Assembly (NCBI GenBank): GCA_016711605.1
Contig: JADJSS010000044.1
Coordinates: 158,884-222,883 of the forward strand
Direction: 5' to 3'
Source of the DNA: Saprospirales bacterium
GTDB lineage: Bacteria; Bacteroidota; Bacteroidia; Chitinophagales; JADIYW01
Length of the DNA stretch: 64,000 bases
Part shown: positions 1-64,000 of the stretch, in pieces
Position numbering within the stretch: position 1 is the stretch's first letter
How the letters are laid out: every line of letters starts with the position of its first letter
The notes under the pieces: model-generated
The model's input: only the letters and a program-made list of their open reading frames with translations
Databases searched by the model: none
Told to the model about the DNA's origin: nothing
Translations under genes and position numbers: made by a program

Positions 1-2521
1 GCTTTTACTTTCATACCACGTAAAATGTAATTTACACGAATATGATCAGTTGGTTTGCCATCCACAAAAGACAACCAATCTTGATTTGGTCGATAAATCA
101 CTTCAGAAAACACAACGAACTCATCTTTATCAGATTTGAAATTATAGTCTAATTTCATAGGATTTTTTGTGTCAATTTTAGTGATAAATCGAGTGGCACT
201 TTGTTGTGCAGAATCTGTATTTGGCGTAATATCTTTTAAATAAGATGCAAATTCTTTATTTACAATAGCAGTTTGTTTTGGATTTATATCGCGTACTTTT
301 AAAATCTCTTCTTCATTGGTATTTGCAATTTGAGTATTGTTTACAAACCACGCATTTCCTAACGCAAAAGGATTTAGATTCACACCATTTGCTTCTTCGC
401 TTTGCTTAATATATTTTGTATTTAGCATGTTCCAGAAATTGGCTTTTTCCAATTGTCCTTTGGCTACGAAATTCATTAAATCATATTCCAAACCGTAAGA
501 AATAATATCTTGGTAGCGTTGTAATTTTGCTGGACTATAACCATCAATTGTTCTATGAAAATAAGCACTGCTTGCTGAGTTCCAACGACTTTGAATGGTA
601 GTGAAATCAAACATACGAGCTCCGTCTTTATTTTCTGCTAAGATAGCAGCATCTGCTGGTGTTTCAGGAAATGCATTTGACTGAACAGTTGTTTTGTCTT
701 CAAAGTTTCCATTGTTCAAATATCGCTTATTGATGCCCCAAAATCATAAATTATTAATAAGCATAAACCGACAATAATTACGGAAGATTGTTTTAATTTA
801 TCCAATGCAAATAATACTAACAATGAAATTGATAACAACACCAATATAAATGAGCGAATAGCGTCGTTACGAGAAAATGCTTCTCTATCTTTTGCTAATG
901 CTTGCATTACTGTATTTGCAATAGCTGGATTATTTGCTTTAGCTATTTCTTCTCGGAAAATATCATCTTTACTAATTCCGTTTTGAATATTTTTTGATTT
1001 GAAAGAAGAAAATCCACCAAATAATAAAATAAATGCAACCAATGCAGCCGTAATTATTCCAGAAAATTTTAAAGATTTTATTCTATCTTCTTTAGAAGTT
1101 GATTCACCTAAAAATTCTTTCAACCCTAATATTCCAATAATCACCATTAAAATTTGCACCAAAGCCATCACCATCGTTGGTGCTCTGAATTTGTTGAACA
1201 TTGGAACTACATTATATAATAGCTTATAAAATGTAGCAAAGTTTTTACCAAAAGCCATTAAGGTTGCGAAAATAATAGATCCTAAAATCCACCATTTTAA
1301 TTTTCCTTTATAAGCAAACATTCCAAAAACGAATAAAAAGAAAACGATGATGCCTAAATAAATTGGACCTTGTACAAAGGGTTCGCTGCCCCAATATAAC
1401 GAGAAAGAATTGCTTTGTAATGCAGGATTAATATTTACTTGATTAGATTGAATGGCAGCAACAAAATTTTGTAAAGTATCCAAACTGGTAATGTTTATTG
1501 CACCTGTGTAATTAGGAACAATTAAACTTCCTAATTCTTCAAAACCTAAACTCCATTGTGTCGCGTAATCAAACCCAACTCCTTTTTCTTTATTATCAAC
1601 TGGTTTTGCTTCAGGTTTTGCATCACCAGGATTCATTAATGCAGTATTTAAGATATCACCACCACGAGTTGTTTCTTTAGAAAAATCATTTACAAAGAAA
1701 TTTTGAAAATTCATCATCACTGAAATGGCAAATGCAACGCCTAAAATTAGTGAACTCATTCCTGCATGTTTGAAATCTTTTTCAGCCAGAATTGTCACGA
1801 ATTCATACAGCATATAAAATCCAATAATAATTAAACTGTAATAGGCAATTTGTATATGAGCACCGGCAATTATTTCATACAAAAAGAAAAGAAAAACAAC
1901 AGCACCAACAAAATATTTTTTTCTAAAAATGAGCCAAGCACCAGCAAACAAAGGCAGAAACATGGCTATGGTAATTACTTTAGTGATATGACCTGCTGCT
2001 AAGCTAACAAAATTTGCAGTACACAAACCAACAGCCAATGCACCTAAAGTAGAATACGAAACTTTGCGCGTTAAAATATATAATCCTAAAAATGTTGCAA
2101 AAAATAGAAATACAATATCCATTGCTGGATCTGGAATGTTTCTCATTATTTTATGCACTAACATTACTGGTGTATATTCCAATAATTTAGAAAAACCAAT
2201 TCCGCCAATTACATAACCAGGCATTCCACCAAACATGCGCGATGACCAAAGTGCTGTTTCACCAGTTGCTTCTTTATAGTCTGCAATTTCTTTATTCATC
2301 GCTACATATTGATTGGAGTCATGCGTAGAATATTGCATGCCTTGCAACAACGGCATACAATACACAAATGCCAAAGCGACGAAAAACAACAGAACTGCTG
2401 GAATTAATATTTTATTTGGAACCGAAAAAGATGGTGTATTACTATTGCTAATTTTTGTTGGTGCAACATTTGGTTGCCTTACATTTTGTGTGCTTGGTTT
2501 AAGCGGTTGTTTTTTTGCCAT
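1..2521 (-). pseudogene. YfhO-like polytopic membrane protein (GT-C-type glycosyltransferase family). The 3' part runs off the left edge and there is one frame break.
   Basis: ORF 716..2521 is 601 aa with many hydrophobic helices and an N-terminal 'MFGGMPGY' region. The minus-strand frame stays open from 715 to 1 ('LNNGNFEDKTTVQS...DGYSPAKLQRYQDIISYGLEYD'). One extra base in the C4A4 run at 736-743 joins them as ...IIYDFWGINKRYLNNGNF... Confidence 0.7.
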
Positions 2522-2542
2522 GAAAAAATTTTATGGACAAAT

Positions 2543-3430
2543 TTACAGTTTTATCCATTCGGGAGGAATTAAATCTTGTGAATTTATTGATTTATCGGCG
2601 AACCAATTTTTAGGTGCAATAACAATTTTTTCAGGATTAGCATTGAGCCAAGCGCTCCACCAACTGAAAGTGCTATTACAAATGATGTTGTGCTTGCATA
2701 TAGACATCAACTGCATATCTATATAGCTGGTCTCTGATGTATTATTATTGTCGATAAAATGCATTGGAAAATCAGACTTTATATTCTCTTTTGTCCAGGA
2801 AATATCATCAGAAAAAACAAAAAAAGTTGGTTGCGATATTATAGAGGCAATGTATGCAATTGCATTTTTATAATAGTCTAAAGTTTGAATGACAAATTTA
2901 TCTTGATTCTTTTGGATAGAAATATAATCGCCACGACGAATGTGAATCGAAACAGTATTAGTTGATTCTATTTTAGTTTGCCAATCTAAATTTTTATCAA
3001 TTAGTTTATTTTTAAATACAAGTTCTTTGCGTAAAATTGATTCTATTGATTCAAAATATTTCGCTGATTGAAAATTTCCTTTAGCGTAAGTATTGTCTTT
3101 ATAATCTAAAAAATCAGGTTGAAATACAAATAAATTTTCTTGCAATAAAGTCATCTTATTCTTATTGATTATATCACGAAAAAGATATTCTGCTTTTGCA
3201 AATGGATACAATATTTTTCCAGTTATAAAATTATGTTCAATTTCAGCATTTATATTAAAAATACTTAATTCGTATTTCATTTGAGTTGCCAATTTTTTGA
3301 TTGGCAATTTGCTTTCAATAAATGAAGTTGATAAAATCAGCGATGTATTATTTTTAATAGCTAATGTTTTTCCAAAAGCATATTGAAAGATTTGATTTCC
3401 TAAACCACCGCTGAGTAATACTTTGATCAT
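2543..3430 (-). CDS. alpha-1,2-fucosyltransferase (glycosyltransferase family 11)
   Basis: 295 aa with GT11 motifs 'GGLGNQIFQYAFG', 'HIRRGDY' and 'STFSWWSAWLN'. Confidence 0.85.
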   Translation of the reverse strand: MIKVLLSGGLGNQIFQYAFGKTLAIKNNTSLILSTSFIESKLPIKKLATQMKYELSIFNINAEIEHNFITGKILYPFAKAEYLFRDIINKNKMTLLQENLFVFQPDFLDYKDNTYAKGNFQSAKYFESIESILRKELVFKNKLIDKNLDWQTKIESTNTVSIHIRRGDYISIQKNQDKFVIQTLDYYKNAIAYIASIISQPTFFVFSDDISWTKENIKSDFPMHFIDNNNTSETSYIDMQLMSICKHNIICNSTFSWWSAWLNANPEKIVIAPKNWFADKSINSQDLIPPEWIKL

Positions 3431-3470
3431 TGTAATAATGAAGTAATGTAGTAATGTAATAATGTTATCA
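3431..3470 (-). repeat. Degenerate period-8 tandem repeat abutting the GT11 start codon
   Basis: Plus strand reads TGTAATAA TGAAGTAA TGTAGTAA TGTAATAA TGTTATCA. It fills the spacer between the GT6 stop (3478) and the GT11 start (3430). Confidence 0.7.
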
Positions 3471-3477
3471 TCGTAAA

Positions 3478-4290
3478 CTAGATAAATGAATAACCAAAAA
3501 TACGATATAAATTTGCTCTAACTAGTTGCTTTGCAAAAAATAATTTGTCTTTTATAAAAGCAAAATTATTTTCATTTCCTTCGCCACGTAAATAAGAATG
3601 ACCACCTAATTTTGATTTATTTAATAACAATGTTTTTTGCTCAAAAGGTAAATACCAACCTTGCGGATAGCAATAACCTGGATGCAATTTTTTAGGTTCT
3701 ATATCTGAAAAGTATTTATTGATATGCGATTCATCGTGCCATTTTGCAACAATATTATTTGAAAAATCTATATCAATACAATTTTTTAACTGATGACATA
3801 ATTGTAAAAATTCTGAAGTACGGCCGCCAATCAAACCACCAGCAAAATAGTATGTTCCAGCTTTTTCTTGTATGAATGCAGTTGACTTAGAATTAGTTTC
3901 ATAATCAAAGTTTTTTCTCTTTTTATGATAGGCAACTGGATGCAATTGACCAGTTAAAAAATTATCTTTTTCAGTTGGTATGAGTTCGTTTTCTGAAATT
4001 GTTTTTATGAATGTATAATTGGCATTAAAGAAAAATAAAAAATCCATTTTTTTTAGTTCTTCTTCAATATTCAAAAACAAATGAAAACGCATCAGCGTAT
4101 CTTTTGGCCAACCTAATTTTTCCTGATAAATTTTATGAATATTATCTGTTGATTGAATAGTTTCACTATCCGTAAATACGAAATATTGTTTATCGGAATT
4201 TGGCAATAAAAATTGTTCAGCAGTTTTATAAAAATCGCTCCAAAACACATCGTATTTTCCTGTGCAGATATATAGAATTCCAATCTTCAT
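3478..4290 (-). CDS. Glycosyltransferase family 6 (histo-blood-group A/B-type alpha-1,3-Gal/GalNAc transferase homologue)
   Basis: 270 aa. The N-terminus 'MKIGILYICTGKYDVFW' and overall length resemble bacterial GT6 enzymes of the Bacteroides ovatus BoGT6a type (from memory). 'FFFNANYTF' carries the NxN that replaces the metazoan DxD in bacterial GT6. 'YYFAGGLIGG' corresponds to the donor-specificity loop. Confidence 0.75.
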   Translation of the reverse strand: MKIGILYICTGKYDVFWSDFYKTAEQFLLPNSDKQYFVFTDSETIQSTDNIHKIYQEKLGWPKDTLMRFHLFLNIEEELKKMDFLFFFNANYTFIKTISENELIPTEKDNFLTGQLHPVAYHKKRKNFDYETNSKSTAFIQEKAGTYYFAGGLIGGRTSEFLQLCHQLKNCIDIDFSNNIVAKWHDESHINKYFSDIEPKKLHPGYCYPQGWYLPFEQKTLLLNKSKLGGHSYLRGEGNENNFAFIKDKLFFAKQLVRANLYRIFGYSFI

Positions 4291-4291
4291 T

Positions 4292-5731
4292 TTATTTCAA
4301 ACTCAAAAATCGTTTGATGATATTTTTCCAAAGATACAACAAAACAAAAAAGTAAATCGTGCATTTTATTGATACTTGTAACCACCAATTTTCAATGTAT
4401 AAATTCAAGAAATAATTTGAAATCAATACTAATACAATAATCACCAAGTAATCTAAAAATCGAATTACTGCAGGCACTCGTGCGTCAATAAATTTTTTGC
4501 AAATGATGTAAGTGCATAGCAACATAAAACCATAAGAAATTAAGGTTGTATAAGCTGCTGCTGGATAGCCATATTTTGGAATAAAAATTAAATTTAATCC
4601 GATATTTACAACTGCTGCAATGGCAAAACTAACGTAGAAATATTTTACTTTTCGTTCATAATGTAAGTAAAAACTATATACTTCATTAATGTCGCTAATA
4701 ATATAAGACAAAATCAAAATTGGCATCAAATGCATCGATGCGTAAAACGCTTTGTTGAGTGCTAAAAACCGACCAGCATCAGCAGAAAAAAACACAAAGA
4801 AACAAGATAAGGTAGCGATTAATTTAAAGATGCTACGCATTTGTTCTATCACTTCTGTTTCTTTTTTTTCATTCAATAATTGAAATAATTTGGGTCGATT
4901 GGCTGTTATAAAAGAAGAAGTAACACCAGAATAAATAACTGCAATTTTGTATGCGTAACTATATAAACCTGCGTCATTGTTGCCTTTGTAACTGTTAATC
5001 ATTATCGTATCTAAATATCCTAAAACATAGCCACTTAAACCGATAGGAATTAAACTGATTGAGTAACGAACGATTATATTTTTATCCTGAATTTTCTCGG
5101 ACAAACCGATATAATTTCTGAAATAAACGATAATAACTATAGAAGTTAAAATTAGAATCATCCAGTTTTCGCCAGCAATACGACCATAAAAATTTTTGGA
5201 AACGAACAACACAAATAATAAACCACCAGCAACTCGGCAAATTTGATAAATGAGTTGCCAAATTCCTGCGCGAGTACTGAATTGTTGTGCGTTGTTATAC
5301 ACATTAAAATAGGAAAAAATAATGCTGGAAAAAATGGCTATTAATAAAAAATAAAATAATTCTAATGGAATATTTAATAGTTTAAAAAATGGCATTTTAA
5401 TAAGAAACAAGATGGAACTTCCAATTAAAAAAACGATGATTGAATTTCTGAGTAAAAACTGCATCAACAAATTCTTTTCATATTTATCATCAAAATAGAA
5501 ACGATAAAATCCATTAAATAAATTCAGAGAAAGAATAACTGCTAAAATTCGAACGGTGTTATTGAACACTTCATAAACACCAAAATCTGCAGGTGTGAGC
5601 AATTTGGTGAATAATGGAAGCGAAAATACCATTAAAACTTGCACTGCTAAATAAGAGAAAAGATATACGGAACCGTGACGAAGTGTTTCGTAAAACTTTA
5701 GTTCTTTGATATTTTGAATGAGTTTTTGCAC
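4292..5731 (-). CDS. Wzx-type oligosaccharide/polysaccharide flippase (MOP superfamily)
   Basis: 479 aa, hydrophobic along its whole length with about 12-14 helices. It sits inside a glycosyltransferase locus and its stop is adjacent to the GT6 start. Confidence 0.75.
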   Translation of the reverse strand: MQKLIQNIKELKFYETLRHGSVYLFSYLAVQVLMVFSLPLFTKLLTPADFGVYEVFNNTVRILAVILSLNLFNGFYRFYFDDKYEKNLLMQFLLRNSIIVFLIGSSILFLIKMPFFKLLNIPLELFYFLLIAIFSSIIFSYFNVYNNAQQFSTRAGIWQLIYQICRVAGGLLFVLFVSKNFYGRIAGENWMILILTSIVIIVYFRNYIGLSEKIQDKNIIVRYSISLIPIGLSGYVLGYLDTIMINSYKGNNDAGLYSYAYKIAVIYSGVTSSFITANRPKLFQLLNEKKETEVIEQMRSIFKLIATLSCFFVFFSADAGRFLALNKAFYASMHLMPILILSYIISDINEVYSFYLHYERKVKYFYVSFAIAAVVNIGLNLIFIPKYGYPAAAYTTLISYGFMLLCTYIICKKFIDARVPAVIRFLDYLVIIVLVLISNYFLNLYIENWWLQVSIKCTIYFFVLLYLWKNIIKRFLSLK

Positions 5732-5734
5732 TCT

Positions 5735-6776
5735 TTATAATTGTATGATTTTTTTTCTTGCTATTGAAAATACCAATATGGCTAATTCTTTTTTTCTCAA
5801 CTCAAAGGTAAGTGTTGGCTGTAGGATTTTTTTGATTTTGATTAAGTTTTGAAAGACGCTAAAGTTATATTCTGTTAAGCGTAGATATTTTTTCAGCACT
5901 CTTTCATACAATACTTGTTTAAGTATCTGTTCATCGAAGTGTTGGTGCTTTTGGTTTAATGTAATCAGTTTTTGAATCCAGAATTGTAGTAAAGGCAAAT
6001 CTGACAATTTATTTTTTAGAGAGAAATCTATTAAACTTAGGTGTAACTTCTTCTTCTGAGTATTGATTTTGGAAATAGTATTCGAGTTGGTTTATAACAA
6101 TTTTATTTCTATTATGGACAATATTTTCTGGTTGTTGTTTGCAAATACTATCAGCATAATCTGTATTTAGCTAAAAAATCAGGAATCACTAATCCATTTC
6201 CGTTTATCATTATTCTTGTCCATAAATCGTAGTCTTCACAAAACAGGATAATCGATTCTAAAATTTCATTTGGCAACTGTTTTTTTAGCATTACAGATGA
6301 AGTAGCAACAGGATTTAAAAACAAGGAAATTGCTTTTAAGTTTTTTGAATCTAAATCAAAAAAAATTATTTGAATTTACAATTGCATTCTTTTCATCTAT
6401 CATATAAAAACTGGATGAAACAAAACTCAGGTGAGAATTTTCAGCAAGGACATTATATTGTTTCTAATCTTGTATTTTCAGCTAAATCATCGCTATCTAA
6501 AAATGCAATGTATTCAAAATTAGAAAGTTCTATTAATTTATTTCTAGTGTAAATTAGGCCTTTATTTCCTTCATTTTGAAAATACTTTATTCTTTTATCT
6601 GAATAGGAAGCAATAATATCGTAAGTATTATCTGAAGAGCCATCATTAATGATTATTAATTCAAAGTTTTTAAATGTCTGATTTAAAATACTTTCAATTG
6701 ACTGTGCGATATATTTAGCAGAATTATATGCAGGCATCAATACACTAACACCATTCTTATAACCTTGGTTATTCAT
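5735..6776 (-). pseudogene. Family 2 glycosyltransferase with several frame breaks
   Basis: ORF 6453..6776 gives the GT2 N-terminus 'VSVLMPAYNSAKYIAQSIESILNQTFKNFELIIINDGSSDNT...FLDSDD'. The remainder ('QYNVLAENSHLSFVSSSFYMIDEKNAIV', 'CEDYDLW'-like stretch) is readable only by switching frames between 6450 and 6008. ORF 5735..6007 is the C-terminal piece. Confidence 0.65.
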
Positions 6777-6777
6777 A

Positions 6778-7581
6778 TTATTTTAATTCTGCAAAGAAAT
6801 TAGATGTAACAAATATTTCTAAATTTTCTGAATATTTTTCAATATGAAATAATCCATCTCTGAGTATTCTATATACTTTATACTTTTCATTTAACAAATC
6901 ATAAAAATCCTTGAAGTAAGTTCTAGAATCGATATTGCATCCACCAAATTCAAATTGAATGTATTTAATTTTATTTTCAGACAATAATTTTTTAGCACCA
7001 TTTAAGACACTAAGTTCATTGCCTTCTACATCAATTTTTAAAAATGTAATTTCACTTATATTATTCTCAATACAGTAATCATCCATTTTTTTTACACTGA
7101 TTTTCTCAATTTTATCCATTTTTATATCAATAAAATCAAGGTTTCTTTGGTAAACAGATGCCAGACCAGACAAATCTTCATTTGTATAAAGATTAACTTA
7201 TTATTTTCATTACTAAATCCAAAATTATTTAATATGCATTTTGGGTTTTTAATATTTTGTGACAATGTATTAAAAGTTCTCAAAGATGGTTCAAAAGCAT
7301 AGATTTTGTAATTTCTATCTTTACTGGTTTCAATAAGCATTTTTGAGTATGTTCCAATATTTGCACCTACGTCAAAGAATATCAAATTTGCATCTTTCTG
7401 AGTTTGCGAAAAGATCCGATCCATTACTTTTTATTTCACCACTGTCTTTTACAGAAGTTCCCCAACCGTAATTCATTCCTCTAAGTCCGAAACTATAAAT
7501 CTCTTTAAAAAAAAACTGCATATAACTTCTTCCAAAAAATGGTTTTAAGATTATGCGTAAAAGTGTCGTTATTATCTTCAT
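6778..7581 (-). pseudogene. FkbM-family methyltransferase with two frame breaks
   Basis: ORFs 7372..7581, 7122..7424 and 6778..7173 join into one protein ('IFFDVGANIGTYS...YAFEP...FLKIDVEGNELSVLNG'). The joins require 1-nt changes at the T5 run 7428-7432 and near 7193-7194. Confidence 0.7.
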
Positions 7582-7680
7582 ATGTAAATTTGATTGAAAA
7601 GAGCATCGAATCCAAATTAAATACAGGAATCAATATTTATATAGAATGTAAAAATAACAAACCTACTGACAATTTAAAAA

Positions 7681-10600
7681 TTATCTTAAAACAGTGACTG
7701 TTCCTTTTTTGATTTTATTTTGTTGTTTGCCACCTAAAATTATTTTATATTCAATTACCCATGCGTAGGAATCCAATTGAACAACTTCTCCTTTATAAGA
7801 ACCATCCCAACTAATTCTTATATCGTTTGATTCAAATAAAAAACTCGCCCCACATCTAACAACAACAATTTGTATTCCAATACATTTTTGCCAAATATTT
7901 TGAAATAATCATTTACACCATCATTGTTCGGTGAAAATGCAGTAGGTACCCAAAGGTCACCTTCACATTCCATTATATAAACAGTATCAACTGCTGTGCA
8001 TGTGTTATTGGTAACACTTACCCAATATTTGCCAGCTTGATTAATTGTAATACTATTTCCTGTTTCACCTGTGTTCCAAATAAATTGTGATGCATTTGTA
8101 ATCGCTGTTAACAAGATAGGTTGTCCTCCACAAATCATCGTGTCTTTATTGATTTGAACAGTTGGTATTGCATCTTGCGTAATCACTATACTATCTGATT
8201 CGCTACCGCAACTATTCGAAATAGTTGCAAAATAAGTGTTCGGTTGCGTAACCGTAATCTGTGCTGCAGTTACGCCTGTTGACCAAACTGTATTCGCATT
8301 TCCTGTACTTAATATTCTAGAGAAGCTTCCGCAATACGTTGTATCATTGCCAATGCTAAATGCTGTTGGTGGTGTTAAGATGGTTACTCTAATCGTATCA
8401 GATGCTGAGCATCCATCAGCAGTTACTTTTACAAAATAAGTTCCAGCTTGATTAACAGAGATAGTTGGTGTAACTGCGCCATTATTCCATAAATATGTTA
8501 CGGTTGTTCCGCTTGTAGTTGCATTTAGTGTCACTGTATTTCCTTGACAAATACTGGTATCTCTACCTAAGTTTATCAAAGGAATATTATTTTGGTTGAT
8601 GACAATGGTATCTTTTTTAGTACCGCAACTATTCGAAATAGTTGCAAAATAAGTGTTCGGTTGCGTAACCGTAATCTGTGCTGCAGTTACGCCTGTTGAC
8701 CAAACTGTATTCGCATTTCCTGTACTAAATATTCTAGAGAAACTCCGCAATACGTGGTATCATTGCCAATGCTAAATGCTGTTGGTGGTGTTAAGATGTT
8801 TACTCTAATCGTATCAGATGCAGAGCATCCATCAGCAGTTACTTTTACAAAATAAGTTCCTGCTTGATTAACAGAGATAGTCGGTGAAACTGCACCATTA
8901 TTCCATAAATATGTTACGGTTGTACCACTTGTCGTTGCGTTGAGTGTTATTGAATTTCCTTGACAAATACTGGTATCTCTACCTAAGTTTACCAAAGGAA
9001 TATTATTTTGGTTAATGACAATGGTATCTTTTTTAGTACCGCAACTATTCGTAATGGTTGCGATATATGTATTTGGTTGTGTAACCGTAATTTGTGCTGC
9101 AGTTACACCTGTTGACCAAAATGTATTCGCATTTCCTGTACTTAAAATTCTAGAGAAATTACCGCAATACGTGGTATCATTGCCAATGCTAAATGCTGTT
9201 GGTGGTGTTAAGATGGTTACTCTAATCGTATCAGATGCTGAGCATCCATCAGCAGTTACTTTAACCCAATAAATGCCTGCTTGATTAACTGATATAGTTG
9301 GTGTAATTGCGCCATTATTCCATAAATATGTTACGGTTGTTCCACTTGTAGTTGCATTTAGTGTCACTGATGAACCTTGACAAATACTGGTGTCTTTGCC
9401 TAAGTTTATCAAAGGAATATTATTTTGGTTGATGACAATGGTATCTTTTTTAGTACCGCAACTATTCGTTATGGTTGCAATATATGTATTTGGTTGCGTA
9501 ACTGTAATCTGTGCTGCTGTTACGCCTGTTGACCAAACTGTACTTGCATTTCCTGTACTTAATATTCTAGAGAAACTACCGCAATACGTGGTATCATTGC
9601 CAATGCTAAATGCTGTTGGTGGTGTTAAGATGGTTACTCTAATGGTATCAGATGCTGAGCATCCATCAGCAGTGACTTTTACAAAATAAGTGCCAGCTTG
9701 GTTGACTGAAATAGTTGGTGTAACCGCACCATTATTCCATAAATATGTTACGGTTGTTCCACTTGTAGTTGCATTTAGTGTCACTGTATTTCCTTGACAA
9801 ATACTGGTGTCTTTGCCTAAGTTTATCAAAGGAATATTATTTTGTTTGATGACAATGGTATCTTTTTTAGTACCGCAACTATTCGTAATGATTGCGATAT
9901 ATGTATTTGGTTGCGTAACTGTAATCTGTGCTGCAGTTACGCCTGTTGACCAAACTGTATTCGCATTTCCTGTACTTAAAATTCTAGAGAAGCTTCCGCA
10001 ATACGTTGTATCATTGCCAATGCTAAATGCTGTTGGTGGTGTTAAGATGGTTACTCTAATCGTATCAGATGCTGAGCATCCATCAGCAGTTACTTTTACA
10101 AAATAAGTTCCTGCTTGATTAACAGAGATAGTTGGTGAAACTGCACCATTATTCCATAAATATGTTACGGTTGTTCCGCTTGTAGTTGCATTTAGTGTCA
10201 CTGTATTTCCTTGACAAATACTGGTGTCTTTGCCTATGTTTATCAAAGGAATATTATTTTGGTTGATGACAATGGTATCTTTTTTAGTACCGCAACTATT
10301 CGTAATGGTTGCAATATATGTATTTGGTTGCGTAACTGTAATCTTTGCTGCTGTACGCCTGTTGACCAAACTGTACCCGCATTTCCTGTACTTAAAATTC
10401 TAGAGAAGCTTCCGCAATAGGTGGTATCATTGCCAATACTAAATGCTGTTGGTGGTGTTAAGATGGTTACTCTAATCGTATCAGATGCAGAGCATCCATC
10501 AGCATTACTTTAACCGAATAAAGTGCCAGCTTGGTTGACTGAGATAGTAGGGTAACGCGCCATTATTCCATAAATATGTTACGGTTGTTCCACTTGTAGT

Positions 10601-12196
10601 TGCGTTTAGTGTCACTGATGAACCTTGACAAATACTGGTGTCTTTGCCTATGTTTACAAATATTCCGGTAGGTGAAACAAAAGAAACCGTATCTTTTTTG
10701 GTGCCGCATCTTCCAATTGCTGTAACAATATATTGTCCTGCTTGATTTGCATTAGAAAACTTAATAGATACATTTGGTCGTGTAGATGTAAAACCATTTG
10801 GACCTATCCAACTATAGGTTGCTGTTGCATCTATATTTGCTACACTTAACCGAATTGAATCGGTTGAACAAGTGATTGTGTTTATACGTGCATCTGGTTT
10901 TTTGATAGAATCTACAACGACAATTTCTTTACAAAAACGAGCTTCTGTTGCTAAATTCTCATTTACAACTAAAGAAACATTATACGTTCCAACACTGTCG
11001 ATATGAAAAACTGGTGGGTTTGTTAGTGTTGATGAAGCTACTCCAAACGAAGCACAATTATTTGATAATTTTAATCGTGAAATTGTATTTGAAATTTGAT
11101 TTGTAACAAATACATACTTCTCATTATTAAAGATAATTGGTTCAGAAAATGCTGATGGGAAATTAAAAGTTGCTATATTTCCAATATCACGACCTGTAAT
11201 TGAAGTACTATAAATATCATTTGGAAAAGAATATTCAATAATTTTATTTGCACCTGGAGCTAATACATACCCTTTTAGATTATCACAGTCAACAAAAGGC
11301 AAAAAATCATAAGCTCTATTCAATAAAGAATTAGGATTACCATAATTAGTATAGGTTGGTGTATTTAATAATGAGGTACCAAAATTTAATGAGCCAATAG
11401 AACAATTTGCAGGTGTAACATCATCTTTAGGAAAGTATAAAAACCAATTATTTTTTCTGTATAATAAACTAATTTGTATACTTGGTTTTGCAACTCCAAA
11501 TACACCTAAATTTACAGCTGTTGGTGTATTCGTAATCGTATTTCCAAAATTAATTCTAAATAATTTTCCTGAAATTGAACTTATAAACCCAATATAACCA
11601 TCCGAAGTCCTTCTAATTTCAACATCTGATATATATTCATTAATTACGCCACCTAAATCGCCAAAATTAGTAATTGTTGGACTATTGGACAATGAATTAC
11701 CAAAATCTAAACGAACTAATACATAATCATTTGCAGCGTTCCAATTATCTGCTACAATTATTGCATACCAGTTTCCATTTTCATTAAAAAATTGCATGCC
11801 TTTTGGTCCATCTAATTGACCAGAGAATGTACTAAATACTGTAGATGTTGGTGTATTTAAAATCGAATTTCCAAAATTTAATCTAACAAGTCCTGCGCCA
11901 CCATTCTGCTCATTTCCAACAAATCCGTAATAACTAGTTCCATCTTTATATATTTGTATATAACCAGGTCTTTGACTTACACCTAAATTTCCTATATTAA
12001 TACCGCTAATATTAGAAGTTGGTGATTGTTTACAAAAATTCCACAAATTTGTACTTTGTCCTGTAGAAGTATTATTTATAGTAATATTTTGACCACGACA
12101 AACCGTATCTGGTGCATTGAAGCTAGCCGTTTGGGCATTGACTTTAATTGAAAAAAGCAAACAACTAAATACTAGTAATAAAATACGAAAACGCAT
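7681..12196 (-). pseudogene. Large T9SS-secreted repeat adhesin (signal peptide, propeller-like region, Ig-like repeat array, type B sorting domain) with at least 5 frame breaks
   Basis: Signal peptide is 'MRFRILLLVFSCLLFSIKVNAQ'. Blades carry '(L/I)(N/D)FGN(S/T)(I/L)xN(T/S)PT'. A 139-aa repeat array follows. The C-terminus reads 'VPTAFSPNNDGVNDYFKIFGKN...ISWDGSYKGEVVQLDSYAWVIEYKIILGGKQQNKIKKGTVTVLR', which is a gliding-motility/T9SS type B CTD. ORF pieces 10505..12196, 8687..10369 and 7818..8750 plus the tail join after 1-nt changes near 10548, 10505, 10354, 8744 and 7869-7871. These sites were found by aligning repeat units to each other. Confidence 0.75.
7990..10700 (-). repeat. Tandem array of about 6.5 copies of a 417-bp (139-aa) unit inside the adhesin gene
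   Basis: The landmark 'ccaatgctaaatgctgttggtgg' recurs at 8350, 8766, 9183, 9600 and 10017, and as a variant (ccaatactaaatgc...) at 10433. Spacing is 417 bp, or 416 where a base is missing. Units are near-identical at the DNA level. Each unit consists of two ~70-aa Ig-like halves. Confidence 0.9.
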
Positions 12197-12255
12197 ATTA
12201 GAATTTTAATAACAAAGATAGGAATAATTGTAAAAAGAATTAAATAATAACAATA

Positions 12256-13062
12256 TTAATTTAATAACTTTCTGAAGATTTTTTTATAATATAATTTAAT
12301 TATTGAAAATAGTTGTTTTTTGATAACAAACGCTTTTCCTTTATGCTTTATAATAAATTCATTTTTTACCCAAAACTGATCACCTGAAGTATCATAAACA
12401 GTATCTTCAATTTTAACAAACCCGTTTTTTTGCATAAAAGATTCAATGTCATTTTTTAACGGTTGTCCTTTGTACAATTCAACAGCTTCTACTTCTAACC
12501 AAATTGCATTTATCTGTTTTATAAAATCCTGCGCACCTTGCAACACCATCAACTCTGCACCTTGTACATCCATGTGAACAAAATCTATTTGTGCAATACT
12601 TTTATCTACACAGAATTTCTTTAATGTAGAAGTAGGTACTTTTATCGCTTGTTCAAATTTTAGCCAATTGTGTACATCTGTTGTTTTTTCTGAAGGTGGT
12701 AGAATAGAACTGCTCTTATTGCCATAATTCCAATCATCTTCATTTGCATTTTCTGGCTTTCCTGAAGATACATAAAATGTTGTTTCACCAATCTCATTTG
12801 ATAAACACAATGGAATTGGTTGAATGTTTTTTACTTGATATTTTTTTACATTCTCTTGAACCAAACTAAAATTGGATGGCAATGGTTCGAATGTATAAAT
12901 AGTAGCATTTGGAAATAATCGTGCATATCGAATCGAACTTTCACCTTCACATGCTCCAATATCAAATATTGTAACGGAATCATTTTTTTTGAAAATGGAT
13001 TTCAAAATTTTTTCTTGCGTTTGTAAAACGGAAGAATCTATATAATTCTCTCTTAAACTCAT
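12256..13062 (-). CDS. FkbM-family methyltransferase
   Basis: 268 aa with 'TIFDIGACEGESS...IYTFEP...FVHMDVQGAELMVLQGA'. Confidence 0.75.
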   Translation of the reverse strand: MSLRENYIDSSVLQTQEKILKSIFKKNDSVTIFDIGACEGESSIRYARLFPNATIYTFEPLPSNFSLVQENVKKYQVKNIQPIPLCLSNEIGETTFYVSSGKPENANEDDWNYGNKSSSILPPSEKTTDVHNWLKFEQAIKVPTSTLKKFCVDKSIAQIDFVHMDVQGAELMVLQGAQDFIKQINAIWLEVEAVELYKGQPLKNDIESFMQKNGFVKIEDTVYDTSGDQFWVKNEFIIKHKGKAFVIKKQLFSIIKLYYKKIFRKLLN

Positions 13063-13063
13063 T

Positions 13064-13942
13064 CTATTTTAAAATCCAATTTTTAGGCGCCAGCTCAATT
13101 TTTTCAGTTTGCAACATATTTGTCCATTGCTTCGGAACAAATATGGATTTATTTTCATTTTTATTTAACCAAGCTGCCCACCAACTAAAGGTACTATTGG
13201 CAATGATATTATGATTGCATAAACTCATTAGATAAAAATCTTCAATTGGTTTTTTGTCTGAGACTAACGTACAATCAATTTCCCAATTCATTTCGTTTCT
13301 AACCCAATTTGCATCGTCTGTAAAAATAAAAAAATGAATATTTTCAGTACCTAATTTTTCTTTTATCAACTTTATTGATTTCACATAGTAATCTTTTGAA
13401 CAAATACCATGCACATCCATTGATGTTAAATTGTGTATATAATCGCCACGACGAATATGTATGGAAACTGAATTTTCTGAATTATTAATTTTATTTACTA
13501 ATTCTAAATCAATTGGCAAATATTGTTCGTTAATAATTAATTCTTCACGAATTATATTTTTTATTTCTGAAAAATATTTTTCAGATTGAAAAAAACCACG
13601 AACATAATAATTGCCTTTTAAATTCAGAAAATTAGAGTCGAAACCGTAGCCGTTAAATTTGTACTTTTTAAATTTTCCAAATGAAAGTAATTTGGTTAAA
13701 ACTAATTCTGTAGAATTAAATTCACTGCCATGAAAATGATGCAACATTTCGTCTGTTGCTAAATTGTAATTTATATTAAAAACATCTAGCTCAAACTTGC
13801 GCGGTGTTGTTGTATCTGAAGTAGTAGTAAAAAAACTGGTATCAAAATACAATTCTGAGTTATTAATAACACTCAACTGTTTTGCGGCTGCATATTGGAA
13901 CAATTGGTTGCCTAAGCCACCCATTAAACGTACTACTATCAT
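13064..13942 (-). CDS. alpha-1,2-fucosyltransferase (GT11), second copy
   Basis: 292 aa with 'GGLGNQLFQYAAA', 'HIRRGDY' and 'STFSWWAAWLN'. It is clearly diverged from the 2543..3430 copy. Confidence 0.85.
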   Translation of the reverse strand: MIVVRLMGGLGNQLFQYAAAKQLSVINNSELYFDTSFFTTTSDTTTPRKFELDVFNINYNLATDEMLHHFHGSEFNSTELVLTKLLSFGKFKKYKFNGYGFDSNFLNLKGNYYVRGFFQSEKYFSEIKNIIREELIINEQYLPIDLELVNKINNSENSVSIHIRRGDYIHNLTSMDVHGICSKDYYVKSIKLIKEKLGTENIHFFIFTDDANWVRNEMNWEIDCTLVSDKKPIEDFYLMSLCNHNIIANSTFSWWAAWLNKNENKSIFVPKQWTNMLQTEKIELAPKNWILK

Positions 13943-14001
13943 TTTAGTGCAAAAGTATTAATTTGTTAGTATGAATTTGTATTTTGTTACAAATTTACGA
14001 A

Positions 14002-15780
14002 ATGTTTTTAATTGGAATTGGAAAAGGTGACATCACTGCATTTTTTAAAGGTGTTGGTTTATTAGGTTATGGTTTGCCACAACATTTTATGACTGCCATA
14101 GAAACGCCTTTATACGCACGTGCTTTCATCGTAGAACAGCAAGATAAAAGTAAAAAAGTGTGTTTTGTAAATTGTGAATTGGGTTTTATTACACCTTCCA
14201 TAAAATCAGGCGTAATTAATTATTTACACAAACATCATTCAGAATTAAACTATAATGTCAGCAATTTATTGATTTCTGCACAACATACACATTGTGGACC
14301 GAGCGGATTTTCACATCATATCATATACAACATGTCAACACCAGGTTTTCATCAAGGTGTGTATGATAAAATTGTACATGGAATTGTTGAGTCTATTTTA
14401 GAAGCAGAAAAAAGAAAAGAAAGAGGAAATATACAAATCGGAAAAAGTGCGTTTTCAGATGATATTCCTGTAAGTTTCAATCGAGTAATTGATGCGTATA
14501 ATGCAAATCCAGAAGTAGAAAAGATAACTCATGAAAATCGGCATTTAGCAGTTGACAGATCAATGACTTTATTACATTTTATTTCTGAAAATGGACAAGC
14601 TATTGGCTCAATAAATTGGTTTGCTGTACATACTTCTAATTTGCCAAATAATTATTTAAAACTATGTTCTGATAACAAAGGATTTGCAGCTACTTTTTTA
14701 GAAGATGATTATAAAGATAAAAGTGAGAATTATATAGCAGCATTTGCACAAGGTGCATGCGGTGATGTTTCAGCTCGTGTAAAATACAATAAAAAATTGC
14801 CAGCAACTCGTGGAAAATGGGAAGGTTATTTTTCGGATGATTTAAAGAGTGCGAAATTCAATGGCAATTTGCAGTTTGAAAAAGCAAAAGAAATTATAGA
14901 ATCTTCCTTAGATTCAATCAAAAATGAAGAAATTGATTTTATTTCGATGTATGTTGACTTTGGTAAAATCGATATTGATCCAAAATTTACAAATGGCTTA
15001 GCTGGTTGTGTAACAAGTCCATCTTGTATGGGTGTTACATTTTTAGAAGGTTCGCAAATGGATGGACCTGGTTTGCCTTTATTTTTAGGAAATATAGCCA
15101 AAGGCGTTGCACGTCGTACGCGCAAAAAAGAATTAGAAGATGCAATAAAAATAGGTGGTGCTGTTGCTGAATTTATTCAACGAAAAAATAATGCACAATC
15201 CGTAAAAGATATTGGTGTTGCGAGTGGTGAGCGAAAATTTTTAGGAAATTTTGATGCTGATAAATTGCCATTACCTGCATTTATTGATGAAACAATTTTG
15301 AACATAAAACGTATGGCAAAACAAGGTGGATTTAATTCTGAAAACCCTTGGACACCACAAGTGTTGACCTTACAAATTTTAAAAATCGGTTCTATAGCTA
15401 TTTGCGCATTTTCATTTGAAATCACAACTGTTGCTAGTTGGCGATTAAAAAAAACGCTGGAAGATGCACTTAAACCAAAAGGAATTGAATTTGTGATTTT
15501 GTGTCCTTATGCCAATGAATACAATGGTTACATCACTACAAACGAAGAATATCAATTGCAATTGTATGAAGCTGGGCACAATGTTTTTGGACAATGGAGT
15601 TTGAACGCATTGCAACAAAAATTCACTGAATTAGCAACAGAATTTCTAAAACCAAAACAAGATAGAAATACGGAAACTGGCTTCCATCCTGAAAAATTTA
15701 CAGAAGCAGAAATAAAAAAACAACATTTTATTCCAAGTCGAAGATTTAAAGTAATGGCAAAAAATACAAAACATCATTAG
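14002..15780 (+). CDS. Neutral/alkaline (non-lysosomal) ceramidase family protein
   Basis: ORF 13984..15780; the likely ATG is at 14002. It shows 'IGIGKGDITAF..GYG', 'LYARAF', 'SAQHTHCGPSG' and 'AQGACGDVS', in the order typical of neutral ceramidases. No obvious signal peptide. Confidence 0.65.
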   Translation: MFLIGIGKGDITAFFKGVGLLGYGLPQHFMTAIETPLYARAFIVEQQDKSKKVCFVNCELGFITPSIKSGVINYLHKHHSELNYNVSNLLISAQHTHCGPSGFSHHIIYNMSTPGFHQGVYDKIVHGIVESILEAEKRKERGNIQIGKSAFSDDIPVSFNRVIDAYNANPEVEKITHENRHLAVDRSMTLLHFISENGQAIGSINWFAVHTSNLPNNYLKLCSDNKGFAATFLEDDYKDKSENYIAAFAQGACGDVSARVKYNKKLPATRGKWEGYFSDDLKSAKFNGNLQFEKAKEIIESSLDSIKNEEIDFISMYVDFGKIDIDPKFTNGLAGCVTSPSCMGVTFLEGSQMDGPGLPLFLGNIAKGVARRTRKKELEDAIKIGGAVAEFIQRKNNAQSVKDIGVASGERKFLGNFDADKLPLPAFIDETILNIKRMAKQGGFNSENPWTPQVLTLQILKIGSIAICAFSFEITTVASWRLKKTLEDALKPKGIEFVILCPYANEYNGYITTNEEYQLQLYEAGHNVFGQWSLNALQQKFTELATEFLKPKQDRNTETGFHPEKFTEAEIKKQHFIPSRRFKVMAKNTKHH

Positions 15781-15845
15781 ATACAATTTTATATTTAACA
15801 TAGAATCTATTGATAATTCTATTTTATTTTATTAAATTCGATAAA

Positions 15846-17504
15846 ATGTTCTATTTGAAGTATATTTTTACATTAATACTATCTTTTACATTCCATATAA
15901 TTTTTAGTCAACATAACTTTGAATTATATAATAATGGCGCTCTGCTTCATCTGGCAAGTGGCTCAGATATGTATGTATTAGGCGACATACACATGACTGG
16001 CAGTGCTACAACCAGATTAGAAAACTTTGGATTTATAGAGGTAGAAGGTAATGTTTATGGTAATACTTTATTTCAACAAAGAGGTACTGGTACATTTCGG
16101 CTTTTTAATAGGTTAGTAAATATCGGGCAAGCACAAACCATATATGGAGCGAACAGCTATGCTGTGCGAGGCGGACAAGCAAGCATTGGTGTTGATGACG
16201 GCTCTTTTTATAATCTAGAGTTAGCAAACGACATAGGAACAGTATATCTTTCCGGAGGCGGGAATGTTTGTGATGTGAGAAACGCCGTTAACTTTCAACC
16301 TACAGGAACGCCTACACTCAACAGAATCATTACCGCTGAACCACCACCAACAGCATTGCCAACTAATGGCTCATTATATCCATCCATTTTTGGGATTATG
16401 AATACTTCAACAACATTAACTACTGTGATGCCAAACAATACCATCACTTCCAATGGAAATATGTCCAATATTGATGCAGGTTATGTTCAAGGTAAATTAA
16501 GAAGATCAATTAATGCTGCTGGTGGTAATTATCACTTTGTAGTTGGTTTAGAACCGGCCGGTACAACAGCACAACGTGGAGTGCAACTTATTCGCGCAGA
16601 TTTTGCTGCTAACAATTATGATGTAGTTTCCACATACTTTGAAACGGGAAGTGATAATACAATTCCTGGTACACCAATAGAATGTAGTGGTTATACAATT
16701 GATTATTTCGGTGGCGTTGACCATGGTGAGTGGGTGTTTAATCAATCTGGTGGAAATGGCGGTGTATATAGCATGAACGTATGGCCTCAAGATCATAATT
16801 TTCCATCAAAGATTATATGGATAATCACAAAAGATAATGCTATTTCTGGAACAGTAGATCAATGTGGACCAAGTCCAATTGCCTTAGTACGTGGTGGCTT
16901 TAATGGTTTTTCTGAATTTGGAGTAGCTGGTGCTGATATTGTTCTACCAATTGAATTGCTCAATTTTAATGTATATCCTGTAAATAACGATTTTATACAA
17001 TTACAATGGATTACAGCTTCTGAGAAAAATACTGCACATTTTGGTATAGAGAGAAGTCTAGATGGAATTAACTTTATTGGTATTGACACAGAAAATGCTA
17101 GTGGAAATTCAAATATCCAACAAACTTATTCTTATAACGATTTTAATGTACAAGAAAATACGCTTTATTATTATAGACTAAAATCTGTTGATCTTGATGG
17201 AACATTTAGTTATTCAGATATCCGAACTGCGCAGATAAATTCACGCAATAATGAACCGAGTATAGTTATATATCCAAATCCAATAATCAACAACCAACTT
17301 CAGATTGATTTATATAACTATACTGGCGATGTTATGATAAAATTATATGACATTCTAGGTAAGTTAATAGTTCAAAATAAAATACAAACTGAAAAAACTA
17401 AAACCTCTTATAATATGCCACCAATTAATTTATCAAAAGGTATTTATTTATTGAGTATAGAAAACAATCTGCAAACAAAAACTTATAAAATAATTAATAA
17501 ATAA
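15846..17504 (+). CDS. Secreted protein with a T9SS type A (Por_Secre_tail) C-terminal sorting domain
   Basis: Signal peptide is 'MFYLKYIFTLILSFTFHIIFSQ'. The C-terminus reads 'VIYPNPIINNQLQIDLYNY..IKLYDILGKLIV...LSKGIYLLSIENNLQTKTYKIINK'. Confidence 0.7.
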   Translation: MFYLKYIFTLILSFTFHIIFSQHNFELYNNGALLHLASGSDMYVLGDIHMTGSATTRLENFGFIEVEGNVYGNTLFQQRGTGTFRLFNRLVNIGQAQTIYGANSYAVRGGQASIGVDDGSFYNLELANDIGTVYLSGGGNVCDVRNAVNFQPTGTPTLNRIITAEPPPTALPTNGSLYPSIFGIMNTSTTLTTVMPNNTITSNGNMSNIDAGYVQGKLRRSINAAGGNYHFVVGLEPAGTTAQRGVQLIRADFAANNYDVVSTYFETGSDNTIPGTPIECSGYTIDYFGGVDHGEWVFNQSGGNGGVYSMNVWPQDHNFPSKIIWIITKDNAISGTVDQCGPSPIALVRGGFNGFSEFGVAGADIVLPIELLNFNVYPVNNDFIQLQWITASEKNTAHFGIERSLDGINFIGIDTENASGNSNIQQTYSYNDFNVQENTLYYYRLKSVDLDGTFSYSDIRTAQINSRNNEPSIVIYPNPIINNQLQIDLYNYTGDVMIKLYDILGKLIVQNKIQTEKTKTSYNMPPINLSKGIYLLSIENNLQTKTYKIINK

Positions 17505-17510
17505 TTTATT

Positions 17511-19621
17511 ATGAAAAAAATATACATATTATTAACAATATTTATACTAACTAAGGTATATACAAACGCTCAAAATATTGGCATTGGAACGAGCACACCA
17601 ACATCAAGTGCAAAATTAGATATAACAGATGCTAATCGTGGTTTATTAATACCTAGAGTTTTGCTTACTGCTACAAATATAGCTGCACCCGTAACATTAC
17701 CTGTAAATGGCTTATTAGTATTTAATACTAATACTGCAGGTACAACTCCTAATAATGTAATTCCTGGTTTCTATTATTGGAATGGAACTATCTACATGGG
17801 TTCGTTTACAAGCGAGCAATACAAATGATTGGACTTTATTGGGCAATGCTGGCACATTACCTTCTACCAATTTTTTAGGTACTACAGATGCACAAGATTT
17901 TGTCATAAAAACTGGAGGATCAGCTGCAACAAACGAACGATTACGAGTGATAGGCGCAGGTGCAACTCCAGGACAAGTTGTTATAAACAATACAGGTATT
18001 TTTGCAGGTGATGCATTTTCTGTGTATGCTAATAATTCAAATAATGGTACTACTACATCTATTAATAATTCTATTGGTACTTATGCTGTTAATGGTTATT
18101 CAGCTGGTAGCGGAACAGGTGTGTATGGTGAAGTAAACGGTGGTGCATCAAGTGCAGGAACTGCAATTTGGGGCAATTTATATGGTACCAATACCACAGC
18201 ATCATCTACTACTGAAGCGGTATCTGGAACTAACAATACAGCACCATTAGGCACTGGTGTTACTGCGGCTGTCGCTACTGGTGTACGTGGAGAATCTTCT
18301 GGTGCAGCAGGTACTGCATTTTACCATGGGTGTTTTGGGTGTCAACACAGCAATAGCTGGTGCAGCTTATGGAATGTACGGACAAACTTCCTCACCAGCA
18401 GCACCAGGTGTTTTTGGCGTAAATTTAGATGTATCTGTAGCACCTGCACATGGTATACAAGGGCAAACTGGTGCAAATGGCTCTGCCGCTGGCTTACGTG
18501 GTTTTAATACAGCTGCTGCAATTGGTGCTGCTCAAAATGGTTTTGGAGTTCGTGGTTCAGTAAATGTAGTACCCACTAGTACTGGTTTTGTAATGGGTGT
18601 TCGTGGTGATTGCAATGGTGCTTCAGGTGCTACTTATGGCGTTTATGGACAATCTGCATCTGCTACGGGTTTTGGTGTAGATGGTGTAAATACAAATACA
18701 AATGGAACTGGTTTGTTTGCAATCGGAAACAATGCAGCAGGTACATACTTAGGTTCAGGTTCAGGTGCAGCTATAAACGGTAATGGAATTGGTACATTTA
18801 GTATTGCTAAAACTGCTGCAAGTGGAGTTGGTATAATTGGAGTTGGAAATAATTTAACTGGCTCTATACTATCACCTGCAGTAGGTTGTGGTGTTTCTGG
18901 CGTTGGAACACAATATGGTATATGGGGCATTGCTACTACCACTGTAAATACTACAGGAACTTCTACTTCAACCACCAACGGAGCTGCTGCATCTGCTGGT
19001 GGTTACTTTGAAGTAGATGCTGCTGGTGTGCCTCAAACTTGGGCGTATGTTGGTGTACGTGAAGTAGCTGGTGCTGGTGGTTTACGTAAAATAATTGGAC
19101 CTGGTACAGTTAATACCATTGTAAAAGATTTAATTGGAAATAGAGTAGCTTTATCATGTCCAGAAGCACCAGAAAATTTATTTCAAGATTATGGTCAGGG
19201 ACAATTAATCAATGGCAAGGCACACATTACTATTGATCCAATATTTGCAAAAAACATTGTAGTAAACGAAAAGCATCCTTTAAGAGTTTTTGTTCAATTA
19301 GAAGGCGATTGCAAAGGTGTTTATGTAACTAATAAAACAGGAACTAGTTTTGATGTTATTGAACTTAATGGAGGAAATTCTAATATTCCATTTTCATTTA
19401 GTATTACTGCAAATCGTGCAGATGAACAATTACAAGACGGTTCATGGGCAAAATATTCAGAAGAGCGTTTCGCTCCTGCGCTTGGACCACAAGAAAAAAC
19501 TGTATTACAGGCAAATGAGGACAACCCATTAGTGCGCACTGTTAAAGATGATTTACCAGCTGTTTTAGCTCCAATCAAACAAAAATCAAATCAAAAAATC
19601 AAGAAAAAAGTTGGTTATTAG
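17511..19621 (+). pseudogene. Glycine/alanine/threonine-rich secreted surface protein (beta-helix-like repeats) with two frame breaks
   Basis: ORFs 17511..17828, 17782..18507 and 18257..19621 join near 17795-17805 and at the T4 run 18319-18322. The N-terminus 'MKKIYILLTIFILTKVYTNAQNIGIGTSTPTSSAKLDITDANRGLLIPRV...GFYYWNG' resembles a recurrent Bacteroidota N-terminal module (from memory). The middle consists of 'G.YG/G.RG' repeats. Confidence 0.5.
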
Positions 19622-19626
19622 TATAG

Positions 19627-21138
19627 TTACTCTTTAATTAATAAACCATAGCTATACACACTTTCCAATAAATTTTCTTGAAGATTTTCTTTATTGAAAA
19701 TATAGTTTGATGCCATCGCACCAGATGTGTATGCAGCTTCCATTAACATAGATGGAACAGGCAGTTTGACCCAATCTCCAGCTAAAAATAAATTTGGAAT
19801 TTCTGTTTTTATAGTTGGTCTGTTTTTGTATTGATTTAAATGAAATGCTGGAAAATCATCGCGATGCTGAAAATACTCATGTATTATTTTCATACCTTTT
19901 AATTCAGGAAAATAATGATACAATTCATCTAATAATTGTTTCTTAATTTGTTCATCGTCTTTTAAATCATCAGACAAAGAATATGAATGTAATTCAAAAA
20001 TTCCACCATTATTTTTTTGGCTCCAAGCAGCAGATTCTTTTTCCATTTTATGATAAAAAGTAACACTATCTAAACACTTTAATCTGTCTGTAAAAACGAA
20101 ATAAGGCAAATCTTTTTGTGTTTCAAATTTGTCTGTCCAAACACGCAAAACAGCATATCTGTCAGTACATTTGAGTGATTCAAAATTATTTTTCAAAGCA
20201 GGAAACTGATGCAAACTATCTGAATTAGCAATTAAATTTTTAGCATGTTTTACGTCTAAACTCAAAATACAATAATCAAAAATATCATCTTGAATAGTAA
20301 ATTTTTCATTCGAATATTCTATTTTATTAATTGCAGTATTTCGTTTAATTTTTCCATTATGTTTTACTATAAATTCTTTTGTTGGTTTTAAGAAAGTATG
20401 TTCAAAATCGTCGTTCAACACATCATAAATCAAACCATCATCATTACTTAAAAAATAAAAATGAAATCCTTTAATTAATTCTGCTAAACTCATTTTATGT
20501 GGTTCGGCAAAAAACGCACGAGCAAAACTATTAAATACCAAACGCATATGACTTGGCATCATGGTTTGTTTTGCAAATGTTTCAAAACTTACGCTGTCAT
20601 ATTTTTCAAATGTTTTTGTTGGATGAAAACGCAACAACTTCAAAAATGAAATCGATAATGGATTGATGAATGTAAAAAAGTTCACCACACCTTTTTTTCT
20701 CAAGTCAACAATATTTAAACCTGGTGTATTGTCGATGCCTGCAAAACCTTGCTGTTTGCCGTTTTGATAAAAAATAACATAATCAGAAATTGGAATCAGA
20801 TGTTTGTACACATCTATCTTTTTCATAAAATTTCTAAGATTATAGTACTGTCTAAAAAATGCATGAAAACCATGTTCAACTTGCAGCGTTTCACCATTGC
20901 TTTCAAACTTCCATGAACCAACTTTTCCACCTAAATAATCATTTTTTTCAAACAGCGTTACATCAAAACCACGTTCTGCTAAATTTGCAGCAGCACTTAA
21001 ACCTGCAATTCCAGCACCAATAATTGCTACTTTTTTTTGTATAGTAACATTTTTAGGCAAACTCGAATCAATAGTATTTATTGCTACTTTGTAGTTTTTT
21101 AATTTTGATTTAATTTTTGAACGCAGCCAGTTTTTCAT
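19627..21138 (-). CDS. FAD-dependent oxidoreductase (amine-oxidase fold), possibly a CrtU/CruE-like carotenoid desaturase
   Basis: 503 aa. Rossmann motif 'VAIIGAGIAGLSAAANLAERGFDVTLFEKNDYLGGK' and 'EHGFHAFFRQYYNL'. It lies at the end of the carotenoid gene string. Confidence 0.45.
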   Translation of the reverse strand: MKNWLRSKIKSKLKNYKVAINTIDSSLPKNVTIQKKVAIIGAGIAGLSAAANLAERGFDVTLFEKNDYLGGKVGSWKFESNGETLQVEHGFHAFFRQYYNLRNFMKKIDVYKHLIPISDYVIFYQNGKQQGFAGIDNTPGLNIVDLRKKGVVNFFTFINPLSISFLKLLRFHPTKTFEKYDSVSFETFAKQTMMPSHMRLVFNSFARAFFAEPHKMSLAELIKGFHFYFLSNDDGLIYDVLNDDFEHTFLKPTKEFIVKHNGKIKRNTAINKIEYSNEKFTIQDDIFDYCILSLDVKHAKNLIANSDSLHQFPALKNNFESLKCTDRYAVLRVWTDKFETQKDLPYFVFTDRLKCLDSVTFYHKMEKESAAWSQKNNGGIFELHSYSLSDDLKDDEQIKKQLLDELYHYFPELKGMKIIHEYFQHRDDFPAFHLNQYKNRPTIKTEIPNLFLAGDWVKLPVPSMLMEAAYTSGAMASNYIFNKENLQENLLESVYSYGLLIKE

Positions 21139-21150
21139 TTTATTTAGATT

Positions 21151-21183
21151 AACTTTTCTAAAGTTTTAAACTTTAGAAAAGTT
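21151..21183. other. Perfect 16-bp-arm inverted repeat between the Rieske and flavoprotein genes
   Basis: AACTTTTCTAAAGTTT-t-AAACTTTAGAAAAGTT. It overlaps the stop codon of 21182..22168 and has no U-run after it on the minus strand. Confidence 0.8.
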
Positions 21184-22168
21184 ATTGATTAATAGTTTTT
21201 CGTTTCCATAATTTCATAAACTCAAACGTCACATCATCTGATTTTATAAGCAAATCAGATTTACCAGTTTCTTGTCGAATGCGTTTATTATTTTCCAGAA
21301 ATGCAATATCTTCTTGCACTATTTTTATAGACTTATTTAACATAAATTGTTTGGCAAATGGCAATGGTAAAAATCCTAAAATATTTTTCCATAAAGTAAC
21401 CTGACACATACAAACCGTATTTTCATCCACCTGATAAAAATGTTCGTAAATCACCATGTGTCTGTCTTTGAAACGAATATCGAGTTTGGAAATATTTGGA
21501 AACCAAAATCCGAAATGTGTTTCTACTTTTTTATTATTTCCAAAATAAATGCGTTCAAAAATACTTCTGTCATTATCTCGGAAATATTGACCAATCAATG
21601 AGTGTTCATCGACTTTTACATTAAACTCAATTTGTTCATCTTTCAACGCACCCATCATTCCTTTGATAGAATTTCGATGCACATGATTGATATGATAAGC
21701 ATCAAATAAACTTTCTGCAACCAACTGCAAATCAGCATTGATAAAATGATAATTATACACCATTGGATATGCATCCATTTCGTGCATTGGTGGAATTAAT
21801 GAAACATCTATTTTTTGCTCGTCACCTATCCAAATCCAAACCGATTTATATTTTATTTCAACTTGATATTTTTTAATTTTTGCTGAAGCAGGAATGCGTT
21901 CTTCGTTTGGCAAAGATGGTATTACCACACATTTTCCTTCACAATTATATTCCCAACCATGATAACCACATTTTAAATTTTCTCCTTGAATATAACCAAG
22001 TGAAAGATTTACATTTCGGTGGCAACATCTGTCTTCTACTACGCCAATTTTTCCAGATGCTGCTTTAAAAACAACTATTTCTTCACCACAAATTTTCTTT
22101 TTGAGTGGATTTTGATGATTTAATTCATCTAAAAAACAAGCTAAATACCATTGATTGACTATGTACAT
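21182..22168 (-). CDS. Rieske [2Fe-2S] / mononuclear-iron oxygenase (PaO/Tic55/CruH-like class)
   Basis: 328 aa. Rieske motif 'CCHRNVNLSLGYIQGENLKCGYH' (CxH...CxxH) and iron motif 'ESLFDAYHINHVH' (D-x2-H-x4-H). Confidence 0.75.
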   Translation of the reverse strand: MYIVNQWYLACFLDELNHQNPLKKKICGEEIVVFKAASGKIGVVEDRCCHRNVNLSLGYIQGENLKCGYHGWEYNCEGKCVVIPSLPNEERIPASAKIKKYQVEIKYKSVWIWIGDEQKIDVSLIPPMHEMDAYPMVYNYHFINADLQLVAESLFDAYHINHVHRNSIKGMMGALKDEQIEFNVKVDEHSLIGQYFRDNDRSIFERIYFGNNKKVETHFGFWFPNISKLDIRFKDRHMVIYEHFYQVDENTVCMCQVTLWKNILGFLPLPFAKQFMLNKSIKIVQEDIAFLENNKRIRQETGKSDLLIKSDDVTFEFMKLWKRKTINQ

Positions 22169-22213
22169 ACTAATTGAGTAACAAGATAAAAATAAGTTTG
22201 TTTAGATTTTTTT

Positions 22214-22864
22214 TTATTTCAAGATGAAATTTAAAATACCAAAAAATAAAAACTGGATTATTAAGATTATGGTAGCAAATTTATTTTCAACTTTTCCATT
22301 TATGAATCTAAATAAATAAAATAAACATAACGACAACACCAACCATGCAACATAATTTTGTATTGGAATAATGCCGTTTTGCCATTGCCAAAAATCTAAT
22401 TTTATAGCTATTGGTTCAATCAAAAAATCTAATAAAGTCATTAACAAAGCAGCACAAAAACTAAACACAAAAACAGATGGTATTTTGCTCAATGATGTTG
22501 CGATGCAATATATCAATAACAACCAATTAAAACCCATCATCAACGGTACGTCAAATACTTTAAAACCAAGTGTTTTGCCATAATTGTATGTTCCAAATAC
22601 TGCTTGCGTTTTTACACCAATTACTTCAATAAAAAATCCAAATAAAAAGATAAAAATGAGTGAACAAACAAACTTAAAATTCCAATTTTTGTGAAATACA
22701 AAAGCATATACTGTTGTTACTAATAAATTAATTGGTGTGAGCTGTAAAAATAATTTTTGCTCTTCTTGATTCGTGCAACAAATTCCGCAAATGCCAACGA
22801 TATAAATAACGATGATATTGAAAACAGAAATGCGAAACCAATTATTTTTTAGGAATAAGATCAT
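22214..22864 (-). CDS. cruF: Integral-membrane carotenoid biosynthesis protein (CruF-like 1',2'-hydratase family)
   Basis: 216 aa with about 7 hydrophobic helices. Its start overlaps the upstream crtD-like gene by 23 nt. The family call rests on context and architecture. Confidence 0.5.
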   Translation of the reverse strand: MILFLKNNWFRISVFNIIVIYIVGICGICCTNQEEQKLFLQLTPINLLVTTVYAFVFHKNWNFKFVCSLIFIFLFGFFIEVIGVKTQAVFGTYNYGKTLGFKVFDVPLMMGFNWLLLIYCIATSLSKIPSVFVFSFCAALLMTLLDFLIEPIAIKLDFWQWQNGIIPIQNYVAWLVLSLCLFYLFRFINGKVENKFATIILIIQFLFFGILNFILK

Positions 22865-24353
22865 CTACAATTTTTGCTGATAAAACACTTAATGGAATGC
22901 CACCACCTGGATGCACGCTGCCACCACAAAAATACAAACCTTTTATTTTACTGCTAAAATTAGAATGGCGCAAAAATGCAGCAAATTTATTGTTCGAACT
23001 ATTTCCGTACAACGAACCTTGCCACGATAAATTTCTGGTTTCAATAATTCGAGGTTCCAAAATGTCTTCTACTTCAATTAATGATTCAATATCTTCGTTT
23101 AGAATTCTGCTCAATTTAGCAATAATATTTTTTCGTGCATTTTTTATTAAGGTGTCCCAATCTTGACCAGTATGTGGTGGTGTATTAATCATTACAAACC
23201 AATTTTCACAACCTTTTGGCGCGTCATCTTTTTCGTATTTTGATGAAATATTAATATAAATAGTTAAATCTTCTGCTAAACTTTGTTGTTTAAAAAATCT
23301 ATCAAATTCGTGTTTATAATCTTTACTGAAAAAGATATTATGCAAACCTAATTCAGGAAATTCTTTTTTTATTCCAAGATAAAAAACCATAGCTGACAAT
23401 GCTCTTGGCTGATTTAATGTTTTTTCTGGATGCTTTTCGTTAGGCAATAATTTACGATATGTATAAGCAACATCCATATTGCTAATCACCAAATCAACTG
23501 GTAAAAATTCAGATTTCGCAACGTCTATATGTTTGTTGTCTTCTCGTTTTACTTCATTAAAACTTAAGCCAATTACTTTTTTCTTTTCTACTTTTATTTC
23601 ATTCACTTTTGTATTGAAATGAAAGTGCACACCGAGCTCAACTGCTAAATTATATACTGAACGAGAAATAGAAACCATGCCTCCTTTTGGAAAAAACGCG
23701 CCTACATTATGTTCCAAATGTGGAATTACATTTAATGTTCCTGGTGCTTCGTATGGATTAGAACCATTGTAAGTGGCAAAGCGGTCAAAATACTGCACCA
23801 ATTTTGCATCCTTAAATTTTTTATGATTGATGTCGTGCATCGTCGTAAATAAATTCAATGTTTTTAGATTGGCACTGATTTTCATTAAATCAATAAATGA
23901 AAAATTCTCGTAATGATGAATGGATTGATGCAAAAAAGTTTCAGCAGTTAATTCATATAATTTTTTACTGTTTTCGAAATGATGTAAAATATCTTTTTTA
24001 TTTCCATTTAATTGAACAGCCATTTCATCAGCTGATTTTTCAGCACTTGCATGGGTTTTATAACGCGTACCATCTTCATAAAAATAATGCGTAATTGGAT
24101 CTAATTTTTGATATGGACAATAATCAGAAAATTTTTTGCCTACAGTTGCAAATAAATCTTCAAAATATTCAGGCATCGTAAATAAACTTGGTCCAGCATC
24201 AAAACGATAATTTCCGATAGAAATTTCACATAATTTTCCACCTGGATAGCCATTTGCTTCAAACACGTGTACTTCATAACCGCGCGCTGCCATACGAACT
24301 GCACTTGATAAACCAGCAATTCCACTTCCAATTATTCCAACTTTTTTCTTCAT
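22842..24353 (-). CDS. crtD: Phytoene-desaturase-family enzyme, probably CrtD (hydroxycarotenoid 3,4-desaturase)
   Basis: 503 aa with 'KKVGIIGSGIAGLSSAVRMAARGYEVHVFEANGYPGGK' and 'FDAGPSLFTMP'. It is a second CrtI paralogue, coupled to the cruF-like gene. Confidence 0.6.
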   Translation of the reverse strand: MKKKVGIIGSGIAGLSSAVRMAARGYEVHVFEANGYPGGKLCEISIGNYRFDAGPSLFTMPEYFEDLFATVGKKFSDYCPYQKLDPITHYFYEDGTRYKTHASAEKSADEMAVQLNGNKKDILHHFENSKKLYELTAETFLHQSIHHYENFSFIDLMKISANLKTLNLFTTMHDINHKKFKDAKLVQYFDRFATYNGSNPYEAPGTLNVIPHLEHNVGAFFPKGGMVSISRSVYNLAVELGVHFHFNTKVNEIKVEKKKVIGLSFNEVKREDNKHIDVAKSEFLPVDLVISNMDVAYTYRKLLPNEKHPEKTLNQPRALSAMVFYLGIKKEFPELGLHNIFFSKDYKHEFDRFFKQQSLAEDLTIYINISSKYEKDDAPKGCENWFVMINTPPHTGQDWDTLIKNARKNIIAKLSRILNEDIESLIEVEDILEPRIIETRNLSWQGSLYGNSSNNKFAAFLRHSNFSSKIKGLYFCGGSVHPGGGIPLSVLSAKIVDDLIPKK

Positions 24354-24520
24354 AATTACAAAATAAACTAATTAAGTGCCATTTTGTTTAATAAACATTT
24401 AAAAAAATTATCTTTTATCAAACATCTATCAAAAATATTCAACAATTAACCAACAAAGTTTCAGTATCTTAAACAATAAGTCTTAATTTGTGTTGATAGA
24501 TACATAAATTTTATTTTTTT

Positions 24521-25999
24521 GTGAGTAAGAAGGTTTTAATAATTGGATCCGGTTTAGGAAGTTTAGCAACAGCATTGCGTTTAACAAAGCATGGTTATCA
24601 GGTTGAAATAGTTGAAAAACATCATCAAGCAGGTGGACGATTAAATCAATTAAAAAAAGATGGTTTTACATTTGATGTTGGTCCTTCATTTTTTAGTATG
24701 AGCTATGAATTTACAGAATTGTTTGAATATTGCAATATTCCAAATCCATTGCAAATGAACGAACTCAATCCTGTTTACACCGTTTATTTTGCAGACAAAA
24801 AAGATCCTTATTTTATTTACAAAGAACTCGATAAATTAGCACAGGAATTTTCAAAAATTGAAGAAAATTTTGAAGAAAAAGCAAAGAAATACTTAAAAAA
24901 AGCAGCAGAAATCTTTCACGACACAGAACATGTCATCATCAAAAGAAATTACGATAATTTATTTCAATATGCAGTTTCATTAGCAACGGTTCCAATGAAA
25001 CATTCGCCATTGTTGGTCCGTTCGATGTGGACACAATTAGAGCGTCATTTTGATTCGAATGATGTGAAAGTAATTTTTTCACTGGTTGCATTTTTTTTAG
25101 GTTCTACACCATTTGACACACCAGCCGTTTATAGTTTATTAAATTATACTGAACTACAACACGATGGCTATTGGAACATTAAAGGTGGTATGTATAAAAT
25201 AGTAGAAGAAATACAAAAAATACTTATTAATCGTGATGTAAAATTTCATTTTAATACCGAAATTGTAGATATTAAAACTAGTGAAAAAAATATAGATTAT
25301 TTTGTCGACCAAAATGGCAAACAATGGAATGCAGATATTTATGTTTGCAACTCTGATGCTGCTGCATTTCGCGGACAAATTTTAAAACGAAAAAAATTCT
25401 CTAAACCAAAGTTAGATAAGAAACATTGGACGTTGGCGCCATTTACAATTTATTTAGGTGTGAAAGGAAAAGTAAAAAATTTACATCATCATAATTATTT
25501 TTTAGGAACCAATTTTAAAGAATATGCAGATAATATTTTTAAACTTTCTGTCAATCCTGAAAAACCTTATTATTATGTAAACGTTTCTTCAAAATCTAAT
25601 GAAGAATGTGCACCTGAAGGTTGTGAAAATATATTTATACTTTGTCCAGTTCCTGACCGTCGTTACAAACATGACTGGAGCGACCGCGAAGAATTGGCTG
25701 CTAATATTTTAAAAGATTTATCCAAAAGAATTGATTTTGACTTGATAGAAAACACCGTTTCAAAAACAATTTATGCACCAGATGATTGGGAAAAAATGTT
25801 CAATTTGTATCAAGGTTCTGGCTTAGGATTGGCACATGGTTTGAATCAAGTTGCAGCTATGCGACCAAAAAATAAAGACGAAAAATTAGACAATTTATAT
25901 TACGTTGGCGCAAGCACTATTCCAGGAACTGGCTTGCCAATTGTAGTAATCGGATCAAAATTAGTAACAGAAAGAATTTTAGAAGATGGAAAAAGATAG
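24521..25999 (+). CDS. crtI: Phytoene desaturase
   Basis: 492 aa with 'VLIIGSGLGSLATALRLTKHGYQVEIVEKHHQAGGR' and 'FDVGPSFFSM'. It overlaps the crtB start by 14 nt. Confidence 0.8.
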   Translation: MSKKVLIIGSGLGSLATALRLTKHGYQVEIVEKHHQAGGRLNQLKKDGFTFDVGPSFFSMSYEFTELFEYCNIPNPLQMNELNPVYTVYFADKKDPYFIYKELDKLAQEFSKIEENFEEKAKKYLKKAAEIFHDTEHVIIKRNYDNLFQYAVSLATVPMKHSPLLVRSMWTQLERHFDSNDVKVIFSLVAFFLGSTPFDTPAVYSLLNYTELQHDGYWNIKGGMYKIVEEIQKILINRDVKFHFNTEIVDIKTSEKNIDYFVDQNGKQWNADIYVCNSDAAAFRGQILKRKKFSKPKLDKKHWTLAPFTIYLGVKGKVKNLHHHNYFLGTNFKEYADNIFKLSVNPEKPYYYVNVSSKSNEECAPEGCENIFILCPVPDRRYKHDWSDREELAANILKDLSKRIDFDLIENTVSKTIYAPDDWEKMFNLYQGSGLGLAHGLNQVAAMRPKNKDEKLDNLYYVGASTIPGTGLPIVVIGSKLVTERILEDGKR

Positions 26000-26837
26000 C
26001 ATCGCATTATATAATCAAACATGCATGCAATGCAGTGAATTAATTACCAAAAATTATTCCACTTCATTTTCATTAGGCATTCGTGTTTTTGATAAAGAAT
26101 TCAGAAATCCAATTTATGGAATTTATGGTTTTGTTCGCTTTGCTGATGAAATTGTAGATACATTTCATCAACACAACAAAAAAGAATTGCTGGATGATTT
26201 TCGCATGGAAACATTTAAAGCCATCGAACAAAAAATAAGTTTAAATCCAGCGTTACATAGTTTTCAATTAGTAGTAAATGAATTTGAAATTGAACATCAG
26301 TTAATCATTGATTTTTTAGATTCTATGGAAATGGATTTATATAAAACTACTTATGAAAGTAAAGAAATGTATAACAAATATATTTACGGTTCAGCTGAAG
26401 TGGTAGGTTTAATGTGCTTACAAATTTTCAGTAAACGTGATAAAAATTTGTTCGACCAATTAGCGCCTTATGCTAAAAGTTTAGGTGCTGCTTTTCAGAA
26501 AATAAATTTCTTACGCGATATGAACAGCGATAAAGAAGAACGAGGTCGTGTTTATTTTCCTGGAATTGATTTAACGCATTTTGATGAATCTACCAAACAA
26601 GAAATTTTAAAAGATATTCAACAAGATTTTGATGAAGCATTGATTGGTATTAAGTTGTTACCAAAAGGTGCTCGACGTGGTGTTTACTTAGCTTACGTTT
26701 ATTACTTAAATTTATTCAATAATATTCGTAAAGCATCCATTGAAAAAATATTACAAGAACGAATTCGTGTTAGCGATAAAAGAAAAGCGTATTTATTGAT
26801 GAATACAATGGTGAAAAATCAATTTAATTTGTTGTAA
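25986..26837 (+). CDS. crtB: Phytoene synthase
   Basis: 283 aa with 'YGFVRFADEIVD', 'YGSAEVVGLM' and 'LGAAFQKINFLRD' (squalene/phytoene synthase motifs). Confidence 0.85.
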   Translation: MEKDSIALYNQTCMQCSELITKNYSTSFSLGIRVFDKEFRNPIYGIYGFVRFADEIVDTFHQHNKKELLDDFRMETFKAIEQKISLNPALHSFQLVVNEFEIEHQLIIDFLDSMEMDLYKTTYESKEMYNKYIYGSAEVVGLMCLQIFSKRDKNLFDQLAPYAKSLGAAFQKINFLRDMNSDKEERGRVYFPGIDLTHFDESTKQEILKDIQQDFDEALIGIKLLPKGARRGVYLAYVYYLNLFNNIRKASIEKILQERIRVSDKRKAYLLMNTMVKNQFNLL

Positions 26838-26846
26838 TATTGAGTA

Positions 26847-27524
26847 TTGTCTGCAAAATACACATACTTATTTTTAATGCTCGGAACCATAGTTGGCCCA
26901 GTTTTATTGAGTTTCGATAAACGTGTTTCGTTTTACAAAAAATGGAAATTTTTACCAATTCCATTATTCATCACACTTCTTTATTTTGTAATTTGGGATT
27001 CCTATTTCACCAAAATTGGCATTTGGAATTTTAATGATAATTATATCATCGGTAAGAAAATGCTTGCGTTGCCAATCGAAGAATGGTTGTTTTTTATTTT
27101 TGTTCCTTTTGCATGTATTTTTATTTATGAATGCACTAATTTTTATATCAAAAAAGATATTTTACAAAACTACGCGTATAAAATAAATGGAATTATTTTG
27201 TTGATTATTTCTGTAGTTGCCATTTTAAATTTTCACAAAACCTATACTGCTTTTAATTTTATTTCTGCTGTCATTTTAATGGCTTACATTCAATTTATTT
27301 TGAAACCAACTTGGCTTGGAAGATTTTATATTGGTTATTTTATCTCACTAATTCCATTTTTTTTAGTGAATGGAATTTTAACCTATTTGCCAGTGGTAAC
27401 TTATAATAATGCAGAAAATTTAGCAATTCGAATTTTCACCATTCCAATAGAAGACACTATTTATTGTTTACTTTTATTATTGATGAATGTAACGATGTAT
27501 GAATGGCTAAAACAACGAAAGTAA
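26847..27524 (+). CDS. Lycopene cyclase domain protein (fused CrtYc/CrtYd type)
   Basis: 225 aa membrane protein with two similar halves ('PIEEWLFF', 'IPIEDTIY'). It lies directly after crtB. Confidence 0.7.
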   Translation: MSAKYTYLFLMLGTIVGPVLLSFDKRVSFYKKWKFLPIPLFITLLYFVIWDSYFTKIGIWNFNDNYIIGKKMLALPIEEWLFFIFVPFACIFIYECTNFYIKKDILQNYAYKINGIILLIISVVAILNFHKTYTAFNFISAVILMAYIQFILKPTWLGRFYIGYFISLIPFFLVNGILTYLPVVTYNNAENLAIRIFTIPIEDTIYCLLLLLMNVTMYEWLKQRK

Positions 27525-27535
27525 AGCTAAAACTG

Positions 27536-28315
27536 TCATTCTTTTTTAATAATTATACTTTCGCTTTTATTCATATCTGATTTTAGAATTATTTCTTTCA
27601 ATACTTTATTGTTTTGTTTAATAGATATGGATGCAGTATTTGGTGGTTCGGTTCCTAAATTATGTGCAAATAAGATAAGTTCATTCATTCCATTTTTACA
27701 AACAACTTTTATTTTTTTCTGAAGATGTCTAAGAGTATAATTTGCTAAAACTTTTTCTTCGTTCATGTAAAACGAAATGATGTCGCCATCTTCTTTTAAG
27801 TTGTCCCAAATACTAATTTCTATAGTATCATTTGTCACAAAAACTGTATCCAAAGGCAATACTTTTCTTCCGAAAAAATCATTTTTTCTAAATGTAAATG
27901 AAGTCTTTTTATTATATTTTTCAAGTGCCGACAAACTAAAACATTCTTCTTTTTGGTCTATAGAAATGCAACTTCCTTCTAAAATCATTTTATTCTTTTT
28001 AATTTTGAGATGTTCTTTTCCCAACACAAAACACAAACTAAAATTAGAATCTACATTTTGTTCCAATATTCTTTTAGTTTGATATTCTAAAATTCCATTT
28101 TCTAAAAAACCTTCAATATATACATTCGCATGTCCGATATCTTCTGGAAATTCAACATAACCAATACCAGAAATGCTATCTTTATTTTGAAATAAATCTA
28201 ATGTTATTTTTGATGAATTTAAATGTCCACCAATCCAACGACCAGTAATATCTTGTGCATCCAAACTAAATGTGGTGAATGTTAGTAGTATAATTATGAA
28301 TGTTCGCACTATCAT
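27536..28315 (-). CDS. Hypothetical exported protein
   Basis: ORF 27536..28372. The probable start is 'MIVRTFIIILLTFTTFSLDAQ' at 28315. No family recognised. Confidence 0.45.
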   Translation of the reverse strand: MIVRTFIIILLTFTTFSLDAQDITGRWIGGHLNSSKITLDLFQNKDSISGIGYVEFPEDIGHANVYIEGFLENGILEYQTKRILEQNVDSNFSLCFVLGKEHLKIKKNKMILEGSCISIDQKEECFSLSALEKYNKKTSFTFRKNDFFGRKVLPLDTVFVTNDTIEISIWDNLKEDGDIISFYMNEEKVLANYTLRHLQKKIKVVCKNGMNELILFAHNLGTEPPNTASISIKQNNKVLKEIILKSDMNKSESIIIKKE

Positions 28316-28443
28316 ATAAATAATACAAATTAAGTTAGCAAATAAAATTAAGAATTGCAAAACAATAATCACTATTAAAGTTGTGATGATGTATTTTAAT
28401 GCTGAAAATAAAATGTAAATTTGTTACTGAAATTAATTAGAAG

Positions 28444-29139
28444 ATGAACAAAGTAGTTAAAAATGCCGATGAAGCCATTCAAGGTTTAGAAGATAATATG
28501 ACCATTATTTTAGGTGGATTTGGATTGTGTGGAATTCCTGAAAACAGCATTGCTGCATTAGTAAAAAAAGGCGTTAAAGGTTTGACATGCATTTCTAACA
28601 ATGCTGGTGTTGATGGATTTGGTTTAGGATTACTTTTACAACAACATCAGATAAAAAAAATGATTTCATCGTATGTTGGTGAAAATGCAGAATTTGAGCG
28701 ACAACTATTAAGTGGTGAATTAGAAGTAGAATTAATTCCACAAGGAACATTGGCTGAACGTTGCAGAGCTGGTGCTGCAGGCATTCCAGCATTTTTTACA
28801 CCAGCTGGTTATGCAACAGAAGTTGCAGATGGAAAAGAAGTGCGTGAATTTCATGGAAAAATGTATGTAATGGAACATTGGCTGAAAGCTGATTTTGCTA
28901 TAATAAAAGCATGGAAAGGTGATACGCATGGTAATTTAATATTTAGAAAAACGACAAGAAATTTTAACATGCCAATGGCTGGCGCTGGAAAAATTACCAT
29001 TGCTGAAGTAGAAGAATTAGTACCTGCTGGCGAACTCGATCCAGACCAAATTCATACACCTGGAATTTTTGTAAAAAGAATTTTTCAAGGCGAGAAATTT
29101 GAAAAAAGAATTGAACAGCGAACGGTTCGACCTAAATAA
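28444..29139 (+). CDS. scoA: 3-oxoacid CoA-transferase subunit A
   Basis: 231 aa with '[10 protein letters not shown]' and '[13 protein letters not shown]'. Confidence 0.85.
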
Positions 29140-29140
29140 A

Positions 29141-29180
29141 TTTTCAAATTGACACATTTTCAAATTTTCAAATTAAAAGT
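29141..29180 (+). repeat. Degenerate period-8 tandem repeat filling the scoA-scoB spacer
   Basis: TTTTCAAA TTGACACA TTTTCAAA TTTTCAAA TTAAAAGT, followed directly by the ATG at 29181. Confidence 0.7.
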
Positions 29181-29834
29181 ATGCTCGATAAAAACGGAAT
29201 TGCAAAACGAATTGCGCAAGAATTAAAAGATGGTTACTATGTAAATCTTGGAATTGGAATTCCAACCTTGGTAGCCAATTATATTCCTGAAGGAATGGAT
29301 ATTACTTTTCAATCTGAAAATGGTATGTTAGGCATGGGTCCGTTTCCTGTAGAAGGCGAAGAAGATGCAGATTTGATAAATGCAGGCAAACAAACCGTTA
29401 CCATTTTAGAAGGTGGTTCGTACTTTGATTCTGCAACCAGTTTTGCGATGATACGCGGCGAACATGTAGATTTAACAGTGCTTGGCGCCATGGAAGTTTC
29501 TGAAACTGGTGATATTGCCAATTGGAAAATTCCAGGAAAAATGGTGAAAGGAATGGGTGGTGCGATGGACTTGGTGGCTTCTGCGAAAAATATTATTGTT
29601 GCCATGCAACACGTTAATAAAGCTGGTGAATCTAAGTTGTTGCCCAAATGTTCATTGCCACTAACTGGTGTTGGTTGTGTAAAAAGAATTGTTACCGAAT
29701 TAGCTGTTTTTGATGTTACCGAAAATGGTTTCAAATTAATAGAGCGCGCGCCTGGTGTTAGTGTAGAAGAAATACAAAAAGCAACAGAAGGAAAATTAAT
29801 AGTTGATGGCGAAATTCCTGAAATGAAAATTTAA
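29181..29834 (+). CDS. scoB: 3-oxoacid CoA-transferase subunit B
   Basis: 217 aa with '[12 protein letters not shown]' (catalytic Glu motif). Confidence 0.85.
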
Positions 29835-29842
29835 TTACAATC

Positions 29843-30163
29843 ATGTTTATATATAGTGTAACCATTCATATTGATAAGTCTTCGGAAAAAGACTGGTTGC
29901 ACTATATGCAAGAAAAACATATCGGCGACGTATTGGCGACGAACTATTTTTTATCTTGTATTCTTCGTAAAGATGTTTTAGATACATCAACTAATTTCAC
30001 AACTTACAATATTGAATATAGCTTAAAAGCCAAACAAGCATATATTGATTATCAGGAAAAAGAAGCACCACGATTACAAGCAGACGTAAAAAAATATTTC
30101 GACGGAAAATTTACCGCTGAACGTACTTTTTACGAAGTACTTTTAGAGAAAAATAATTATTAA
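29843..30163 (+). CDS. DUF4286-like small protein
   Basis: 106 aa starting 'MFIYSVTIHIDKSSEKDWLHYM'. Family recalled from memory. Confidence 0.45.
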   Translation: MFIYSVTIHIDKSSEKDWLHYMQEKHIGDVLATNYFLSCILRKDVLDTSTNFTTYNIEYSLKAKQAYIDYQEKEAPRLQADVKKYFDGKFTAERTFYEVLLEKNNY

Positions 30164-31014
30164 AATCTTCTAAACGTATTTTGTCCAGCTCGTTTGGCTT
30201 TTAAGATATGTTCAAAATCCTGTTCATTTTTTAAGAGCGAACCATAATAAGGTGGTTGTGCAGCTACGAAATCAATTTTTTCCAAATCTTCTTTCGTGTT
30301 TTTTCCCAATTTCAATAAACGAATCCAATCAATCAATTCAGAAGTAGATGGTTTCTTTTTGATGCCGTGAATTTCTCGAATTCCATAAAACACTTTCATG
30401 GCTTCTTCCATCAAATCATCTTCAATAGTTGGAAAATGCACTTTCACAATATCAATCATCGTTTGTCGTTCTGGAAAACGAATAAAATGAAAAAAGCATC
30501 TGCGTAAAAAAGCATCTGGTAATTCTTTTTCATTGTTAGAAGTGATAATTACAATTGGTCGATTTTTTGCTTTTATTGTTTTTTGTAATTCATAACAATA
30601 AAATTCCATCTTATCTAATTCCAACAACAAATCATTTGGAAACTCAATATCTGCTTTATCAATTTCATCAATCAACAACACCGATTTTTCTTCGCTTTCA
30701 AATGCTTGCCACATTTTTCCTTTAATGATATAGTGCGAAATATCTTTAGTTTTATCATCGCCAAATTGCGAATCACGCAAACGTGCAACAGCATCATATT
30801 CGTACAAACCTTGCTGTGCAGTTGTTGTGGATTTCACATGCCAAGTATGAATATCTTTGCCTAATGCTTTTGCGATTTCAAACGCTAACAACGTTTTTCC
30901 AGTTCCAGGTTCGCCTTTTATCAATAATGGTTTTTCGAGCGCAATAGCTGCATTAACTGCAATTTGCAACTCTTCTGTTGCTATGTAATTTTCCGTTCCT
31001 TTAAATTCCTGCAT
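30160..31014 (-). CDS. MoxR-type AAA+ ATPase
   Basis: 284 aa with Walker A 'GEPGTGKT' and Walker B 'VLLIDEIDK'. It is paired with the upstream VWA gene. Confidence 0.8.
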   Translation of the reverse strand: MQEFKGTENYIATEELQIAVNAAIALEKPLLIKGEPGTGKTLLAFEIAKALGKDIHTWHVKSTTTAQQGLYEYDAVARLRDSQFGDDKTKDISHYIIKGKMWQAFESEEKSVLLIDEIDKADIEFPNDLLLELDKMEFYCYELQKTIKAKNRPIVIITSNNEKELPDAFLRRCFFHFIRFPERQTMIDIVKVHFPTIEDDLMEEAMKVFYGIREIHGIKKKPSTSELIDWIRLLKLGKNTKEDLEKIDFVAAQPPYYGSLLKNEQDFEHILKAKRAGQNTFRRF

Positions 31015-31046
31015 GAGTTAAGATTATAAATTTTAAATTATAGATT

Positions 31047-32234
31047 TCAATGTACCACTTTTTTTCCTTTCAATGTTTTCATGGCGTTTGCCAAACCATC
31101 TAATGTCATCGGAAACATTCTGTCTTTAAAAATGTGCTTGATAATTTTGGTGGAAGGCACGCCGTCCCAATAATATTCATTACTTGGATTCAGCCACACA
31201 ATATTCGGAAATTTATCGACAAACCGTTGCAACCAAGCTGCACCACTTTCATCGTTGTAATGTTCAACACTTCCACCTAATGCTGTAATTTCATACGGCG
31301 ACATCGTTGCATCACCAACAAAAATAATGCGATAATCCTGATTGAATTTATGCAGAATTTCAAACGTTGGAATTCTATCATTATGACGCATGTTGTTATC
31401 TTTCCAGATACTTTCGTACACACAATTATGAAAATAAAAGAACTCCAAATGTTTCAATTCTGATTTAGCTGCTGAAAAAATTTGTTCGCAAATTTCCACG
31501 TGCGGATCCATTGAACCACCAACATCAAAAAACAATAATACTTTTACTCTGTTTTTTTTTGGTGCTTGCATTTCAATATCTAAATAGCCAGCATTTTTAC
31601 AGGTTTTTTCTATCGTTGTATGCAAATCCAATTCATCTTCGATGCCTTCACGTGTTAGTATTCTTAAGCGTTTTAGTGCTAATTTTATATTACGTGTGTT
31701 GAGTTCAACATCGCTTGCATAATTTTGGTATTCGCGTTTTTCCCAAACTTTTATCGCAGATTTTTGACCACCACTTCCACCAATTCTAACACCTTCTGGA
31801 TTGTAACCACCATGACCAAACGGTGAAGTGCCGCCAGTTCCAATCCATTTATTTCCACCTTGATGTTTTTCTTTTTGCTCTTCTAATAGTTGTTTTAAGC
31901 GTTCCATCACTTTCTCTAAACCACCTAATTTTTCTATCAACGCTTTTTCTTCTTCAGAAAACAATCGGTCGATTTCTTTTTTGAGCCAATCTTCTGGAAT
32001 TTCTTTTTTTTCTATGTCTGACAATTCAATTCCATGAAAATAGTTTCCAAACAATAAATCGTAGCGATCTAAAAACTGTTCGTGTTTTATTAAAATTGTT
32101 TTCGATAAAAAATAAAAATCTTCTACGTTAAACGCTGCCACTCTTTTGTTGAGTGCCTCCAATAAATTTAAATATTCGCCAATGGTTACTGGCAAACCTT
32201 CTTCTTTTAATAAAAGGAAAAAGTCTAAAAACAT
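31047..32234 (-). CDS. VWA domain protein (CoxE-like partner of MoxR ATPase)
   Basis: 395 aa. The C-terminal half has a MIDAS-like 'VLLFFDVGGSMD' and a glycine-rich linker. Confidence 0.7.
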   Translation of the reverse strand: MFLDFFLLLKEEGLPVTIGEYLNLLEALNKRVAAFNVEDFYFLSKTILIKHEQFLDRYDLLFGNYFHGIELSDIEKKEIPEDWLKKEIDRLFSEEEKALIEKLGGLEKVMERLKQLLEEQKEKHQGGNKWIGTGGTSPFGHGGYNPEGVRIGGSGGQKSAIKVWEKREYQNYASDVELNTRNIKLALKRLRILTREGIEDELDLHTTIEKTCKNAGYLDIEMQAPKKNRVKVLLFFDVGGSMDPHVEICEQIFSAAKSELKHLEFFYFHNCVYESIWKDNNMRHNDRIPTFEILHKFNQDYRIIFVGDATMSPYEITALGGSVEHYNDESGAAWLQRFVDKFPNIVWLNPSNEYYWDGVPSTKIIKHIFKDRMFPMTLDGLANAMKTLKGKKVVH

Positions 32235-32312
32235 ATGCTAAAGTTAAAAGATATTCGTTAATAGTTATACGGTATAATTGATTTTCTAATTATCTTGTGT
32301 AAAATAGTTTTT

Positions 32313-32834
32313 ATGAGTGTACAATTAGCAAAAAAATATAATGAGATTGAAAAGATTAAACAAGAATTCTTATTAAAAATAGAAACTATTTCTCCAGAAA
32401 AATTGAATACAGTTCCTGCAGAAGGAAAATGGAGTTTAGGTCAAGTTTATTTTCATTTATATTATGCTGAAAGTGGAACGATTAAAGTGATTCAAAAAAA
32501 TCTCAGAGAAAATAAGATTAAAAATAAAAGCGGCATTTCTGACAGCTTACGAAGTGTGCTATTGAAAGCAGTCATGCGTTCTCCATTAAAAATAAAAGCA
32601 CCAGCAGTCGCCAGTAAAGTTCCTGATTCAATTACATTTGATGAAATAAAAGAATATTTTGCTATGAATAGTGAAAATTACAGACAATTATTAAATGATT
32701 TGCCGATGGAATTGGAAGACAAACAAATCTTTAAGCATCCGTTGGCTGGTTTGTTTAATATAGAACAAACGATACATTTTGTACGAGAACATTATTTGCA
32801 TCATGAAAAGCAAGTAAATGCTTTACTAAAATGA
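32313..32834 (+). CDS. DinB-family protein
   Basis: ORF 32295..32834; the likely ATG is at 32313. It shows 'GKWSLGQVYFHL' and a C-terminal 'HYLHHEKQV' histidine pattern. Confidence 0.6.
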   Translation: MSVQLAKKYNEIEKIKQEFLLKIETISPEKLNTVPAEGKWSLGQVYFHLYYAESGTIKVIQKNLRENKIKNKSGISDSLRSVLLKAVMRSPLKIKAPAVASKVPDSITFDEIKEYFAMNSENYRQLLNDLPMELEDKQIFKHPLAGLFNIEQTIHFVREHYLHHEKQVNALLK

Positions 32835-32941
32835 TGATTATCAACAATTCATAACATTATAGATACTTTAATTGTTGTATATTTGCGTTAAAGTTGGACT
32901 TAGCTACAACTTTTATCCTATTTATTACAAATTCAAAAACA

Positions 32942-34216
32942 ATGTTATTTAAAGAATTAGAAATCATTGAGCCGATTTTACAGGCGCTCAAAACAGAAGG
33001 TTATACACAACCAACACCTATCCAAGAACAATCCATTCCAATTATATTAAAAAGAAAAGATTTATTAGGTTGTGCTCAGACAGGCACCGGAAAAACAGCA
33101 GCTTTTGCTATTCCAATGTTGCAAATTTTAGACGCAGAAAAAAAAGCTGCACCAAACAACAGAACCGTAAAAGCATTAATACTAACACCAACACGTGAAT
33201 TAGCCATCCAAATCGACGAAAGCTTTGCTGCTTATGGTCGACATTTAAAAATATCGCACAAAGTAATTTTTGGTGGTGTGCCACAATATTCGCAAGTGCA
33301 AGCACTAAAAGCTGGCGTCGATATTTTAATAGCAACACCAGGTCGTTTATTAGATTTAGTAAATCAAGGTTTTGTGGATTTGAGACATTTAAAATTATTT
33401 GTGTTAGATGAAGCTGACCGAATGCTGGACATGGGTTTTATTAATGATGTAAAAAAGATCATTAAAATTATTCCAGAAAAAAGACAAACCTTATTTTTCT
33501 CAGCAACGATGCCACAGGAAATTCAATTATTATCGAAAACGATTTTAACGAATCCTGAAAAAGTAGAAGTAACACCAGTTTCTTCAACAGCAAACACTAT
33601 TGAGCAATACATCTTTTTTGCAGAGAAAAAAGATAAACCAAAATTGTTGATTCATTTATTGCAAGATAAAACGATTCAAACTGCTTTAGTATTTACCAGA
33701 ACAAAACATGGTGCTGACAAAGTAGTAAAAATGTTGTTAGAAGCGAAAATAAAATCTGCTGCAATACACGGAAATAAATCGCAGAATGCGCGACAAGCTG
33801 CTTTGCAGAATTTCAAAAACAAAACCATACGCGTGTTGGTAGCTACAGATATTGCTGCACGAGGCATCGATGTGGATGATTTGTCGCATGTATTTAATTA
33901 TGAATTGCCAGAAGTTCCTGAAACGTATGTACATCGAATTGGAAGAACTGGTAGAGCAGGAAATTCAGGTATTTCTTTTTCATTTTGTGATACAGAAGAA
34001 AAAGCATTATTGCGCGATATTCAGCGATTGATTAACAAACAAATTCCTGTTCGTGTTGACCATCCATATCCAATAGCTAATGCAGTAGTGGAATTGCGCG
34101 ATGTGCATTTTCATAAAAATAATGCGCAACAATTTAAAGTTGCACAAAAAAAACAATTACCACAACAAGGAAATAAGCCAAAGAAAAAATGGCATTCAAA
34201 ACCTGCTGCAAAGTAG
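32942..34216 (+). CDS. DEAD-box ATP-dependent RNA helicase
   Basis: Motifs 'AQTGTGKT', 'PTRELA', 'DEAD', 'SAT' and 'HRIGRTGRAG', with a basic C-terminal tail. The likely start is 'MLFKELEI' at 32942. Confidence 0.9.
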   Translation: MLFKELEIIEPILQALKTEGYTQPTPIQEQSIPIILKRKDLLGCAQTGTGKTAAFAIPMLQILDAEKKAAPNNRTVKALILTPTRELAIQIDESFAAYGRHLKISHKVIFGGVPQYSQVQALKAGVDILIATPGRLLDLVNQGFVDLRHLKLFVLDEADRMLDMGFINDVKKIIKIIPEKRQTLFFSATMPQEIQLLSKTILTNPEKVEVTPVSSTANTIEQYIFFAEKKDKPKLLIHLLQDKTIQTALVFTRTKHGADKVVKMLLEAKIKSAAIHGNKSQNARQAALQNFKNKTIRVLVATDIAARGIDVDDLSHVFNYELPEVPETYVHRIGRTGRAGNSGISFSFCDTEEKALLRDIQRLINKQIPVRVDHPYPIANAVVELRDVHFHKNNAQQFKVAQKKQLPQQGNKPKKKWHSKPAAK

Positions 34217-34286
34217 AAATTGAAATTCAATATCTGTTATGATAAATACCAAAGTTAAATTGCTTTGGTATTTTTTTTTATCTTGC

Positions 34287-34994
34287 ATGAAGTTTATGAT
34301 AAAATATATCAAACATATTGCAATTTTACTTTTTCTTCATTTAGTATTTAGTTTTGATGGTCAAGCACAAACTTTGACAGACTTGAAATATTTCGGGTTG
34401 AAAGGAAAAGTTAAGAAACAAGTAACAACTTATTACACCAATATTATAGAAGATTCTGGCGAATGGTACATAAAAGATTCCAATTCTAATTATTCAATAA
34501 CCAGAACATTTGATAAAGAAGGTTTATTAAATGAAACTATTCAAAAAGGAATTAACACAGACAATAGAAGAATTTATACCATTAAAAATTCAAGAAAAAC
34601 TGAAAATTTCTTTTATTCAAAAGGAAAGCAAACTAATTACTCTAAGTATATTTATACAGATTCTTCAATGATTGAAAAAGAATACACACTTAATGGTAAG
34701 TTGTCAATGAAAATAAGTTCATTTTTTGATAAAAACTTAATAGTAACATCTGAAGAAATCAAGAATTATAAAGAAGATCAAACTTTAGACAGTGATATAA
34801 AAACAATTTTTGAAAATGATAATGATGGTTTCTCTACGCGTTTTATAAAACTCGATATGCTTACAAGAAAAGAAGATGTATATACTTTAAACTTTATAAA
34901 AAGAGATGAAACTGGAAATTCTATCAAAGCTTTAAAACTAATAAATAACAATCCTTATGCTATCCAAATAACAAGCTATGAATATTATTATTGA
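34287..34994 (+). CDS. Hypothetical exported protein
   Basis: ORF 34239..34994. The signal-like start 'MKFMIKYIKHIAILLFLHLVFSFDGQAQ' is at 34287. Confidence 0.45.
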   Translation: MKFMIKYIKHIAILLFLHLVFSFDGQAQTLTDLKYFGLKGKVKKQVTTYYTNIIEDSGEWYIKDSNSNYSITRTFDKEGLLNETIQKGINTDNRRIYTIKNSRKTENFFYSKGKQTNYSKYIYTDSSMIEKEYTLNGKLSMKISSFFDKNLIVTSEEIKNYKEDQTLDSDIKTIFENDNDGFSTRFIKLDMLTRKEDVYTLNFIKRDETGNSIKALKLINNNPYAIQITSYEYYY

Positions 34995-35002
34995 TAGCAA
35001 AA

Positions 35003-36211
35003 TTACAACGCATGTTTTGGTGTTTCCATATTTTTGATATCATCCAAATAAGCTTGTTTTACGGCAGCTGCAACTACTTTTGCAACATTCATATCTAAGG
35101 TAGAAGGCACAATATTATCACGATGCAAATCGGTTACACATTCAGCAATTGCATACGCTGCAGCTACTTTCATGCGCGCTGTTATGCGTCGCGCTCTGAT
35201 ATCTAAAGCACCACGAAAAATACCAGGAAATGCTAATACATTATTGATTTGATTAGGCACATCACTTCTACCAGTGCCAACTACACCAGCACCACCTTTG
35301 TATGCTTTCTCTGGTGAAATTTCAGGATTTGGATTTGCCAATGCAAAAATAATCGGCAATGGATTCATCGTTTGCACATCTGTTGTTGATAGCAAATCAC
35401 CTTGACTCACACCAATAAAAACATCTGCACCACGCAATGCATCTTTCAATGTTCCTTTAATATTTTCTCTGTTAGAATATTTTAAAATTTCGCGTTTAAA
35501 ATCATTCAAATCAGAACGATCTTTATGAATGATACCTTTGGTATCGCACATTACAATTTGCTTTACCGAAGTACAGAAGCTATTATCAACATCGTGACAC
35601 ATCAGCAATTTTGAGATTGCCAAACCAGCAGCGCCTGCACCGTTTATCACTACATTTAGTTCTGCAATATTCTTCTTTAATAATTTACAAGCATTAATAA
35701 TTCCAGCCAATACTACAATGGCAGTTCCATGCTGGTCATCGTGAAAGACTGGAATACCTAATGTTTGCAGGCGTTCTTCGATTTCAAAACAACGTGGTGA
35801 TGAAATATCTTCTAAATTAATTCCACCAAAAACTGGTGCAATATTTCGAATCGTTTGAATAATTTCTTCGGTATTTTGCGTTGCCAAACAAATTGGAAAA
35901 GCATCCACATTTGCAAATTTTTTAAACAACATTGCTTTGCCTTCCATTACTGGAATCGCAGCTTCCGGACCTAAATTCCCTAAACCTAAAATGGCAGAAC
36001 CATCCGTAACAACTGCAACACAATTTCCTTTGATGGTTAAATCCCAAACTTTTTCTTCATCATTTGCAATTTGACGAACTGGTTCGGCAACGCCTGGTGA
36101 ATAACATAAGGTCAAATCTTTTTTAGTCTTTAAATCAGTTTTTAAAGAAATAGATATTTTACCTTGTAGTTTTTGATGTAGCTCTAATGATTCTCTGGAA
36201 TAATCTTTCAT
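35003..36211 (-). CDS. NAD(P)-dependent malic enzyme (short form)
   Basis: 402 aa with 'LCYSPGVAEP', 'FGGINLEDI' and 'VINGAGAAGLAI'. Confidence 0.85.
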   Translation of the reverse strand: MKDYSRESLELHQKLQGKISISLKTDLKTKKDLTLCYSPGVAEPVRQIANDEEKVWDLTIKGNCVAVVTDGSAILGLGNLGPEAAIPVMEGKAMLFKKFANVDAFPICLATQNTEEIIQTIRNIAPVFGGINLEDISSPRCFEIEERLQTLGIPVFHDDQHGTAIVVLAGIINACKLLKKNIAELNVVINGAGAAGLAISKLLMCHDVDNSFCTSVKQIVMCDTKGIIHKDRSDLNDFKREILKYSNRENIKGTLKDALRGADVFIGVSQGDLLSTTDVQTMNPLPIIFALANPNPEISPEKAYKGGAGVVGTGRSDVPNQINNVLAFPGIFRGALDIRARRITARMKVAAAYAIAECVTDLHRDNIVPSTLDMNVAKVVAAAVKQAYLDDIKNMETPKHAL

Positions 36212-36496
36212 GTGTATGAATTTAATTTTTTAAAGGCGCACATGGAATGGAATTAATGTTTTTAAAACTATAAGTATTTCCATTACATTTCATCTTCTTC
36301 TGTTTATTGTTTTTTAATTGTGAAGATGGAATGCCATGATACAATATCATTATGCAACAATTTCAGATGGCATTTCATAATACAACTTCTAAGTTAAATG
36401 TAAAATTGTGGAATGCTAAGATAATCAGATTATAATTTTTTATTATTTAATTTAGGTTATCATTAAATTGTTTAATGAAAAATTAAAAAGACGATA

Positions 36497-37243
36497 TTAA
36501 TTAATTCGTTCTAGTAATTCATCTTTTTTACTGCGAGCAACTGCTAATTCCATACCATTCGACATGACTACAAAAATGTTATTATCTTGTCTAATAATAT
36601 TTTCAATTTTATCTAAATTTATAATATTGGATTGATGGATTCTCAAGAAATTCTCGTTTATTTCTAAAATTGCTTCAATTTCTTTGAGTGTTTTTGCCAC
36701 CATTATTTTCTTATTTTTTGTGAGAAACAAATGAGAATAATTACTTTCGGCTGTGCAGCAAATCAACTCATCTGTTGCAATTATATGTGCACCATCAGAA
36801 TTAGAAATTAAAAAACGTTTGCCTTTTTTTTCTGAATTTTCTAATTGTTCTTTTAGTATTTCGTATTGCACAGATTTATAGTTTTTATCCACTATGTTCT
36901 TTGCTTTTTGCAAAGCAGTTTCAATTGTATTTTTGGTAACTGGTTTTAAAATATAATCTAACGCACTACATTCAATGGCGCGCAAACCAAATTGATTATA
37001 CGCAGTACAAAAAATAATTTCTGGTTTATGAACATCTAATTTTTGCACCAAATCAAAACCAGTACCATCAGGCATTTCGATATCTAGAAAAATCAAATCC
37101 GGTTTTTTAGAATTTACTAGTTCAATGCCAGATTTTACAGCATTCGCTTCACCAAGAATAGTTACATCAAGTTGAATTTTTTGAATGAGATAACTGATGA
37201 TATCTCGGTTGGTTTTTTCGTCGTCTATGATACAAACAGTCAT
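36497..37243 (-). CDS. LytTR-family response regulator
   Basis: 248 aa. It has a receiver domain ('DLIFLDIEMPDGTGFD') and a C-terminal LytTR DNA-binding domain ('FLRIHQSNIINLDKI'). Confidence 0.85.
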   Translation of the reverse strand: MTVCIIDDEKTNRDIISYLIQKIQLDVTILGEANAVKSGIELVNSKKPDLIFLDIEMPDGTGFDLVQKLDVHKPEIIFCTAYNQFGLRAIECSALDYILKPVTKNTIETALQKAKNIVDKNYKSVQYEILKEQLENSEKKGKRFLISNSDGAHIIATDELICCTAESNYSHLFLTKNKKIMVAKTLKEIEAILEINENFLRIHQSNIINLDKIENIIRQDNNIFVVMSNGMELAVARSKKDELLERIN

Positions 37244-37252
37244 GAATTTTTT

Positions 37253-39292
37253 TTATAAAACTGGTAAATGAATAATTATTTTGGTGCCTGTTGCTTTTTT
37301 TTGTTCATTATATAAATCAACAATTTGAAGTGAAGCTTTATGCACATCAGCATTTTGATTTAAGATATTAATTCTATCCTGAATAATATTGATAGCAATT
37401 GATTTATTATTTTTTGTTCGATAACGCAAATTATATTCTTCTGCTTTTTTTCTGCCAATTCCATTGTCTGTAATTTCACAATGCACCATATTATTTATAA
37501 AACTAAAATAAACCAGCACATAACCTTTGTAACTAATGAATTTGAACGCGTGCCAAATTACATTTTCTAAAAAAGGTTGTATCATCATAATTGGAATTTT
37601 TACAAAATCGGTTGAAAGTCCAGGTTCAATTTTGATGTCAAAATCAAATAAATGATTGTTGCGTTCTTGTTCTAATTTCAAATAAGTAGTTAATAATAAA
37701 ATTTCATTGTCTAGCGAAATATCTGGTTCTGATGAGTTTTCGAGCACCATTCTAATTAACGATGCGAAATTATGCAACATAGAAGATGCTTTTTCATTAT
37801 CGTTAGTAACGATAGAATGCTGAATTGAATTCATGCAATTAAAAATAAAATGCGGATTCATTTGTGATGACAAAGCTTGCATTTGTATTTCTACTTTTTC
37901 TTTCTCAAAAGATTGGATTAATGCAAGACGTTTTTGATCTTCTATTAAGAGATTTTGTTGTTCAATTTCAGCAACACGTTCTTTTACTTTTTCTTCTAAG
38001 ATAGTATTTTCATTTTTGATGAACTCTTCGCTTTGCTGTAGTTCAAATATCAACTGATCTTTTAGTTTTTCAGATGCTAAAAATGAATCTTTAATTCTTA
38101 TAATTAAAGCGACTGAAAATATTATAAGCTCGAGTGCAACACCTACGTATAAGATATTTACATCCACATAAAAATCTTTAATAGGAAAATTTATTTTTTG
38201 CAAGGTAGATATTGCTGTAAAAACAGTGTAAACAATGCTTCCTGAAAAAATAATTCTCTGAAATAAATTTTTGTTTACAATATTATACGTTGCAATCAAC
38301 GTAACTATACTAAAAAAGAAAATTGGAATTCTATACAAACTATATATCAATGGTTCGTTATAAAATGAAATTGAAAATAAATGACCTAAAACAATAACAC
38401 CAACATAAACCAATGAAAAATATTTTAGTGCCATGGTAGAATAATATATAACTTTTTCATTCTTCGTAATTCGAAATGCCTGTTGGTAAAAAATGCTGTA
38501 AAAAAATATCATCAATCCTTTAGTAGATTCATCGACAGCACTGTTACCAATGACGTTAAACATTTTTATGTTTTTTGTAAAAATGTATTGTGCCATGTAT
38601 AAAATCTGACAAAAAGTAGTTAACAGATAAAAAGTATAGTACAGATAAATTTTATCTTTTAAATAATAAAATGCCAATAAATAAAATATGAACATAATAA
38701 GCACCATACCGAGTATAAACAAATACTGTAATGTAAATCCAAAATTTCTTTTGTTTGTATTCGTATTATATGTTGGAAAACTAAAAACATTTGAATAACA
38801 GTAAATACTATTTTTATTTACAAAATAATCTTTAAATGAAATTGGTTGATGAATCAAATAAGTATGCAATGTGCTTTTCGGCAGGATAGTAATTTCAAAA
38901 AATTGTTTATTAGATTTTATATAATCAGATTTTTTTAGAACTATTTTATTTGGTAAAATAGTATCAGCTTCACCAACATTATTGTATTTATTTAGAGTTG
39001 AATAAAATTTTAAATGTATAATTGTATCTGAAGTATTGACATAATTAACTACTGTAATAATTTTTTTATTCAACCGATAAGAAGTAGCGTTGTAAGGTTT
39101 TTCAATAATGAATGAATCATTTTCTATTGTTCCTATATAAGATTGAAAATGGTCATATATGGTATCTAATTCTGTATGAATACTTTGAAGTTGCTGTACT
39201 TGATATATGTTTGTACTAATATTTGCTGATACATTTGCAGTAATAAAGCAAGTAATAATTATAGCAACAATATATTTTTCGATGCGTATCAT
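37253..39292 (-). CDS. Sensor histidine kinase (7TMR-DISM-type sensor plus LytS-type His_kinase/HATPase)
   Basis: 679 aa. It has a signal/periplasmic domain, about 7 TM helices, a coiled coil, an H-box 'QMNPHFIFNCMNSI' and an ATPase 'ITDNGIG'. Confidence 0.8.
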   Translation of the reverse strand: MIRIEKYIVAIIITCFITANVSANISTNIYQVQQLQSIHTELDTIYDHFQSYIGTIENDSFIIEKPYNATSYRLNKKIITVVNYVNTSDTIIHLKFYSTLNKYNNVGEADTILPNKIVLKKSDYIKSNKQFFEITILPKSTLHTYLIHQPISFKDYFVNKNSIYCYSNVFSFPTYNTNTNKRNFGFTLQYLFILGMVLIMFIFYLLAFYYLKDKIYLYYTFYLLTTFCQILYMAQYIFTKNIKMFNVIGNSAVDESTKGLMIFFYSIFYQQAFRITKNEKVIYYSTMALKYFSLVYVGVIVLGHLFSISFYNEPLIYSLYRIPIFFFSIVTLIATYNIVNKNLFQRIIFSGSIVYTVFTAISTLQKINFPIKDFYVDVNILYVGVALELIIFSVALIIRIKDSFLASEKLKDQLIFELQQSEEFIKNENTILEEKVKERVAEIEQQNLLIEDQKRLALIQSFEKEKVEIQMQALSSQMNPHFIFNCMNSIQHSIVTNDNEKASSMLHNFASLIRMVLENSSEPDISLDNEILLLTTYLKLEQERNNHLFDFDIKIEPGLSTDFVKIPIMMIQPFLENVIWHAFKFISYKGYVLVYFSFINNMVHCEITDNGIGRKKAEEYNLRYRTKNNKSIAINIIQDRINILNQNADVHKASLQIVDLYNEQKKATGTKIIIHLPVL

Positions 39293-39400
39293 TTAATTTA
39301 AAAATACAATATTATTAATGAAAAAAAATTTGGTTCATTTTTCATGCACCAAAGTTTTTATCAACTTAAAAGTATTATTTTATACTATAAAACAAATGAA

Positions 39401-39435
39401 CCATTGAGTATTCTACTGTTTTATTGATTATTTGG
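39401..39435 (-). promoter_or_regulatory. Direct-repeat element (variant copy) upstream of the histidine kinase gene; candidate LytTR binding site
   Basis: The minus strand reads CCAAATAATCAATAAAACAGTAGAATACTCAATGG. It lies about 108 nt before the start at 39292 and overlaps the last codons of 39421..39954. Confidence 0.55.
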
Positions 39436-39954
39436 CACAAATGCATTTGGATTGTCTAACGTTTTTACGACTCGATCTAATGCAATTAAAATATCTGGTT
39501 TTTTGTTGTTGATTAATTCTAAAGTATAAATATCAAATTCAATTTCTTCGCCATTTTTGATATAAAACGTAGTGATTCCTTCGCTTCTTGAATTATTATT
39601 ATTGTATATAATTTTTCCTTTAAATGTATAATCTAAAATTTGGTGTAATGGAATTTCTATCGGATCATTTTTATCTATAAAAATTGAGATAAACGCTTCG
39701 CCAATAAATGGAATAATGCCAAGCCAATTAAACCGATATTTAAAGAAAGCAAGTCGCCGATTCGTTAAATAAAGTACACCACTGGTGTATTCTTTTTTTT
39801 CATTTCTTCTTAATAATTTTACTGCATCATTTACATCAACAATTTCTTCATTTCCGACTTTTTCAAAAACAAATTTGTCACGTACTTTTCCACCAATAAA
39901 TAGAAATAAAAATGTTGGTATTAAAATTAAAGCTGTAATAATTAAGAATGCCAT
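39421..39954 (-). CDS. Membrane-anchored protein with a PH/GRAM-like domain
   Basis: 177 aa with an N-terminal TM helix and a 'GVLYLTNRRLAFFKY' GRAM/bacterial-PH-like strand. Confidence 0.45.
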   Translation of the reverse strand: MAFLIITALILIPTFLFLFIGGKVRDKFVFEKVGNEEIVDVNDAVKLLRRNEKKEYTSGVLYLTNRRLAFFKYRFNWLGIIPFIGEAFISIFIDKNDPIEIPLHQILDYTFKGKIIYNNNNSRSEGITTFYIKNGEEIEFDIYTLELINNKKPDILIALDRVVKTLDNPNAFVPNNQ

Positions 39955-39980
39955 AGTTTTAAAAGTTTGATTATTAATAA

Positions 39981-40544
39981 TTATTTTTCACCAGCATTTA
40001 TTGGTGTATCAGCAATTTTATGAAGTGCATATTCTTTAATTTCCAATGTTTCTCCATTAGTAATATTAATTTTCATCCATCCATATTGATAACCACCTTG
40101 AGAATTTTGTTTACGAAAACCAACATAAAAATCACCAATATCAGAATAACCATAATCGGTTCCATTTGATAATAAATGACGAAGGAAAATATGACCATTT
40201 TTCCAAATATTTAAATTTGGTTGTATACTTGATCCTTTGTTAATGTTCTTTATTACAAAGGCATCACTTACCATCTCTACCAAAAACTGGTACTTATTAT
40301 CATATACTCTCAAATCTATTGTGTGTTGATTTGGATCATCGTCAGTATGAGTGACAACAAACTGAAAATCCTGAACTATTTCGCCATCAATATTTACATC
40401 TACAGAATTGAAAAGTGTAGGATAAACAGCTGCCACCTTAATATTTAAATTCACTTCATTAATATCAGGATTATTAGTTTCTTTTTCTTTTTTGCATGCT
40501 ATTATTGATAATAATAATATCGCAACTAGTTGTAATCTTTTCAT
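39981..40544 (-). CDS. Lipoprotein of unknown function
   Basis: 187 aa with lipobox 'LLLSIIAC'. The C-terminus 'GYQYGWMKINITNGETLEIKEYALHKIADTPINAGEK' is shared with the next gene. Confidence 0.55.
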   Translation of the reverse strand: MKRLQLVAILLLSIIACKKEKETNNPDINEVNLNIKVAAVYPTLFNSVDVNIDGEIVQDFQFVVTHTDDDPNQHTIDLRVYDNKYQFLVEMVSDAFVIKNINKGSSIQPNLNIWKNGHIFLRHLLSNGTDYGYSDIGDFYVGFRKQNSQGGYQYGWMKINITNGETLEIKEYALHKIADTPINAGEK

Positions 40545-40565
40545 TTTATTTTTTTTTAAAGACTA

Positions 40566-41132
40566 TTATTTATCACCTGCTTTAATTGCAGTTTCTGGAA
40601 TTGTTTGGACTGCATATTCTATAATGGTTAACTTATGACCACCAGTTACATTTACTTTCATCCAACCGTAATGGAAATCACCACCAATATCTACTCTAAA
40701 GCCAATCAATTTATCGCCTTGTTCGTTGATTCCAACAGGATAGCCACTAACACCATCTATATTTAAATAGAAAGTAACTATGGAATTCCATGTTCCAGAT
40801 GCTGAATTTATTGATGCATTTTCAGCAAATATTTTAATTTTATTGCTTACAGGCGATTGTGCTTCTGTTATAAATTCATAATATGGAAACCCATTAATGC
40901 CTACATCTGAATTATCTTTATCTAAACTTGGTAAGGTGCTGAATATATTAAAATCATCGGTGCCGTCATCATCTAAATCAATGATTTTATTATTAGAATT
41001 TCCACTGCTGTCGATAGTTATATTTACGATTCTATCATCGATATTTGGATCGTTGGATTCTGTAGTTTCTTTTTTACATGCAAATGCGCTGATAATTATT
41101 ACGCAAATTGCAATTGATTTAATTGTTTTCAT
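40566..41132 (-). CDS. Lipoprotein, paralogue of 39981..40544
   Basis: The real start is probably 'MKTIKSIAICVIIISAFAC' at 41132; the track ORF extends to 41324. The C-terminus reads 'DFHYGWMKVNVTGGHKLTIIEYAVQTIPETAIKAGDK'. Confidence 0.55.
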   Translation of the reverse strand: MKTIKSIAICVIIISAFACKKETTESNDPNIDDRIVNITIDSSGNSNNKIIDLDDDGTDDFNIFSTLPSLDKDNSDVGINGFPYYEFITEAQSPVSNKIKIFAENASINSASGTWNSIVTFYLNIDGVSGYPVGINEQGDKLIGFRVDIGGDFHYGWMKVNVTGGHKLTIIEYAVQTIPETAIKAGDK

Positions 41133-41157
41133 AATTTTATTTTTGTTAGTTAAAAAT

Positions 41158-41662
41158 TTATCTAAAAGGTGAAAAAGACTCTTCGGTTTTTGGTAATGGT
41201 AATGACTGAGCAATAAATAAAACGAACGGAAATTTATCTGCATGATAGGTGGCTCTTGCTTCACCGCTGGTGAATTTAAACTCAACAGATAAATAGGTAT
41301 CATCTGGTGCATTTGGATGCGCATGATGCATAATACTTTTTAGATTTTCCCAAACAAATTTTTTATTATTCTTTAAAGTTAAACCATCTTTATCTATTAA
41401 AGTTATGAGATTATTTTTTGAATTTTCTATTATAAAATAAATTAAAAACAACATTGCAGATAAAACAGCACCAAGCAATACATAATATTTTCCATTTTCT
41501 TCAGCTTTAAATCCAGCGAAAACAATACTAATTCCAAGCGTCAAAAAGAAGAACAACAAAAACAAACCAGCAATCTTTTTGTGCCATAGTTAATGTATGA
41601 TTGTAATGCAAAATAACTGGTTGCAATATAATTTGTTGTGCTTTTTGTTTGGTGCTGTTCAT
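41158..41662 (-). pseudogene. Two-TM membrane protein with a PH-like C-terminal domain; one frame break near the 5' end
   Basis: The ATG at 41662 ('MNSTKQKAQQIILQPV...') runs into ORF 41158..41565 after a 1-nt change in an A-run around 41570-41585. Confidence 0.4.
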
Positions 41663-41669
41663 GTTTGAA

Positions 41670-42292
41670 CTATTTTAATTTCACCGTAAGTGTATTGTAA
41701 TTTCTGAAAAGCTCATTTAAAGTTGGTTCATTTTCTGGTAAAGCCATAGTAAGTGGTGTGTTGAATGGATTCTTTAATCCACAACCTTTACAGTTATCAG
41801 GTATTGGATTACACGAACCACAACAAACTATTTTATTATCTTGACCTATACTGCAACAAACACCTGTTTGACCACATTCATTCCAACCATTGTCATTCTT
41901 TTTAAAAGCTACGTTAGTTAAATTAACATCAAAAATTGACTATTTCCGCCATTCATTTTTTTAGAAGCATTTAACGATATGGTATCCACTGCTGCAATTA
42001 TTTTGGTTATTTGCATCACTTTTGCCGACTCATTGACAGCATAATCTAAACGATAAAGTTTTGTAATAACGCTTTCATTTGGTCCATCTGAAAATGTTAA
42101 GCCATATTGAACACTATCAATAAATCCAGCTAATAAAGCATTGTTATTTACAGTAAATGGTAATGTAATTCCATTTGGATCTTTTATTGAAAGTTCATAG
42201 TATTTGGTTTCAGCATCATTACTTGTTTTGTTTTTACAAGAAGTTATTAAGGTGAATGCCAAAATAAGTGTTAGAATTGTTTGTGTTTTCAT
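41670..42292 (-). pseudogene. Lipoprotein with a cysteine-rich C-terminal module; one frame break
   Basis: ORF 41918..42292 has lipobox 'LITSC'. One extra base in the A5 run at 41931-41935 continues it as '..NSQFFDVNLTNVAFKKNDNGWNECGQTGVCCSIGQDNKIVCCGSCNPIPDNCKGCGLKNPF...TVKLK', with the stop at 41670. Confidence 0.5.
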
Positions 42293-42313
42293 AGTGTTGT
42301 TTTAGTTGGATAT

Positions 42314-43330
42314 TTATTGTTTTACTACATAAATTGAATTTGCAAGAGATTCTAATGATGATGAATCGTTAAGTGTTAACGATTGTGCATTTAGCCAATA
42401 TCTTGCTTTTTTCTTGCCAGTTGCTATTTTTTCGTAACCTGCAATATAAACATCTGAACTATTTACGGCTATGCCATCTGCGGATGATTCTGTTAGAAAC
42501 GGACTTGATAAATTAATTAAAGAATCATTTATCAAACAAACTGCTTTATTTTGACTTACACCTGAAATATAACGAGTATTGTTATCTACAACAATATCTT
42601 TCATAGTTGCATTAATAAAATAGGTTTGCGCTGTACCATTTATACGACATACTGTTGTGTTGTTGAATGTTCCCACCGTATAAATATCAGTTCCAATAAC
42701 TTTTATTCCATTTAATACACTTGTACTATTTCCAATTCTTGTTTGAACAATGTTATTTTTCCAATTTTTTTCAAATACATTCAATGCTGTATCTGCTTGT
42801 TTTTCGTAGCCAACTACATACACATTTCCATTGCTGATATCCATGTCATTTGGAAATGCTTTATTTTCTAAAGATGTGATATTTGTACCTGTGCCATTTT
42901 GCCAAATCTTCATCACTTCCTGACCACCATAATACTCTGTGCCTGCAACATATACAATATTATTTACGACAATTATTTTTTGAGCAAAGCCACTTTTTAT
43001 CACAGCGGGATTTTGCAATGGCAGCAAATTCAGTATGCCATTTTTCCAGTAGACAGGTGCACTCGTTCTTCCATAAGAAATATATCCTGAAACATAAACA
43101 TCATTACCTGAAACATAAATATCTGTTGCAGCAGAATTTCTACTATTATTTTGGAGCATTACAAGTTGATTGTTTTTCCAATATACCGCTTGTATGTAAA
43201 TTGCAGAATCTGGATCATAAGTCAAGTAACCAGAAATATATACATCTGCAGGTACTTGAGCTGGTTCTGTTTTTTTGCAAGAAAAAATTGTTGCAACAAC
43301 AACTAAAAAAAAGATCTGTACTTTTTTCAT
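42314..43330 (-). CDS. Lipoprotein with about 7 'VYVxGY...YWKNG' propeller-like repeats
   Basis: 338 aa with lipobox 'ATIFSC'. It shows repeated 'DVY(I/V)SGY', 'VYWKNG' and 'IWQNG'. Confidence 0.55.
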   Translation of the reverse strand: MKKVQIFFLVVVATIFSCKKTEPAQVPADVYISGYLTYDPDSAIYIQAVYWKNNQLVMLQNNSRNSAATDIYVSGNDVYVSGYISYGRTSAPVYWKNGILNLLPLQNPAVIKSGFAQKIIVVNNIVYVAGTEYYGGQEVMKIWQNGTGTNITSLENKAFPNDMDISNGNVYVVGYEKQADTALNVFEKNWKNNIVQTRIGNSTSVLNGIKVIGTDIYTVGTFNNTTVCRINGTAQTYFINATMKDIVVDNNTRYISGVSQNKAVCLINDSLINLSSPFLTESSADGIAVNSSDVYIAGYEKIATGKKKARYWLNAQSLTLNDSSSLESLANSIYVVKQ

Positions 43331-43349
43331 AAAATTTATTTTTTTTAAA

Positions 43350-44374
43350 TTATTCTACGACAAAAATCCCATTTGCTCTTGCTCGGTGTTCATAAATAAG
43401 ATCCGTAGTAAGATTGTATAATTTACCATTTTTCCAATAGCTAGCTAACGATGGTTGATCTACATCCCATTCATTTCCTGCAATATATACATCACTACCA
43501 AGTAAAAACATATCATTTGTTTTCATTTGTACATTTGTTGGATTTTCTAACGGATATTCTACACCGTTTTTCCAATAAACTATAATATCATCACCGCTTG
43601 CATTACTTCGACCACCACAAGCATACATATCATTACCAACAAATGAAATTTTATTAGCATAAGATTCATCATTAATTATTGAATTTGATGTATTATTAAG
43701 CCAATAAGTAGCTTTATTTATACCTGTTCCAATCTGTAAATAACCAACAGTAAAAACAGAATCGCCTTTAACAAAAATATCTTCTGCACTTGCATAATCA
43801 GTTGATACACTCGTGACAAATGCCATATCATTTTTCCAGTACATGGCAACTTTATGTCCATTGGCTGCATATTTATAACCACTAACATAAACATCATTAT
43901 TTTTTACAAAAATAGAAGTTGCAGTTGCACTGAAAGTACCATCTGTAAGATTATTAATTACACCATTTTCCAATAAACTGCCTTTGAATTAACACCTTCT
44001 GATGTACTTCCTGATATATATACATTATTGTTTACTACTGTAATTTTATCTGCATATGCTCTAAAAGTGCCATCGGTTAAATATGTTGCAACACCATTTT
44101 TCCAGTATTTAACAATAAGCTTAGTACTTTCATAAGAAACTCCTAATACATACACATCATTACCAACCACGAAAATAGATATTGCTAATTCATCATGAGT
44201 ACCATCTGATAATGTTACAGCGATACCATTTTTCCAGTATTTTGCTACGGCATGTCCATTGTCATTGTATTGATAACCTGCAATGTAAACATCAGGTGTT
44301 TTTGCATTTTCTTTTTTGCAAGAAATAAATGCTATAAATGCAATCAATAAAATAAAAAGAGATTTCGTTTTCAT
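43350..44374 (-). pseudogene. Paralogous 'YWKNG' repeat lipoprotein; one frame break
   Basis: ORFs 43958..44374 and 43350..43973 join as '..KAVYWKNGVINNLTDGT..' with one extra base in the T4 run at 43966-43969. Lipobox is 'AFISC'. Confidence 0.55.
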
Positions 44375-44375
44375 A

Positions 44376-45262
44376 CTAATTGATTTTATAATTTAAACTA
44401 CACGATTTTATATTGCCACTAGCGGTATTGTAGTTATAAACCTGATTTGTTTTTAGTTTTTTGGTTTCAAAATTTAATTGTCCGATGAAGTCGTGAAAAA
44501 TCAAATCGATATCTTGCATTAATAATTCAACTCTGTCATTTTCTGAAATAGTAAACGTTATATTTTTAGAATTTGGACCCACTGCAAACATGTAAGTATC
44601 GTTTACATTTTTTTTCAAACAGAAATATTTCCAACCAAAACATTCACGCCAACATCAGGTGCATCTGTTCGAAAGAAAGCAATGTCCCAAACATTTCCTT
44701 TTGCATTCTTTTCTGTTGATTCAATATAATCGATGTTTAAGGTAAACGTGTTTGTTTTGGGTTTTGAAAATTCTATATTTTCTTTAATTAATTTTTGTTC
44801 ATGCTTGTTGCCAGTTCCATCGGTTCCTGATAATAATGTTTTAATCGAAATAGTATGATTTCCTGGAGATAATTTGAGTGCTGCATACGGAATAAAAAGT
44901 GATTTCTTTTTATCAAATTTAGATGCTTGCATTTCATTTGAAAGAAAATCAAATCCAAATGTTGCTTCGCCATTTGCGTTTGCAGTGGATTGATAACCTA
45001 AAGCTGGCTCAACTGCTTTGTTGTTTTCATACAAAATTGCACTGATAGAAAAAGATGCTTTTGATAAAATAGTATCGTTATGGTTTTCTTCTTCTAACGG
45101 CAAAAAATTATAACGATAGGTAATATTAATTCCTTTTACACCATCAGATGTGTAATCTGTTTCTACATTAACAACTGTGCTAATTATTTTAAAATTACTA
45201 TTTGCGAAAGTGGTGAAATTTAAACCAAGCGATATAAATAATATTGATAGTATTTTTTTCAT
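44376..45262 (-). pseudogene. Exported protein: N-terminal beta-sandwich-like domain plus a tentative C2-like C-terminal domain; a frame break at an 8-nt homopolymer
   Basis: ORFs 44615..45262 and 44376..44618 meet at the T8 run 44618-44625. The joined sequence reads '..APDVGVNVLVGNISV.KKNVNDTYMFAVGPNSKNITFTISENDRVELLMQDIDLIFHDFIGQLNF', which is reminiscent of a C2 domain. Confidence 0.45.
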
Positions 45263-45318
45263 TTTTTCATTTTTAAGTACAACAACTAAACTACTACATT
45301 AATTTCATTTAACAACAA

Positions 45319-45353
45319 TCATTGAGTATTCAGCAGTTTTATTGAGTATTTGG
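45319..45353 (-). promoter_or_regulatory. Direct-repeat element upstream of 44376..45262; candidate LytTR binding site
   Basis: The minus strand reads CCAAATACTCAATAAAACTGCTGAATACTCAATGA, about 56 nt before the ATG at 45262. A 'TAGTTTAG' (near the Bacteroidota -7 TAnnTTTG) lies between them. Confidence 0.55.
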
Positions 45354-45366
45354 AAAGTTATAAGTT

Positions 45367-46500
45367 TTAGAAAACAAAAACAGCGCTGAAGTAATTCCTG
45401 TTATTGGTTGTTCCACTACCTAATTTCCCAAATTCATTATTACCAGTTGTCCATACTGTATCACTTGCGCTTTTCAATATGGAATAATTATAATTAGTTG
45501 AGATATCGGAAATATTATTTTTAATAGGTTTAAAGGTAAATACATTTGCATTATTGCTATCGCCTAACTGACCTTCCGTATTTTTGCCTGTACCATATAA
45601 AACATTAGAAAAATCAAGATAAAATGAAGTGCTTTGTTTGGTGCTGATAAATCGAACATTATTTGCCATTTTAGTAAATGTTCTTAACTCGCCATTGTTT
45701 CCATTTCCAATTTGTCCATTTAAGTTACTACCAGCAACCCATAAACTATGATCACCTCTAATAATCATGCTGTGTGCATTTCCTGCCGAAACTGCAATAA
45801 CACTATCCAAGATGGTAACAAATGATTTTGAACCACTTCTTAAACCATTACCAAATTGACCAAATCCGTTATAACCAGACGCATATAAAAAACCAGATCT
45901 ATCGATAATTAAAGTATGTAAAATACCAGCAGAAACTGCTTTTATATTTTCTGCAACTTTTAAAAATTGATACGTTTGTAACGTATTGCCAGTGCCTAAT
46001 TGTCCATTGTCATTAAATCCGGTTGCCCAAAGTGAGAAATCTGATTTTATAATAAACGAAAAATCGTTGCTGCAACTAATACTGATTACACTGTCTGCTG
46101 CTTTTGTAAACGTATTAATGTTTGAATGAATAGAATCGCCAAGTCCTAACTCACCATTTAAGTTATTGCCACTTACCCAAAGCGTTTTATCTTTCTTAAT
46201 TATAAACGTATGACCATATCCACCTGATACTTGAATGACATCATCTGCCACTTTAATAAATGTTAGACTACCGATATACGTACTGTTTCCGAATTGTCCG
46301 TCATTGTTTGATCCGGAAACCCAAAGTGTATTATCATCTTTTAAAATGTAACTGGTTGCAAATCCAGCTTCAACATTATTATTTGTAAATGTTTCGTTTA
46401 TTGATGGTATGTCTTTTTTACAACTAAATATTGTGCAAATAAAAATTATAACTAAAATTTGACTTACTATTTTCATGTGTATGATTTTATTGAGTGACAA
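45367..46500 (-). CDS. RCC1-repeat (seven-bladed propeller) lipoprotein
   Basis: 377 aa with lipobox 'CTIFSC'. Seven repeats: 'GSNNDGQFGN', 'GNNLNGELGLGD', 'GFNDNGQLGTGN', 'GYNGFGQFGNG', 'GSNLNGQIGNGN', 'GKNTEGQLGDSN' and 'GNNEFGKLGSGT'. An alternative start lies at 46476. Confidence 0.8.
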   Translation of the reverse strand: MSLNKIIHMKIVSQILVIIFICTIFSCKKDIPSINETFTNNNVEAGFATSYILKDDNTLWVSGSNNDGQFGNSTYIGSLTFIKVADDVIQVSGGYGHTFIIKKDKTLWVSGNNLNGELGLGDSIHSNINTFTKAADSVISISCSNDFSFIIKSDFSLWATGFNDNGQLGTGNTLQTYQFLKVAENIKAVSAGILHTLIIDRSGFLYASGYNGFGQFGNGLRSGSKSFVTILDSVIAVSAGNAHSMIIRGDHSLWVAGSNLNGQIGNGNNGELRTFTKMANNVRFISTKQSTSFYLDFSNVLYGTGKNTEGQLGDSNNANVFTFKPIKNNISDISTNYNYSILKSASDTVWTTGNNEFGKLGSGTTNNRNYFSAVFVF

Positions 46501-46551
46501 TATTGATTTTAATAACTACTAACTTAACAAAACAATTCAAAAAAAGCCGAA

Positions 46552-46586
46552 CCATTGAGTATTCAGCAGTTTTATTGAGTATTTGG
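46552..46586 (-). promoter_or_regulatory. Direct-repeat element upstream of the RCC1 gene; candidate LytTR binding site
   Basis: The minus strand reads CCAAATACTCAATAAAACTGCTGAATACTCAATGG, 50-75 nt before the RCC1 start. Confidence 0.55.
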
Positions 46587-46590
46587 TAAT

Positions 46591-47040
46591 TTATTTTATG
46601 TTTATAGTCTTTTTATACGTGTTCATCTTTACACAATCAAAGCTGAGTTTGTTTGCATATTTGCCATATACTTTTGTGTTTATCACAATTTTGTGTTCGC
46701 CATTTTCTAAATCAATGTCTTTGTATTTTATAAAATAGGAAATAGTTTTTGCTGGTTTTTCATACAAAGAATATGGATCTAAAGTTTCGGACTTAGTAAC
46801 TAATTTTTCATTAGTATTTAATAAATTGCTAAAGAAGCCACTTTTACCATTATTTAATTCTATAGATGTAGTTACATAAATGTTTATGGAATCAATATTT
46901 TTTGGCTTTTTTAGGTTTGAATAATCTAAATTATATTCCAAATAAATTCCAGATTTACCTTTAATTACAGTATCTAAAGCTATTTTAAAAGTTTGTTTAG
47001 AATTGCAATTCGGCTCTGTAGAAAACGAAACTGAAAACAT
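46591..47040 (-). CDS. Exported protein related to the N-terminal domain of 44376..45262
   Basis: 149 aa. 'FKIALDTVIKGKSGIYLEYNLDY...ENGEHKIVINTKVYGK' parallels 'FKIISTVVNV...SPGNHTISIKTLLSG'. The in-frame upstream stretch 'KKSILLICLAFFMFSVSFS' suggests the true start is near 47076, which would need a 1-nt change. Confidence 0.45.
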   Translation of the reverse strand: MFSVSFSTEPNCNSKQTFKIALDTVIKGKSGIYLEYNLDYSNLKKPKNIDSINIYVTTSIELNNGKSGFFSNLLNTNEKLVTKSETLDPYSLYEKPAKTISYFIKYKDIDLENGEHKIVINTKVYGKYANKLSFDCVKMNTYKKTINIK

Positions 47041-47215
47041 AAAGAATGCTAAGCAAATTAATAAGATTGATTTCTTAGCATAGCTGTAGTTTTTAAATAG
47101 TGGTGTTGGTGAATTTCGATTTCATGTTGTTTTGTTTTATGGTTATTAGTTATTTTATCGCTGCTGTTTTATGTATAACTTTTAAAACGAAAAAATAATT
47201 CCAAAGTATTATCAG

Positions 47216-47250
47216 CAATTGAGTATTCAGCAGTTTTATTGAGTATTTGG
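47216..47250 (-). promoter_or_regulatory. Direct-repeat element upstream of 46591..47040; candidate LytTR binding site
   Basis: The minus strand reads CCAAATACTCAATAAAACTGCTGAATACTCAATTG. This is the first copy in the direction of transcription. Confidence 0.55.
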
Positions 47251-47343
47251 TAGCTGTGAATTAAAAAAGAAGCAAACTTTAATTTCTAAACCAGAAGTAT
47301 AGTAAAATAATCTATATAGTATGTTTAAAACTATTTAAGTACA

Positions 47344-48384
47344 TTAATTTTTATTGTTCAATTTTACTAATTCTTCTTCCACATTTTTTAATCGTAGTTG
47401 AAGTTGTTGCAATTCAGAATTTTCAAAAGATTTTACGAATTTCCAATTAATATCCATTTTATCTAATGCATTTGCTTCTATTAATAATTTTGGATGGATT
47501 TTGTGGAATCATTTAGTAATACAATTTCTAATTTTTCTTTGTTTTCAATTATCGATGCACGGTGTTCAACAATTATTAAATCAGGATATTTACTTTTTAT
47601 TTTCTCAATATATTTTTGTGCATGGTCGTTCAAGGTTTGTTGTTTCCACTTATCGTAGGCAATCCAGATACTTGGTAACATCAAAATTATACTTAACATA
47701 CTGATTAACCATGTAGACGATGTTTTTGTATTTCATTATCATTATTTTGAATGATTTTTGGAAGTTGCATCCAACGTATTAACAATTGTGAACCTACGCC
47801 AATAAAAAAAGAATTAATGATATAAAAATAGAGTCCACCTAAAAACATTTGCCAATTTAAATTGGCTAAGCCATAACCAGCAGAACACAATGGTGGCATA
47901 CATGAAGTTGCGACTGCCACACCAGCTATAACTTTTGTTCCATCTTTTTTAATGATACCTAGAAATCCTGCAAGTCCACCAAAAAATGCTAACATGACAT
48001 CAAAAATAGTTGGATGTGTGTAATCATTTAGGATATTGGTTGAATTATGAAATGGTGATATTAAAAAGAATATGGTGGAAGAACATAAGCTAATCAACAA
48101 AGCAAATACATAATTTCTAAATGACTGATAAATACTAATTTTATCACTGATACTCAAACCAAATGCAATTCCAACAACCGGTCCCATTAAAGGTGAAATC
48201 AACATAGAGCCAATAATAGCAGTAATATTATTATTAGTTAATCCAATACACGCCATAATCATTGCAAAAACAAAAGCCACATATTGTGACCTGTAAATTG
48301 AATACCGTCCTTAATTTCATTAAGTGTAACGTCGATGTTTTCTTCTAAGGGTAAACCAAATGATTCTTTAATTTTTCGGAGCAT
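47344..48384 (-). pseudogene. DUF389-family membrane protein with several frame breaks
   Basis: 'MLRKIKESFGLPLEENIDVTLNEIKDG' starts at 48384. ORF 47705..48280 has 'IGSMLISPLMGPVVGIAFG'. ORF 47481..47699 and a further frame then end in 'EEELVKLNNKN', with the stop at 47344. Confidence 0.55.
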
Positions 48385-48468
48385 TCTCTACTTTTGTGAT
48401 GTAAATATATGCATTAAAAGAATCAATAAAAATTTGAATTTTAATTTAGATTCAGAATTTTGTTGGAG

Positions 48469-49723
48469 TTATATCAAGAAATTAAACAACATTGGATTGT
48501 CGTTGAGTTGCACAAAATCAACTTTGTATTTTTCATACGATTAATGAGCGGCTCGTAATCTTCCTTATTTTTTAATTCAATACCAACTAAAGCTGGTCCG
48601 CTTTCTTTGCTGTTTTTCTTGGTGTATTCAAACAAGGTAATATCTTCGTTTGGTGATAATACTTTAGATACAAACTGCTTCAACGCACCGGCACGTTGCG
48701 GAAATTTGATAATAAAGAAATGTTTCAAGCCTTCAAAAATCAATGAACGCTCTTTAATATCTGGCATGCGTTCTATATCGTTGTTGCCACCACTGATAAC
48801 ACAAACAACTATTTTACCTTTTATTTTTTCTTTGTAATAATCCAATGCAGCAACAGATAGAGCACCTGCTGGTTCCAGTACAATTGCATCAGAATTATAC
48901 AATTGCATAATTTTTGTACAAATTCTTCCTTCAGGAATCAAAACCACATCTTCTAAATAATTTTTACAAATCTGAAATGGAATTTGTCCAACTTGTTTTA
49001 CAGCAGCACCGTCAACAAAATTGTCGATTTTATCTAATGTAATAATTTTATTTTTTTCGATAGAAACTTTCATGGCTGGCGCACCCTAATGGTTCTACAC
49101 CAACAATTTTTGTATTTGGTGAAAACTCTTTAAAATAGGTAATTAAACCTGCACTCAATCCACCACCACCGATAGGCACAAACAAATAATCAATTTTCTT
49201 TTTACCAATTTGTTCTAAAATTTCAATACCAACCGTACCTTGTCCTTCTACAATTAATTTATGATCAAAAGGTGGTACAAATATTTTATTGTGGTGATGT
49301 ACATATTTCAACGCGGCACTTTTAGCGTCGTCATAGGTATCGCCAGACAATACAATTTCAATATAATTTTTACCAACTCTTCTTACTGCTTCTACTTTCT
49401 GTTTTGGTGTTGGAGTTGGCATAAACACGATGCCTTTTATTTTTAATAAATTACAAGAATAAGCAAAACCTTGTGCGTGGTTGCCTGCAGAAGAACAAAC
49501 AACACCTTGCTTTTTTTCTGCAGCAGAAAGCTGAGAAATGAAATTATATGCGCCACGAATTTTGTAAGAACGAACTGCCTGCAAATCTTCTCTTTTAAGA
49601 AATACTTTTGCACCTGTTTCGTCAGAAAGAATTTGATTTAATTTTAAAGGTGTTACTTCACTGATACCTTCTAGATTTTTTGGCTTGGATAATTCCTTTT
49701 ACGGATGGCTGTGTGGTTGACAT
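48469..49723 (-). pseudogene. ilvA: Threonine ammonia-lyase (threonine dehydratase) with three frame breaks
   Basis: ORFs 49048..49584 ('SYKIRGAYN' PLP-lysine motif, 'PIGGGGLSAG') and 48474..49073, plus an N-terminal piece from the ATG at 49723. Breaks lie at the T6 run 49676-49681, the C3 run 49084-49086 and the T5 run 48529-48533. The corrected C-terminus reads '..VQLNDNPMLFNFLI'. Confidence 0.8.
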
Positions 49724-49734
49724 ACTACGAAAAT

Positions 49735-49771
49735 AGTAATTAGTCGTGAGTCGTGAGTCGATAGTCGTGAG
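49735..49771 (-). repeat. Degenerate period-7 tandem repeat in the ilvA leader
   Basis: Plus strand reads AGTAATT AGTCGTG AGTCGTG AGTCGAT AGTCGTG AG, followed by T8 (49772-49779). It lies 12-50 nt upstream of the ilvA ATG. Confidence 0.7.
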
Positions 49772-49862
49772 TTTTTTTTGCCGGAAAACATTTTATTAAT
49801 AAAATTAAGAAAAACATTAAAATAAAAACAATGATTTAGAGTAATGTAATTCAAAAAAAATC

Positions 49863-50380
49863 ATGAAACCATTGGTACTTACTTTTTATTGCACTTTATA
49901 ATTTGCACAAATTGCAGTAGCAAATTAACTTCAGAGAAAATAATAGCATAATTTCAAAGATGTAATTATAGACAGTATAGTAGTTTTAAAATCAGCTAGA
50001 GAAATGGCTGTATTTTCTAAAAAGAAAAAATTAAAACTTATACTATTGCACTAGGCAAAACACCAATTGGTAAAAAGCAATTTGAAGGCGATGGCAAAAC
50101 ACCAGAAGGATTATATTTTATTGATAACAAAAGTGCAGTGAGCAAATATCATAAAAATTTAAACATATCTTATCCAAATAAAGACGATATAAAGAATGCA
50201 ACTGCTAGCGGAAAAAGTGCAGGTGGTGAAATTAAAATACATGGTTTGCCAAATGGAATTCATCTTGAAAATTATGTTATTACAGATTGGACTTTAGGTT
50301 GTATTGCTTTAACCAATGATGAAATTGATGAATTATTTCAGCATATAAAGCTAGGCAGTCCGATTTTAATACTACCTTGA
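49863..50380 (+). pseudogene. L,D-transpeptidase (YkuD) family lipoprotein with about three frame breaks in the first 250 nt
   Basis: ORF 50138..50380 ends with '..IKIHGLPNG...WTLGCIALTNDEIDELF' (catalytic H...GC). Upstream, 'LGKTPIGKKQFEGDGKTPEGLYFIDNK', 'DVIIDSIVVLKSAREMAVFSKKKK' and 'MKPLVLTF / LLHFIICTNCSS' lie in different frames. Confidence 0.65.
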
Positions 50381-50440
50381 TTTATCATTCAAACTTCCAA
50401 AAAAAAAACACTACATTTAAATAACCAAATAAAATTATTT

Positions 50441-50850
50441 ATGGAAGGACACACAAATTGGCTGGCACTTGTAGCAGGTGTTGTAGCTACACAAATTATC
50501 GGATTTATCTGGTATCATCCTAAGGTTTTAGGAACTGTATGGAAACAAGAAATAGGTATGTCTGATGAACAGCAAAAGAAAACCAATATACCATTGACGA
50601 TGATTTTATCGATTGTATTAATGTTTGGAGTTGCTTATGCACTAAAATATGTAGCACATGGTGAAGTTGAACATCAAACATTTAAACATGGTGCCTACCA
50701 TGCTTTAATGGATGGAGCACTATTACTAATACCAGCAATAGTGATAATATCTCTTTATGAGCAAAAAGTATTAAATACGTTGGAATTACTATTGGATACT
50801 GGCTATTAAATTTAGCTGTTATTGGTGGAATAATTAGTTGGTGGCGATAG
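50441..50850 (+). pseudogene. DUF1761-like small membrane protein; one frame break near the 3' end
   Basis: ORF 50441..50809. One extra A in the A5 run at 50763-50767 gives '..YEQKSIKYVGITIGYWLLNLAVIGGIISWWR', with the stop at 50848-50850. Confidence 0.45.
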
Positions 50851-51343
50851 TTACAACAAACCAAACTGCATAAAATGATGTGAGAAATGCTTGTATTGAA
50901 AAGTGAGCCATTGTTGTTTATCTATTTCACCAAAAACTGGATGAAGTTTAGTTTTAAAAGTTGGTTCGTTTATTATTTTCAAAAATTGCTGAATAGTTTC
51001 TTTCAATAAATTTTTAGAATCTTGCAACTCTTTTTAATCAATGGAACTGTTTTATCAACTGGTAAAAATGGAGTTTTAAAGTTTTTAGGCATTCCGAATT
51101 CACTCATTAAAAATTCTCGTTGACGTGGTAATTTTTCAACTGGTGTTACTAATATTATTGGATTTTCTGTAATAGCGAAATTCAACGGAAACAGCAGATG
51201 TTCCAGCATTTGATGAACGTTCATCAAACCCCAAATTGCTGGCTCATCGCCTTTTATAGCATCAATAATTTTGGAATTGTAATTTGAAAAAAAACTTCCA
51301 AATCAATTGACATATCTAAGATTGTACGGTCTTCTAACTGCAT
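50851..51343 (-). pseudogene. DUF1569/DinB-like protein with two frame breaks
   Basis: The pieces are 'MQLEDRTILDMSIDLEVFF', ORF 51003..51227, and 'KELQDSKNLLKETIQQFLKIINEPTFKTKLHPVFGEIDKQQWLTFQYKHFSHHFMQFGLL'. One break is at the A8 run 51287-51294. Confidence 0.5.
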
Positions 51344-51345
51344 AA

Positions 51346-51593
51346 TTAATACTTTGATTTTCCTAAACTAAAATCAATAGGCACTTTCTTACGGTTGAGT
51401 TGATCTTCAAAATTACAAAAAAACCTTGTTTGTATTTTGGTGTTTTAAAGTTGATACTATCTTGTTTTGTTGGTGTTGTTTTCACTAATAAAATGCTTTG
51501 AGCAGATATTACAACTTTCTTTCTAACTGTAAAAGTATCTTGTGCTGTAGAAAATATCCAGCAAAAATAAGTGATATTGAAAAAATAATTCAT
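51346..51593 (-). pseudogene. Small exported hypothetical protein, possibly frame-broken
   Basis: ORF 51363..51593 has the signal-like start 'MNYFFNITYFCWIFSTAQD'. An alternative frame after the A7 run (51414-51420) gives '..GFFCNFEDQLNRKKVPIDFSLGKSKY'. Confidence 0.25.
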
Positions 51594-51594
51594 T

Positions 51595-51987
51595 TTATGG
51601 ATTTAGAAAATCACCTGATTCTATTAATTCTGCTTCTGCTGGTAATTCAACATTATAAAAATAGACCCAACTTTCTAATACTTCATTTTCTGTTTTGATT
51701 ATCATTTTTACTCGTCTGTATTCGTATGGTGGATTTCCGACACCAATACCTTCGTACTCGTCTAGTTTTTCAAAAGCAGATTTATCTTTAAGTTTGTAAA
51801 CATCACCAATTACTTCGTGTTGTTCATCATTAGTTTGTATCAAAGCTGGATACCAATCAATTCTATATAATTGAACTTTTGGCATAATTGCCAATCCAAC
51901 TAATTCAGCATTTTCGGAAAGGTAAACAGCCATTGGATGGCTTTCATTTAAACGAAGTGTTCCGTATGTAAATAAATGTTCAGACAT
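51595..51987 (-). CDS. Gamma-glutamylcyclotransferase (AIG2/GGACT-like) family protein
   Basis: 130 aa with 'LFTYGTLR', 'YPAL', 'VIGDVY' and 'LDEYEG'. Confidence 0.7.
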   Translation of the reverse strand: MSEHLFTYGTLRLNESHPMAVYLSENAELVGLAIMPKVQLYRIDWYPALIQTNDEQHEVIGDVYKLKDKSAFEKLDEYEGIGVGNPPYEYRRVKMIIKTENEVLESWVYFYNVELPAEAELIESGDFLNP

Positions 51988-52041
51988 ATGCTAAAGTTAT
52001 AAGTAAATCGTTATAAGTTATAACATAACTCAAAAAACATC

Positions 52042-52709
52042 TTAAAAATTATTAAAAAATAACGCCAACAGTAGTTTGAAATAAATGAGTTTGCGTTCGA
52101 TATTGTTCTTTATAAAATTTCGAAATCCCAAATTATATCTAAAATCCATGATAAACATTGCAACATCCATACCCATACCCATTTGATAACTAAATTGTGC
52201 TGGTCTGATTAAATCACGTTTATCTTTTTTACGTAAACTACTTGTAAAATCTATATTGTTTTGAGTATACTGCGCTTTTATTTTTGTTACTAAATCTACT
52301 TCAAGTCCAGTATATAAACGCATTTTATAAGATGGCTTTTTTACAACTAAACCACCTAAAACTATCGGAATTCCTATTGTATTATACCTAAAAGTAAGTT
52401 TATCGAAAGGAATATTATTACCAAATCTTGTTGTTAATGTTCCATTTTTTATAAACACTTTTGAATGCATATAATCTAAATCCAATTGCACAAAAACTCT
52501 TGATCGAGAAACTCGTACAAACAAACCACCTTGATAACCAGACGCAATATCTTTTTGATTATCATTTTATAAATGAAATAATTTAAATTATAGCCAACAT
52601 TTAAACCATATTGAAAGTGTATACGTCCTCCAGTTTTAAACATTTTTATTTCAGCACGGCTAATGCATGGCAATAAGAATAGTAATAATATACAAAGTCT
52701 TTTAATCAT
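52042..52709 (-). pseudogene. Outer-membrane beta-barrel (porin-family) protein, frame-broken
   Basis: ORF 52476..52709 (signal 'MIKRLCILLLFLLPCISRA') and ORF 52042..52524 show alternating beta-strand patterns. An alternative frame at the 3' end gives the typical '..FQTTVGVIF' terminus. Confidence 0.5.
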
Positions 52710-52765
52710 TTAATTATCCTACTAATTTAAATCTTTTTATTTTTACAAAATGTTATTGTATGTAT

Positions 52766-53739
<974 letters not shown>

Positions 53740-53742
53740 TTT

Positions 53743-55360
53743 TTAAGCAGGAAATAAATATTCTTTTCCATCAATCATAAATCGATGATCCATGATGCGT
53801 GGCCACATTGGTTTTGCAGGCAATTCATTTTCCCAAATTTTCAAATCATCTTGTAACTCTTTTACTTTTTCAGGCATTTGAAAGAATAGATTATTTTTTT
53901 CATTTTTATCCTTTTTTAAGTTGTATAATTCTATCCATTTATCTCTTGAACTATAAATTAATTTGTAATCACCTTTTCTAATTGCATGTATATGATCTGC
54001 ACGCCAAAATAATTTATCATGTGGTGCATTGGTGTTTTCATTAGTTAAAAATGGAATTAAATTTATTCCATCATACACTCTGTCTGTTGGTAATTTTGCG
54101 TTACTGATGTTGGCTGCTGTTGCAAAAATATCTAGTGCAATAATTGGAAAATCATATGTTGTATTTTCTGGCAAATGATTTTTCCATTTTAAAATAAAAG
54201 GTACATTAATTCCACCTTCAAATTGTGTTATTTTTCCACCTTTTAATGGAGTTGCATTTGTTATTTTAGTATACGATGCAGGTCCATTATCACTTAAAAA
54301 AACAACTAATGTATTATCATCGATATTTGCATCTTTTAATTTTTTGGTTAATGGCACCAATGGCATCATCTAAAGAACGAATGATACCACGATACACTGC
54401 TTTTCCTTTATCTTGTATTGTTTTATACTCTTCGTTATAAAATTCTTCTTTTGCCTGATATGGTTCGTGCGGTGCAGTAAATGGTATGTATAAAAAGAAA
54501 GGTTTATCTTTATTTTTTCAATAAATTGCAAAGATCTATCGCGAATAGCATCTGTGAAATATTGTTTTTCACTTTTAATTTTCTTGCCATTTTCATAAAT
54601 CATAGCAACATCTTTACGAGCCATTTGCCATTGGTATTTTGCAACAAAACTTTTTCCTGCATAATTTACGATATTGGGTGTTTTCACTTTCTCAGCATAC
54701 AATGTAAATCCGCTATAACAACCATATTGATAATCAAAACCAAAATTAGTTGGTGTATTTAATTTAGTATTTGTACCTAAATGCCATTTTCCAATAATTG
54801 CTGTTTGATAATTATATTTTTAAGCAATTCTGCCAAGGTAATTTCTGTAGGTGGAATTCCTTGTTTTGCAATTTCCCATTCATGAGGATATTGTGGTTTA
54901 CTTGCAACAACCCAAGCACTATCTTTTGTGCAGTTTTTTCCTGCTAAATACTCAATTATATTCGATGGATAATTGTCATTATCAATAGTTTCAAAACCAC
55001 AACGTTGTTGGTATCTTCCTGTTAAAATACCACATCTCGATTGTGCACAAATAGGTGATGTTACATAACCTTCTTTACATTTTACACCTTCTTTTGCTAA
55101 TTGATCAATGTTTGGTGTTTGGAAATCTTTACTATTAAAACAACTAACATCATTCAAGCCTAAATCATCTGCAACAATTACAATAATGTTTGGAGCAGTT
55201 AAGGTTGGCTGAACTTTTTCATTTAAAAATTGTTTTTTAGATGCTAATAAATTTTTGTCCCATCTTATTTTCCATTCTTTAGTTCCAGTTGTTAATGGAT
55301 AACACGACACAAAAAAGATACCTACTAGTAAAGATACAATAATAGCAATTTTATACTTTT
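53743..55360 (-). pseudogene. Arylsulfatase (S1 sulfatase family), frame-broken
   Basis: ORFs 54777..55310 ('IIVIVADDLG', 'SPICAQSRCGILTGRY'), 54370..54702 and 53743..54369 ('VVFLSDNGP', 'EGGINVPF'). 'GKWHLG' lies in a shifted frame near 54770. A lipoprotein-like 'KKYKIAIIVSLLVGIFFVSC' lies upstream in frame with no obvious ATG. Confidence 0.75.
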
Positions 55361-55411
55361 TGTTGAAATGTTCGTCAATATAGTCTAATTTTAATCTTGT
55401 TAAAAATACAC

Positions 55412-56039
55412 ATGAAAGTTGAAATAAAAAAAGAAATCGCCAATGCAGTTACACATGGCATAGGATTAATAACATTTATTACGTTAATTCCTATTCTTTT
55501 TGTGAAAGCATCGCACTACGAAGTAAATTATAAAATTGTAGGATTAATCTTTTTTTCAATTGGTTTAATTATGGTGTATGCAAGTTCTACTATTTACCAT
55601 GCAATTATGCATGAAAAAGCTAAGTACATTTTACGGATAGCCGACCATATTAGTATTTATTATTTGATTGCCGGTTCTTACACAGCTATTTTAATGACAA
55701 GTATTCCTTTTGAAAAGATAAAATGGTTTATTATAGTTTTGTGGAGCATTGTGTTAATTGGCACTGTAAAAAACTTTTTTAACTGGAAAGTATGACACTA
55801 TTTCTACTATCATTTATGTTTTTATGGGTTGCATGGGTTTGTTTGAAATAAAAACGATTATTGCGTTTAATTCTGGCAAAGTGTTGCTTTTTTTATTGTT
55901 AGGTGGTTTATTTTATTTATTAGGTGTCATCTTTTATGCTTGGAAAAAATTTACTTACCATCACGCAGTTTGGCATTTGTTTGTGCTTACTGGCAGCATT
56001 ATGCATTTCTTCGGCGTTTGGTTTGCAATAGAACAATAG
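55412..56039 (+). pseudogene. Hemolysin III / PAQR family membrane protein; one frame break
   Basis: ORFs 55397..55795 ('NAVTHGIG', 'HISIYYLIAGSYT') and 55824..56039 ('HAVWHLFVL') join with one extra A in the A6 run at 55768-55773 ('..GTVKKLFLTGKYDTISTIIYVFMG..'). Confidence 0.75.
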
Positions 56040-56044
56040 AAGAA

Positions 56045-56072
56045 GTGAGATTTCAGATGTGAGATTTGAGAT
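56045..56072 (+). repeat. Degenerate period-7 tandem repeat
   Basis: GTGAGAT TTCAGAT GTGAGAT TTGAGAT, in the spacer after the hemolysin III gene. Confidence 0.7.
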
Positions 56073-56094
56073 TGGTTTAAAAATAAACATAAAA

Positions 56095-56129
56095 CTTATT
56101 TACTTACTACTTACTACTTATAACTATCC
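56095..56129 (+). repeat. Degenerate period-7 tandem repeat
   Basis: CTTATTT ACTTACT ACTTACT ACTTATA ACTATCC, about 25 nt upstream of the ATG at 56153. Confidence 0.7.
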
Positions 56130-56152
56130 GCATAAATTTGTATTTTTGGCAA

Positions 56153-57522
56153 ATGGCAAAACCTGCAAACAAAGGAATTTTTGGATATGTAATCGTTGAT
56201 TATATTTCTGCATTAGGTGCCTGGTTTTTGTTTTTATATTTAGAAAAATCTATGTGGAGAAAATAGATTTTACGATTATCAATTTATTTCAGGATAAACA
56301 ATTTTTATATGGTTTGTTAATTATTCCATTTTTTTGGATGGCCTATTATTTTTTTTCCAATACCTATTCTTCGCTTTTAAAAAAATCAAGATTAGTTGAG
56401 ATTTATAAAACAGCTACACAAACTTTCATTGGTGGCATTGTTTTATTTTTTAGTTTGATGTTGAATGATTTAATCAAAGGATATAAAGATTATTATTTTT
56501 TATTCTTTGGATTTTTGCTACTGCATTTTTTTCTAACTATTTTCTTTAGACTATTTGTTTTAAATACAATCAAAAACAACATCCAAAATGGCAAACTTTT
56601 TATTCCAACTTTATTGCTCGGTTCCGAAAAAAATTGTGCTCGTATTGAAAATGAAATTATCCATTCAAAAATAAAACTACCTTATCAAATTACTAAAAAA
56701 ATGATTTTGAGTGAAGGTGATGGTGAATCTGTGGAAAACACGGATGATTTTGATGATGTAATTTTGGCATTAGAAAATAGCGACGCGCAAACCATTGAAA
56801 ATTATATTATTTACTTTTTAAACAAAGGAAAAACAGTGCAGATTCTGCCTGATGAAGTTGATTTTCTTTCCGGAAAATTTAAAACACAAAGTATTTTTGG
56901 TTCACCGTTAATTGAAATTCCAACCGATTTAATTTTACCTTGGCAAAAAATACTTAAACGTCTTTTTGATATTTTTATTTCATTTTTTGGAATGATTTTC
57001 ATTTCTCCATTTTTAGTTTTTATTGCATTTAAAGTAAAAAAGTCTTCCAATGGAAATATTTTCTTTAAACAAAAAAGAGTTGGTATCAACGGCAACCAAT
57101 TTGACATTATAAAATTCCGTTCGATGTATGAAAATGCAGAAAATGGAACTCCAAAACTATCATCTGAAAACGACGAACGCATTACGCCATTTGGCAAAAC
57201 AATACGCAAATATCGCATAGATGAATTGCCACAATTATGGAATGTTTTTGTTGGTGAAATGAGCTTGGTTGGACCTCGACCAGAACGCAAATATTTTATT
57301 GATCAAATTATACAAACTGCACCGCAATACCAACTATTACAGCGTGTGAAACCAGGCATCACTTCGTTAGGAATGGTAAAATTTGGTTACGCTTCTAACT
57401 TACAGGAAATGCTGCAACGTATGCGTTATGATTTACTTTATATTGAAAATATTTCGTTACTGATGGATTTAAAGATTCTGATTTACACAGTGATGATTTT
57501 GTGGAAAGGAAAAGGGAAATAG
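56153..57522 (+). pseudogene. Polyprenyl-phosphate sugar phosphotransferase (WbaP/WcaJ-type initiating transferase); one frame break near the 5' end
   Basis: ORF 56254..57522 has 'KRLFDIFISFFGMIFISPF', 'IIKFRSM' and 'SLVGPRPE'. The upstream ATG at 56153 ('MAKPANKGIFGYVIVDYISALGAWFLF') joins after a 1-nt change in a T5 run (56225-56235). Confidence 0.8.
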
Positions 57523-57526
57523 ATAA

Positions 57527-57554
57527 TTTTGAGTTTTGAATGATGAATATTGAA
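57527..57554 (+). repeat. Degenerate period-7 tandem repeat
   Basis: TTTTGAG TTTTGAA TGATGAA TATTGAA, in the spacer upstream of 57616..57954. Confidence 0.65.
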
Positions 57555-57615
57555 TTAAAATAAAAAAAAAATTCTACAATTAAATTTCTAATTTAGAGTT
57601 ATAAAATCAAAAATC

Positions 57616-57954
57616 ATGAAAAAATCAATTCTTCTACTCTTCGCAATTATTGCATGTACAACAATTTCAAAAGCACAGAAAGTATTTTCTGCTGATTACG
57701 CTAGTCAAGCTGATGTAAAAGTGTATGTAGTAAAATACGAAAGTCAATGCGACTTAAAAGTATATAAAGTAAAATATGAAAGCCAAGCTGGAAACAACGA
57801 TGGCAAATGGTTTTTTACAGATTATGCAAGTCAGGCAAAAAAGAAAATTTATTTTGTAGACTATGAAAGTCAAGCAGATTTAAAAATCTATTTTGTTGAT
57901 TACGAAAGCCAAGCTGGTTGGAAAAATAGTTCTAAGAAAAGTTTGTTGTATTAA
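57616..57954 (+). CDS. Small secreted protein built from 'DY(E/A)SQAD(L/V)K(V/I)Y(F/V)V' repeats
   Basis: 112 aa with signal 'MKKSILLLFAIIACTTISKAQ', then six copies of a ~13-16 aa Y-x-SQA motif. Confidence 0.6.
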   Translation: MKKSILLLFAIIACTTISKAQKVFSADYASQADVKVYVVKYESQCDLKVYKVKYESQAGNNDGKWFFTDYASQAKKKIYFVDYESQADLKIYFVDYESQAGWKNSSKKSLLY

Positions 57955-57960
57955 AGTATT

Positions 57961-60414
57961 TTAATAACAATCAACATCAACCACTACTCTAATTTGTTTA
58001 AACGTTTGAAACTGATACAACGCATTTATAGCTTGCTGAATATCATTTTTCATTGCAGATAATTCAATTTTATTTCTGTCAATTTTCACCAAAATATCAC
58101 GTAAATAAAAATTATTTATTTTCTGAATAATTGGCGCATTTGGTCCGGTAATTGTGTTTGGATATTTTGAGCTTAAATATTCAGCAACACGTTTTGCAGC
58201 ATCAACTGTAGTTTGAAATTCTTTATGTTTGAATGAAATTTTTATCAGTCTAGAATACGGTGGATACATATATTGCTGACGTTCCAGCATTTGATGCTGA
58301 TAAAAATCATCATAATTATTCTCTAAAATAAATGGAATTATTTTATTGTCGAGCGCACCAATTTGTATCAATACTTTACCGCGTTTTTCTCTTCGACCAG
58401 CGCGACCACTTACTTGCAACAGCAACTGATATGCACGTTCTAGCGCTCTAAAATCCGGATAGAATAATAGTGCATCTGCATTCAAGACACCAACCAAACT
58501 TACGTTGCCAAAATCCAATCCTTTCGTTACCATTTGTGTGCCAACTAAAATATCGAATTCATGATTTTCAAACGCTTCAATAATTTTGTTGTGACCATGT
58601 TTTGTTTTCACTGTATCATAGTCCATTCTACCAATATTTGCTGATGGAAACAGCGTTTTCAAATCTTCTTCAATGCGTTCGGTACCGAGTCCTTTTTGTT
58701 GCAAATCATTAGAACCACATGCTTTGCAATTACTTAAATTACTTTGCGTGTAACCACAATAATGACAACGCAAATCATTGGTAAATTTGTGATACGTTAA
58801 ACTCACATCGCAATTTTTACACATCGGAATCCAATTACAATTGTTGCAAGCCAGGTACGGCGCATAACCACGACGATTTTGAAATAAAATTATTTGCTCT
58901 TTACTATTTAATGCATGTTGCATTTCATCGCGCAACTGAAACGTAATTCCATTTGCAATTTCTTTTTTCTTATTGGCATCCGTTAAACTGATAAAATTTA
59001 TTTCTGGTGTTTGCACTTCACCAAAACGTGTATTCAACTTAACCAAACCATACTTTTCTGTTTGTGCATTTGAATAGCTTTCAATACTTGGCGTTGCAGA
59101 ACCCAAAATTATTTTTGCCTGATATTGTTTTACCAAATAAATGGCAGCATCGCGGCACTGATAACGCGGCGCTGGCTCTTGTTGCTTGTACGATGCATCG
59201 TGTTCTTCATCAACAATAATTAAACCTAAATTTTTAAATGGTAAAAAAACAGATGAGCGCGCACCTAGAATTATTTTTGTTTCGTTTGATAAGACTTTGT
59301 TCCAAATTTCAACACGTTCCGCGTTGTTGAATTTTGAATGATAGACAGCTACATTTCCTACAATTTTTTCTAAGCGTTGCACGAGTTGTGCTGTTAATGC
59401 AATTTCTGGTAATAAATATAAAACCTGTTTGCATTGAGCAACTTGTTCTTTAATTAAATCGATGTATAATAATGTTTTTCCACTTGATGTGATGCCATGT
59501 AACAACACTACATCTTTTTCTAAAAAAAAATTATTAATTTTTGAAAGCGCATCTTTTTGTTCGATAGAAAGTTCGTATTCAGCTAAATTTTCAATTTCAA
59601 TTTTTGAAATTCTGTCAACTGTTTTTTCTTCTGTAATAAAAATATCTTTTTTAATTAAAGACTTTAATACATCAGCAGAAACACCAGCTTTTTTTAGTAG
59701 TTCAGCTCTTTTTACTGATTTATTTTTTTTAGATAATTCGATGTATGCTACTAATAAATTTTCCTGTTTTTCAGATTTTGAAACTAAATCAAATGTATTG
59801 CGTAATTCGTATTGCGATTCATGTAACTGAACAAATGTTTCCACTTTTGGCTTGTATTTTTCGTCCAACGTTTCTTTTACATAAATGATCTTTTTCTCTA
59901 ACAAACTTTTTAATGGTTTGCTAATTGATTTTTTTTGTAGGATTAAAACAACATCTTTCAACGATATTTCATCTTGATGATTCAATGCTTCTGCAATTAA
60001 ATATTCATCGTCAGAAAGCTCTAAAATATCAACTTCATTAAACGGATTTTTCACAAAAGAAGTTTCGGAATCTAATTTAAAAAATGCAGGCAACGCAGCG
60101 TTCATCACATCGCCAAGCGTACACATATAATACGACGCCATCCAATTCCAAAAACTAATTTGTGTTTCAGTGACAATTGGTTGTTCATCTAAAACGGCTA
60201 AAATTTCTTTTGGAATATAATCAGTTGGTGCATGTTGTGAAATTGCATGAATAATTGCTGTATATAATTTTTGTTTACCAAACTGCACTTCTACACGGCA
60301 TCCAATTTTTATTGCATGATCTAAATTAGTAGGAACTGCATACGTATATAATTTTGGCAATGCCAAAGGCAAAATTACTTGTACAAAATTTTTATATGAA
60401 TGAAGTGTTTCCAA
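57961..60414 (-). CDS. priA: Primosomal protein N' (replication restart helicase)
   Basis: 817 aa with Walker A 'GITSSGKT', 'VDEEHD' and a Cys-rich zinc region 'CNNCNWIPMCKNCDVSLTYH...CHYCGY...CKACGS'. Confidence 0.9.
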   Translation of the reverse strand: METLHSYKNFVQVILPLALPKLYTYAVPTNLDHAIKIGCRVEVQFGKQKLYTAIIHAISQHAPTDYIPKEILAVLDEQPIVTETQISFWNWMASYYMCTLGDVMNAALPAFFKLDSETSFVKNPFNEVDILELSDDEYLIAEALNHQDEISLKDVVLILQKKSISKPLKSLLEKKIIYVKETLDEKYKPKVETFVQLHESQYELRNTFDLVSKSEKQENLLVAYIELSKKNKSVKRAELLKKAGVSADVLKSLIKKDIFITEEKTVDRISKIEIENLAEYELSIEQKDALSKINNFFLEKDVVLLHGITSSGKTLLYIDLIKEQVAQCKQVLYLLPEIALTAQLVQRLEKIVGNVAVYHSKFNNAERVEIWNKVLSNETKIILGARSSVFLPFKNLGLIIVDEEHDASYKQQEPAPRYQCRDAAIYLVKQYQAKIILGSATPSIESYSNAQTEKYGLVKLNTRFGEVQTPEINFISLTDANKKKEIANGITFQLRDEMQHALNSKEQIILFQNRRGYAPYLACNNCNWIPMCKNCDVSLTYHKFTNDLRCHYCGYTQSNLSNCKACGSNDLQQKGLGTERIEEDLKTLFPSANIGRMDYDTVKTKHGHNKIIEAFENHEFDILVGTQMVTKGLDFGNVSLVGVLNADALLFYPDFRALERAYQLLLQVSGRAGRREKRGKVLIQIGALDNKIIPFILENNYDDFYQHQMLERQQYMYPPYSRLIKISFKHKEFQTTVDAAKRVAEYLSSKYPNTITGPNAPIIQKINNFYLRDILVKIDRNKIELSAMKNDIQQAINALYQFQTFKQIRVVVDVDCY

Positions 60415-60512
60415 TTTATTTTTTTGATAAAATTTAATTTAAAAATAGCATAACTTTTAAACGATTTAATTTTACTAAGTTAGCTAATCAATTCAAACAC
60501 AATAATACTAAA

Positions 60513-61040
60513 ATGCAAACAAAACAAGATATAATAACAGAACTTGAACATATATTTAATGAAACGACTGCATTTATTGAACAAGTTGACGATTCAATTT
60601 TCAATAAAAGTATTGATAAAAAATGGAGTATTGCTGAAAATATTGACCATTTATCTATAGCACAAAACGTGACTGCATTATCGTTTAATATGCCAAAAAT
60701 TGCATTAAAACAATTGTTTAAGACAAACAACCGAACAAATTGGAATTATGATGAAACCGTTTGGAAATATCAACGAACATTGAATTCTGGTGGTAAAGCG
60801 AGTTTTGCTTTTCAGCCAAAAGTTAGTTTAGCAAAAAATAAAAAAATAGTTTTGTATTTCTGGAAAAAATCTTGCGATTCATTTTTAAATGCTGCTAAAT
60901 CCTGGAACGAAGAAGATTTAGATATTTATATTATTCCACATCCATTAATTGGCAAAATTACAATGCGTGAGTTTTTATTTTTTTCAGTTTATCATGTTAA
61001 GCATCATTTACAAACTATAAAAAATATTGCTAAAAAATAA
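60513..61040 (+). CDS. DinB-family protein
   Basis: 175 aa with 'KWSIAENIDHL' and a C-terminal 'VYHVKHHLQTI'. Confidence 0.55.
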   Translation: MQTKQDIITELEHIFNETTAFIEQVDDSIFNKSIDKKWSIAENIDHLSIAQNVTALSFNMPKIALKQLFKTNNRTNWNYDETVWKYQRTLNSGGKASFAFQPKVSLAKNKKIVLYFWKKSCDSFLNAAKSWNEEDLDIYIIPHPLIGKITMREFLFFSVYHVKHHLQTIKNIAKK

Positions 61041-61133
61041 GAACAATATATATATTATTTAATATTAACTCGCAGATGATTCTATTATTACTATCAAAAT
61101 AAAATAACAAATAATAGCCAAATTTAATTTAAA

Positions 61134-61160
61134 TAAAAAAGCGCACCATATTGGTGCGCC
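61134..61160 (-). terminator. Intrinsic terminator for the fasciclin gene
   Basis: The minus-strand RNA reads GGCGCACC-AAUAU-GGUGCGC followed by UUUUUU. It lies about 45 nt after the stop at 61204. Confidence 0.7.
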
Positions 61161-61203
61161 TATTAAAATAACTAAAAAAAATGAAGTTATTTCTTAGAAA
61201 TTA

Positions 61204-62153
61204 TTAATCCAATGGTAAAAGTACTTTGTCTATTACATGTATTACACCATTGCTTGCTTGTACATCCGTTACTATTATATTAGAAACTCTGGTGCTTGCA
61301 TCTGTAATTTTAGGACCACCAGTTAAACCAATTTTAAACGTTTGATCTAAAAAAGTAGTTACAACCTGACCCTCTGTTAAAGAACCAGCTAATACGTTAG
61401 CACCTGCTACTACGTGATATTTCAATACAGATTCTAAAGTTGATGCACCAATACCAGGTAAACCTGTAGTAACATCAAGTTCATCAAGTAATGAAGTAAA
61501 TGCAGCATTAGTTGGAGCAAATGACAGTAAATGGTCCTGTACCGTTAAGTGTAGAAACTAAGTTTGCACTTGCAATACGTGAATCTGTCAAGGCAGCAAC
61601 TAATGTAGAAAATGTAGCAGCATCTGCAATTGCAAAAGTTACAACTGTTGGCAGATCAATTACTTCGTCAACTACGTGCACAATGCCGTTTGAAGCTTCA
61701 ATATCAGCAGTTATAACTTTAGAAGTACCGTTAATTTTAACTCCAGAAGCTGTGTTTAAATACATATTGATGAAGCTTGCTGTAGTACCATATTTACCAA
61801 TAGTTTTTACATATCCTGTTGTTATATCTGCAGCTTTTTTCTTAACACCCAAAACATGGTTTAATAATATTTTTTCTAATACTGCGTTAGGAACTGCATC
61901 TAAATTTGCGTATCCTTTAGCACGTAAGAATCTAGCAAAGCTGAGTCTGTTGGCGCAAATACTGTAAACGTACCTGATGCACTCAATTCATCTGCTAATC
62001 CAGCTTTCATCAGCTGCTACTAAAGATGAAAGGTTTGAGTTTCCTTGTGCTAATTCCACAATGTTTTTGCCACTACAGTATCTTCTTCTTTACACGCTGT
62101 AAGAGACAATGCTACAGCTAATACTACTAATAATGAAATTTTAATTTCTTCAT
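61204..62153 (-). pseudogene. Fasciclin (FAS1) repeat lipoprotein with at least four frame breaks
   Basis: ORFs 61204..61425 ('NGVIHVIDKVLLP') and 61508..61852 ('NGIVHVVDEVI'). Upstream pieces are 'MKK / KISLLVVLAVALSLTACKEEDTVVAK / NIVELAQGNSNLSSLV / GTFTVFAPTDSAF', each in a different frame. Breaks lie in short A/T runs. Confidence 0.7.
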
Positions 62154-62326
62154 GATGTTTTTGTTTAATTAATTAGATAATAAGAACCTTAACATCATGA
62201 AATTTATTTTGTTTAACATTTATTGTAAATATTTAAACAAAATAAAAAAATTAACATCTATTAAGAATTTAGTTATATTTTGTTGAACGGTAAAAATATT
62301 ACTATTTTAAAAACTTAAACAAATCT

Positions 62327-64000
62327 TCAATCTAGTTTTTGCAAAATTTCAATTGCAGCTTTTGCAATTATAGTTCCAGGACCAAATATGGCTGAAACAC
62401 CAACATTGTATAAGAAATCGTAATCTTGTTTTGGAATAACACCACCACAAACGACTAAAATATCATCTCGTTTTATTTTTTTTAGTTCCTCAATTAATTG
62501 AGGAATTAATGTTTTGTGTCCAGCTGCTAAAGATGATACTCCAATAATATGTACATCGTTTTCTGCTGCTTGCATCGCTGCTTCTTTCGGTGTCTGAAAG
62601 AGTGGTCCAATATCAACATCAAACCCAATATCAGCAAAAGCAGTTGCGATAATTTTGGCACCACGATCGTGTCCGTCCTGTCCTATTTTTGCTACTAAAA
62701 TACGTGGACGTCTGCCTTCGTTTTTGCAAATTCGTCTGCTAATCGTCTTGCTGTTTGAAAATCTTCGTTCATTTTTATTTCTGCTGAATATACACCTGCA
62801 ATACTGCGAATTGTTGCTTTATATCTTCCAAAAACTTTTTCTAAAGCTAAGGATATTTCGCCTAATGTAGCGCGTCGTCGAGCTGCTTCAATACTTAAAG
62901 CCAATAAATTTTTATCGCCATATTTCGCTGCATCCGTTAGTTGATTTAAAATATCTTCGACAGCATTTTTGTCTCTTTTTTCTTTGATATTTTTTAAACG
63001 AGTAATTTGGTTTTCGCGTACTTCTGCATTGTCAATGTCTAAAATATCAATTTCTTTGGTGTCATCTGTCTGGAAAATATTGACACCAACAATACCATCT
63101 TGTCCACTGTCAATGCGTGCTTGTTTTTGTGCAGCAGCTTCTTCTATGCGCATCTTCGGAATTCCAGCTTCAATTGCTTTAGTCATACCACCATAGCTTT
63201 CTACTTCTTCAATTAATGTCCAAGCTTTTTTTGCAATTTCATCAGTCAATTTTTCTATATATTCAGAGCCAGCCCAAGGATCCACTGTTCTACATATGTC
63301 CGTTTCTTTTTGTAAATAAATTTGTGTGTCACGTGCAATTTTAGCTGAAAAATCTGTTGGCAATGCAATGGCTTCATCGAGTGCATTAGTATGTAAAGAT
63401 TGTGTACCGCCAAGTGCAGCAGCTAATGCTTCGATGCAAGTTCTTGTTACGTTATTGAACGGATCTTGCTCCGTTAAACTCCAACCGCTGGTTTGACAAT
63501 GTGTTCTAAGTGCTAAACTTTTTTCTGATGTTGGATGGAATTGAGAAACGATTTTTGACCATAAAACTCTTGCAGCTCGCATCTTTGCTATTTCGTTAAA
63601 ATGCTGCATTCCAATTGCCCAAAAGAAAGACAAACGTGGTGCGAAATCATCTATTTTAATGCCAGCTTTGATACCAGTTCGCAAATATTCTAAGCCATCT
63701 GCTAAGGTGTATGCTAACTCAATTTCAGGAGTAGCACCAGCTTCCTGCATATGATAACCACTAATAGAAATAGAATTAAACTTCGGCATATTTTGGCTAG
63801 TGTATTCAAAAATATCCGAAATAATTCTCATCGATGGTGTTGGTGGATAGATGTAGGTATTTCGCACCATAAACTCTTTCAAAATATCATTTTGAATGGT
63901 ACCACTTAATAATTTTTGCTCAACACCTTGTTCTTCTGCTGCAACAATATAAAAGGCAAGAATAGGCAAGACTGCACCATTCATCGTCATAGAAACAGAA
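62327..64000 (-). pseudogene. mutB: Methylmalonyl-CoA mutase large subunit. The 5' part lies beyond the window and there is one frame break at the catalytic/B12-domain linker.
   Basis: ORF 62695..63990 is the TIM-barrel part. ORF 62327..62575 and its in-frame upstream stretch give '[26 protein letters not shown]' (DxHxxG B12 motif). One extra base in the T5 run at 62721-62725 reads '..[16 protein letters not shown]..'. Confidence 0.85.

Follow-up and report, generated by a model that had tools for sequence, protein, structure and literature searches.

A paired direct-repeat element as the probable operator of a LytTR two-component system in uncultured Chitinophagales

The window, i.e., the whole 64-kb (64,000-nucleotide) stretch of DNA analysed, carries on its minus strand a two-component system whose domain assignments in a first-pass annotation are borne out by Pfam: a sensor histidine kinase (37253..39292; 7TMR-DISM_7TM and PF06580 His_kinase) and a LytTR response regulator (36497..37243; Response_reg and LytTR), the latter being the proposed binder of the element described below. 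Few kinds of two-component system are as common in the Bacteroidota as LytTR regulators paired with kinases of the 7TMR-DISM or LytS type. Upstream of the kinase, and on the same strand, lie the predicted targets. These are a 178-amino acid protein with a signal peptide (46591..47125; frameshifted in the window), an RCC1-repeat lipoprotein of 369 amino acids (45367..46476), and an operon of eight genes (39421..45262), several of which are frameshifted in the window. In intact assemblies, the eight operon proteins are 295, 341, 338, 207, 167, 188, 187, and 177 amino acids long; most are lipoproteins or secreted proteins, and all are without a known function. The ATG at 45262 opens the gene of the 295-residue family, which is the first in the operon. 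Metatranscriptome contigs indicate that the island is transcribed in wastewater, and no such contig covers the 178-amino acid gene. One RNA-labelled contig (X25, 45021-45331) extends into the third copy of the element, which implies either that transcription of the RCC1 gene reads through or that DNA was carried over.

The element is the 33-mer CCAAATACTCAATAAAACTGCTGAATACTCAAT, for which a pattern search of the window returned three identical minus-strand copies, at 47250-47218 (copy 1), 46586-46554 (copy 2), and 45353-45321 (copy 3); the expected count from 100 shuffles is none. The three had been recognized in the first-pass annotation, with ends that were, trivially, one or two bases too long, and the 34th base is as described there: copies 2 and 3 have G at this position and copy 1 has T. 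The extra T of copy 1 is absent from other assemblies of the same organism, where copy 1 has already acquired a one-base difference. A fourth copy with four substitutions had also been reported and is present at 39435-39403 as CCAAATAATCAATAAAACAGTAGAATACTCAAT, overlapping the stop codon of 39421..39954; one substitution lies in the left half-site and three lie in the spacer. In all four copies AATA(C/A)TCAAT occurs twice, 20 nt start to start, again in line with the earlier description; in copy 1, for example, two half-sites AATACTCAAT are repeated with the 20-nt period. The predicted half-site core is A(A/C)TACT(C/A)AAT, with TnCnnAATACTCAAT as the extended unit and a period of 20–21 nt; the repeat units span 10–15 nt and abut the -33 region. 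Conservation of the spacer had earlier been taken to suggest recent duplication or a second function. Most of it is explained by the longer repeat unit TnCnnAATACTCAAT together with an A-tract, and a second function is not necessarily needed; the perfect identity of three copies is probably the product of recent duplication or gene conversion.

No further copy was found in the window by pattern searches, as had been claimed, and a profile of element plus promoter gave 40–57 bits for the four copies (57 bits for copy 2) and 10.5 bits for the next window match. In a profile scan of 1.29 Mb, true sites scored at least 33 bits and background at most 18 bits. A related contig of 183.6 kb has two copies and no more, each of them within the island, and the strict pattern has about 12 real instances in 241 million metagenome records. 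The first-pass annotation had set against its own regulatory reading a repeat dispersed at high copy irrespective of gene orientation; the window, the related contig, and the metagenome records are all low-copy. The computational tests of the regulatory reading, this one included, supported it. These counts bear on the idea that the copies are a REP/MITE-like dispersed repeat or the neutral remnant of local duplication. The 100% identity of three copies, which does not extend into their flanks, would suit such an origin, which we nevertheless consider very improbable: all four copies in the 64-kb window lie within 8 kb of the kinase in one orientation, and the element, partly including its spacer, is kept where the regulator is only 50–65% identical, which is incompatible with neutrality. 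The structure expected of a REP or MITE was looked for and rejected, as the copies consist of direct repeats only, with no palindrome or terminal inverted repeat, and fold no better than shuffles.

Every copy lies just past the stop codon that ends the minus-strand gene before it, and the strand of the element is the coding strand of the downstream gene in all instances. From the end of the element to the start codon, the distance is 58 nt for copy 3 (ATG 45262, first gene of the eight-gene operon), 77 nt for copy 2 (likely RCC1 start ATG 46476; 53 nt to the alternative TTG in the ORF list), and 110 nt for copy 4 (kinase start 39292). The earlier statement that each copy sits upstream of a start codon stands for all four, although the start listed for the gene after copy 1 (47040, 177 nt away) does not: because the window has frameshifts there, it is replaced by ATG 47125, at 92 nt. 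Across the window and the orthologous loci, the start codon lies 52–63 nt from the element in 14 of 18 instances, and the downstream genes usually encode secreted proteins in a variable island 5' of the kinase.

The position of the element relative to a putative promoter is similarly constrained. In nearly all instances, a Bacteroidota sigma-A -7-type box (TAnnTTTG-like) follows the promoter-proximal half-site by 27–28 nt; TAnnTTT[AG] begins at offset 27–28 in 13 of 19 unique instances, against 6 matches at any other offset. The other six have a TAnnTT-like box at offset 27 when judged by eye (only TCnnTT in copy 1), and the rule, also counted by eye, is kept in the divergent loci L157, L158, and L159. 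The candidate boxes in the window, all on the minus strand, are TCGTTTTA at 47183..47190 for copy 1 (weak, and tentatively assigned), TAAGTTAG at 46519..46526 for copy 2, TAGTTTAG at 45286..45293 for copy 3, each 27 nt after the element, and TACTTTTA at 39367..39374 for copy 4, 28 nt after it. The promoter of copy 1 is the least canonical of the four. The TAAGTTAG box recurs at the equal offset in L145 and at L128-1688, and L156 has a box identical to TAGTTTAG, likewise at the equal offset. In Flavobacterium, the sigma-A box TAnnTTTG occupies -12 to -5 (PMC9723704). Judged from the box spacing, the element would span roughly -72 to -40; a TTG/TTTG -33 motif lies 2–3 nt beyond the end of the proximal half-site (+3 to +6). 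The boxes are predicted, from their sequence and spacing, to be working promoters.

A position 5' of the predicted transcription start, as the -7 box implies, is not what would be expected of an element acting at the RNA level, be it the terminator of the upstream gene or a structure in the 5' leader. Copy 2 and its downstream flank can pair into a 7-bp stem followed by a T-run, but that hairpin depends on a flank unique to copy 2, the folding of the four copies is no better than that of shuffles (z -1.6 to +1.0), and the element has no Rfam match. An RNA-level role is accordingly rated very low. An intrinsic terminator at every copy was ruled out, since the hairpin and T-run occur at copy 2 only, through its unique flank.

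The orthologous kinase/regulator loci of 11 other lineages, whose regulators are 50–86% identical, were compared with the window. The element is linked to the kinase/regulator pair in 12/12 distinct orthologous loci (that of the window included), and all 11 other lineages have the same element or clade variant (ACTACTCATT); overall, pair and element recur together in about a dozen related uncultured Chitinophagales. The element lies in the island directly 5' of the pair in L121, L122, L126, L127, L130/131, L153, L156, L157, and L159, and in L128 and L132, which have two copies each. Two direct repeats of the ~9–11 nt class are found in every window copy and every orthologous locus, and three in L159. 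The window and most loci have a period of 20 nt; it lengthens to 21 nt in L126, L128-1688, L130, L145, L157, and L159, and to 22 nt in L158. Taking the half-site as 9 nt leaves a spacer of 11–12 nt, and a 20-nt period is at the short edge of the LytTR range, for which 21 nt is the classical value. In the distant loci L126, L130, L145, and L147, the half-sites are more conserved than the spacer, and a CATT variant is limited to the L157/L159 regulator clade.

These comparisons also bear on which protein would occupy the element. Bacteroidota genomes usually encode many LytTR regulators, so it is conserved linkage alone that assigns the element to the adjacent one. AraC-type proteins also use direct repeats about 21 bp apart beside the -35 region. 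A promoter-proximal operator bound by a regulator encoded elsewhere (a LytTR paralogue or an AraC-type protein), with the two-component system linked for some unrelated reason, is thus the alternative we take most seriously, albeit as an unlikely one; geometry alone does not identify the protein. However, neighbouring genes vary among loci (ilvA, TetR/efflux, EF-Tu-like, and YchF), and the kinase/regulator pair is the only constant gene set beside the element as the flanks change. No other conserved regulator gene is nearby: TetR is found only at L128 and L157, and the window is without TetR within 15 kb. Moreover, the half-site variants track the regulator clade.

Kinase orthologues adjoin the element in all loci examined, yet a dedicated site before the kinase is rarer. 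The kinase-proximal copy 4 is present in the closest relative (L121) and in L161-L166. A dedicated pre-kinase copy is confined to the species of the window, its other assemblies included, and to L121; beyond these, the L164 strain variant has one, and L156 retains a decayed relic. Other loci have no separate kinase site; 22–110 nt separate their last target gene from the kinase, so any autoregulation there would occur via read-through. A conserved TATTTTTA box (39299..39306, minus strand), 6 nt 5' of the kinase ATG, could act as a basal promoter, in which case the kinase transcript would be leaderless.

The island itself differs among strains. Strain variants with an identical regulator protein contain the element, and their modules differ from or add to those of the window, a separate copy accompanying every such module; a 5.3-kb block of six genes in L164/L167/L168 is flanked by copies, and contigs of related populations part ways at the edges of the element. 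Such a pattern, together with the intergenic location of each copy right after a stop codon, is what would be predicted if the copies were boundaries of gene cassettes, i.e., site-specific or homologous recombination sites that shuffle the island. We judge this improbable as the primary role. No integrase or transposase is conserved nearby: no recombinase was found among 18 further window ORFs (24.5-35.0 kb and 47.7-64.0 kb), and none is shared across the orthologous loci. Inverted repeats and hairpins are absent from the element, and neither the fixed 27-nt spacing to the -7 box nor the 52–63 nt to start codons would be expected of a recombination site. Window copy 4 is also mismatched at many positions to the copies bracketing the L164 block, and no simple recent crossover is therefore visible. 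An integron attC-like site or other recombinase cassette site was rejected for want of a hairpin and a conserved adjacent integrase. Locus L128 has one Phage_integrase gene 5 kb beyond the regulator, which is not conserved. Occasional homologous recombination between copies can coexist with operator function.

The reading that we favour, with a probability of about 0.75, is that the adjacent LytTR regulator uses the 33-nt element as an activating operator upstream of sigma-A promoters; both the identity of the binder and its action as an activator are inferred. The repeat geometry (a period of 20–21 nt, abutting the -33 motif) fits a LytTR operator. Known LytTR sites consist of two 9–11 nt repeats 11–13 nt apart (PMC4847170), and those of AgrA lie just upstream of P2/P3 (PMC4227749). 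A close counterpart is Escherichia coli YehT/BtsR, which has direct repeats with a period of roughly 21 nt before a single activated promoter (yjiY/btsT) and a LytS-family (PF06580) kinase partner. The YehT probe, ACCGCTTA-N13-ACCACTCA (PMC4847170), shares its 21-nt period and core with the L157 half-site ACCACTCATT, and its ACnnCTCA core also occurs in AATACTCA, ACTACTCA, and ACCACTCA of the present element set. In contrast, the window has a 20-nt period and promoters of the Bacteroidota -33/-7 type; BtsS responds to pyruvate; the present kinase has a 7TMR-DISM sensor; and the YehT/BtsR target is a transporter with a single promoter, whereas surface or secreted proteins with several promoters per regulon are the predicted targets here. 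AgrA of the Staphylococcus aureus agr P2/P3 system is similar in that a LytTR dimer, which is autoregulatory for its own operon, binds paired direct repeats directly 5' of the promoter (PMC4227749), but its half-site sequence is unrelated, it serves peptide quorum sensing with the AgrC kinase, and the present LytTR domain matched AgrA with an E of only about 0.3 in a PDB sequence search. ComE, PlnC-PlnD, and YpdB likewise use 9–11 nt repeats with 11–13 nt spacers and important flanking DNA (PMC4847170); their consensus is different, their hosts are Firmicutes or Proteobacteria, and they are without a link to T9SS or a lipoprotein island.

Under the activating-operator reading, the 7TMR-DISM kinase would sense a signal and phosphorylate the adjacent LytTR response regulator, a dimer of which would bind the two half-sites on one helix face. 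The bound regulator would recruit or stabilise RNA polymerase and so turn on the modular island, with its genes for lipoproteins, secreted proteins, and T9SS cargo; in the source organism, the fourth site would in addition boost the kinase/regulator operon. A more speculative extension, which we regard as possible but doubtful, is that the element is a portable plug-in promoter module that defines the regulon of the sensor, with genes joining or leaving via near-identical operator-plus-promoter copies, and with recombination between copies driving the strain-level turnover of the island. Candidates for such modules are lipoproteins, RCC1/propeller proteins, tail-fibre-like proteins, and T9SS cargo. 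If this were true, the very abundant, uncharacterised 7TMR-DISM/LytTR systems of Bacteroidota would gain their first defined grammar of operator and promoter, and the half-site core in common with E. coli BtsR would be a hint that LytTR recognition follows an ancient and conserved code.

In the literature searched, we found no described operator or regulon for a Bacteroidota LytTR regulator paired with a 7TMR-DISM or LytS-type kinase. The locus offers a complete candidate unit, namely sensor, regulator, operator consensus, spacing rule to a -33/-7 promoter, and target set, in an uncultured Chitinophagales lineage of activated sludge. The regulatory unit is real, clean, and fairly ordinary, and the accepted view of LytTR regulators is unchanged. 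Its consensus (tACCAAaTACTCAAT, a 10–11 nt spacer, AAtACTmAAT, 27 nt, TAnnTTTG) is usable for regulon prediction in related genomes. The predicted targets are variable proteins that are secreted or lie on the surface. Remodelling of the cell surface on an external cue is a probable role of the system, which would be relevant to the ecology of wastewater flocs and biofilms.

A pattern search of the 64-kb window recovered three identical minus-strand copies of the 33-nt element CCAAATACTCAATAAAACTGCTGAATACTCAAT, at positions 47250-47218 (copy 1), 46586-46554 (copy 2), and 45353-45321 (copy 3), where none is expected in shuffled sequence; copy 4, with four substitutions, lies at 39435-39403 on the same strand. 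Every copy contains AATA(C/A)TCAAT twice, with a start-to-start distance of 20 nt, and sequence identity among the copies ends abruptly at the element edges. The positions, identity, and paired half-sites described in the first-pass annotation were all recovered by this search. Its claim that the window holds no further copy was also correct: no fifth copy was found by pattern searches or by an element-plus-promoter profile, which scored the four copies at 40-57 bits versus 10.5 bits for the next best window position. Copy 1 precedes a gene for a 178-aa protein, copy 2 the RCC1 gene, copy 3 a 295-aa gene that is the first of an eight-gene run, and copy 4 the sensor kinase gene.

The kinase (37253..39292, minus strand; 7TMR-DISM_7TM and His_kinase, PF06580) and the response regulator (36497..37243, minus strand; LytTR domain and a receiver with its aspartate in the motif FLDIEMPD) are preceded on the same strand by an island of 8 kb whose gene products carry signal peptides or lipoboxes: the RCC1-repeat lipoprotein, two propeller-like "YWKNG" lipoproteins, small lipoproteins, and a PH/GLUE-like membrane protein. 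Pfam and NCBIfam searches of these target proteins gave nothing besides RCC1, Por_Secre_tail, and a weak PH/GLUE-like match. The two propeller-like lipoproteins (42314-44374; ~340 aa, with repeated YWKNG motifs) are tandem paralogues without family assignment, as are the small lipoproteins, where a 118-nt repeat is 70% identical between 39980-40097 and 40565-40682 and the paired proteins have the C-terminal motif GWMKINI...EYA...AG.K in common. Housekeeping genes flank this region (malic enzyme, DEAD helicase, DUF389, and threonine dehydratase), and the window ORFs checked included no recombinase and no additional regulator. A carotenoid cluster at 24521-27524 (phytoene desaturase-like, phytoene synthase, and lycopene cyclase genes) is unrelated to the element.

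Compared with same-organism metagenome contigs, the window has single-base indels, mostly at homopolymer runs (positions 40549, 41576, 41930, 43965, 44615, 47077, 47113, 47147, and 47217), such that a 295-aa gene reads as 215 + 80 aa and a 341-aa gene as 138 + 207 aa. With the indels corrected, ten genes are intact, of 178, 369, 295, 341, 338, 207, 167, 252, 187, and 177 aa, although the 252-aa gene is called as 188 aa in other assemblies. Elsewhere in the window, ilvA is broken at about 49060 into 48474..49073 and 49048..49584, and a sulfatase is split into two ORFs (53743..55310). Because the same ten gene models recur intact in independent assemblies encoding an identical regulator, the breaks were judged probably to be assembly errors and not pseudogenes.

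The closest relatives of the regulator are annotated as Chitinophagales MAGs, and the locus occurs in metagenome runs from activated sludge and wastewater. Loci were fetched for regulator homologues that are 86, 63, 61, 62, 62, 63, 57, 52, 50, and 45% identical; many are orthologous by synteny on the far side of the regulator (malic enzyme, DEAD helicase, or GldC-like/ABC-F genes). In every fetched locus the kinase lies directly upstream of the regulator, and it is preceded by a variable secreted-protein island containing T9SS cargo of 1000-1140 aa, tail-fibre-like proteins, and the small families of the window. Relaxed searches recovered the element in all of them: ahead of the kinase, as for copy 4, in L121 (position 819); at position 1 of L122, where the contig is broken within it; at 4406 in L126, with an 11-nt spacer; at 5067 in L127; at 1688 and 4587 in L128; at 4479 in L130/L131; at 3683 and 4567 in L132; at 2363 in L153; at 3358 in L156, where both half-sites read AATACTCAAT and the spacer has changed once; at 3950 in L157, as ACTACTCATT-N11-ACCACTCATT; and at 4154 in L159. 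In L158, the locus of the 45% homologue, the targets are instead downstream of the regulator, and the first of them is still preceded by ACTCAAT and ACTCATT 22 nt apart. Without exception, the element shares the coding strand of the gene that follows it, and in 14 of 18 instances that gene's ATG is 52-63 nt away. LytTR-domain identity across these lineages is only 40-68%, and retention of a 30-nt non-coding sequence over such distances therefore indicates selection. The CATT half-site variant is limited to L157 and L159, whose regulators form their own clade (60% mutual identity versus 38-53% to the rest).

The distance from the element to a candidate promoter box is also constrained. Among 19 unique instances, TAnnTTT[AG], resembling the Bacteroidota sigma-A -7 motif, begins exactly 27 nt after the proximal half-site (28 in copy 4 and L121) in 13, and only six matches occur at all other offsets together; the other six instances carry, at offset 27, TAGTTTAG, TAAGTTAG, TAAGTTAC or, for copy 1, TCGTTTTA. 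Counted on the sequence, the rule is also kept in L157, L158, L159, and two of the three sites in L164, a same-species assembly in whose third site the best box starts at offset 21. The sigma-A box of Flavobacterium, TAnnTTTG, lies at -12 to -5, with a median 5'-UTR of 24 nt in that genus (PMC9723704); with the box positioned likewise, the element would therefore occupy about -72 to -40. On the minus strand, transcription is predicted to begin near 45281, 46514, and 39362. The predicted leader length is 12-22 nt, and a TTG/TTTG motif is found 3-6 nt past the element, where a -33 element belongs. This is the location that would be expected of an activator touching RNA polymerase. A sigma-70 promoter scanner was uninformative on Bacteroidota promoters. 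Separately, nearly all lineages (the window, at 39299-39306 on the minus strand, and L121-L132, L153, L156, L157, and L164) keep a TAnnTTTA box, most often TGTATTTTTAA, whose distance to the kinase start codon is only 5-6 nt. A leaderless kinase mRNA, predicted to begin at the ATG (39292), could arise from this box as a basal sigma-A promoter, which together with copy 4 would make a two-promoter design, basal plus induced.

The first-pass annotation had set against an operator the possibility of a REP/MITE-like repeat, dispersed at high copy irrespective of gene orientation. No such dispersal was found in the fetched and metagenome DNA. The 183.6-kb contig behind L128 holds exactly two copies, both within the island, and a strict pattern matched 23 stretches in 241 million metagenome records; about 12 are true elements and the rest heptamer satellites or chance. 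All true metagenome elements with enough downstream sequence have a promoter-like region, and in most a gene with a signal peptide begins 52-63 nt further on; L153, the only one with a sufficiently long flank, has the kinase 3.2 kb downstream. A profile scan of 1.29 Mb of fetched DNA gave 33 bits for the weakest true site and 18 bits for the best background, a background itself enriched for the half-site through an earlier gap-pattern scan. The element is therefore low-copy and context-specific, and we reject the dispersed repeat on the window, contig, fetched, and metagenome counts alike. That earlier scan of genome contigs, for two half-sites with a gap of 9-11 nt, listed matches dominated by heptamer microsatellites, since an 11-nt gap fits (AATACTC)n and (AATAATC)n (10 + 11 = 21 = 3 x 7); among the matches listed, those with a gap of 10 (L055, L060, L067, L093, and L116) look like chance. 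Such microsatellites occur widely across MAGs of Bacteroidota, Planctomycetota, Ignavibacteria, and others, and are present among L001-L120 (e.g., L009 1801-1915, L068, L077, and L109).

Aligning the halves to each other shows that the repeat unit exceeds 10 nt (TaCCaAATACTCAAT versus TgCTgAATACTCAAT), and the full TACCAACTACTCATT is repeated in L159. The true spacer is thereby reduced to an AAAAC A-tract, accounting for most of the spacer conservation that had been read as recent duplication or a second function. Recent duplication, or gene conversion, inside the island is still the simplest explanation for the three identical window copies. That identity is not general, as copy 1 reads ...CTGCAG... 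in other assemblies of the same organism; the two copies in L128 are unlike in spacer length, and those in L132 have reciprocal differences. L159 has three exact tandem 21-nt units (TACCAACTACTCATTTGTTTC, 4148-4210) instead of the usual two half-sites, which suggests that binding by more than a regulator dimer is possible. At copy 2, the right half can pair with its downstream flank (46546-46567, minus strand; GCTGAAT...GGTTCGGC, then T7). This hairpin would be terminator-like for the upstream 178-aa gene, so that operator and terminator would overlap at this copy only.

Same-species assemblies reveal that the island is modular. L164, L167, and L168 encode an identical regulator protein and have a further 5.3 kb separating the 177-aa gene from the kinase (L164 2587-7837); this block holds six genes, among them one for a Fib_succ_major protein and one for an RCC1-like protein of 371 aa. 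Its three element copies precede a 322-aa gene, a 191-aa gene, and the kinase; the block is flanked on both sides by copies, with one more inside. In L161, the RCC1 module is replaced. Every transcription unit entering the island is, as read from these sequences, predicted to bring its own operator. DNA contigs break at the 33-nt repeat because the assembler used k = 31, and joints between repeats are few, with untrustworthy anchors of 21-25 nt; contig layout was consequently rejected as a sign of deletions between repeats.

Published LytTR sites comprise two 9-11 nt repeats, 11-13 nt apart; they lack a shared consensus, and flanking bases also contribute (PMC4847170). AgrA binds paired repeats right upstream of P2/P3 (PMC4227749). 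The element fits these rules, its spacing being at the short end, and the proposed mechanism falls within the known LytTR direct-repeat class. The YehT/BtsR site, read off the probe sequence in PMC4847170, contains ACCGCTTA-N13-ACCACTCA; its ACnnCTCA core is common to AATACTCA, ACTACTCA, and ACCACTCA of element loci. A PDB sequence search with the LytTR domain gave only marginal matches (3d6w, E 0.03; AgrA, E 0.3), and contact residues are therefore not transferable. A regulator encoded elsewhere is a possible binder; across the loci, outer flanks change and the kinase/regulator pair is the sole gene set staying with the element. The adjacent 7TMR-DISM/LytTR two-component system very probably has the element as its operator, and the original interpretation is well supported by comparative genomics. 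An RNA structure was rejected because the four copies fold no better than shuffles (a terminator-like stem is possible at copy 2 only, using its own flank), and an Rfam search of the element gave no matches. An attC-type site was likewise rejected, there being no attC resemblance and no linked recombinase.

Expression data were low-depth Logan contigs of wastewater metatranscriptomes, on which 5' ends are not placeable. Within 36000-48000, they show that the island is transcribed, covering 40.0-46.5 kb, and that the kinase and regulator genes are barely so, leaving these almost uncovered; they are absent from the copy 1 gene and from 46.8-47.6 kb. One RNA contig terminates at 46482, within the predicted RCC1 transcript; another, from run X25 and flagged "RNA?", reaches 45331, 10 nt into copy 3, which suggests read-through or DNA carry-over. 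This coverage is compatible with, and not diagnostic of, the operator model.

The literature searched contained no description of such a consensus or spacing rule for this kind of Bacteroidota system, and the exact consensus together with the spacing rule is what the present analysis adds. Bound at the element, the regulator would switch on the promoters of a modular group of surface and secreted proteins; in this organism, the system would also activate its own operon.

Follow-up and report, generated by a model that had tools for sequence, protein, structure and literature searches.

What joins ten genes for exported and membrane proteins, all transcribed in one direction, to the sensor system directly beside them? 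The genes lie in the DNA of an uncultured wastewater Chitinophagales bacterium, in a stretch of 64,000 nucleotides that was analysed as a whole (the window). The best explanation for the entire block (36497-47260), with a probability of about 0.55, is that it is one clade-specific accessory module, consisting of a 7TMR-DISM/LytS-type kinase, a LytTR regulator and the genes controlled by them. Our best reading is thus of a LytTR regulon that is specific to the clade, regulates itself and encodes envelope and surface proteins.

The minus strand carries all ten genes, from 39421 to about 47081, as described in the first-pass annotation, with the two genes of the two-component system immediately downstream:

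g1, 46591..47081, minus strand: exported beta-sandwich protein, 163 aa after restoring one base missing after 47077
g2, 45367..46476, minus strand: seven-blade RCC1-repeat lipoprotein, 369 aa, lipobox IFSC
g3, 44376..45262, minus strand: exported two-domain protein, N-terminal beta-sandwich plus a modelled C-terminal C2 domain, 295 aa after restoring one base missing after 44615
g4, 43350..44374, minus strand: seven-repeat 'YWKNG' Kelch-like propeller lipoprotein, 341 aa after restoring one A missing at 43965 (A4 to A5)
g5, 42314..43330, minus strand: seven-repeat 'YWKNG' Kelch-like propeller lipoprotein, 338 aa
g6, 41670..42292, minus strand: lipoprotein, 207 aa after restoring one base missing after 41930, C-terminal region with 10 Cys in about 40 residues
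g7, 41158..41662, minus strand: two-TM membrane protein, 167 aa after removing one extra base at 41576
g8, 40566..41132, minus strand: all-beta lipoprotein, 188 aa, conserved DxDxDGxxD loop and YGWMKVNVT C-terminus
g9, 39981..40544, minus strand: paralogue of g8, 187 aa, 33% identical
g10, 39421..39954, minus strand: membrane protein, 177 aa, N-terminal TM anchor plus PH/GLUE-like domain
Sensor histidine kinase, 37253..39292, minus strand: 679 aa, variable extracytoplasmic N-domain, 7TMR-DISM_7TM, LytS/YehU-type His_kinase
Response regulator, 36497..37243, minus strand: 248 aa, receiver plus LytTR DNA-binding domain

No start codon is present at 47076, where g1 was previously said to begin; its ATG occupies 47081-47079 and is directly followed by the missing base. 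After correction of the indels, the spacers are 114 nt (g1-g2) and 104 nt (g2-g3), then 1, 19, 21, 7, 25, 21 and 26 nt in order from g3 through g10, which is essentially the 1-25 nt reported before for the part downstream of 45262, and 128 nt between g10 and the kinase gene. Export or membrane signals, noted earlier for nearly all N-termini, were found in ten out of ten: two proteins have type-I signal peptides (g1, g3), six are lipoproteins with lipoboxes (g2, g4, g5, g6, g8, g9; ..FSC, ISC, TSC, FAC or IAC, then KK) and two are membrane-anchored, g7 with two TM helices and g10 with a single N-terminal one. Searches against Pfam, NCBIfam and PADLOC revealed no enzyme, transporter or defence families among the ten genes, in agreement with the earlier observation that no enzyme or transporter genes are interspersed.

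The kinase matches PF07695 (5e-14) and PF06580 (2.5e-20), and the regulator PF00072 (2e-21) and PF04397 (1e-16). The extracytoplasmic N-domain of the kinase (about 190 aa) is without a Pfam match and is 11-40% identical to that of the L001 orthologue, compared with 60-78% for the TM/kinase part.

A 30-nt element upstream of the transcription units is the part of the locus that had not been seen before and is new in this analysis. It is a direct repeat, AATACTCAAT-N10-AATACTCAAT, which can also be given as ATACTCAAT-N11-ATACTCAAT with a period of 20-21 bp. AraC-type and other regulators also use direct repeats that recur about every 21 bp. Three exact copies are present in the window, with 0.00 expected by chance, and a fourth copy is degenerate:

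Copy 1, 47218..47247, minus strand: AATACTCAAT-AAAACTGCTG-AATACTCAAT, 136 nt upstream of the g1 ATG
Copy 2, 46554..46583, minus strand: within the g1-g2 spacer, 77 nt upstream of the g2 ATG
Copy 3, 45321..45350, minus strand: within the g2-g3 spacer, 58 nt upstream of the g3 ATG
Copy 4, 39403..39432, minus strand: AATAATCAAT-AAAACAGTAG-AATACTCAAT, 26/30 matching positions, overlaps the g10 stop codon, 110 nt upstream of the kinase ATG

The long spacers of the block contain one copy each, the 1-26-nt spacers none. At the position of copy 4, the near-identical relative L033 (g10 97.7% identical) has the canonical element, and the g1 orthologue in L002 (178 aa, 90% identical) is preceded by the same element. 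When the g3 upstream regions of seven loci were aligned, the element stood out as the invariant block and a clear phylogenetic footprint, with g3 proteins only 50-58% identical. Two smaller conserved blocks, TTGGAATT and TAGTAGTTTAG, are located downstream of it; these blocks gave no clean fit to the canonical Bacteroidota -33/-7 spacing. In 185,579 representative genomes and in JGI metagenomes, the full element is confined to island-type loci of Chitinophagales/Saprospirales. Other matches in these data were ACTCAAT microsatellites or chance.

With 9-nt direct repeats 11-12 nt apart, the element has the layout of LytTR sites, for which a rule of 9-11-nt repeats and 11-13-nt spacers has been published (PMC4847170), and sites of the LytTR regulator AgrA stand just upstream of the promoters that AgrA activates (PMC4227749). 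The genes preceded by the element are not homologous to each other: they are g1, g2, g3, the kinase gene and those for a 904-aa S74-domain protein and a 1085-aa T9SS cargo. Wherever we saw the two-component system, it was located downstream of a promoter on the same strand bearing the element. In the window it has its own copy, in L001 and L026/L054 the element lies before the gene for the 904- or 1085-aa surface protein, which in turn precedes the kinase gene, and in L022 the kinase gene follows g10 after 53 nt with no element between them. The presence of a conserved direct repeat before each transcription unit suggests the LytTR regulator of the sensor as a common switch, turning the units on together. 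The fast-evolving N-domain of the kinase would sense an extracytoplasmic signal, and the phosphorylated regulator would then bind ATACTCAAT-N11-ATACTCAAT as a tandem dimer, directly ahead of the putative core promoters of three units (g1, g2, and g3 to g10). By binding upstream of its own operon as well, it may be subject to positive autoregulation; regulator binding, activation and autoregulation are all deduced here from the sequence. Control of the island by the adjacent system had already been proposed, and this gains from an element that is LytTR-like, conserved, specific to this locus type and present before each unit as well as the kinase operon; the linkage, however, is not universal.

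Island and two-component system together fill a slot flanked by threonine dehydratase and malic enzyme. What this slot contains differs between relatives, with flanking genes 87-91% identical, so that the block indeed behaves as the island it had been taken for. The slot contains between one gene, g3 alone in L058 and L060 with neither two-component system nor element, and at least 14 genes (L059). The window, L001, L002, L022 and L026 differ in which genes they have and in the order of these, and the coming and going of g1, g2, g4 and g5 makes a fixed multi-protein apparatus less likely. The distant g3 loci L028 and L029 likewise have neither two-component system nor element. The L027/L059 lineage has a large island with the element before a g2-like gene, and neither kinase nor regulator was found within the 10 kb fetched downstream. 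Thus, the linkage looked for after the first-pass annotation is seen in several relatives but not in L058/L060 or, within these 10 kb, in L027/L059. Such variation, together with the occurrence of the g5 family elsewhere in unrelated contexts and the L059/L027 island having no adjacent two-component system, could mean that the slot is a genomic hot spot without functional unity, gathering unrelated, lineage-specific genes for exported proteins, with the two-component system as a passenger and the 30-mer as a shared promoter or duplication remnant rather than an operator for the adjacent regulator. We consider this unlikely. An element that precedes non-homologous genes and is the best-conserved intergenic block across loci with about 50% identical proteins is unlike neutral duplication remnants. 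Furthermore, it is missing where the two-component system is missing and g3 stands alone, and island and two-component system travel jointly between different flanks (ThrDH/malic enzyme in the window and L001, TetR-efflux/GldC in L026).

The proteins themselves give hints to what such a regulon might produce. Most earlier assignments held: g1 is homologous to the N-domain of g3 (hhalign 94.9%, E 4.5e-8), and g2 is a seven-blade RCC1 lipoprotein (WD40_RLD 1.3e-52, RCC1_2 1.7e-39, seven G.N..GQLG repeats). The C2-like tail of g3 was recovered from the AF2 model (pLDDT 86.8), the C-terminal domain of which matched the cPLA2 C2 domain 1rlw in Foldseek (E 9e-5, prob 1.0, TM 0.73); sequence similarity to C2 was not significant (best PDB E 0.46, no Pfam C2 match). 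The g3 family is small and comprises only 45 proteins. Residues D193, D203, D251 and D253 are invariant, conservation of D200 and D258 is at least 90%, and all six lie within the two loops known from C2 domains as Ca2+-binding; the modelled C2 fold of the tail keeps the acidic loops. The proteins g4 and g5, also correctly recognised as propellers, have seven repeats of about 48 residues each; their family profile matches the KLHL22/Keap1 Kelch propellers (E 3e-4), although the Pfam Kelch models missed both. They belong to a large uncharacterised family of more than 1500 members (1516 homologues of g5) that is widespread in Bacteroidota. Family and PDB searches with g6 gave no match. The conserved C-terminus in the alignment of g8 and g9 agrees with their description as paralogues with a shared ending; the g8 family comprises 27 proteins, a PDB fold search with the AF2 model of g8 (pLDDT 80) gave nothing significant, and both are orphan folds with a DxDxDG motif. 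For g7, described before as a 2-TM PH-like protein, the two helices stand, and the PH-like part comes from a sub-threshold NCBIfam match (STM3941_fam, E 0.0036). Similarly, the GRAM/PH-like label of g10 retains a weak PH-like match to Vps36 GLUE (E 1.1e-4), just below the Pfam cut-off; g10 has only 10 representative clusters among 1.84 billion proteins. Judged by the positive-inside rule, g7 and g10 appear to sit in the inner membrane with their domains in the cytoplasm, which for the C-terminal domain of g7 is probable. The proposal of a dedicated cell-surface module therefore holds for the exported and membrane character of the block but has to be qualified for g7 and g10 and for the lipoproteins, in which the signal for surface export is partial.

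The island might also be accessory to a surface system already known from Bacteroidota, many of which consist of lipoproteins: a polysaccharide utilisation locus of the Sus type, a fimbrial operon, or cargo of type IX secretion or gliding. The Por_Secre_tail (T9SS) domain of the 1085-aa protein behind the element in related loci and a GldC-like gene nearby in L026 would fit; yet SusC/SusD, glycoside hydrolase, fimbrillin and the T9SS C-terminal domain went undetected in the ten window proteins and the folds of g3 and g8 match none of these systems, making this quite improbable. Our searches turned up no described system of this composition, as had been supposed.

In the LytTR regulon that we favour, the induced products would be delivered to the cell envelope. 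Two of them would be secreted beta-sandwich proteins, g3 with conserved acidic top loops on its predicted C2 domain. Six would be lipoproteins: three seven-blade propellers (g2 of the RCC1 type, g4 and g5 Kelch-like), g6 with its Cys-rich tail, and the orphan pair g8 and g9 with the DxDxDG loop. The remaining two, g7 and g10, would be inner-membrane proteins with predicted PH-like cytoplasmic domains. The likeliest joint role is that they bind a membrane or surface ligand in an inducible and Ca2+-dependent way, for instance for attachment in activated-sludge flocs or to other cells. This calcium-dependent or adhesive role is a guess from the conserved Asp patterns and the fold, and the prey interaction and surface remodelling suggested in the first-pass annotation are conjectural as well. 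A LytTR regulator, direct-repeat sites and apparent autoregulation are equally found in peptide-pheromone or bacteriocin-type loci (agr, com, pln), and a small secreted product such as the Cys-rich end of g6 could be the signal, with the kinase sensor, which diverges far faster than the kinase core, defining pherotypes. We regard this as very improbable, since the kinase is of the 7TMR-DISM/LytS-YehU type and not an HPK10 peptide receptor, the block is devoid of a C39-peptidase ABC exporter, a leader-peptide gene and an immunity gene, and g6 is a 207-aa lipoprotein and no short precursor.

Half of the island genes (g1, g3, g4, g6 and g7) are each split by one single-base indel in the window sequence. 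The first-pass annotation had read across these frames without comment. Near-identical contigs from eight public wastewater runs (four DNA and four RNA) lack all five indels, the RNA contigs where they cover the sites, with the g1 site seen in one DNA and one RNA run only; thus the indels are most likely assembly errors. Two of them change the length of short base runs (AAAAA in g4, GG in g3), and the same kind of split in housekeeping and unrelated genes of the window (ThrDH twice, a PKD/CHU_C protein, an FkbM methyltransferase) points to errors in this assembly. In L022 the orthologues of g4 (346 aa), g6 (211 aa) and g7 (173 aa) are intact. In contigs assembled from the metatranscriptomes of four wastewater runs, g2 to g9 are represented with intact reading frames, and DNA carry-over is possible in such assemblies. 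Against this evidence, it is hardly credible that the five split frames are pseudogenes of a decaying island, non-functional in this organism.

Compared with known systems, the lipoproteins resemble those carrying the surface export signal LES C-X-K-(D/E)2: in six island proteins the lipobox is followed by K-K-(E/D/T), similar to the MucG variant KKEVEEE. However, they have one acidic residue after the lysines (CKKE, CKKD) and the minimal signal needs two, so that their surface exposure is no more than putative. The propeller g2 meets the Pfam thresholds for RCC1, and g4 and g5 resemble Kelch seven-blade propellers in profile and repeats but miss the Pfam Kelch models; unlike the known propellers, all three are lipoproteins of the Bacteroidota cell envelope. 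In its model, g3 has as C-terminal half an eight-stranded sandwich like the C2 domains of eukaryotes (cPLA2-alpha C2, Munc13 C2B, synaptotagmin/E-Syt C2), with Asp residues in the two Ca2+-holding loops including a D-x-D-x4-D pattern. In contrast to these, g3 is a secreted bacterial protein lacking significant sequence similarity, for which Ca2+ and lipid binding are predicted at most, and its C2 domain follows, in the same protein, a novel N-terminal beta-sandwich, which is found on its own as g1.

The closest known counterparts of the sensor system are the LytS/LytTR systems BtsS/BtsR and YpdA/YpdB of E. coli and, by regulator type, AgrA of S. aureus. The PF06580 core with seven TM helices (BtsS has been described as a 7-TM receptor, PMC10653868) and the receiver plus LytTR regulator are shared with them. 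As for YpdB and AgrA, the candidate operator lies directly ahead of promoters and is made up of two 9-nt direct repeats separated by 11-12 nt, and as at agr P2, the sensor operon also bears a candidate site. The system differs in the large, fast-evolving extracytoplasmic N-domain of its kinase and in its half-site ATACTCAAT, which is new and, judged from sequence, a candidate operator only. Finally, the putative targets in this uncultured Chitinophagales bacterium are ten exported or membrane proteins, in place of a transporter (btsT, yhjX) or toxins.

The ten minus-strand island genes (g1 to g10 in order of transcription, from ~47081 down to 39421) and the kinase and LytTR response regulator genes downstream of g10 can be read as a clade-specific LytTR regulon under autoregulation, with products destined for the cell envelope. 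We give the regulatory half of this reading a probability of roughly 60 to 70%; several independent in silico observations point to it. It builds on a 30-nt element, AATACTCAAT-AAAACTGCTG-AATACTCAAT, spotted in the long intergenic spacers and not reported in the first-pass annotation. With single-base indels corrected, the spacers from g1 to g10 measure 114, 104, 1, 19, 21, 7, 25, 21 and 26 nt, followed by 128 nt to the kinase gene; the short ones are free of the element.

Copies of the 30-nt element in the window
47218-47247: exact copy, upstream of g1
46554-46583: exact copy, upstream of g2
45321-45350: exact copy, upstream of g3
39403-39432: degenerate copy (26/30 positions), overlapping the g10 stop codon, upstream of the kinase gene

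No exact copy is expected by chance, and all four transcription units inferred here (g1; g2; g3 to g10; kinase and regulator) have one copy ahead of them. At the core of the element, 9 nt are repeated directly with a 20-bp period; in some orthologues the period is 21 bp and the repeated unit extends to ACCAAATACTCAAT. The arrangement ATACTCAAT-N11(12)-ATACTCAAT occurs four times in the window and also in the orthologous loci. These putative half-sites agree in length and spacing with the published rule for LytTR regulator sites, two 9-11-nt repeats with an 11-13-nt spacer (PMC4847170), and sites of this type lie just upstream of the activated promoter (PMC4227749). A sigma-70 promoter scan gave fewer matches than shuffled sequence and is uninformative for a Bacteroidota genome.

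Just after g1, a terminator-like hairpin with a T-run (46546-46567) overlaps the promoter-proximal half of the second motif copy. It may simply be the g1 terminator, since it is not conserved in the other motif copies. A terminator or REP-type nature of the motif itself was rejected because only this copy overlaps a hairpin, which is kept neither in the other copies nor in the orthologues. Public short-read contigs end at the element (45324-45346, 46557-46579 and 47217), and two runs contain joined forms leading from motif copy to motif copy (45359>47217 and 46594>47215), which would delete g1, or g1 and g2. They may be artefacts of k-mer assembly, the repeat being longer than 31 nt, or real variants generated by recombination between motif copies; two related loci, L001 and L026, are indeed without g1 and g2.

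Context look-ups and pattern scans retrieved the following related loci.

Gene content of related loci
L001: flanks as in the window
L002/L023: g1, g2, g3, g5 and two g6 paralogues
L015 and L022: partial views
L022 (Chitinophagales STL-BAC16): g2, g3, extra lipoprotein, g6, g7, g4, g8, g9, g10, kinase
L026: different flanks; g3, three small genes, 1085-aa T9SS cargo, kinase, regulator
L001 12973-15687, L026 12895-16152 and L054 2448-5138: large surface-protein gene between island and kinase, same motif upstream

The element precedes g1, g2 and g3 wherever these genes occur, and it also precedes the large gene upstream of the kinase, which encodes a protein of 904 aa (Peptidase_S74) or 1085 aa (Por_Secre_tail). 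In L022 the kinase follows g10 after a motif-free gap of 53 nt, so that its transcription would start at the g3 promoter. Thus, every kinase-regulator pair observed lies downstream of a motif-bearing promoter. LytTR systems with positive feedback typically show this arrangement. The Peptidase_S74 domain of the 904-aa protein is a tail-fibre chaperone domain; the window has no such large gene.

In an alignment of the g3 upstream regions of seven loci, with proteins down to ~50% identical, the element forms the invariant block and is followed by two weaker conserved blocks, TTGGAATT and TAGTAGTTTAG. To examine its specificity, both 10-mers were kept fixed in a scan of one genome for each of 185,579 species, and JGI metagenomes were scanned with a looser pattern. 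In both scans the full element occurred only in island-type loci, the remaining matches being ACTCAAT microsatellites or chance matches, and the possibility that the motif is a widespread repeat was dismissed on this outcome. On one metagenome contig (L045), a distant kinase/LytTR pair with the same architecture (31-32% identical) is followed, 2.5 kb downstream, by three consecutive ATACTCAAT-like half-sites with a 21-bp period (5348-5398). From this, the half-site might be common to a wider group of Bacteroidota LytTR regulators, which is a lead rather than proof.

The main rival explanation is a hot spot that collects unrelated surface genes, and the variability of the island bears directly on it. 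The slot in question lies between the genes for threonine dehydratase and malic enzyme; between the window and L001 these flanks are 87-91% identical, whereas identity falls to 32-75% for the island proteins, 62% for the regulator and 56% for the kinase. Tandem duplications inside related islands, namely two g6 paralogues 50% and 76% identical to the window g6 (L002 10709-11870) and two g3 copies (L042 30-1308), indicate that birth and death of island genes continue. In L022 (5357-6166), g3 and g6 are separated by an extra 269-aa lipoprotein, rich in Y/D/G repeats, which has no Pfam match and is missing from the window. The more distant relatives of the g5 propeller are found in unrelated gene contexts.

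Two loci (L058 and L060) carry g3 alone in the same slot, with both the kinase-regulator pair and the motif missing; the most distant g3 loci (L028 and L029) are small and likewise without them. A 14-gene island (L027/L059) has the motif before a g2-like gene and a degenerate copy before g3, with no kinase-regulator pair in the 10 kb covered. These g3-only and pairless loci stand against a strict linkage of gene order to a LytTR system, the conservation by which the module idea was to be judged; what holds is that expanded island, motif and kinase-regulator pair mostly travel together, with exceptions. From its distribution, g3 is the ancestral resident of the slot and the one constant member of the locus. 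Kinase sensor and cargo diverge much faster than the flanks, as is expected of genes at an ecological interface, for example in attachment, under grazing or under phage pressure.

The first-pass annotation had described the ten genes as a cell-surface module. Export signals are present on most products: type I signal peptides on g1 and g3, lipoboxes on g2, g4, g5, g6, g8 and g9. The remaining two are membrane anchored, g7 by two TM segments and g10 by a single N-terminal one, and according to the positive-inside rule their soluble domains would face the cytoplasm; hence not every island product is expected on the surface, and this part of the description has to be narrowed. The sequences after the lipobox (CKKD, CKKE, CKKTE, CKNK, CKKE and CKKEKE) have the lysine in place and one adjacent acidic residue only. 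The surface-export signal of Bacteroidota lipoproteins is C-X-K-(D/E)2 directly after the lipidated cysteine (PMC5080379), which the C-K-K-(E/D/T) start of the island lipoproteins resembles without matching it fully.

Searches of Pfam, NCBIfam, PADLOC and PDB sequences with g1 and g3 to g10 returned nothing above threshold, g6 and g7 being matchless in the family and PDB searches. The description of g2 as a seven-blade RCC1 lipoprotein was borne out by WD40_RLD (179.8 bits, cut-off 150), RCC1_2 (133 bits), seven G.N..GQLG motifs and the lipobox. For g4 and g5, announced as 'VYVxGY/YWKNG' propellers, seven 'YWKNG' repeats each and the similarity of the g5 family profile to Kelch propellers (KLHL22, E 3e-4; Keap1, E about 0.07) speak for the fold, but no Pfam Kelch match was obtained. 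For the g5 family, 1516 members were detected; those listed are nearly all of ~340 aa and without Pfam assignment, and the named ones come from Bacteroidota; the exact g5 sequence gave no match in the assembly index. The PH-like calls fared less well, with a sub-threshold GLUE match for g10 in Pfam and no match for g7. Among 1.84 billion proteins, g10 has 10 representative relatives.

Just 45 proteins, each of ~294 aa, make up the g3 family; where a taxon is given, they come from Chitinophagales or Sphingobacteriales MAGs. An AlphaFold2 model on the family alignment (pLDDT 86.8, pTM 0.81) and Foldseek bear out the C2-like tail proposed for g3: the C-terminal half is modelled as an eight-stranded C2 beta-sandwich that matches the cPLA2 C2 domain 1rlw (E 9e-5, probability 1.0, TM 0.73), as well as 6nyc and 3w57 (probability 1.0 and target TM 0.73-0.76 for the three) and the C2 domains of Munc13, myoferlin and E-Syt. 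Four aspartates (D193, D203, D251, D253) are invariant and two (D200, D258) at least 90% conserved; alignment and model place them in the beta1-beta2 loop and in another inter-strand loop further along. The N-terminal sandwich of g3 has a homologue in g1 (hhalign 94.9%, E 4.5e-8). The family alignment (27 proteins) agrees with the earlier view of g8 and g9 as paralogous lipoproteins; in both, a DxDxDGxxD loop and, at the C-terminus, the motif YGWMK(V/I)N(V/I)T are conserved. As modelled, g8 is all-beta (pLDDT 80) and has no significant neighbour in the PDB (best E 0.048, TM about 0.2); matches to unnamed viral proteins and one phage tail fibre were weak, of high rmsd and not trusted.

A pheromone-type locus is improbable as an explanation of this gene set, and so is an accessory set of a T9SS or Sus system, against which the family searches speak: among the ten window proteins there is no SusC/SusD pair, glycoside hydrolase or fimbrillin and no C-terminal Por_Secre_tail or CHU_C sorting domain. 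Por_Secre_tail was found only in the extra 1085-aa gene under the same motif in L026 and L054. The case named beforehand as fatal to the module idea, a known SusD-like, fimbrial or T9SS accessory locus, is thus not what the ten proteins look like. No PADLOC model for anti-phage defence matched any of them at E <= 0.01.

Between 39421 and ~47081 every substantial ORF is on the minus strand, and corrected reading frames and ORF maps agree with the gene layout and N-termini of the first-pass annotation. The window as given does not contain ten clean genes; single-base indels break several, and alignment with intact orthologues places one at each break. Logan contigs from four DNA runs (activated sludge and wastewater), >93% identical to the window, between them carry exactly these compensating changes, listed below.

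Broken island genes (minus strand) and compensating changes in DNA-run contigs
g1: start codon in frame with the signal peptide absent; one base added after 47077 (in one of the four DNA runs only)
g3: split into 44615-45262 and 44376-44618; one base added after 44615
g4: split into 43958-44374 and 43350-43973; one base added after 43965
g6: Cys-rich tail lost after 41918; one base added after 41930
g7: first 32 codons lost; one base removed at 41576

The same changes are present in contigs of four metatranscriptome runs. Outside the island, the genes for threonine dehydratase (two indels), a PKD/Ig_7/CHU_C T9SS protein and an FkbM methyltransferase are split as well; the indel and split positions also listed in the window are 40549, 48474-49584, 6778-7424 and 7818-10369. 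Since the island indels are absent from independent DNA and RNA contigs and unrelated genes are split likewise, the frameshifts seem to be errors of the source assembly and not biology, and a decaying island of pseudogenes is effectively excluded by the same evidence. 'Pseudogene' calls from this seemingly error-prone assembly should be distrusted. The corrected proteins g1 to g10 have 163, 369, 295, 341, 338, 207, 167, 188, 187 and 177 aa. A 72-aa ORF with an N-terminal hydrophobic segment (47481-47699) starts 5 nt after a DUF389 gene (47705-48280) and has no counterpart there in L001; Rfam and tRNA scans of the whole window were empty.

Wastewater metatranscriptome assemblies contain up to 40% of the island k-mers, with contigs covering g2 to g9 and, in one run, nearly continuous coverage from 41583 to 45135; kinase and regulator have almost no contig coverage. 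This fits transcription of the island in situ, but such assembled contigs give no 5´ ends and may include DNA carry-over.

Much more tentative than the regulatory reading is a joint function: the C2 fold, the acidic loops, the DxDxDG motif and the ligand-binding propellers suggest that the regulon might serve inducible, Ca2+-dependent binding or adhesion. Mostly C2, RCC1, Kelch-like and PH/GLUE-like domains, which are typical of eukaryotes, would together with two orphan folds make up an undescribed, signal-inducible and Ca2+-dependent envelope programme in uncultured activated-sludge Chitinophagales, with a new LytTR operator under a fast-diversifying 7TMR-DISM sensor. The secreted C2 protein g3 would bind foreign or host-like membranes, and the programme would serve attachment to, or attack on, other cells, for instance protists or filamentous bacteria. 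We regard this full scenario as quite unlikely. Floc attachment is of practical importance in wastewater treatment plants, and the host organisms are abundant there. Should the module be only a loose set of lineage-specific lipoproteins, it would be of local interest only. Since candidate operator, full candidate regulon and autoregulatory loop can be read from sequence alone, a single purified protein plus some reporter fusions would suffice to test the system.

Compared with known systems, the g3 tail is a structural match to C2 domains rather than a member of the sequence family (no Pfam C2 hit; best PDB sequence match rabphilin C2, E 0.46), and in the model its conserved aspartates fall in two inter-strand loops that appear equivalent to the Ca2+-binding ones. 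The regulator combines a receiver (PF00072, E 2.2e-21) and a LytTR domain (PF04397, E 1.2e-16), both above the cut-offs, and the kinase gene, separated from it by 9 nt, encodes a LytS/YehU-type His_kinase domain (PF06580, E 2.5e-20). Like 7TMR-DISM receptors, the kinase has the 7TM domain (PF07695, E 5.1e-14, residues 190-397), but residues 1-190 match no Pfam family at E <= 0.1, so that DISMED1 or DISMED2 is not recognised. This extracytoplasmic N-terminal domain is 11-40% identical between orthologues, compared with 60-78% for the rest. Much is known of LytTR systems in Firmicutes and Proteobacteria; literature searches for Bacteroidota found no described 7TMR-DISM/LytTR system and no characterised LytTR system. 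The target set includes four protein families confined, or nearly so, to one wastewater clade, one of which, a protein secreted by a bacterium, has a modelled C2 domain with conserved acidic loops. From its domain features and candidate site architecture, which it shares with LytS/LytTR systems, the signalling device is assigned to this kind, of which it would be a member with a fast-evolving sensor domain, a half-site sequence and a target set that appear to be undescribed.
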